DNA from: an uncultured virus (IMG/VR IMGVR_UViG_2865147665_000001)
Lineage: Duplodnaviria; Heunggongvirae; Uroviricota; Caudoviricetes
IMG/VR virus record: IMGVR_UViG_2865147665_000001
Coordinates: 45,563 to 65,562 of that record
Length of the DNA stretch: 20,000 bases
Reading direction: 5' to 3' (one strand)
Shown here: piece by piece, positions 1 to 20,000 of the stretch
Position numbering within the stretch: position 1 is the stretch's first letter
How the letters are laid out: each line of letters begins with the position of its first letter
Program-made: the position numbers and the translations under genes
The notes under the pieces: generated by a model
Told to the model about the DNA's origin: nothing
What the model saw: the letters and a program-made list of their open reading frames with translations, nothing else
The model's database searches: none

Positions 1-2
1 TA

Positions 3-3000
3 CTTGACCAGCGACTTTCTGCGGAGCACTTCACCGAGCTTCAGACATCGGCGATCAGCGACGATGTGATCGAGGCGTCCGGTGCGTACACGGCCTGGGA
101 GAGGGATGATTTGCCCGATCCATTGCGATGGGTCGGTGACCGCGACGGTGCGCTGCCCGCTCTGGTGTTCCCACTGACCGAGGCCGGTAAGGGTGAGACC
201 TGGCAGGCCAAGCCACAGCCTGGCTTTGTCACGCTGACCGACGGTCGCTCACCCAAATACATCGGCCCCAGCAAGGACTCCGGCTACCCCACCCCAGCAC
301 TCATTGAGCGTCGGGCTGTGGATGATACGACCCGCCGTGTCCTCGTGGTCGAGGGCACGAAGCAGGCACTGGCTGTGATGTCGGCAAGCGATGAGAGCAC
401 TGCGGTCTACGGCCTGTCGGGAATCACGTCCTGGATGGGTGGCGATGATGGCCCTAGCTCGGCGTTTCAGCTTGTCGGTGGCTTGCCGGTCTATATCGTC
501 GCCGACGCTGACGCCGCGAGGAACCGCAGGGTCTATGACGGGGCCGCAGGTATCGGCGAGCTCTGTCGACAGTGGGGCGCGAGCCCCGTCCGGTTCGTTC
601 GCTTCCCCGGTAGCGGTAAGCAGGGCATCGACGATGTGCTTGGCGGTATTGATTCCCCCGCGCAGCGGGAGAAGATGCTGGAGCTGTGGGTCAAACAGGC
701 CGAGGATAAGCCTGCCAAGAAGCGGCCCAGCTTGAGCAGCACGATACCTACGAAGGATACTTCGCAGGGGTCTGACGGATCGGCCAAGCCGATTATTAGC
801 ACGGACCTGCCCGACGACCAGATCTGGGACGCGGTAGACAACGCGGTATATGAGAAGTTCGCTGGTAAGCGGCTTTTTCGCACCGACCACAAACTCGTGT
901 GTCTCGTGCATCGTGATGGACGCAAACACCTCATTCCGGTGAGTAACGCTCTGGCGGTGGATTTGTCGGCGCAGGCGATTCGGATTGTTCACTCCACGCA
1001 GACGAAGTCGAAGGTTCGGGCGCTGTCTGACAAAGACGCGGCTACCGTTTTCAACGGCGCACGTGTCGGACGGTATCCCCGCATCGAGGGCATCGTGGAG
1101 ACGCCTGTGCTCACCCCGAGCGGCAGGGTCTTGTCCGAGCCCGGCTACGACGAAGAGACCGGCCTGTTACTCGACTTGTCCGATGATCTCGACGGCTTCC
1201 ACGTGCCGGATGACCCGTCACAGGAAGAGGTCACAGCTGCCCGCGAGCTCCTGGAGGAGGTCTACGCCGACTTCCCGTTCAAGACGGAAGCTGACCGGAC
1301 CCGTGCTATCGGCATGGTACTCACCCTGCTTGTCCGCCCGTCGTGCGAGACCTCGCCAATGCACGTCATCTCGGCTAACACACCGGGCACAGGCAAGGGC
1401 CTGTTGCTGTCTGCCGTGAGCATGATTGCTCACGGCTACGGCGCGCGGGTGCAGAAGATGCCCCATCACGATGAAGAGATGCAGAAGGTACTCACGTCGG
1501 CGCTTCTCGCTGGTCAGACGATGCTGATCTTCGATGAGACCGGTGAGGGGATCGGTAGCCTGTCGCTGGCCGCCATGCTGACCTCCACCTACTACGAGGG
1601 TCGTATCCTCGGCGAGTCCCGGCACTTGTCGGTGAAGAACTCAGCCTGCGTTTTTGCAGCCGGAAACAACGTCGCGGTGAAAAAGGATCTTGGACGTCGA
1701 ACAGTGATGGTCGAGATGAAGACGCCGTTGGCGAGCCCAGAAGCTCGCGACGACTTCACACACCCGGACCTGTTGGTGTGGGTCAAAGACAACCGACGGG
1801 CCCTGCTGGAAGCCGCGTTCACACTCATCCGGGCCTGGATCGTTGCTGGTGAGCCTGCCCCGGCACCGGGCCAGCCGGTGGGTAGCTTTGAGGACTGGTA
1901 CCACGTGGTGGGTGGCGTCCTTGAGCACGCTGGTAGGCGTGACCTCATGTTTGGCGTGCGCGAGCAGCGGGCACAGCACAATGAGAGCGAACTTGAGGAC
2001 CTGGCGCATCTGCACTGGGTGAGCGTGAACTTTGATGAGCCCTTCCGTGCTTATGACGTGGAGTGCAAGATTCGCGAAACGCAGGGTTTTATCCCGCTCC
2101 CGTCAGACATCCAGACCCTGGACGAGGTGACCGCGCAGCGGTTGGGTCGGGTGTACACGAAGCTTCAGGACCGTAATCTTGCTGGTTTCGTCGTCAAGAT
2201 GGCCGGGATGGTCAACCACACGAAGCGCTTTAAGGTGACCTATCTCGGCCCGGACGGGAACGGTGGTGGTCCTGGCGGCCTCAACGACCCGGACGGTGGT
2301 AGCCCCACTCCCCCTCCTGCACCTGGCGGTAGTGCTGTCGATGCCGACAACACTGGCGCATCCACGGTGGTATTCGACCTGGAGACCGCTAGCGCCGATG
2401 GGTTGCACACGACCGATGACCCTGCGTGGGTTCGCTTGGCGGCGTATCAGGTGGATGGTGGCGAGATCAGGACAACGACGGACATCGCCGGTGAGCTGCT
2501 GCCGGTTCTGCGAAACGCGGGCACGATTGTCGGGCACAACATCACACATTTCGATCTCCCTGCGCTGGAGCGCCTATATGGCTTTGCTCCGTCGCCCGAG
2601 CAGCGCGTCGAGGACACTCTCGTGCTTGCCCGTCTCGTGGACCCTCCCACGACGGGAAAGAAGTACCACCTCGACGCTGTGGCTACCCGCCTCGGTCTCG
2701 GCGGTAAGTTGCTGGCCGATGGTGACACGGCGCTGAAGGCTCTGGCCAGCCAGCACGGTGGTTTCGACCAGATTCCAGTCGATGATCCGCAGTATGTTGC
2801 GTACGCCCGACAGGATGTGCGTGCCACGGCAGATGTCCACTGTGCGCTCGTGAAGCGTGTACCGGATGCGGAGTACGTGGCCTATGAGCATGAGGTCGCT
2901 CGCGTGCTGGCTGGCGTTGAGTCGCGGGGTATCCGCGTCGATGTCGATCTCGTTGAAGAAACGCTGGCCGACGAAGACACAGTGAAAAACGGCATCCGTG

Positions 3001-4058
3001 GCTGGCTCGTCAATACCGTCGGCATCCCGGATGAGGGTAAGGCCCCGTGGGCGACGAAGGCCGGTAAAGAAGCTATTCAGTCCTACCTTCAGCGTTACGG
3101 GGCCCAGCTACCGTTGACGAAGACGGGTGCGCCGACAACGACAAAAGACGCCTTCAGTGAGCTTGCCGAGCAGCACTCTGACTCGCGTGAGGTCGTCGAA
3201 GTCTGCGAGAACATGGTGGCGCTATTGGAGACGCGCAGCCCGGCGAAGACGGTGAAGAAGTACCTGCGCAGTGATCGGGTGTTCCCGTCCATCCAGCCGT
3301 CGCAAGCCACGGGTCGGTTGAGTACGACGAAGCCGGGCATGACGATCTTTGGCTCGCGTGGTGAGCGCTTGCTTGCGCAGCGGGCGATGATCCTGCCCGA
3401 GCCGGGCGAGCGGTTGCTGTCTGTCGACCTGTCGCAGATTGATGCTCGCTGCATGGCGGCTGCTGCCGGTGATGAGGCCTACGCGGCGCTGTTTGCCGAA
3501 GGTCGTGATGCGCACACGGAAATGGCGGTGCGGGTGTTCGGTGATCCCGGTCGTCGCCCGGATGCGAAGGCGCTCGCGCACGCGGCGAACTACGGCATGG
3601 GAGCGAGATCCTTTGCCGCGCATGTCGGTTGCAGTGTGGCCGAAGCGGAGCGGATGCTGTCGAGCCTTCATCTCGAATTCCCTCGCCTCGAAAGTTTCAA
3701 GGAACAACTGCGCAAAGGCGCGGAGACCTCAGGGTATGTGACGACCGGTTTCGGTCGACGTGTCGCTGTTAATCGGGACAAAGCGTACACCCGAGCGCCT
3801 GCCGCTTACGGCCAAGGAACGGCTCGCGACGTATTCCTCCACGGTGTGCTTGCCATGCCCGAGGACGTGCAACGAAGGATCCGCATTTTCGTCCACGACG
3901 AGGTTGTTCTGTCGGTGCCAAAGGACCGCGTTGAGGAGGTGCGACAGTGTGTGCTCGATGCCTTCTCAAGTGTCGCCCTTCCCTCCGCCGACGGCGTGCA
4001 CGTTCCAGTCCTCGCGGACAGTGCGGGGCCGGGTCGGGATTGGAGTGAGTGCAAGTGA
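3..4058 (+). CDS. Primase (TOPRIM/DUF3854-like)-helicase-like ATPase-3'-5' exonuclease-family A DNA polymerase fusion; 5' end probably outside the window
   Basis: Frame is open from base 3 (LDQRLSAEHFTELQTSAISDDV...). TOPRIM motifs VLVVEG (E at 351), ADAD (501-512) and GIDD. Walker A SANTPGTGKG (1371-1400), Walker B LIFDE, AAGNN, DLGRR. Exo I FDLET (2373-2387), Exo II GHNITHFD, Exo III YARQD. PolA TGRLS, motif A DLSQIDAR (3426-3449), motif B KALAHAANYG (3567-3596), motif C VHDE (3891-3902). Confidence 0.9.
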   Translation, partial: LDQRLSAEHFTELQTSAISDDVIEASGAYTAWERDDLPDPLRWVGDRDGALPALVFPLTEAGKGETWQAKPQPGFVTLTDGRSPKYIGPSKDSGYPTPALIERRAVDDTTRRVLVVEGTKQALAVMSASDESTAVYGLSGITSWMGGDDGPSSAFQLVGGLPVYIVADADAARNRRVYDGAAGIGELCRQWGASPVRFVRFPGSGKQGIDDVLGGIDSPAQREKMLELWVKQAEDKPAKKRPSLSSTIPTKDTSQGSDGSAKPIISTDLPDDQIWDAVDNAVYEKFAGKRLFRTDHKLVCLVHRDGRKHLIPVSNALAVDLSAQAIRIVHSTQTKSKVRALSDKDAATVFNGARVGRYPRIEGIVETPVLTPSGRVLSEPGYDEETGLLLDLSDDLDGFHVPDDPSQEEVTAARELLEEVYADFPFKTEADRTRAIGMVLTLLVRPSCETSPMHVISANTPGTGKGLLLSAVSMIAHGYGARVQKMPHHDEEMQKVLTSALLAGQTMLIFDETGEGIGSLSLAAMLTSTYYEGRILGESRHLSVKNSACVFAAGNNVAVKKDLGRRTVMVEMKTPLASPEARDDFTHPDLLVWVKDNRRALLEAAFTLIRAWIVAGEPAPAPGQPVGSFEDWYHVVGGVLEHAGRRDLMFGVREQRAQHNESELEDLAHLHWVSVNFDEPFRAYDVECKIRETQGFIPLPSDIQTLDEVTAQRLGRVYTKLQDRNLAGFVVKMAGMVNHTKRFKVTYLGPDGNGGGPGGLNDPDGGSPTPPPAPGGSAVDADNTGASTVVFDLETASADGLHTTDDPAWVRLAAYQVDGGEIRTTTDIAGELLPVLRNAGTIVGHNITHFDLPALERLYGFAPSPEQRVEDTLVLARLVDPPTTGKKYHLDAVATRLGLGGKLLADGDTALKALASQHGGFDQIPVDDPQYVAYARQDVRATADVHCALVKRVPDAEYVAYEHEVARVLAGVESRGIRVDVDLVEETLADEDTVKNGIRGWLVNTVGIPDEGKAPWATKAGKEAIQSYLQRYGAQLPLTKTGAPTTTKDAFSELAEQHSDSREVVEVCENMVALLETRSPAKTVKKYLRSDRVFPSIQPSQATGRLSTTKPGMTIFGSRGERLLAQRAMILPEPGERLLSVDLSQIDARCMAAAAGDEAYAALFAEGRDAHTEMAVRVFGDPGRRPDAKALAHAANYGMGARSFAAHVGCSVAEAERMLSSLHLEFPRLESFKEQLRKGAETSGYVTTGFGRRVAVNRDKAYTRAPAAYGQGTARDVFLHGVLAMPEDVQRRIRIFVHDEVVLSVPKDRVEEVRQCVLDAFSSVALPSADGVHVPVLADSAGPGRDWSECK

Positions 4059-4133
4059 GCGTCCAATTTGGCACACGCGGCCCCCCAGTGTTCGTGGCCA
4101 CGTCCGTTAAGCACACAACCTAAGGAGATAGTG

Positions 4134-4499
4134 ATGAGTTCTCAAGATCACTTCCTCGTCCACCTCGCGGGTGCTATCGCTTCTGCCGATTGGCCTAGTC
4201 CGGAGAAGGTGGTTGCGGCCCAACAGGCCATCAAGGAGATGAAGGCAGTCCGGCCTGCCCCCGTCTATGACGATGCGGAATTTCAGGCTGCGTGCGTGGA
4301 CCTGGATTCCGTGACGCGCGATCTCAACGTGGCGCGGCTCGCGCGCGTGCGGCGAGAACAAGAGGGCAAAGAACAAAAGCGTAAACGTCGACGCGCACAA
4401 CAGCGTCAGCGCGCACAACAACATCGGCCGGTGCCGTCGCGGTCCTGGTCGGAACAGACAAAGCAATCGGCTCATGATGAGCCAGAAATGGGGTTTTAA
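4134..4499 (+). CDS. Hypothetical protein, Arg/Gln-rich C-terminal half
   Basis: AAGGAG RBS at 4122-4127 ahead of ATG 4134; co-oriented with neighbours; no family recognised. Confidence 0.7.
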   Translation: MSSQDHFLVHLAGAIASADWPSPEKVVAAQQAIKEMKAVRPAPVYDDAEFQAACVDLDSVTRDLNVARLARVRREQEGKEQKRKRRRAQQRQRAQQHRPVPSRSWSEQTKQSAHDEPEMGF

Positions 4500-4501
4500 T
4501 C

Positions 4502-4858
4502 GTGGCAACGAAGAAGCAGCTTGATCGTGCAATTGCTCGGGCCGAGCGTGTCCAGGAGCAGGTGCTGAAACTGCAGGCTGAAGCCGAGGAGGCCGCTCGT
4601 GAAGCGGATCGTGTGCTCGGTAGTGCCGTGCGTCAGGCAGTCACCGAGTCACGGTCGAAGTGGGCGAAGTTTGCTCACGTGTCAGTGTCCGAATTCTACC
4701 GCCACGTCGTCGACGACGTGGACATCGACGACGTGGCAAATGTAGACGATGCGGCCACGGACGCTGTCCCCGCCGACGGTCACCACTTGCCGCACGACTT
4801 TGTCGATAGCGACGGCGGTGGTGGCACCGGCTATGTCGGCGGGAGCCAGGGGTTCTAG
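4502..4858 (+). CDS. Hypothetical protein, N-terminal coiled coil and acidic C-terminal tail
   Basis: GTG start 2 nt after the upstream stop, suggesting translational coupling; helical charged N-terminus; Asp-rich tail; lies directly before the oriT candidate. Confidence 0.7.
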   Translation: MATKKQLDRAIARAERVQEQVLKLQAEAEEAAREADRVLGSAVRQAVTESRSKWAKFAHVSVSEFYRHVVDDVDIDDVANVDDAATDAVPADGHHLPHDFVDSDGGGGTGYVGGSQGF

Positions 4859-5030
4859 GGGGCGGCAGCGCCCTTAGCCAGCTCACCCGGCAGACGAGGC
4901 CCCCAGGGCCGAATGTCTGACAAGGGTGATGCTGGCCCCACATCCTGACTGGTCTGCGAGGTGCCAATGCGAAGCGAGGCATACCGATGGCAGAACAGTC
5001 AGGATGTGGCAGGTGGGCGTAAGCCCACAG
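4855..5030. other. Putative oriT / single-strand origin region with tandem hairpins
   Basis: Intergenic region directly upstream of mobC. Four inverted repeats (4860-4873, 4877-4936, 4938-5009, 5013-5028). ACATCCTG on both strands resembles the YATCCTG nic core of IncP/IncI1 (MOBP) oriTs. Confidence 0.65.
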
Positions 5031-5058
5031 GGCGGGCTGGCGTGAGGAGTGATGAAGC

Positions 5059-5436
5059 ATGAATAACGGACGACGAATGACAGTGCGCCTCGGCGACTCC
5101 GAGGACGAGGTGGTGCGCAGCACCGCGTCGGCTCTCGGCGTCACCGATAGCGAGGTTGTACGACTGGCGATCATTGCGATGGCGGATAGGTTGCCTGTCG
5201 GTGTAGGTGAGCAAGTGGCGGCTCCTCCGGTGCCGCCTGAAGTGGTGGAGTTGCGCGAAGCGCTCGACCGCTTGGTCGCTGAGGTGTGCCGCGTCGGCGT
5301 GAACATCAACCAGATAGTTCGTATCTGTCACGTGAATGGGTGGTCTGACGACGAACTGCCGGGGCTTCTTGGTGTCCCCGGTGTGATCGACGATCTCGTA
5401 GGCCACGTGCGGGAGGCAGTGGATCGTGTCTGTTAG
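5059..5436 (+). CDS. mobC: Relaxosome accessory protein MobC (ribbon-helix-helix)
   Basis: N-terminal RHH pattern RMTVRL...LGVTDSEVVRLAI and MobC motif RVGVNINQIVR; GAGGAG at 5044-5049; overlaps the relaxase start. Confidence 0.88.
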   Translation: MNNGRRMTVRLGDSEDEVVRSTASALGVTDSEVVRLAIIAMADRLPVGVGEQVAAPPVPPEVVELREALDRLVAEVCRVGVNINQIVRICHVNGWSDDELPGLLGVPGVIDDLVGHVREAVDRVC

Positions 5437-6901
5437 CAAGGTTCAGCGCTCGAGGGATGCTGCCGCTGCCGTGATCTACGCCGTCTACGGAACGAAGAAG
5501 GCTATGAAGGCTGGCTCGGTGCGTGCTGCTGCTGTCTCCGTTGTCGGTCCACGCGGAAGTAACCCCGTGGTGTGGGTGATGGAAACTCGGTCGCGAGTTC
5601 AGGAGTCGGTGCAGCGCCGTAACGAGACGATCAACATCATCCAGTCGTTTAGTCCCGACGAACTAGACCCTGACAACCCCTTGGACGTGGAGAAGGCGCA
5701 TGCGGCGGGCCTCGCCTTGGCCGCGAAGATGGCTCCTGATTGCGACGTGGTCGTCGCTACTCATACCGATACCGCACATGTTCACAACCACATCATTGTT
5801 GCCAACCATGATCGTGGAACTGGGAGGGCCGCGCCGAAGGCGGTAGGCAACGCGTGGCGTGTCCGCGAGACCAACGACGACGTGATGGAGGTCTTCGGTT
5901 TGAAGGTGCTTGGTCGTGATCCGGTGTCGTTGTCGCGCGACGAGCGGGTGGCGCAGGCGAAGGGCGTTGACATTGACGGTTCAGACTTGTCGCTGTCGGA
6001 GTTGACACGCGAGACCTGGCGTGAGTTTGCCCGTGCTCGCATCGAAGAGTTGTTAGAAGACGACCGCGTAATCGCTGCCCTCGACATCGACGGCGGTGGT
6101 GGTGTGGAGCCTGGCTTGGAAGTGATGGAAGAGATCGCCTTCGAGTATCACCTGTCCTTCTCACGCAAGGGGCGGGGCAAGCGCACGCGCAAGAGCGAGC
6201 GGTCGTCGTTCGCATTGGTCGGCGACGACGGCAAGGAGCTGCGCTTGACCGATCGCAACGGCAAGGGCAGCTCTAAGGCGGCTACTGCCGGGTCTCGACT
6301 CGGCTCTGACTACACGATGGATGGGCTTCGCGCTCGGCTACATGAAATACACGCAGAACGACTGATTGATGGAATGGAGATTGACAACAATGGTGGACAA
6401 CAAACGACGGCAACGGACGGACAGCACGGAGTTGCTGAACAAGTTGGCCTCGCAGCTGACGGCGCTAACGAAACAAGTCGAGGACGTGAAGGCTCTGCCG
6501 GTCGGGATGCCCGAGGACGTGGAGCTGCACTTGGCGAGTTATCAGAAGCAACTGACGGACTTGAACAAGCGCATGGAGTCCTTGCAGCGTTCAACAGTGG
6601 GGACGAAGGAATACGAGACGGCGATGGCTCAAGCGACGGCCTCGATGAAGTCGATGGCGGAGATCGCGGCCGCGCTGCCGGTGGCGATTCAGCGCCAGCA
6701 CGAGGGACTGCAGAAGTCGGTGACCGGGATCGTGGCGCCGCTAACGTCGATGGGCGACTTGCTGAAGACCGTGCTCGAACTCGTCGAAGGGCCGCTGAGT
6801 CTCAGCGACGACGCAGTGGAGAGGCTGAGCGTCAGCGTCGAGAAGCGCTTGAGTCCGATGGTCCTCGACCACCTGAAGGCGACTATGGACCGGACTTTTA
6901 G
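5426..6901 (+). CDS. Relaxase / mobilization nuclease, MOBP-like
   Basis: N-terminal Tyr (IYAVYG), motif II IIQSFSPDE, HUH motif HTDTAHVHNHIIV; directly follows mobC; low-complexity C-terminal tail. Confidence 0.9.
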   Translation: MSVSKVQRSRDAAAAVIYAVYGTKKAMKAGSVRAAAVSVVGPRGSNPVVWVMETRSRVQESVQRRNETINIIQSFSPDELDPDNPLDVEKAHAAGLALAAKMAPDCDVVVATHTDTAHVHNHIIVANHDRGTGRAAPKAVGNAWRVRETNDDVMEVFGLKVLGRDPVSLSRDERVAQAKGVDIDGSDLSLSELTRETWREFARARIEELLEDDRVIAALDIDGGGGVEPGLEVMEEIAFEYHLSFSRKGRGKRTRKSERSSFALVGDDGKELRLTDRNGKGSSKAATAGSRLGSDYTMDGLRARLHEIHAERLIDGMEIDNNGGQQTTATDGQHGVAEQVGLAADGANETSRGREGSAGRDARGRGAALGELSEATDGLEQAHGVLAAFNSGDEGIRDGDGSSDGLDEVDGGDRGRAAGGDSAPARGTAEVGDRDRGAANVDGRLAEDRARTRRRAAESQRRRSGEAERQRREALESDGPRPPEGDYGPDF

Positions 6902-7328
6902 TCGCTATGAGCGGTCGTTCAAGAAGATGGTGGACGATGGTGTCGAGGGAGTCGCCCGTGAGCGTAAGCGGTTGGAGACTGCCACCGCTCACACGGTGAC
7001 GGAGGTGGATCGTCTCGATGAGCGTTTGGAAGATCGCACGGTTAGCGTGGTGTCGATTGTGCTGCTCGTGACTGTGCTGGGTGTCGGTGTGATCGTGGTT
7101 GCGGGCGGTCTCTGGATGGGTGCATCACTGCTCGGTATCCCTGCGGCTGTGCCGGAGATGTGGTCACGTGCATGGGCTGCTGACACGTGGTGGTCAGGTG
7201 TGGGCTGGGCACTCGGTGCCGTGGTACTCATGTGCGTGACCATCGCAGCCATTGCTGCGGCTGCTGTGTGGATGGGAAGGCGCTGGCCCGTGGAGGACTA
7301 CAAGGCGTTGTTGAGGCGTAATCGATAG
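6390..7328 (+). CDS. Coiled-coil protein with two C-terminal transmembrane segments, overlapping the relaxase 3' end (MobB-like by position)
   Basis: 312-codon ORF, GGAG at 6376-6379 before ATG 6390. Helical amphipathic N-terminus; hydrophobic stretches VSVVSIVLLVTVLGVGVIVVAGGLWMGASLL and VGWALGAVVLMCVTIAAIAAAAVWM. It is the only long + strand ORF covering 6902-7328. Confidence 0.78.
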   Translation: MVDNKRRQRTDSTELLNKLASQLTALTKQVEDVKALPVGMPEDVELHLASYQKQLTDLNKRMESLQRSTVGTKEYETAMAQATASMKSMAEIAAALPVAIQRQHEGLQKSVTGIVAPLTSMGDLLKTVLELVEGPLSLSDDAVERLSVSVEKRLSPMVLDHLKATMDRTFSRYERSFKKMVDDGVEGVARERKRLETATAHTVTEVDRLDERLEDRTVSVVSIVLLVTVLGVGVIVVAGGLWMGASLLGIPAAVPEMWSRAWAADTWWSGVGWALGAVVLMCVTIAAIAAAAVWMGRRWPVEDYKALLRRNR

Positions 7329-7339
7329 GTGCCATCATC

Positions 7340-7906
7340 CTATTCTTTGACCTCATGCAGCGCGCGATAGATGGTTTGCCGCGAGACGTTGAAGGTGCGT
7401 GCCACCGATGCGACGCTCTCGCCGCTGTCGACCAACTTCGCGGCCTGCTGCTTCTGTTCCATGCTCAACTTCGGCTTCGGTCCTGCCACTCGGCCTTCAG
7501 CCCGGGCATGGGCCACACCTTCACGGGTGCGTTGGACGAGAAGGTCCCGCTCCCACTCGGCCAGGCTCGCCATAACGTTGACTACTACCTTGTCGGCTGG
7601 TCGGCTGGTGTCGAGTGCAGGCTCCAGGACGCGGACGTTGATGTCCCTCTCAGCGAGGTCAGCGATGGTGTTGACAGTTTCGGCGAGGTTACGGCCCAGG
7701 CGATCGAGACGGGTGACCACCAGGGTGTCATCAGAGCGCATGTAGGCCAATGCGTCGTCGAGACCGGGGCGGTTCCAGTTGGTGCCGGAGATAACGTCCT
7801 CGTAAATGCGTTTAGGGTCACAGCCCGCGTTAACGAGCGCTTCACGTTGGGTGTCGAGTGACTGGCCCTGGCGGGCTGTTGAGACGCGGGCATATCCAAT
7901 AAGCAT
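7340..7906 (-). CDS. Small serine recombinase (resolvase/invertase family)
   Basis: MLIGYARVST catalytic motif, RPGL, VTRLDRLGR, C-terminal HTH (VASVARTFNVSRQTIYR). Confidence 0.95.
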   Translation of the reverse strand: MLIGYARVSTARQGQSLDTQREALVNAGCDPKRIYEDVISGTNWNRPGLDDALAYMRSDDTLVVTRLDRLGRNLAETVNTIADLAERDINVRVLEPALDTSRPADKVVVNVMASLAEWERDLLVQRTREGVAHARAEGRVAGPKPKLSMEQKQQAAKLVDSGESVASVARTFNVSRQTIYRALHEVKE

Positions 7907-7908
7907 GT

Positions 7909-10900
7909 TTACTCACCTGTCAGCTCTTCCTCGGTCACCGTGAGGTCAGCAGGCAGCACGCCATCGATGATGTAGGTGCGCAGGAGCTTGTCCAGCATCG
8001 CACGAACCTTGAACTTCGACACTGGTGCGCCAGTGACCTCGGTGAAGTAGGCGGTAGCCAAGTCGAGGTCAATGGATGCCTTGAGGTCATCGAAACGCCC
8101 GTACTCGTTGATGGTTGCTGCCGTAACACGGCTGTCGAGTATTCGGCGCAATAGTCCCGTATCCAGCCCCAGTCGCTCATGAAGACGTGCCAGCTGCCGG
8201 TCACGCTCGGTGATGCGGTACTCGTTGATGTAGTCCTGCACTGTCTTGCCCGGTTGCAGGGCCACGTCGCCTGCCTGGAGATCATGCAGCCAACGGTTAG
8301 CGTAGCGCTGGTCGTCTTGGCTTAGGCGGGCGAAACTATCATGTAGCTGCTCCAGCAGATCATCGAGCATGTGCTCTGCCACGCCGTCCTGGAGTGCCTT
8401 GAGGTACTTCTCAAACTTGCTGTTGAGGTACTCGGCATCGATGCGGTCGGTGTCGATGTGCGTGATGTGCACGTCAATATCGAAGGGCGCGTCATCTGCC
8501 CCACCGGGTGGGTCAGTTGGATCGCCTCCCTCCTTGCCAAGTTCCTTGTAACGGGTGAGCAATGTGGTGAAGACGTCCTCGGTGAGCGTTACCACGATAG
8601 GTTCAGGGAGTGCATCGAAGTAGTAGGTGTCCTTCTCCCAGGTAAAGCCCTGCACCTGTGCTGCCTGGAGTTCGCGGTACATCCGATTGAAGGTCTTGGC
8701 GAACTCGCCCTGGTCAGCCTCAGAATCGGGCAGCTTCGAGAAGTCCGTCTGGCCGGTCGCCGGGTCAGTGAACAGCACTGTAATGATCTCAAAACATTCA
8801 TTGATGGCCTTAAGGTGCTCGTCGAGGTGGTCCACGAACAGGCCGAAAGGCTTGTCACCTGAATACAGCTTCACCGCACGGTCGATGTTGTTCTTCATCG
8901 TGTGTGGCTTGCGGTAGTAGCGGATGGAACCGAACGGCTTTTCCGGGCCGAAGATGCGGTTGGTGCGTGAAAAGGCCTGGATAATGGACTCGTATTCGAT
9001 AACCTTGTCCATGTAGAGGGTGCTGAGCCACTTGGAGTCGAAGCCGGTGAGCATCTGGTCCACCACGATGAGTAGGTCAATGTGCTGGCTACGGTCATCG
9101 AGGAAGGCCTTGGTGTTGTAGGGCGCCTTGTGGGCCAGGCGCTTGGAAACATCCTTCTTAAACTCATCGTGAGTCGGCATGGTGAAGTGCTGGCCATAGG
9201 CAGCGTTGTAGTCGCGGAGAATCTCCAGCAAACCGTCTTCCTTGAACAGCTGACTGTCACCAGTGTTGTCGATATTAGGATCAAACAGCGCCGTGACCTT
9301 AATGTGCGGGTACTGCGCCTTGAAGATGCGGTAGTACTCCACTGCTTCAGGGATGCTGGAGGTCGCCAGGATGGCATGGAACATACTGCCCCGACTCAAC
9401 TGTGCCCAGTGCTCGTTAATGTCGCGGGCAACCGCCTGGCGGTGGTTGTCTTGACGGTACTGAGTGATAGGCAGGTAGTCTTCGATACCCTTGGCGACAC
9501 GCTTGGTACCACTGTCGGTGTCTGTCTCATAGACGCTGGCCATCGGGACCTGGTCCTTGTCCATAAACTTGTAGTAGACAGCCGCCTTCTTGGGGTCCGC
9601 CAGAGCCTCGTCCACGGACGTGGCCTTGGCCTCCTGGAGAGCAACCACAGTGCGCACATCATGCGCCCGGAAGGTTTCCACCATCTCCGGGTCGAAGCCG
9701 AGGACGTTACCGTCGCGAATACCGTCGGCAATTGAATAGCGGTGCAGCTCATTGCCAAACAGCGTGGTCGTGGTGGAGTGCTTCTTCTGGTTCTCGTCGT
9801 GGATGGGCGTGCCGGTGAACCCAAAGAACAGCGCGTTCGGCAAAGTGCGCTTAATGGTCGCGAGCATGTCACCAAAGGTGGTGCGGTGTGCCTCATCGAC
9901 GATGAACACCACACGCTTGGAGCGGATGATGTCCAGGTCGGCTTTCTTGACGGAATCAGCATTAACCCTGCTCATCTTGTGCAGGGAGGTCACGATGAGG
10001 GTGGAGTGCTTGTTCTTGAGCAACGTTATCAACGTGGCAGCACTGGAGGTATCTTCCACGGCGATGCTGTCGCCACCGTAGCTTTCGTAGTTCTCCAACG
10101 ACTGCGTGCCCAGCTCCACACGGTCGAGGAGGAACACTACCTTGTCGGCGTTGTGGGAGTCTGCGATAAGCTGCGCGGTCTTGAAGCTGGTAATCGTCTT
10201 GCCAGAGCCGGTGGTGTGCCAGATGTAGCCACCGAGTTGGTCACCACTGTCCCAGTCGTGACGGTCCACACGGTCAGCGATACGAGAGGCTGCGTAGTAC
10301 TGGTAGGAACGCATGGCCAACAGGTTGCCAGAGGCCCGGTCGGCGACAGTGTAGAAACCAATGAGCTGGTGCGCCATCGGAATAGACAGTAGTGCTCGTG
10401 CCACATCGTCCCACTGGTTGACCGGCTCGTTGTTGAAATCCGCCCAGTGGAAGAAGTAGTCCGGGTTGAACTTAGCTGACCCTGGGTTGGCGAAGTAGAG
10501 TGTTTCCTCCGGGGTCATCGCCACAAAGATTTGCACCAGAGAGAAGATGCCCTGGTAGACGCCCTCGTGGGCGTACTTGGCTACCTGGTTGGCGCCTTGC
10601 GAGACAGGCACGCCTGAGCGCTTGAGTTCGATGTGGAAGACCGGCATACCGTTGATGAGCAGCATCAGGTCGCCGCGTCGTTTCGGCAGCAGCTCATCAG
10701 CGGTCTTGAAACGAGGCTGGACGGCAATCTGGTAGCGCGACTGGCCACCGGCAATCTCCAGGCGGTCATATATTTTCAGGCTGACTTCCACGCCGAAGTT
10801 GTGGGCCTGCGGCGCATCACGGGTGATGGTGACTGTGCGACCGTTGATGAACTCGTTGAGAGCCAACGGCGTGCGCAGCACGTTGATCTGCTCGATGATT

Positions 10901-11100
10901 TGCGCCATCTCGCCCTCGGTGAGTGGCACATCGCCCAGCAGGTCACGGCCCCGGTTGTTGGCGTAGAGAATGTTGGCCCAGTTGTCGATGAGCTGTTGTT
11001 CCGTCGGGTAGCGCAGTAGCTCATCGCTCCAACCGTGGCGGGTGAGCAGGTCGATGAGCGCCGCCTCGAACTCAGCCTCGCAGCGAAATGATGTGGTCAT
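7909..11100 (-). CDS. hsdR: Type I restriction enzyme, restriction subunit R
   Basis: Nuclease motif GDLMLLINGMPVFHIELK; helicase motifs HTTGSGKT, DEAH, GFTGTP, MLTGFD, QAFSRTNR; AGGAG RBS at 11106-11110. Confidence 0.97.
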   Translation of the reverse strand: MTTSFRCEAEFEAALIDLLTRHGWSDELLRYPTEQQLIDNWANILYANNRGRDLLGDVPLTEGEMAQIIEQINVLRTPLALNEFINGRTVTITRDAPQAHNFGVEVSLKIYDRLEIAGGQSRYQIAVQPRFKTADELLPKRRGDLMLLINGMPVFHIELKRSGVPVSQGANQVAKYAHEGVYQGIFSLVQIFVAMTPEETLYFANPGSAKFNPDYFFHWADFNNEPVNQWDDVARALLSIPMAHQLIGFYTVADRASGNLLAMRSYQYYAASRIADRVDRHDWDSGDQLGGYIWHTTGSGKTITSFKTAQLIADSHNADKVVFLLDRVELGTQSLENYESYGGDSIAVEDTSSAATLITLLKNKHSTLIVTSLHKMSRVNADSVKKADLDIIRSKRVVFIVDEAHRTTFGDMLATIKRTLPNALFFGFTGTPIHDENQKKHSTTTTLFGNELHRYSIADGIRDGNVLGFDPEMVETFRAHDVRTVVALQEAKATSVDEALADPKKAAVYYKFMDKDQVPMASVYETDTDSGTKRVAKGIEDYLPITQYRQDNHRQAVARDINEHWAQLSRGSMFHAILATSSIPEAVEYYRIFKAQYPHIKVTALFDPNIDNTGDSQLFKEDGLLEILRDYNAAYGQHFTMPTHDEFKKDVSKRLAHKAPYNTKAFLDDRSQHIDLLIVVDQMLTGFDSKWLSTLYMDKVIEYESIIQAFSRTNRIFGPEKPFGSIRYYRKPHTMKNNIDRAVKLYSGDKPFGLFVDHLDEHLKAINECFEIITVLFTDPATGQTDFSKLPDSEADQGEFAKTFNRMYRELQAAQVQGFTWEKDTYYFDALPEPIVVTLTEDVFTTLLTRYKELGKEGGDPTDPPGGADDAPFDIDVHITHIDTDRIDAEYLNSKFEKYLKALQDGVAEHMLDDLLEQLHDSFARLSQDDQRYANRWLHDLQAGDVALQPGKTVQDYINEYRITERDRQLARLHERLGLDTGLLRRILDSRVTAATINEYGRFDDLKASIDLDLATAYFTEVTGAPVSKFKVRAMLDKLLRTYIIDGVLPADLTVTEEELTGE

Positions 11101-11109
11101 GACAGCTCC

Positions 11110-12339
11110 TTAGATGAACATCCGTTGCAGCAGCGCCGTCTTGGCTTGCTTGAGGGACTCGATGTACTGAGCCTCAGCGGCAATGAGGGAATCTAGCCGG
11201 GTAAACACTGCGCCGATGGCCTGTTGTTCTTCGAGGGTGGGTGGAATGAAGACTTCCAAGTTCTTTACTAAGGCGCCGGACAGATTACCTTGCCCGCCTT
11301 GCAGGTACGTGTCAGTGATGTTCTTCTTGTTCATCCTTAGCCATGCCACTAGGTAGGCAGCGTTAAACCCATCACGTGGAATTAGCGCGAGAATCGCCTG
11401 GTTAATGGCACCTTCAATCTTAGCTAGGCTTACTTCACCCGCAGTCGCACCATAAAGCGCGTAGAGCACCCACCCTGGCTGAACCATCTTGGCAGAACTG
11501 AAATGAAGCCCTGCCTCAGTAAGGGTTAACTCAGTGAATGAGCTAGAAATTTCTGAGGAACGGATAAAGGGGATGTCCCCACCGTAGAACGCGTTTGTGC
11601 CAACAGTAGGTGTTCCCCCAGAAAACGAGTCTGCGATTGCTCCTACCTTAACGACATCCCACTCACCGTCGAATCCCTCCAGCCGCAGCTCGGGCACTGT
11701 CTGGCCCTCCTGCGGGAACATGCACTGCATGAGCGCCGTCTTGGCCTGCTGCAGCGCCTTGTGCTTGAGCATGTGCTGGTTGATGGCCGCGTCGAGATTG
11801 GTGAAGATAGCGCCGATGGCCTGCTGTTCTTCGAGGGTGGGTGCAAGCGTAACGGGAACTTCCAGGAAGTCTTGAGCAGATATGTTGAGCAAGCCGTGGT
11901 TTCGCGCGCCTTCAGCGGAATTGGCTTCTACAAACCTATGCCAGCTGGAAGTTTCAAAGAAAGTGACTAGGAAATCTCCATCAATGGGTGGATGTTCCAA
12001 GAGTCGAAACACAATGTAGAGAGATGACAGGACGCCACGGTCGTACTTGTCGAGACGTTTTACAGTTCCAACAGGATGTCCGGCTGAAAAGCTTTTGTTA
12101 TATGCAAATTCACCATTCTCTACGAGCAGATAGTTTCGGAGATTCGCACTGGCCACTCGATTGTTGAAGTAGGTGATCTGATCCACCAGACCGTACTGAG
12201 CAGAGATAGTAAGCGGTAGGGTGCTTTGCAGGTCTGTGTTCTTCCGCTGCACCCTTTCAGTGAAGGTGTTCAGAGGCACAGTCTCCCACTCACCATCGAA
12301 GCCCTCCAGCCGCAGTGCGGGTACGTTCTGCTTAGGCAT
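11110..12339 (-). CDS. hsdS: Type I R-M specificity subunit S (two TRDs)
   Basis: Duplicated conserved blocks VP(A/E)LRLEGFDGEW, PTLEEQQAIGA and QAKTAL(M/L)QxMF flank two variable regions; ATG 12339 overlaps the hsdM stop. Confidence 0.96.
   Translation of the reverse strand: MPKQNVPALRLEGFDGEWETVPLNTFTERVQRKNTDLQSTLPLTISAQYGLVDQITYFNNRVASANLRNYLLVENGEFAYNKSFSAGHPVGTVKRLDKYDRGVLSSLYIVFRLLEHPPIDGDFLVTFFETSSWHRFVEANSAEGARNHGLLNISAQDFLEVPVTLAPTLEEQQAIGAIFTNLDAAINQHMLKHKALQQAKTALMQCMFPQEGQTVPELRLEGFDGEWDVVKVGAIADSFSGGTPTVGTNAFYGGDIPFIRSSEISSSFTELTLTEAGLHFSSAKMVQPGWVLYALYGATAGEVSLAKIEGAINQAILALIPRDGFNAAYLVAWLRMNKKNITDTYLQGGQGNLSGALVKNLEVFIPPTLEEQQAIGAVFTRLDSLIAAEAQYIESLKQAKTALLQRMFI
11132..12315. 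repeat. Direct repeats within hsdS (conserved regions)
   Basis: 11210-11243 vs 11810-11843 (33/34 identical); 11657-11688 vs 12284-12315 (30/32); 11132-11145 vs 11732-11745 (14/14). Confidence 0.9.
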
Positions 12340-14929
12340 CACGACCACCGCCCAGCAGCTCTTGCAGTGCAGTTACAGCCTGCATATCGGCAGTGTTGCC
12401 CGTGAGTCCACTGAGCAGGCTAGCCAGCTGCTGCTCCGTCTCGCGAATCTGCACGTCGAGGTCGGTCAGCGCTACCGCGTACTTGTCGTGCAGCGCCTGA
12501 ACGCGGGCTGCAAGACCTGCAAGCACGTGACCAGGGATGTCCCGCAGGTCATCCATGAGTGCAGTGATCCACTTGGCGGTGAGCACTTCGTCTACCTGCG
12601 CGTCGGTGAGCGCTTCGATGGTGGCGTAGGTGTCTGCCTCAAGCTGCTGTTCGGCAACCTTGAGGTCCTTCTTGAGTGTGTCACGCTGCTCGATGAGGGC
12701 CTTGGCGCTGAGCATGACAGCCTCGACACTGCCCTCCGGCCAGGTCTGGCCCTTGGGTAGCTTCGGTAGCTCCTTGATGGCCTTCTTCAGTGCAGCAGCA
12801 GTGAAAGCATCCTGCTTATCGTTGAGTACCTCGGCCAGGTCGGTCTTGTCATCTTCGCTCAAGCTCTCGATGAGCTGCGTCAGCTCCGATACCGCTGTGT
12901 CTAGGTCACGGCTCAGCTGGGTTACTTGGTCCTTGAGCTGCGGCAGGTAGAGTTCCTGCACCAACTCATTGGGGGCGATACGCCCCTCCCAGCCGACCTG
13001 GACTTCTTCCTTCTTACCCTTGCGGGTCTTCATCTCCATGACAGGGTCGTTGACCCGCACGGCGTCTAGGCCTTCGGTCTGGATGACCTCTAGGTCAGCA
13101 GCAGTGTTGATCCAGCTGTCATGGAGAACCTGGTAGCCCTCGTAGGCATCAACCAGCGGTACAGGGTCGAGCCGGTCGAATAGGCCAGCCTTGAGCTGGT
13201 CTTCGGTGGTGTTGAGTGGCACGGTGGCGGCGCTGTCCACAAGCAGCGCATGCAGCTTCTCTGGCAGGTCAGATAGTGCTGCATTGACCTGGTCACGCAG
13301 TGCCTGAGCTGCAGGGTGCTGGTCGACAGCCTCACGGAGGTTAGTGGTGTTCAGCTCCGCGTAGCCATTGGCGTTTTCGGTGAACAGAGCCTCACGCAGA
13401 CCAGGCAGCGCAGTCCAGTAGTGCTCCAGGGCGTCAATCTCCGACACTGGAATACCACCGTGCATGGTGGCGTACAGGTCTACAGCCTCCGGCGGCAGGG
13501 TGGCAGACACGTAGCGCGGAATGTTGAGGTTATGGTCGTTCTCGCGAATCTCGTCGCGGGTCACGACCTTAGCGAAGTGTGGCACGTCCTCACGGTTGTG
13601 GACAGCATCAACGATCCGCTGGATGTCGCGGGCACGCAGGTGGTTGTACTTACCCTGCTTAACGAAGCCTTGAGAAGCATCGATGAACAGCACGTCATCG
13701 CGGTCACGCTCCTGCTTGAGCACCAGGATGATGGTGGCAATGCCCGTGCCGTAGAAGATGTTGGAGGGCAGGCCGATGACGGCATCGATGTGGTTGGCCT
13801 CGATGAGATTGCGACGGATGTCAGCCTCAGAGCCACCACGGAACAACACGCCGTGCGGCAAGACGATGGTGAGAATACCGTCGGGCTTGACGTGGAACAG
13901 CTCATGCAGCAGGAAGGCGTAGTCAGCCTTGGTCTTGGGCGCCAGACCAAACCGTGAGAAGCGTGGGTCAGCCTCGTTACCTTCCGGCTCCCACTTCTGG
14001 GAATATGGCGGGTTGGAGACAACCGCGTCCACGTAGAGCGGCTGGTAGGTCTGCACCGGGTCGGACTCGTCGAACATTGGCCAGTCATGAGCCAGGCTGT
14101 CACCGTTGCGAGCGACAATATTGTCAGCCTTCACGCCACGCATGACCAGGTTCATTCGCGTGAGGTTGTACGTGTTCTCGCGCAGTTCCTGGGCAAAATA
14201 CTTGATGCGGCTTGGGTCGCCCATGCGCTTGGCAACGGCTTGGCCGATATTGAGTAGCAGGGAGCCAGAGCCAGAGGTCGGGTCATAGATTTGAATCTCC
14301 TCGCGGCCCTTGAGGTGGTCGGCGACGATGTTGCTCATGATGAGCGAGACTTCGTGTGGGGTGTAGAACTCGCCCGCCTTCTTACCTGCGTTGGCCGCGA
14401 ACTTCTCGATGAGGTACTCGTAAATGTAGCCGAGCACGTCATAGCCCTGCTTGCCGTCGGTGGGGATGTCGTCGATAAGCTCCAGTAGCTTTTTGATGGC
14501 AGCGGTTCGTGCGGTATCGGTAGTGCCGAGCTTGGACAGGCCGGTCTCAAGGGTGTTGAAGATGTCCTCGAAGACATGCTTGCGCTCTGGAGCAATGTTG
14601 CGCTTGAACGTGGCTAACCCTTCACGCACGTGCGCGATGGAGAAATCGTTGCCCATGTCCCGCCACGTGGAGTACAGGTTCTCGTAGGTGAGGAAGTATC
14701 CCAAGTTGTTGCGCACCAGGGATACAGTGTCGGTGTCCGTCTCAACCAGAGCATCAGGCAGGTCTTCCGGCTCAGCGTCGTTGAGTAGCAGGAACTGCTC
14801 GACCTGGTCCGAGAGGAACTTATAGAAGATGAAGCCGAGGATGTAATCCTTATACTCGTTGGCTTCAATTTTGGAGCGCATATTGTTGGCCGATTCCCAG
14901 ATGCGGTTGGCCAGTTCTTGTTTGTTCAC
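12332..14929 (-). CDS. hsdM: Type I R-M N6-adenine methyltransferase subunit M with long C-terminal extension
   Basis: Typical N-terminus NKQELANRIWESANNMR, GEFYTP, motif I DPTSGSGSLL, motif IV NPPY. GTG 14929 preceded by GAGG is preferred over the ORF-track start at 15022. Confidence 0.96.
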   Translation of the reverse strand: MNKQELANRIWESANNMRSKIEANEYKDYILGFIFYKFLSDQVEQFLLLNDAEPEDLPDALVETDTDTVSLVRNNLGYFLTYENLYSTWRDMGNDFSIAHVREGLATFKRNIAPERKHVFEDIFNTLETGLSKLGTTDTARTAAIKKLLELIDDIPTDGKQGYDVLGYIYEYLIEKFAANAGKKAGEFYTPHEVSLIMSNIVADHLKGREEIQIYDPTSGSGSLLLNIGQAVAKRMGDPSRIKYFAQELRENTYNLTRMNLVMRGVKADNIVARNGDSLAHDWPMFDESDPVQTYQPLYVDAVVSNPPYSQKWEPEGNEADPRFSRFGLAPKTKADYAFLLHELFHVKPDGILTIVLPHGVLFRGGSEADIRRNLIEANHIDAVIGLPSNIFYGTGIATIILVLKQERDRDDVLFIDASQGFVKQGKYNHLRARDIQRIVDAVHNREDVPHFAKVVTRDEIRENDHNLNIPRYVSATLPPEAVDLYATMHGGIPVSEIDALEHYWTALPGLREALFTENANGYAELNTTNLREAVDQHPAAQALRDQVNAALSDLPEKLHALLVDSAATVPLNTTEDQLKAGLFDRLDPVPLVDAYEGYQVLHDSWINTAADLEVIQTEGLDAVRVNDPVMEMKTRKGKKEEVQVGWEGRIAPNELVQELYLPQLKDQVTQLSRDLDTAVSELTQLIESLSEDDKTDLAEVLNDKQDAFTAAALKKAIKELPKLPKGQTWPEGSVEAVMLSAKALIEQRDTLKKDLKVAEQQLEADTYATIEALTDAQVDEVLTAKWITALMDDLRDIPGHVLAGLAARVQALHDKYAVALTDLDVQIRETEQQLASLLSGLTGNTADMQAVTALQELLGGGRDA

Positions 14930-14940
14930 GAGGACCTCAC

Positions 14941-15078
14941 TGTTCATAATCGCTCGATTATGGACACCTCTGGACGGAGAGGGTCGAGACGTGACTCGCA
15001 ACGCCCGAAAGATGTTCCACAATCGCTGTTCTGGTTCTCCATTGTACCATAACTGACCAATTGACGATTATGGAACAT
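14941..15078. promoter_or_regulatory. Array of TGTTCCATAATCG-like half-sites (candidate res site / operator) overlapping the hsdM promoter
   Basis: Half-sites at 14941-14952 (+), 14955-14966 (-), 15013-15025 (+), 15043-15055 (+, degenerate) and 15065-15077 (-). Confidence 0.6.
15039..15049 (-). promoter_or_regulatory. Putative extended -10 promoter of the hsdM-hsdS-hsdR-resolvase operon
   Basis: Minus strand reads TGG-TACAAT-GG (TGn extension plus TAnnnT), about 110 nt upstream of hsdM; no clear -35. Confidence 0.55.
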
Positions 15079-15138
15079 ATAGTTTCGCTTGTTGCGGTAA
15101 CTACCCTGCACGGTGTCCGACCTTGTGCGAAGATTCCT

Positions 15139-16593
15139 GGCTCTTCTCGATTTAGAGTGCGTTGATCCGGTCCTGCAGCTGGCCGGAGTGGATCAGCGAC
15201 CGCAAGATGTAGTGGTCGAGGTTCCTGAACCCTAGGGCGATGCCGCGTAGATGCTCCAGCCTGCCGTTGATGGCCTCGACCGGACCGTTGGATGCGCCGA
15301 TATCGAAGTACGCCAGGATGTCGTGCCGTCGGCGCCACAGGGTCCGGCCGAGTTGCGCCAGCTCCTCCAGCCCCGTCGGTAGGCCCTTGCGCAGGGTGCC
15401 GATCACCCTGCCCATCAACTTCTTGCCCCGCGCTCTGTCCGGCTGACCATAGGCACTGACCAGGTCCTGGTAGAACTCCCAGGTCACCTGCAACGCGACG
15501 TAGTCATCGTCGGTGTCCCACAGCCGATCCAGGCGCTGGCGCTGCCGGTCGGTGAGGAAATCGGTCCTGGTCAGCAGCGCCCGGCGGTGCTTGTACAGCG
15601 GATCGTCTTTCTGCCCCCGACGTCCGGTGGTTTCTCGCTGCAGGCGTTGCCGACACCCGCTGAGCTTCTCTGCAGCCAGGTGGACGACGTGGAACGGGTC
15701 CATGACTTTGCGCGCCGCAGGGAGAGAGTGGTCGACGGCGGTGGCGTAGCCGGTGAACCCGTCCATCGTCACGACCTGCACCCCGGCCCGGAAGTCCGGG
15801 TCCCGCTCACCCAGCCAGGTTTTCAGGACGTCTGCGGACCGCCCCGGGCGCATGTCGATCAGACGTGCCGGGCCTGCCCCGTCGGTCAGCGGGGTCAGGT
15901 CCACCAGCACGGTGACCATCGAAGACGGCTCGCCGGGTCGGCGGGTGTGTTTCCAGACGTGCTCATCGACGCCGAGGACCCGGACCCCAGCCAGGTGGGA
16001 GGGGTCAGCGTAGACCATGCTCCGGGCCGCGGTGACGGCGACGGTATTGACCAACTCCCAGCCGATTCCGAGAGCCTTCGCCGTGGCGGCCACGCTCATA
16101 CGGTCGATGGCGAGGCGTTGGAGGATCCAGCGGGTCACCCGGTGGGTGAGTTTCGCCCCGTCGTCAGCGCAGGCCAGTGAGGTCTGGAAGATCTTCCTGC
16201 TGCAGGTGGGGTTGGTGCATGTGAAGCGGGGTACCCGGACGTTCAGGCGGGTGGGGAACCCCACGACCGGTAGGTCGACGAGTCGACGTCGGATGTGGTC
16301 CCGCTTCACCCCAGGCATCGCGCAGTCCGGGCAGGTGTCGGCTACGTCCACCGGCTCGGCGTTGATGATGGTGAGGGTGCCGGCGTCGGCGGCATCGGTG
16401 ATCGTCAGACCGAGTTCTGCGGTGCGGCAGATGGTGTCGGCGACGAGGTTGCCAGTAGGGTGCACGGTAGGGTCCTGGTTCGGTCAGATGGAAGCTTCGC
16501 AACTCTCATCTTGTACCGGCCAGGGCCTCTGTATGTTGTACCACCCCGCGTCCCGCCCTTCAGCTATCTACGCACTCCGAACCGCGAAGAGCC
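15139..16593 (-). mobile_element. ISL3-family insertion sequence, 1455 bp, intact
   Basis: 24-bp terminal inverted repeats GGCTCTTCTCGATTTAGAGTGCGT / GGCTCTTCGCGGTTCGGAGTGCGT (20/24); perfect 8-bp target duplication AGATTCCT at 15131-15138 and 16594-16601. Confidence 0.96.
15152..16465 (-). CDS. ISL3-family transposase
   Basis: Zinc finger CPDC...CTNPTC, LGVDEH, VTMDGFTGY, DPFHVV, SNGPVEAIN, GFRN; the stop codon lies inside the terminal IR. Confidence 0.96.
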   Translation of the reverse strand: MHPTGNLVADTICRTAELGLTITDAADAGTLTIINAEPVDVADTCPDCAMPGVKRDHIRRRLVDLPVVGFPTRLNVRVPRFTCTNPTCSRKIFQTSLACADDGAKLTHRVTRWILQRLAIDRMSVAATAKALGIGWELVNTVAVTAARSMVYADPSHLAGVRVLGVDEHVWKHTRRPGEPSSMVTVLVDLTPLTDGAGPARLIDMRPGRSADVLKTWLGERDPDFRAGVQVVTMDGFTGYATAVDHSLPAARKVMDPFHVVHLAAEKLSGCRQRLQRETTGRRGQKDDPLYKHRRALLTRTDFLTDRQRQRLDRLWDTDDDYVALQVTWEFYQDLVSAYGQPDRARGKKLMGRVIGTLRKGLPTGLEELAQLGRTLWRRRHDILAYFDIGASNGPVEAINGRLEHLRGIALGFRNLDHYILRSLIHSGQLQDRINAL

Positions 16594-16622
16594 AGATTCC
16601 TACCGAACGTCGTGGTTGAGAC

Positions 16623-16650
16623 AAAAAGAGTCCCCTCCCCCGAGGGACTC
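16623..16650 (-). terminator. Possible intrinsic terminator (last hairpin of the 16628-16705 cluster)
   Basis: Stem GAGTCCC/GGGACTC followed on the minus strand by TTTTT. Confidence 0.5.
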
Positions 16651-16707
16651 ACGAAAGTTGCCCTCCCCCCGAGCAACAGTGGCTCCCACGGCGTTCTCCA
16701 TACGCTG

Positions 16708-16749
16708 AAAAAATAAGCCCTACCTGCCATGAGTGGCAGGTAGGGCTTA
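16708..16749 (-). terminator. Intrinsic terminator of ardA
   Basis: Perfect 16-bp stem TAAGCCCTACCTGCCA/TGGCAGGTAGGGCTTA with a 4-nt loop, followed by T6 on the minus strand, 33 nt after the ardA stop. Confidence 0.85.
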
Positions 16750-16782
16750 AGCGCACATGTGTCGATTGCAGAGCTATTTCTA

Positions 16783-17373
16783 TCAGTAATTGCGGAAAAT
16801 GTAAACGCCGAACTCACCGCTGAAGCGTTCGGAGCCCTCGACCGAGAAGTCGTGCTTAAGGTCGCGCACGAAGCCAGCGTAGTCGAAGTACCTCTGTGCC
16901 AGCTCGTCCCATCCGCTCATGTCGATGGTCTGGTCGATGAGGTCATAGGCGAAGTCCTCCCACGTATCCCAGTGGCCGCTGTAGGCCTCCATGAAGTCGG
17001 AGACGCAGGGTGTGCCATGACTGTCTTCGGTGTACATCCCGGTCGTCACCCAGGCGCACAGGGCGGGCCACAGGTGTTCAGCGTCCAACTCGATGTAAAC
17101 CTCACCCCATCGGGTGGCTTCGAGCAGGTCCATCTCCCCGCTTGTGGGCATGTTGTCGATGTCGAAGCACCAGAGTTCCTCGCACTCGGGTGTGCTCAGG
17201 TACCCACCGTCGCGGTGGATGCGCTCGACGTCGAAGACGTGCGGGGCGTCGGCGATGTCGGCAGCGTCGTACCAGGCACCGACCAGGCGGCCGGAGTTGT
17301 AGCAGTGCAGACACCCAGCCCACACGCGCGGGGCGTGAGTGTGGATGGAGGGGGTGGTCGTGGGCAGGGACAT
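16783..17373 (-). CDS. ardA: Antirestriction protein ArdA (type I R-M inhibitor, DNA mimic)
   Basis: PRVWAGCLHCYNSGRLVGAW N-terminus, EELWCFD, C-terminal YFDYAGFVRDL; very acidic; AGAGAGG RBS at 17381-17387. Confidence 0.9.
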   Translation of the reverse strand: MSLPTTTPSIHTHAPRVWAGCLHCYNSGRLVGAWYDAADIADAPHVFDVERIHRDGGYLSTPECEELWCFDIDNMPTSGEMDLLEATRWGEVYIELDAEHLWPALCAWVTTGMYTEDSHGTPCVSDFMEAYSGHWDTWEDFAYDLIDQTIDMSGWDELAQRYFDYAGFVRDLKHDFSVEGSERFSGEFGVYIFRNY

Positions 17374-17448
17374 GGGACGGCCTCTCTTGTGAGTGGGTGT
17401 AGGTCACTTCTGTCCCCGGATGCGGCTCTGCCGCTTCTGTACGGTGAT

Positions 17449-18927
17449 CTACGACTTCCAGACCACTTTCACGCGCTCCGGCTCGAAAGATTTTGCCCCA
17501 GGCGTGCCACGCGTAATGTGGATCGCCATCAGCAGATGAACGAGGCGCCGCTGGTCCTCGATCGAAGCCCCCACCCACCATGCGGGAAAGTCCACAGCGT
17601 CGGCGATGTCCGCCAGGATGGGGTCAGCCGTGGTCGGCATCGTCAGTTCCTGGACCTCGACGTCGACAGCCTCGATCTGCTGGCTGAACTTGTTCTCAAG
17701 CCTCACGAAGGCAGACGTGTCCATAGCTCCGTCGACGACGTGCTGTTCCAGCTCCTCCCTGCGGGCAAGTAGTGCGGCTCGTCGGGCCACCAGTTCCTGA
17801 AGCCTATCGCCGGTCTCGTCGCTGTCGTCCGGACACAAAGCGACACGGAGGACGTCGAAAGCGTCCGGCTTGGCCATGCGGGCAAAGACGACCTTCTCAA
17901 TGAAGTCGTCTACGTCGTCGGTGACCGACGTGTGGGTGGCTCCGGCGACCTCGCGCTTGCACGCGTAGTAGTGCGCTCGGCCACCTTTCCGCGCCCGTGT
18001 GCGGTGATACATCGGCGCTCCGCAAGAGCACTTGAGCACGCCAGAGAGAAACTTGGTGGGAGCGGCCCCGGCGTGAGCGGTACGCCGAGAGGGATCGTTA
18101 AGGACAGCGCCTACCTGGGCGAACAACTCATCATCGATGATGGCAGGCCAGGAGCCCCTACCAACAACCTGGCGGTCTTTGACCAGTCGGTAGCCGGTTT
18201 CGGGGTCAGTTGGGTTGAAGGTGGACTTGCCGTTGGCGCGGGGATTCAACAGCAGGTCACGCAGGGTGTAGGCGCTCATGGGTGCGCCAAGCGTCGTAGT
18301 CAGACCGCGCGAGTTAATCATGCGCGCAGCCTCGCGGAGTGTCTTGCCACTCACGACCATGCGCGCGGCCTCCTGGAGCGCCTCGGCTTCGGCGGGCACG
18401 ATGGTCACCGCGTCTGCCTCGTAGCCGAACATGCGTCGGCCACCGGTCTTCGGTCGGCCTGTGCGGGCACGGTCCTCGTAGGCTGACCTGATTCGCGCTG
18501 CACGGTCGATACTTTCTTGCTCGGCAATGAGCCCAAGGATGACGATGACCAGCCGGGAGGTCGGGTCGGAAGGGTCGATACTGTAGCCGCGCGTGGCTTT
18601 CACCTTCACGCCATGGTGCTCGCAGAGCTCGAAGAGTGTGAGCGTATCTTTTGTCCGTCTCGCGAGTCGGTCTAAGGCGTAGACATAGACAGTGTCGATG
18701 TCACCAGCCTCGATGGTCTGGAGCAGGCGCTCGTATTCAGGTCGGCGGGAACCGGAGAAGGCGGAGATGTTGTTGTCGACGAACTTGCCGTCGGGGATGA
18801 TCACAGCCTCGTCGGCTTCAGCGAGCTTGGTGCATAGGTGAACCTGGCGCTTTACGCCCGCCTCCTCTTTCTTGTCCAACGAGATACGTGCGTAGATGGC
18901 GGCACGGGGGTGCGGTGAGTCGGTCAT
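17449..18927 (-). CDS. Large serine recombinase (integrase)
   Basis: Catalytic AAIYARIS, SAFSGSRRPEY, LDRLAR; recombinase domain (FGY); zinc ribbon LSGVLKCSCG...YYAC; C-terminal coiled coil. ATG 18927 preferred as start. Confidence 0.95.
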   Translation of the reverse strand: MTDSPHPRAAIYARISLDKKEEAGVKRQVHLCTKLAEADEAVIIPDGKFVDNNISAFSGSRRPEYERLLQTIEAGDIDTVYVYALDRLARRTKDTLTLFELCEHHGVKVKATRGYSIDPSDPTSRLVIVILGLIAEQESIDRAARIRSAYEDRARTGRPKTGGRRMFGYEADAVTIVPAEAEALQEAARMVVSGKTLREAARMINSRGLTTTLGAPMSAYTLRDLLLNPRANGKSTFNPTDPETGYRLVKDRQVVGRGSWPAIIDDELFAQVGAVLNDPSRRTAHAGAAPTKFLSGVLKCSCGAPMYHRTRARKGGRAHYYACKREVAGATHTSVTDDVDDFIEKVVFARMAKPDAFDVLRVALCPDDSDETGDRLQELVARRAALLARREELEQHVVDGAMDTSAFVRLENKFSQQIEAVDVEVQELTMPTTADPILADIADAVDFPAWWVGASIEDQRRLVHLLMAIHITRGTPGAKSFEPERVKVVWKS

Positions 18928-18929
18928 AC

Positions 18930-18990
18930 ACCCCATCGTACCCACTACCCTGGTTCAAAATTCCCCGACCCGGTGGCGCCGATACACAGT
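18930..18990. other. Hybrid attachment site (host attB half / element attP half), crossover near 18960-18965
   Basis: Minus strand: GGCGCCACCGGGTCGGGGAA (host Walker A codons), then an abrupt switch to TTTTGAACCAGGGTAG with an in-frame stop, directly upstream of the integrase. Confidence 0.7.
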
Positions 18991-20000
18991 CCGTGGGGGC
19001 CGATCCCGCCTTTCGCGGCTTCCCTGATGTCGAGGTAGACCGGGGCACCTCCCGACGTACCGACCGGTGCCCGTAGCTCTCCTCCGGGCAGGTCGAGCAG
19101 CGACCTCTCCTGCCGGTGACGGCACCGGGACCTGCACAACGCCGCCAGTTCCACATCGCTGAGACTGTCGGCGACGGCGAAAGGACGCCACCCGTCGACT
19201 GTCCATGCAGACAGCACCCCGTCCTCGGCGCGGAGAAGCAGACCCCCGTCGCGGGCAGCGTCCTCGGTCGCCCGGTCGGGGTGGGCTACGACGGCGCACC
19301 CCACTTCTCTGCCGGCGGCAGTGTCCTTGTTCTGTCCCACCGGCGTGGCCGGCGGTCCACCGTGCAGGAAGCAGACGGACAACGGACCATGGTGCGGCAA
19401 CCAGCGGTCGTGCGGACCTGTGACAGTCACAGTGTCCTCGTCCTGCATGACCAGTGCACCCTGCACTGCCCTGACCAGCCCGGACGCGTCCTTACCGGTG
19501 ACCGCCACCACAGGAAACTCGCGCAGGTCGACGGCGACCGGAGCCTCGACGGTGGCATGGCGGATCGCCAGGTCTCTCAGGGACATCGCGCACACAGGTT
19601 CAAGGTCCTCGGGCGGGGTGTCCACAGGAATGTCGAGCGGGTCGTCCGGAGCCTGGACCGCTGTCCCGATGCGCACGACCCCCGGCTCCCGGTCCGTCCC
19701 GTTGATCCTCTCGTCGTCCCCTGTGACGAAGGTCCAGAGGGCCCCAGGGTGGGGGTGCCTGGCGAGTGCCTGCTCCACCTGTTCTCTCCTGGAGCGTCGG
19801 AGCCCGTCGGAGAGAGCGTCAAGATGACGGTGGTAGCTGCGACGGGTCTCGTCGACATCCTGACCGCCCGGTTGGAACATCATCAACATGCTCCCCACGA
19901 GCATCAACGGGAAAAGGAATGTGGTCGGATTCCTCGCCATGCCAGACAGCACCATCGCCGCGACCATGCCCAGCACGGCGACAAGCATCACCGCAGGCAT
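18945..20000 (-). pseudogene. eccCa: Type VII secretion FtsK/SpoIIIE ATPase (EccC/EccCa-like), 5' part, interrupted at its first Walker A motif; true start probably beyond the window
   Basis: Two N-terminal TM helices (FLFPLMLVGSMLMM), HPHP..LW, VRIG, LEPVCA, then LRAPVG...VYLDIREAAKGGIGPHGLCIGATGSG, which ends NFEPG-stop instead of the conserved KSE. Confidence 0.88.

Follow-up and report, generated by a model that had tools for sequence, protein, structure and literature searches.

A Pas55-type single-chain primase, helicase and polymerase as the probable replication module of an integrative mobilizable island in Corynebacteriaceae

Self-synthesising integrative elements that carry their own DNA polymerase include pipolins and casposons, whose polymerases belong to family B and are primer-independent or protein-primed, and whose integrase differs from that of the island analysed here; we know of no relaxase in either. 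Nor do we know of a relaxase in the SCC elements, which integrate in rlmH and have Staphylococcus as their host. In the sections of Bebel et al. (2020, PMC7581432) available to us, SCCmec is described as integrative and moved by large serine recombinases, with the recombinase flanking cargo, and its pattern-2 module CCPol-MP-Cch2 combines an A-family polymerase with a D5/SaPI5-type 3'-5' helicase in a proposed replication module, where Cch2 binds an origin adjoining its own gene and CCPol-MP primes there; the authors add that SCC replication in vivo has not been demonstrated. Those functions reside in three separate proteins, with priming by the polymerase itself together with MP and, in the same sections, no TOPRIM domain, and most of the exonuclease domain is missing from the CCPols (PMC10201439).

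Two triple fusions are known from the accessible part of Kazlauskas, Krupovic & Venclovas (2016, NAR, PMC4889955): Pas55 of the Actinoplanes phage phiAsp2, named as a fusion of DnaG-type primase, SF3 helicase and PolA, and gp55 of the lactococcal phage 1706. The latter, characterised biochemically as a 'four-in-one replicase' (NAR 2025, PMC12205980, in its available sections), also holds helicase, primase and polymerase in one polypeptide, but its primase is of AEP type and its polymerase of family B. The P4 gp-alpha protein places a DnaG-type primase in front of a D5-type SF3 helicase with an origin-binding winged helix at its C-terminus (PMC4889955, same part), and SaPI5 Rep shares such a helicase with an origin-binding C-terminal domain, its primase being of AEP type (PMC7581432, same sections); both, however, are without a polymerase. 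Finally, the apicoplast Prex, as one polyprotein, and T7 gp4 plus gp5 present a TOPRIM primase, a helicase and then an exo+ PolA (PMC10201439), the Prex polymerase falling in the 'Hot Spring/Aquificae-like' PolA cluster of the same paper.

The locus studied here belongs to the Pas55 layout. The window, namely the whole stretch of 20,000 nucleotides that was analysed within a 65,562-bp record, opens inside a replicase gene with a single unbroken frame from position 3 to the stop codon at 4056-4058, its 5' end being open at the window edge. The ATG lies 114 nt 5' of the window (record 45448), preceded by GGGGG 11 nt 5' of it, and the product has 1,390 amino acids; the window holds the C-terminal 1,351 codons, the first 39 residues fall outside, and full-protein numbering, used throughout, equals window residue + 39. 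Gene calls in databases, at 99% and 87% identity, likewise have 1,390 aa and bear out this length. An IS3-family element present in this island copy has its end 108 nt 5' of the ATG and may part the gene from its promoter, a point against self-replication.

Pas55 is homologous over its full length (a single CDS of 1,415 aa, with 32% identity across 93% of the query) and has the same order of DnaG-type primase, SF3 helicase and PolA. It sits in a 58.6-kb phage with RecE-like, helicase and terminase genes nearby, whereas the island replicase lies in a non-phage element with a relaxase and a serine recombinase, and branches separately in the tree of polymerases. The preliminary description of this DNA had proposed a class that was undescribed. 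Its novelty was overstated, since the protein layout is known from phage, with Pas55 already in print, and since SCCmec, described earlier as an element with serine recombinases, already has a PolA and D5-type helicase module. What is previously undescribed is the use of this phage replicase layout by islands of this kind; the new finding is a distinct Corynebacteriaceae island lineage in which a Pas55-type replicase stands beside a relaxase and eccC is targeted repeatedly.

Features of the window (20,000 nucleotides), with the evidence for each; residues follow full-protein numbering of the replicase
Feature	Position	Strand	Evidence or remark
Replicase gene, window part	1..4058	+	Pfam DNA_pol_A E 2e-41, 142.5 bits vs cut-off 34.3
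DnaG-type TOPRIM primase domain, residues 40-272 in window	3..701	+	AF2 model, Foldseek, PHROG
D5-like SF3 helicase region, residues 301-790	786..2255	+	AF2, Foldseek, VIA-align
Gly/Pro-rich linker, residues ~786-824, helicase/exonuclease boundary	2247..2360	+	read from sequence
3'-5' proofreading exonuclease domain, Exo I-III intact	2358..2915	+	invariant residues, phrog_403
Family-A polymerase domain, motifs A, B, C	2916..4055	+	Pfam/NCBIfam profiles, alignment
Small ORF A, 143 aa as listed, basic C-terminus	4068..4499	+	96% identical in L005
Small ORF B, 118 aa	4502..4858	+	97% identical in L005
20-nt inverted repeat, 95% complementary, 32-nt loop, immediately 5' of mobC	4938..5009	.	repeat search
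MobC-like relaxase accessory protein	5059..5436	+	Pfam MobC/NikA matches weak, below cut-off
Relaxase, MobA/VirD2 nuclease domain residues 55-159	5426..6901	+	Pfam Relaxase E 2e-17, 64.4 bits vs 24.6
Coiled-coil protein, C-terminal membrane helices, conserved 3' of relaxase	6366..7328	+	
Small serine resolvase/invertase, in cargo region	7340..7906	-	Pfam Resolvase E 6e-43
Type I restriction-modification cargo	7909..15022	-	hsdR 7909-11100, hsdS 11110-12348, hsdM 12332-15022
ISL3-family insertion sequence, transposase 15152-16465	15131..16593	-	Pfam DDE_Tnp_ISL3
ArdA anti-restriction protein	16783..17373	-	Pfam ArdA E 3e-19
Large serine recombinase (integrase)	17449..18945	-	Pfam Resolvase + Recombinase + Zn_ribbon_recom
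Right junction attR, TT crossover core	18961..18962	.	junction comparison
Host eccC, N-terminal part	18945..20000	-	ends '...GATGSG' + 5 island-derived codons

Motif conservation was scored on an alignment of 30 sequences with identities of 32-87%. In the primase, TOPRIM residues E156 (nt 351-353) and D207xD209 (nt 504-512) are invariant, and the AlphaFold2 model (pLDDT 96) has as its top Foldseek matches the RNA-polymerase domains of DnaG (5guj and 1dd9, TMq 0.61-0.63) and the T7 gp4 primase 1nui. The profile phrog_16213, 'DNA primase', matches with E 3e-25 and Pfam DUF3854 weakly; DUF3854 is combined with a helicase in cyanobacterial plasmid Rep proteins (PMC10079941, available sections). 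A reading of the primase sequence finds no zinc-binding domain, with zero Cys in residues 1-120; DnaG and T7 gp4 read the template by such a domain, and its absence counts against self-replication.

The helicase region consists of an N-terminal collar, an AAA+ core and a winged-helix-like C-terminal end. Its invariant residues comprise G503-K504 of Walker A (K504 at nt 1395-1397), D550-E551 of Walker B (nt 1533-1538), G593 of the 'GNN' motif, whose N594 is kept at 90% or more, and R604-R605 of 'DLGRR' (nt 1695-1700). No Pfam or NCBIfam family covers the region in profile searches, and P4 'Primase_Cterm', D5_N and Pox_D5 give no sequence-profile match to the replicase. The AlphaFold2 model (pLDDT 92.8) matches in Foldseek the ASFV PrimPol, MPXV E5, the SaPI5 primase-helicase, NrS-1 CTR and PriRep1; by VIA-align the best match is SaPI5 Rep (7ola_C: Z 15.1, rmsd 7.3, 372 aligned), with D5/E5 at Z 12-14. 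Judging from this model the helicase is SF3 (D5-like, AAA+), not of the SF4/DnaB class of Prex and T7 gp4, whose helicase is RecA-type (Twinkle/gp4). The parallel with Prex drawn earlier stands for the single-chain order of primase, helicase and PolA and fails for the helicase class.

In the C-terminal half, Exo I D831/E833, Exo II N885/D890 and Exo III Y973/D977 are invariant, as are D1181 of motif A, R1224/K1228/Y1236 of motif B and H1337-D1338-E1339 of motif C. The exonuclease matches phrog_403, 'exonuclease subunit', with E 2e-12, and Pfam exo1 below its cut-off (17.4 vs 23.6 bits); the polymerase domain matches Klenow and Taq with E 8e-26, and position B3 of motif B is His1232, which the Taq alignment sets against the F of 'tinfgvlyg'. 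The match to the NCBIfam Pol I model starts only at position 359 of 889, and Pfam gives no 5' nuclease match in the replicase at E <= 0.1, so that the polymerase is devoid of a 5' nuclease; with Exo I-III intact, it is exo+. What the preliminary description had read from the letters is thereby upheld: the uninterrupted frame (although the window truncates the N-terminal 39 residues), all the named motifs, the Gly/Pro linker and the missing 5'-3' exonuclease, as well as the TOPRIM and helicase folds of the N-terminal domains, for which the models agree with the DnaG/T7 gp4 primase cores and with the D5/E5, SaPI5 Rep and NrS-1 helicases, respectively.

How did such a protein come to lie on an island? 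It had been anticipated that homologues which were normally split genes or ordinary prophage polymerases would weaken the case. The relatives do come largely from phages, 35 of the 41 viral loci being fused and 6 split, and the case is weakened in part. Split genes annotated 'DNA primase' and 'DNA polymerase I' occur in at least 15 Streptomyces phage records; the phages Xkcd426 (732 + 643 aa), TP1604 and YDN12, together with Nocardioides/Arthrobacter islands (L013, 881 + 606 aa; L015, 872 + 621 aa, with stop and start overlapping in both), have the two halves in matching order as gene pairs. In the polymerase tree, the seven Corynebacteriaceae island polymerases cluster together (SH-aLRT 100), apart from viral contigs; their sister group consists of three other chromosomal loci from actinobacteria (Nocardioides, Arthrobacter, Brachybacterium). 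The stem of the cluster measures 0.52 changes per column, and on this tree it represents an old, monophyletic lineage. In 7 of the 16 genome loci the replicase has a relaxase 3' of it, a recurrence that answers the earlier suggestion to look for co-occurrence of the two, and the order replicase-MobC-relaxase is kept in L005, L009, L010 and L011, at 42-93% replicase identity, and also in the decayed copies L012, L019 and L020. An IS256-type transposase disrupts the replicase gene in L012, and only 83 codons of it are left in L020, while relaxase and recombinase persist; the replicase is thus dispensable for the persistence of the integrated island. These copies, the phage ancestry of the family and the insertion sequence immediately upstream in the present island would fit an inert relic without a role, left from a replication module that the island captured from an actinophage. 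We hold this to be improbable, because the 4.2-kb frame is intact, the catalytic residues of four activities are invariant down to 32% identity, the lineage is old and monophyletic, and the replicase heads the island backbone in at least six species.

The island is 21,274 bp long, and its replicase, the first backbone gene, is followed by two small ORFs, the candidate oriT, MobC, relaxase, a membrane protein, cargo, ArdA and the large serine recombinase. Its insertion point is within the codons for Walker A in eccC, a type VII secretion gene of a Corynebacteriaceae host (Corynebacterium-like): the C-terminal part of eccC, starting 'KSEFL...', is found to the left of the island (record 40911-43247), the left junction is beyond the window at record 43249-43250, and uninterrupted eccC of the relatives G013, G020 and G007 reads 'GATGSGKSELL'. 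A contig of run X15 has its match ending exactly at 18962, and L114 shows an identical junction in another eccC. With recombinase, MobC and relaxase, exact TT-core junctions and empty sites in relatives, the element is integrative and mobilizable, as first described; no type IV secretion genes were found on the island. The recombinase matches XisF and CcrB/C of NCBIfam only distantly, with scores far under the cut-offs, and tyrosine integrases take its place in L013 and L015.

At record 1-38.2 kb, 5 kb from the island, lies a prophage that looks complete, and it could be the helper of a PICI-like satellite, in which the replicase would fire on helper induction and spread would proceed through hijacked capsids, the relaxase being secondary. 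The mostly phage-borne replicase family and the top structural match of the helicase, the SaPI5 primase-helicase, agree with such a satellite. We nevertheless give it little credence: genes for a terminase small subunit, for capsid redirection or for repression and derepression were not found among the island ORFs, MobC and relaxase are conserved backbone genes, and none of the 80 viral loci compared shares the other island genes.

We favour, as moderately likely, the view that the replicase is a single-chain Pas55-family enzyme serving as the replication module of this 21.3-kb integrative mobilizable element, and infer that the island may replicate itself by means of it. The recombinase would have inserted the element into the eccC Walker-A codons of its host. 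After excision, the central helicase, presumably a self-loading SF3 hexamer of D5/P4-alpha/SaPI5-Rep type with a winged-helix-like end, would load at an origin of the circle, probably near the replicase gene, and unwind 3'-5', the primase part making primers and the polymerase part elongating them. Copying of the circle would largely bypass the host's replicative polymerase; this would guard the element against loss and keep the relaxase supplied. Host SSB, primer removal and ligase would still be required, and genes for SSB, clamp, ligase or primer removal are absent among the island ORFs. P4 gp-alpha, the Cch2/CCPol-MP proteins of SCCmec and the cyanobacterial plasmid Rep proteins that combine DUF3854 with a helicase provide precedents for this mechanism. 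Relaxase-bearing elements such as ICEBs1 can replicate in a rolling-circle mode that draws on enzymes of the host, and this option counts against the need for a replicase of its own. Near the replicase gene the search for an origin yielded two-copy repeats and palindromes only; no circular junction was seen, the four metagenome loci found via the recombinase all being integrated or uninformative. Contigs from RNA libraries are no proof of transcription.

The replicase may also synthesize the complementary strand in the recipient following single-strand entry. Could this be its only task? Since a serine recombinase needs double-stranded attP, priming and second-strand synthesis would precede integration, and the enzyme would then complete the recipient's strand rather than maintain the donor circle. 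The gene adjoins mobC, relaxase and the inverted repeat at 4938..5009, which we consider a candidate oriT by inference only; four other islands have inverted repeats at the equivalent position, a conserved nick motif not being established. ArdA, typically an early-entry function, is encoded by the same island, and conjugative plasmids carry TOPRIM primases for recipient priming (RP4 TraC, ColIb Sog). Yet a hexameric helicase or self-loading initiator is needless for complementary-strand synthesis, all three replicase parts are conserved, and lytic or temperate actinophages use the same module as replicase, which makes a role confined to establishment unlikely, if less so than the relic or the satellite.

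Among the remaining genes, small ORF A, kept downstream of the replicase in relatives, and small ORF B have no match in Pfam, PHROG or NCBIfam (no significant one for B). MobC is conserved together with the relaxase in five loci; the final ~535 nt of the relaxase ORF overlap the next ORF, and relatives match just residues 1 to ~320. The cargo is mostly defence, with type I restriction-modification here; L009 and L013 carry GmrSD and MmeI-type enzymes. From this one might suspect that the replicase serves the host in repair, translesion synthesis or anti-phage defence. Such a role seems very improbable: the replicase belongs to the conserved backbone, outside the variable cargo, and the combination of primase, replicative helicase and proofreading polymerase marks a replication module (PMC4889955, accessible part). 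Within the cargo, hsdS is only 67% identical to that of L005, against 95-100% for the neighbouring genes. The ISL3-family insertion sequence is recent and specific to this island copy: position 15130 is joined to 16594 in contigs of three of four runs, with 8 letters fitting both sides.

The replicase frame is uninterrupted from window position 3 to its stop and continues past the window's 5' end; in the full record its ATG lies 114 nt upstream of the window, preceded by GGGGG, and the product has 1,390 residues (to which residue numbers refer below). Two gene calls in the database, with 99% and 87% identity, have exactly this length. A preliminary description, made by a model from the sequence alone, had read here a single uninterrupted frame with TOPRIM, P-loop helicase, exonuclease I-III and polymerase A-C motifs, and each of these elements is present, its catalytic residues being invariant when 30 full-length relatives (32-87% identity) are aligned. 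Thus, the TOPRIM part has E156 and D207xD209, while the 3'-5' exonuclease has D831/E833 (Exo I), N885/D890 (Exo II) and Y973/D977 (Exo III), and the family A polymerase has D1181 (motif A), R1224/K1228/Y1236 (motif B) and H1337-D1338-E1339 (motif C). Also conserved are the helicase residues G503-K504 of Walker A, D550-E551 of Walker B and R604-R605, together with the GNN motif, of which N594 is the sensor Asn.

At the C-terminus, Pfam DNA_pol_A is matched with an E value of 2e-41 (142.5 bits vs a cut-off of 34.3), and the polymerase part also aligns to Taq and Klenow; the Pfam exo1 score lies under its cut-off (17.4 vs 23.6 bits). The protein is not a bacterial DNA polymerase I: the NCBIfam model for that equivalog scores 154 bits against a cut-off of 720 and is matched only over profile positions 359-889 of 889, so that the 5' nuclease is absent, in agreement with the earlier statement that a 5'-3' exonuclease is missing. 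Several listed relatives in Corynebacterium species carry the names 'DNA polymerase I' or 'DNA polymerase', the former of which is therefore a loose one. Position B3 of motif B is occupied by a histidine, His1232, in all 30 aligned relatives, and it lies opposite the Phe of Taq 'tinfgvlyg'. This position (Phe/Tyr/Leu) governs dideoxynucleotide discrimination in PolA enzymes. In its available portion, the paper reclassifying PolA names F, Y and L at position B3, with H not among them.

The N-terminal part of the protein is less readily recognised by sequence. A weak Pfam match to DUF3854 (TOPRIM-like) lies near its start, and PHROGs assigns 'DNA primase' to residues 5-241 of the protein as read in the window. 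Since a phmmer search of PDB sequences with the N-terminal 781 residues gave no match at E <= 10, two pieces were folded by structure prediction from 55-row alignments. For the first, residues 40-272 (pLDDT 96), Foldseek lists nothing but DnaG RNA-polymerase domains and T7 gp4 primase among its ten best matches (5guj, 1dd9, 1nui; TMq 0.5-0.63); the TOPRIM Glu and DxD, combined with this predicted RNA-polymerase-domain fold, identify a primase core of DnaG (TOPRIM) type where the earlier reading had seen TOPRIM motifs. The modelled domain begins straight at the catalytic core and no cysteine occurs within residues 1-120; hence, the zinc-binding domain that serves template recognition in DnaG and gp4 is absent.

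The second piece, residues 301-790 (pLDDT 92.8), models as a helicase fold, again as had been supposed. PHROGs finds two families without known function over residues 311-673 of the window protein, and no match is found to the sequence families D5_N, Pox_D5 or P4 Primase_Cterm (Pfam at E <= 0.1, NCBIfam at E <= 0.001), nor does either collection assign any other family to the helicase part. The Foldseek matches of the model are D5-type SF3 helicases, namely ASFV PrimPol, monkeypox E5, vaccinia D5, the SaPI5 primase-helicase, the C-terminal region of NrS-1 and PriRep1. VIA-align ranks SaPI5 first (7ola_C; Z 15.1, rmsd 7.3 over 372 residues, model positions 1-477), followed by D5/E5 with Z 12-14 and MCMs with about 11. 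With an AAA+ core, Walker A and B, the sensor Asn, an Arg finger, a D5_N-type collar and this fold match to D5, E5 and SaPI5 Rep, the helicase is an AAA+ enzyme of superfamily SF3, having a collar and a C-terminal winged-helix-like end. The parallel with Prex drawn in the preliminary description consequently does not extend to the helicase, for the helicases of Prex, Twinkle and T7 gp4 are of SF4 class. Unlike such a RecA-fold, DnaB/Twinkle-like enzyme of Prex or T7 type, the helicase part matches SF3/AAA+ and MCM structures, and chains of gp4, Twinkle and DnaB are not among the listed structure matches. The original observation is otherwise confirmed: primase, helicase, exonuclease and PolA had all been well read, and only the class of the helicase was wrong.

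Searched by itself at E <= 0.001, the helicase part retrieves at least 19,596 cluster representatives. Among the best 150 of these 19,596 relatives, 14 have at least 1,250 residues and the majority have 500-1,100. In none of the 18 relatives scanned does a Pfam family cover the helicase part, and their other domains include DUF3854 (in three), PolA (in two) and a primase-polymerase domain of NrS-1 type (in one). On the basis of these 18 relatives, the helicase part belongs to a very large family of mobile-element helicases that lacks a Pfam model.

How novel, then, is the combination of these modules in one chain? Two cases of helicase, primase and polymerase in a single polypeptide are reported in the accessible text of Kazlauskas, Krupovic and Venclovas (2016; PMC4889955), one of them being Pas55 of Actinoplanes phage phiAsp2, a homologue of the replicase made up of a DnaG-type primase, an SF3 helicase and PolA. 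The same text describes gp-alpha of P4, in which a primase of DnaG type precedes a D5-type helicase that has a winged helix for origin binding. The fusion architecture is thus known, and the earlier remark that this PolA-based class was unfamiliar fails as far as the protein is concerned. Our search found no paper under 'primase-helicase-polymerase', and the supplementary per-virus tables of Kazlauskas et al. (2016) may list more proteins of Pas55 type. Of the clusters of PolA enzymes described by Czernecki et al. (2023; PMC10201439), one includes Prex and none, in the part of the paper available, contains a TOPRIM-SF3 fusion; the cluster of D29-like actinophages is said there to have 'no known partners'. 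Proteins joining DUF3854 to a helicase serve, according to the available text of PMC10079941, as replication proteins in cyanobacterial plasmids.

Relatives of the whole protein are plentiful. A word-indexed search limited to proteins of 764-2,433 residues, with 8,000 candidates scored, returned 199 matches, and 116 of the 120 listed have at least 1,274 residues. Among cultured phages, the polymerase part finds matches in 2,463 records, and coverage of at least 80% is reached only in two records of phiAsp2, where tblastn aligns residues 43-1389 with 32% identity under the single coding sequence pas55. This full-length homology, with the three modules in a single frame, defines the replicase as a triple fusion of Pas55 type. 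In at least 15 Streptomyces phage records among the matches listed, the two halves are encoded by adjacent genes named 'DNA primase' and 'DNA polymerase I'. A relative of the replicase is encoded by 142 of 177 candidate stretches in IMG/VR, 80 of which were kept; the N-terminal part is also matched in 41 of these 80 loci, as one open frame in 35 and with a separate polymerase frame in six. Full-length homologues, the search for which had been proposed as a check, exist as fused proteins in most of these 41 viral loci, side by side with the split forms of the other six and of the Streptomyces phages. None of the 107 plasmid records matching the replicase does so at 80% coverage, so it is not a known plasmid replicase. 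In sum, the replicase adds a new member to an architecture already published and common among actinophages.

The genomic setting of the replicase is of a different kind. The window covers the final 20 kb of a record of 65,562 bp. The record's provirus label in IMG/VR stems from a siphovirus prophage that looks complete, is separate from the island and lies 5 kb away from it, with genes for endolysin, tape measure, capsid, portal, terminase, RecE/RecT, SSB, replication initiator, repressor and tyrosine integrase; the replicase is not part of this prophage. On the 3' side of the replicase come two small ORFs with no family assignment and a 20-nt inverted repeat, followed by genes for a MobC-like protein and a relaxase (Pfam Relaxase, 64.4 bits vs 24.6). 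Next are a coiled-coil membrane protein, a small resolvase and a type I restriction-modification system, then an ISL3 element, ArdA and, last, a large serine recombinase. Families of type IV secretion or coupling proteins (T4CP) are not found among the island ORFs (Pfam, E <= 0.01). The relaxase ORF overlaps the following one by about 535 nt, the matches with its relatives stop near residue 320, and the tail of the relaxase is of low complexity (Gly/Arg/Asp); the true end of the relaxase or the start of the membrane protein is therefore uncertain. An IS3-family element ends 108 nt 5' of the replicase ATG, where it may separate the gene from its promoter; the 93%-identical island L005 lacks this element. 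In three of the four metagenome runs compared, contigs run straight across the site of the ISL3 element, which has an 8-bp target duplication, and the island copies assembled there do not contain it. Both elements are private to this copy of the island.

Coordinates of features of the island, its surroundings and related loci
Feature	Window	Record or locus	Strand	Observation
Siphovirus prophage		1-38,211 (L002, L003)		
EccC, C-terminal part		40911-43247	-	resumes 'KSEFLRS...'; FtsK/SpoIIIE domains; adjoins WXG100 gene
Left junction		43249-43250		TT core
IS3-family element		44029-45339 (L004:6029-7339)	-	orfA HTH_Tnp_1, orfB rve
Dropped ORF call		45024-45368	+	region is the IS3-family element, orfA/orfB on minus strand
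Replicase frame	3 to stop 4056-4058			
Helicase part	786-2255			
Gly/Pro linker	2247-2360			
Motif B position B3	3579-3581			His1232
Two-copy repeats and palindromes	4386-4421, 4701-4737			
Inverted repeat	4938-5009			candidate oriT
Relaxase ORF	5426-6901		+	
ORF overlapping relaxase	6366-7328		+	
Small resolvase	7340-7906			adjoins type I restriction-modification system
hsdS	11110-12348		-	
ISL3 element	15131-16593			
EccC, N-terminal part	18945-20000		-	ends '...GATGSG', five foreign codons, stop
Right junction	18961-18962			TT core
Last window bin	19344-20000			host eccC flank
Replicase of C. pollutisoli		L012:9597-15313		Mutator/IS256-type transposase inserted
Replicase of C. alimapuense		L020:10001-10249		last 83 codons only
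nrdF/nrdE/nrdI		L007:14880-19541		class Ib ribonucleotide reductase operon
SSB		L007:20711-21127	-	

The two junctions of the island have only a TT core in common, and their positions give it a length of 21,274 bp. Outside them lie the two parts of EccC, the ATPase of type VII secretion. The three closest related genomes (64-66% identity) have uninterrupted eccC frames of 1,054-1,084 residues, with which both parts align end to end and which read 'GATGSGKSELL' across the site; the island is thus inserted within the codons of the first Walker-A motif of eccC, between GATGSG and KSE. With the N-terminal part as query, a match is found in 33 of 41 related genomes, a tally that takes in the unpublished genome G034, which enters no other count. 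The integrative mobilizable element proposed in the preliminary description is therefore well founded: a large serine recombinase, junctions with a TT core, an uninterrupted site in three relatives, and a relaxase with no mating-pore or coupling-protein families detected beside it on the island.

The same site recurs elsewhere. The C-terminal part of EccC abuts the island in five of 16 genome loci (L005, L007, L008, L010 and L020), and the L005 genome has the N-terminal part about 18.6 kb further along. A metagenome contig, L114, with a recombinase 90% identical has the same junction in a different eccC; the alignment of two others, L115 and L116, continues about 50-60 nt beyond the core into eccC codons, and L117 is uninformative. 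A circular form was not seen among the four metagenome loci found with the recombinase. In run X15, the match of a 921-nt contig ends at 18962 and is followed by 180 letters unlike the window, which may represent a circular junction or the eccC of another host. The host eccC flank at the window's end has no cover in the four runs compared, which is not evidence of other hosts. A protein 99% identical to the replicase, P0003, lies on a contig of 18,483 bp, and the island without its two insertion sequences would measure 18,500 bp (21,274 - 1,311 - 1,463); this contig could be the island assembled alone, either as a circle or with flanks differing between hosts.

The 16 loci in the genome collection were examined by tblastn with the island proteins and by ORF calls. 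The fused replicase is intact in six Corynebacteriaceae (L005 and L007-L011), interrupted by a transposase in Corynebacterium pollutisoli (L012), incomplete on the short contigs L006 and L019, and reduced to a remnant in C. alimapuense (L020), where MobC, relaxase, resolvase and recombinase persist. The association with mobilization and integration genes anticipated earlier is found in part of the loci: relaxase follows the replicase in seven of the 16 (L005, L009-L012, L019 and L020), MobC is present in five and the serine recombinase in three. Cargo varies, with ribonucleotide reductase and SSB in L007, mercury resistance in L008 and GmrSD in L009. In L007 (Corynebacterium sp. HMSC04H06), the reductase operon and the SSB gene lie within the 10 kb downstream of the replicase, and they may be further replication-related cargo. 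The module is split in Nocardioides L013 (881 + 606 residues) and Arthrobacter L015 (872 + 621), in islands with tyrosine integrases. In a quick maximum-likelihood tree of the polymerase domain (89 rows, leaving out loci with a best match below 480 residues, among them L006, L012, L019 and L020), the seven Corynebacteriaceae rows form one group (SH-aLRT 100) that is sister to L013, L014 and L015 (100); both are nested in a set dominated by viral contigs, and the fused or split state switches many times. The island lineage of the replicase is old. Near-identical island sequences occur in contigs of 14 DNA runs (X1-X14, studies P1-P10), in which a fraction of 0.82 or more of the sampled words is present; these runs come from food-production, abattoir, compost, wastewater, digester and faecal metagenomes; the Logan contigs of two RNA-library runs 'may hold DNA' and are no measure of transcription.

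What does the replicase do for its island? Its four catalytic modules are intact and conserved, and its gene comes first in the conserved backbone of this integrative mobilizable element. On the model of P4 gp-alpha, SaPI Rep and Cch2 of SCCmec, the helicase part would load itself, after excision, at an origin near its own gene; the TOPRIM part would prime and the polymerase part extend with proofreading, so that the excised circle would be amplified and the transferred strand possibly completed in recipients. With some reserve, we regard the replicase as the replication module of the island, with a role that may lie in maintenance in the donor or in establishment in the recipient. Several points speak against this function. 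No origin, circle or transcript was found; as to the origin, the region upstream of the replicase has no direct-repeat families, and downstream there are two-copy repeats and palindromes only, with no convincing iterons. The primase has no zinc finger, no genes for SSB, ligase or primer removal are present on this island, an insertion sequence lies just upstream of the gene, and decayed copies persist in L012 and L020. The inverted repeat near mobC is a candidate oriT, and the aligned mobC-upstream regions of five islands share no nick motif (mean column identity 53%).

A rival view would make the island a phage satellite, that is, a phage-inducible chromosomal island. Against it, no genes for packaging, capsid redirection or a helper-responsive repressor were detected by Pfam or PHROGs among the island ORFs, several small ones of which have no family. 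Relatives of the island's MobC, relaxase, recombinase and ArdA occur in none of the 80 viral loci. For a replicative element, as we prefer to see the island, the nearest precedent is SCCmec. This element is moved by large serine recombinases and carries the A-family polymerase CCPol, its partner MP and Cch2, a 3'-5' helicase of SaPI5-Rep/D5 type that binds sequence adjoining its own gene (Bebel et al. 2020; PMC7581432). In the part of their paper available to us, these authors propose a replication module and state that replication in vivo was not shown. The island differs from an SCC-type element in its recombinase, which is not a Ccr equivalog (CcrB/CcrC models, 71 bits vs a cut-off of 900).

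The island is thus a variant of known replicative or mobilizable islands, and the finding is less surprising than first thought because its protein family is common, already named 'DNA polymerase I' in databases, and of an architecture in print. We found no published report of serine-recombinase integration into eccC in Corynebacterium, or of an integrative mobilizable element with polymerase and primase. As far as our literature searches reach, three features are new: the pairing of the replicase with relaxase and serine recombinase, its dedicated island lineage, and the eccC Walker-A codons as a target used repeatedly, by which a conserved catalytic motif serves as attachment site across species. 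Carriers should lack a functional EccC, and with it type VII secretion, unless the island excises, making a secretion switch possible. A bolder proposal, which we hold to be rather unlikely, is that Corynebacteriaceae harbour in these islands a so far undescribed class of replicative integrative mobilizable elements, in which a phage-derived single-chain replisome amplifies the excised circle, and insertion into and precise excision from the Walker-A codons reversibly switch type VII secretion off and on. Were replication by the island's own module true, the SCCmec idea of serine-recombinase islands would reach actinobacteria and relaxase-bearing elements. If its domains work as predicted, the replicase would be a bacterial, PolA-based counterpart of gp55 of phage 1706, the PolB 'four-in-one' replicase characterised in 2025 (PMC12205980, available portion). 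One polypeptide that primes, unwinds and copies with proofreading would be attractive for primer-free isothermal amplification and minimal-replisome work.

Finally, the restriction-modification genes differ unevenly between this island and L005: hsdR is 99.7% identical and the aligned part of hsdM 95%, while hsdS is 67% identical, which suggests that the target-recognition domains of hsdS have been exchanged.

Follow-up and report, generated by a model that had tools for sequence, protein, structure and literature searches.

A probable integrative mobilizable element inserted at the Walker A lysine codon of eccC in a corynebacterial ESX-4 locus

The window, a stretch of 20,000 nucleotides that forms the last 20 kb of a contig of 65,562 bases, holds one end of an element integrated exactly in the codon of the catalytic Walker A lysine of eccC, the gene of the coupling ATPase of ESX/type VII secretion. 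The site, the two-base crossover core and the geometry of the attachment sites are established by an empty allele of the same species and by recurrence of the same junction in other genomes. The element is, in our judgment, probably a selfish integrative mobilizable element for which the conserved P-loop codons of eccC serve as a landing pad. The more far-reaching proposal of the first-pass annotation, a type VII secretion switch controlled by excision, remained unsupported.

The insertion site in eccC

On the minus strand, the EccC frame runs from the contig end through GPHGLCIGATGSG and then continues as N-F-E-P-G to a stop (window 18947-18945, minus strand); the integrase gene starts at 18927, 18 bases further on. 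The Walker A Lys codon now reads AAT (Asn; window 18962-18960, minus strand). The first-pass annotation had placed the junction in or next to this catalytic codon, which was confirmed, as AA represents the first two bases of the Lys codon. The remaining 3' part of eccC, predicted to lie left of the window, was found 21 kb away from genome position 43250 onward and opens with K-S-E-F-L-R-S-V-V-T. It comprises 779 stop-free codons with three FtsK stretches (genome 43250 down to 40911). The dinucleotide AA was the sole sequence common to both junctions (Table 1). As the annotation had held, integration destroys the full-length EccC frame; what remains is a shortened N-terminal fragment and a 3' fragment without a start. 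The contig ends before the 5' part is complete, some 20 codons from the start codon of the empty allele.

A Corynebacterium genome of the same species (G139) provided the empty allele, in which G-K-S-E is read within an open frame of 1150 codons. It aligned to genome 39441-43250 and 64523-65562 with 99.0% and 99.9% identity, respectively, and an overlap of two bases; excision would therefore rebuild G-K-S-E. The split halves differ from G139 by 1 and 8 nucleotides without any stop, the 8 differences in the 3' part amounting to 3 amino acids. The insert measures 21,274 bp, with one core counted. Joined, the element ends form an imperfect inverted repeat symmetric at 15/24 positions, compared with 8/22 for the host site. 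A central 2-bp crossover, an inverted-repeat attP and a dissimilar attB, as in large serine integrase systems, were thus all found. The alignment to an empty allele, suggested at the outset, defined attB and attP with their AA core, and the claim that excision restores the gene held in silico, where the G139 allele and the att ends rebuild the Lys codon exactly. The knockout of eccC would be reversible in principle.

Surveyed for their insertion sites, related integrases used the same Walker A codon and AA core, with G-K-S-E rebuilt, in 16/16 genomes with both ends found, in both orientations; this count leaves out G005, whose far junction is missing, and two Gordonia loci that were not traced to the far end. 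Across the 16 end pairs, attP arms were symmetric at 13-20/24 positions and attB at 3-11/22. Since the same codon and core recur in all of these genomes, the junction is not a product of chance. None of the three contrary results named in the first-pass annotation (lack of an eccC continuation, a replacement 5' half, or relatives truncated without the element) was encountered.

Two other origins of the split gene were considered. A replacement 5' half supplied by the element was rejected, as the far end has no in-frame start between the upstream stop and the Lys codon. A natural EccCa/EccCb split was also rejected, as the break lies within ATPase 1 and the two parts are fused in the empty allele. 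No tRNA genes were found in the window.

The element, its cargo and the host locus

Table 1. Features of the element and of the adjoining eccC sequence. Positions are those of the window unless marked as genome positions.
Feature	Position	Strand	Remarks
eccC 5' part, to last Gly of Walker A, ATPase 1	18963..20000	-	intact G139 allele passes EccCa and EccCb models (TIGR03924, TIGR03925)
attL AA crossover core, first two bases of Walker A Lys codon	18961..18962	-	partner attR core at genome 43249-43250
Element arm of attL	18937..18960	-	imperfect inverted repeat with far element end; contains stop 18945-18947
Element portion inside window	1..18962		extends 2.3 kb further left, genome 43251-45562
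Large serine integrase, 492 aa	17449..18927	-	PF00239, PF07508 and PF13408 over cut-off
ArdA antirestriction protein	16783..17373	-	PF07275
ISL3 transposase	15152..16465	-	absent from near-identical element of G001
Type I restriction-modification cargo hsdM, hsdS, hsdR	7909..15022	-	hsdS unlike that of G001's element
Small serine resolvase	7340..7906	-	PF00239 and PF02796
320-aa protein, hydrophobic C-terminus	6366..7328	+	no Pfam family
Mobilisation module: relaxase and MobC-like (weak, below cut-off)	5059..6901	+	PF05713, PF03432
Two small ORFs, 143 and 118 aa	4068..4858	+	no family
1390-aa protein, C-terminal family A DNA polymerase	1..4058	+	PF00476, TIGR00593 partial; start at genome 45448
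IS3-family element	genome 44059-45326		left of window; absent from G001's element
Excisionase-like HTH gene, candidate directionality factor	genome 43747-44058		left of window

The catalytic residues R-I-S of the integrase were invariant among 29 relatives, and a match to the XisF model scored far below its cut-off. Integrase and relaxase lie on one integrated unit, as in integrative mobilizable elements. No conjugation channel or coupling protein was found among the 16 element ORFs scanned, and the element is therefore read as mobilizable. The 1390-aa protein (genome 45448-49620) has an N-terminal part that is primase/helicase-like by motifs, with no family match, as well as a 3'-5' exonuclease-like and a family A polymerase part. 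This primase-PolA fusion is likely to be the replication protein of the element. Classification as a pipolin was rejected, because the polymerase belongs to family A and not to the primer-independent family B.

The ArdA gene (window 16783-17373) travels with the element's own type I restriction system, and its 90% cluster takes in a Corynebacterium renale protein. The hsdS gene differs between near-identical elements (window 11110-12348 versus L197:12920-13943), and stretches replaced at hsdS in runs X1, X5 and X8 are read as specificity-domain exchange.

The host locus is ESX-4, with eccB, mycP, a diverged eccD, a fused eccC, an Rv3446c-like gene, a GntR gene and two WXG100 genes. The gene set is complete in the empty allele G139, where EccB scored over the cut-off and mycP was found by tblastn. 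EccD of G139 was missed by TIGR03920 and reached only via the weakly scoring copy of G001 (48%); this EccD (L195:8200-9970) is too diverged for the curated model in this host lineage, whose EccC also has an N-terminal part that falls short of that of other corynebacteria by about 100 residues. Within the locus, a GntR/FCD regulator gene (L001:2706-3500) separates the Rv3446c-like gene from the two WXG100 genes. Left of the window, the same contig carries a prophage encoding a tyrosine integrase, and its joint with the host (genome ~38227; L001:2228) falls 6-7 codons inside the second WXG100 gene; the far end of the prophage is not on the contig. A related viral contig, L237 (81% integrase identity), has the same 10-base stretch at the prophage-WXG100 joint.

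Related elements and their targets

Kin of the element were gathered via its integrase. Scanning GTDB contigs yielded 15 loci, of which three were dropped as weak unrelated matches and 12 were clade members (7 Corynebacteriaceae, 5 Gordonia). GATGSG-N was read just upstream of the integrase in 11 of the 12, and the remaining one was inverted at the same codon. An integrase match was present in 26 of 321 Corynebacterium genomes; twelve matches at ≥61% identity and one at 39% all lay at the Walker A codon, which is occupied in 13/321 Corynebacterium genomes and in 5 Gordonia genomes. That the target is common to many hosts, as first proposed, was borne out for these two genera, and the eccC 3' part was matched in 315/321 Corynebacterium genomes. 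Five further genomes checked as extra carriers (G062, G166, G267, G021 and G022) proved not to be; G166 has a short frame on the eccC 5' side without an integrase match. Three of four metagenome loci were at the Walker A codon and one elsewhere. Element sizes ranged from ~9.6 to 35 kb among carriers with variable cargo. Neither integrase relatives nor att arms were found in the viral contigs and plasmids searched, and the 12 phage matches listed for the integrase were ~30% identical.

The element moved recently between species. By segment it is 90-99% identical to that of G001, reaching 98-99% in the stretches of the integrase, ArdA, hsdR and the relaxase and 90-95% in the rest; EccC of the two hosts, by contrast, is 62-70% identical. 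The 90% cluster of the integrase takes in a Brevibacterium aurantiacum protein. G029 has an intact eccC besides a second, divergent copy, and it is this second copy that the element occupies. Contigs from 4 of 21 listed runs were compared against the element of G001. Run X11, a fermentation metagenome, contained the left junction with the window's own host flank. In runs X1 and X8 the flanks, judged by eye from 30-letter loose ends, resemble the Walker A region of a putative ABC-type ATPase, going by the family motif; a 30-base pattern for this alternative flank matched 0/401 genomes. No circle or empty-site joint was found in the contigs of the four runs, from which rare forms drop out. Of two close sister integrases, L049 and L050, one targets a pirin-like gene and the other the Walker A codon of eccC, which is read as a recent target switch.

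Regular restoration of a needed gene by excision would be expected to keep its two halves intact. Both were open in 10 of 14 corynebacterial carriers and in 3/3 Gordonia carriers tested, and 4 of the 14 were further broken. Premature stops interrupt the 3' part in G001, G002 and G004 (codons 243, 61 and 94), and G002 has just 131 open codons before the motif. In G005 the junction and the first ATPase region are missing beside a transposase that is presumably IS6-like. Among ~140 listed non-carrier alleles there was no frame-shortening stop and one short 5' frame; this is a hand count over the ~150 best rows, from which 4 at contig edges were removed and beyond which 337 were unlisted. The excess of nonsense stops in the 3' half of carriers (3/13 versus 0/~140, Fisher P 0.0005) is suggestive, because the allele list favours intact genes.

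PF07508 matched in at least 111 of the 321 Corynebacterium genomes (best 150 of 153 matches). Of 127 corynebacterial serine-integrase loci examined (27 from the integrase search, 100 fetched), 20 were in ESX-4 genes at six sites: 13 at Walker A, 2 in the N-terminal region of eccC and 5 in WXG100 genes at four sites, most of the non-Walker A sites being known from one junction. None of five further loci, two of them on tiny contigs, was in an ESX-4 gene. Clustered at 50% identity (117 proteins), 7 of 31 integrase clusters had ESX-4 insertions, giving a binomial P of about 1e-5 if ESX-4 made up 2.5% of targets and 7e-4 if 5%, with an assumed background rate and related clusters. The ESX-4-targeting integrases fall on distant branches of a FastTree phylogeny that carried long-branch warnings. 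Other targets in Corynebacterium were the ychF 3' end (gene kept), a luciferase-like monooxygenase, the Walker A of comM, HNH, pirin and comEC. In Gordonia, 30 of 100 listed matches were examined, and these included 5 in eccC (three sites), 4 in comEC and 1 at the Walker A of a TadA-type ATPase.

Three serine integrases (L052, L053 and L209) sit at a Walker A motif, two in comM and one in the TadA-type ATPase; P-loop codons are thus a recurring target. A nearly invariant integrase (L123-L139, L169, L173) occurs in ~20 Corynebacterium genomes, mostly at the ychF 3' end, implying very recent spread. Three Gordonia integrases (L202, L203, L217) cut a gene that is MinD/ParA-like by eye, with no Pfam match; MinD/ParA-like ATPases can be associated with type VII systems.

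Interpretation and comparison with known systems

We favour, with moderate confidence, a selfish integrative mobilizable element that exploits the P-loop codons. Sequence geometry and the empty allele indicate that its serine integrase recombines attP, an inverted repeat, with a host site that has the AA of the Walker A Lys codon at its centre, and with eccC in two pieces no full-length EccC can be made. Secretion through ESX-4 would then be lost, judging from the role of EccC as coupling ATPase. Excision, probably with a small directionality factor, may rebuild the gene and free a circle, which the relaxase could transfer using the conjugation machinery of a helper. The GxxGxGK codons, conserved across hosts in a losable gene, would thereby act as landing pad, and the knockout would be a long-lived side effect that is not timed by the host. 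We favour this reading because of the exact 2-bp core, the empty allele and the uniform AA cores; because the element is nearly identical to that of G001 in spite of divergent host EccC; because of the insertion into the second eccC copy of G029 and the Brevibacterium aurantiacum cluster member; because the Walker A of comM, of a TadA-type and seemingly of an ABC-type ATPase are also used; and because the split eccC genes of G001, G002, G004 and G005 bear extra lesions. Against the landing pad, the open halves in most corynebacterial and all tested Gordonia carriers are also expected under selected restoration, one of the four metagenome loci is not at Walker A, and no circle or empty joint appeared in the contigs of the four runs, which lack rare forms. 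Motif conservation also leaves unrelated integrases at six dissimilar ESX-4 sites, including 300-bp WXG100 genes, without explanation.

An assembly chimera or chance junction could be suspected, since the virus record consists of one contig; with both junctions on that contig, the left junction with the same host flank in run X11 and the same site in all 16 genomes, it is extremely improbable and is refuted by recurrence in independent genomes. A switch used by the host, in which programmed excision turns ESX-4 on in a subpopulation or under a signal (regulated gene integrity), agrees with the precise restoring geometry, as integration inactivates the gene and excision restores it exactly in silico. 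It also agrees with the excisionase-like gene carried by the element and with eccC halves and att arms that are intact in this genome and most carriers. We nevertheless regard it as improbable: the halves are not intact in every carrier, a genome of the same species lacks the element, occupancy is 13/321, and the element, with its variable size and cargo, was transferred recently between species. The prophage in the same locus would moreover blunt a switch if its gene were not restored, and no excised junction was found in the contigs of the four runs, although this is a weak test as rare forms drop out. A further alternative keeps the same element and chemistry and adds a gain from disabling ESX-4, which would aid uptake or recombination of incoming DNA or purge mobile elements; a gain of this kind has been proposed for insertions in comM and comEC. 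The hits at six sites by 7 of 31 clusters on distant branches, the Gordonia insertions in eccC, comEC and the TadA-type gene, the insertion in corynebacterial comEC and the prophage in the second WXG100 gene are in its favour, and M. smegmatis recipients require ESX-4 for conjugal DNA transfer (PMC8718981). On the other hand, the literature search gave no DNA-uptake function for corynebacterial ESX-4, the binomial estimate is made on related clusters with an assumed background rate, and most non-Walker A sites have a single junction. Unrelated genes (ychF 3' end, luciferase-like monooxygenase, HNH, pirin) are also struck repeatedly, and in runs X1 and X8 this same element has apparently inserted into a different P-loop gene. 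The gain is a tentative proposal. Given the hotspot alongside comEC, comM and tadA, elements may therefore profit from disabling ESX-4; it is conceivable, if rather unlikely, that ESX-4 is a recurrent selected target in Corynebacterium and Gordonia, struck at no fewer than eight sites by unrelated integrases owing to a role in DNA acquisition or mobile-element removal, with the Walker A family as its most widespread antagonist.

Little is known of what ESX-4 does outside mycobacteria, and the element family offers natural, precisely mapped knockouts together with an empty allele from the same species. A testable lead on this role comes from the way in which integrase targets cluster in ESX-4 and DNA-uptake genes, and it is this hotspot pattern that merits further work. 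An integrase with mapped attB/attP whose target is present in most corynebacteria may also be of use in engineering C. glutamicum. For annotation, such split eccC genes should be taken neither as natural EccCa/EccCb pairs nor as simple pseudogenes.

The literature search, in which subscription papers were thinly covered, gave no title or abstract on a Walker A-targeting eccC element or an ESX-4 integration hotspot. Mageeney et al. in 2020 reportedly listed eccCa1 among integrase-interrupted genes that are candidates for regulated gene integrity; these are alike in that an eccC-type gene is inactivated and restorable by excision, and they may be this very family. Host-timed excision has been demonstrated for sigK-skin, spsM-SPbeta, the Listeria comK prophage and XisF elements. 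These likewise combine a serine recombinase, a split coding sequence and precise restoration, but they are timed by the host, whereas the element here is sporadic and mobile. Integrative mobilizable elements and defence islands such as pipolins (PMC11551731) share with this element the integrase, an own replication protein and restriction cargo, and no conjugation channel was found among its 16 scanned ORFs; pipolins have a primer-independent PolB, in contrast to family A within the 1390-aa fusion. The representative of LSR cluster8832 (Durrant et al., 2022; PMC10083194, supplementary file 3, row 967; NC_021351.1) falls in this integrase clade on visual comparison of its displayed sequence with the G003 protein; unlike here, its listed attB/attP show neither Walker A codons nor inverted-repeat arms, and eccC and type VII are unnamed in the searched main text and supplements of that source. 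The serine-integrase elements in comM/yifB and competence genes likewise disrupt a conserved dispensable ATPase gene site-specifically (PMC10083194, PMC12378983). They differ in their target, which here is the type VII secretion ATPase with a hypothetical curing role of ESX-4, and a related corynebacterial integrase cuts comM at Walker A, just as eccC is cut here.
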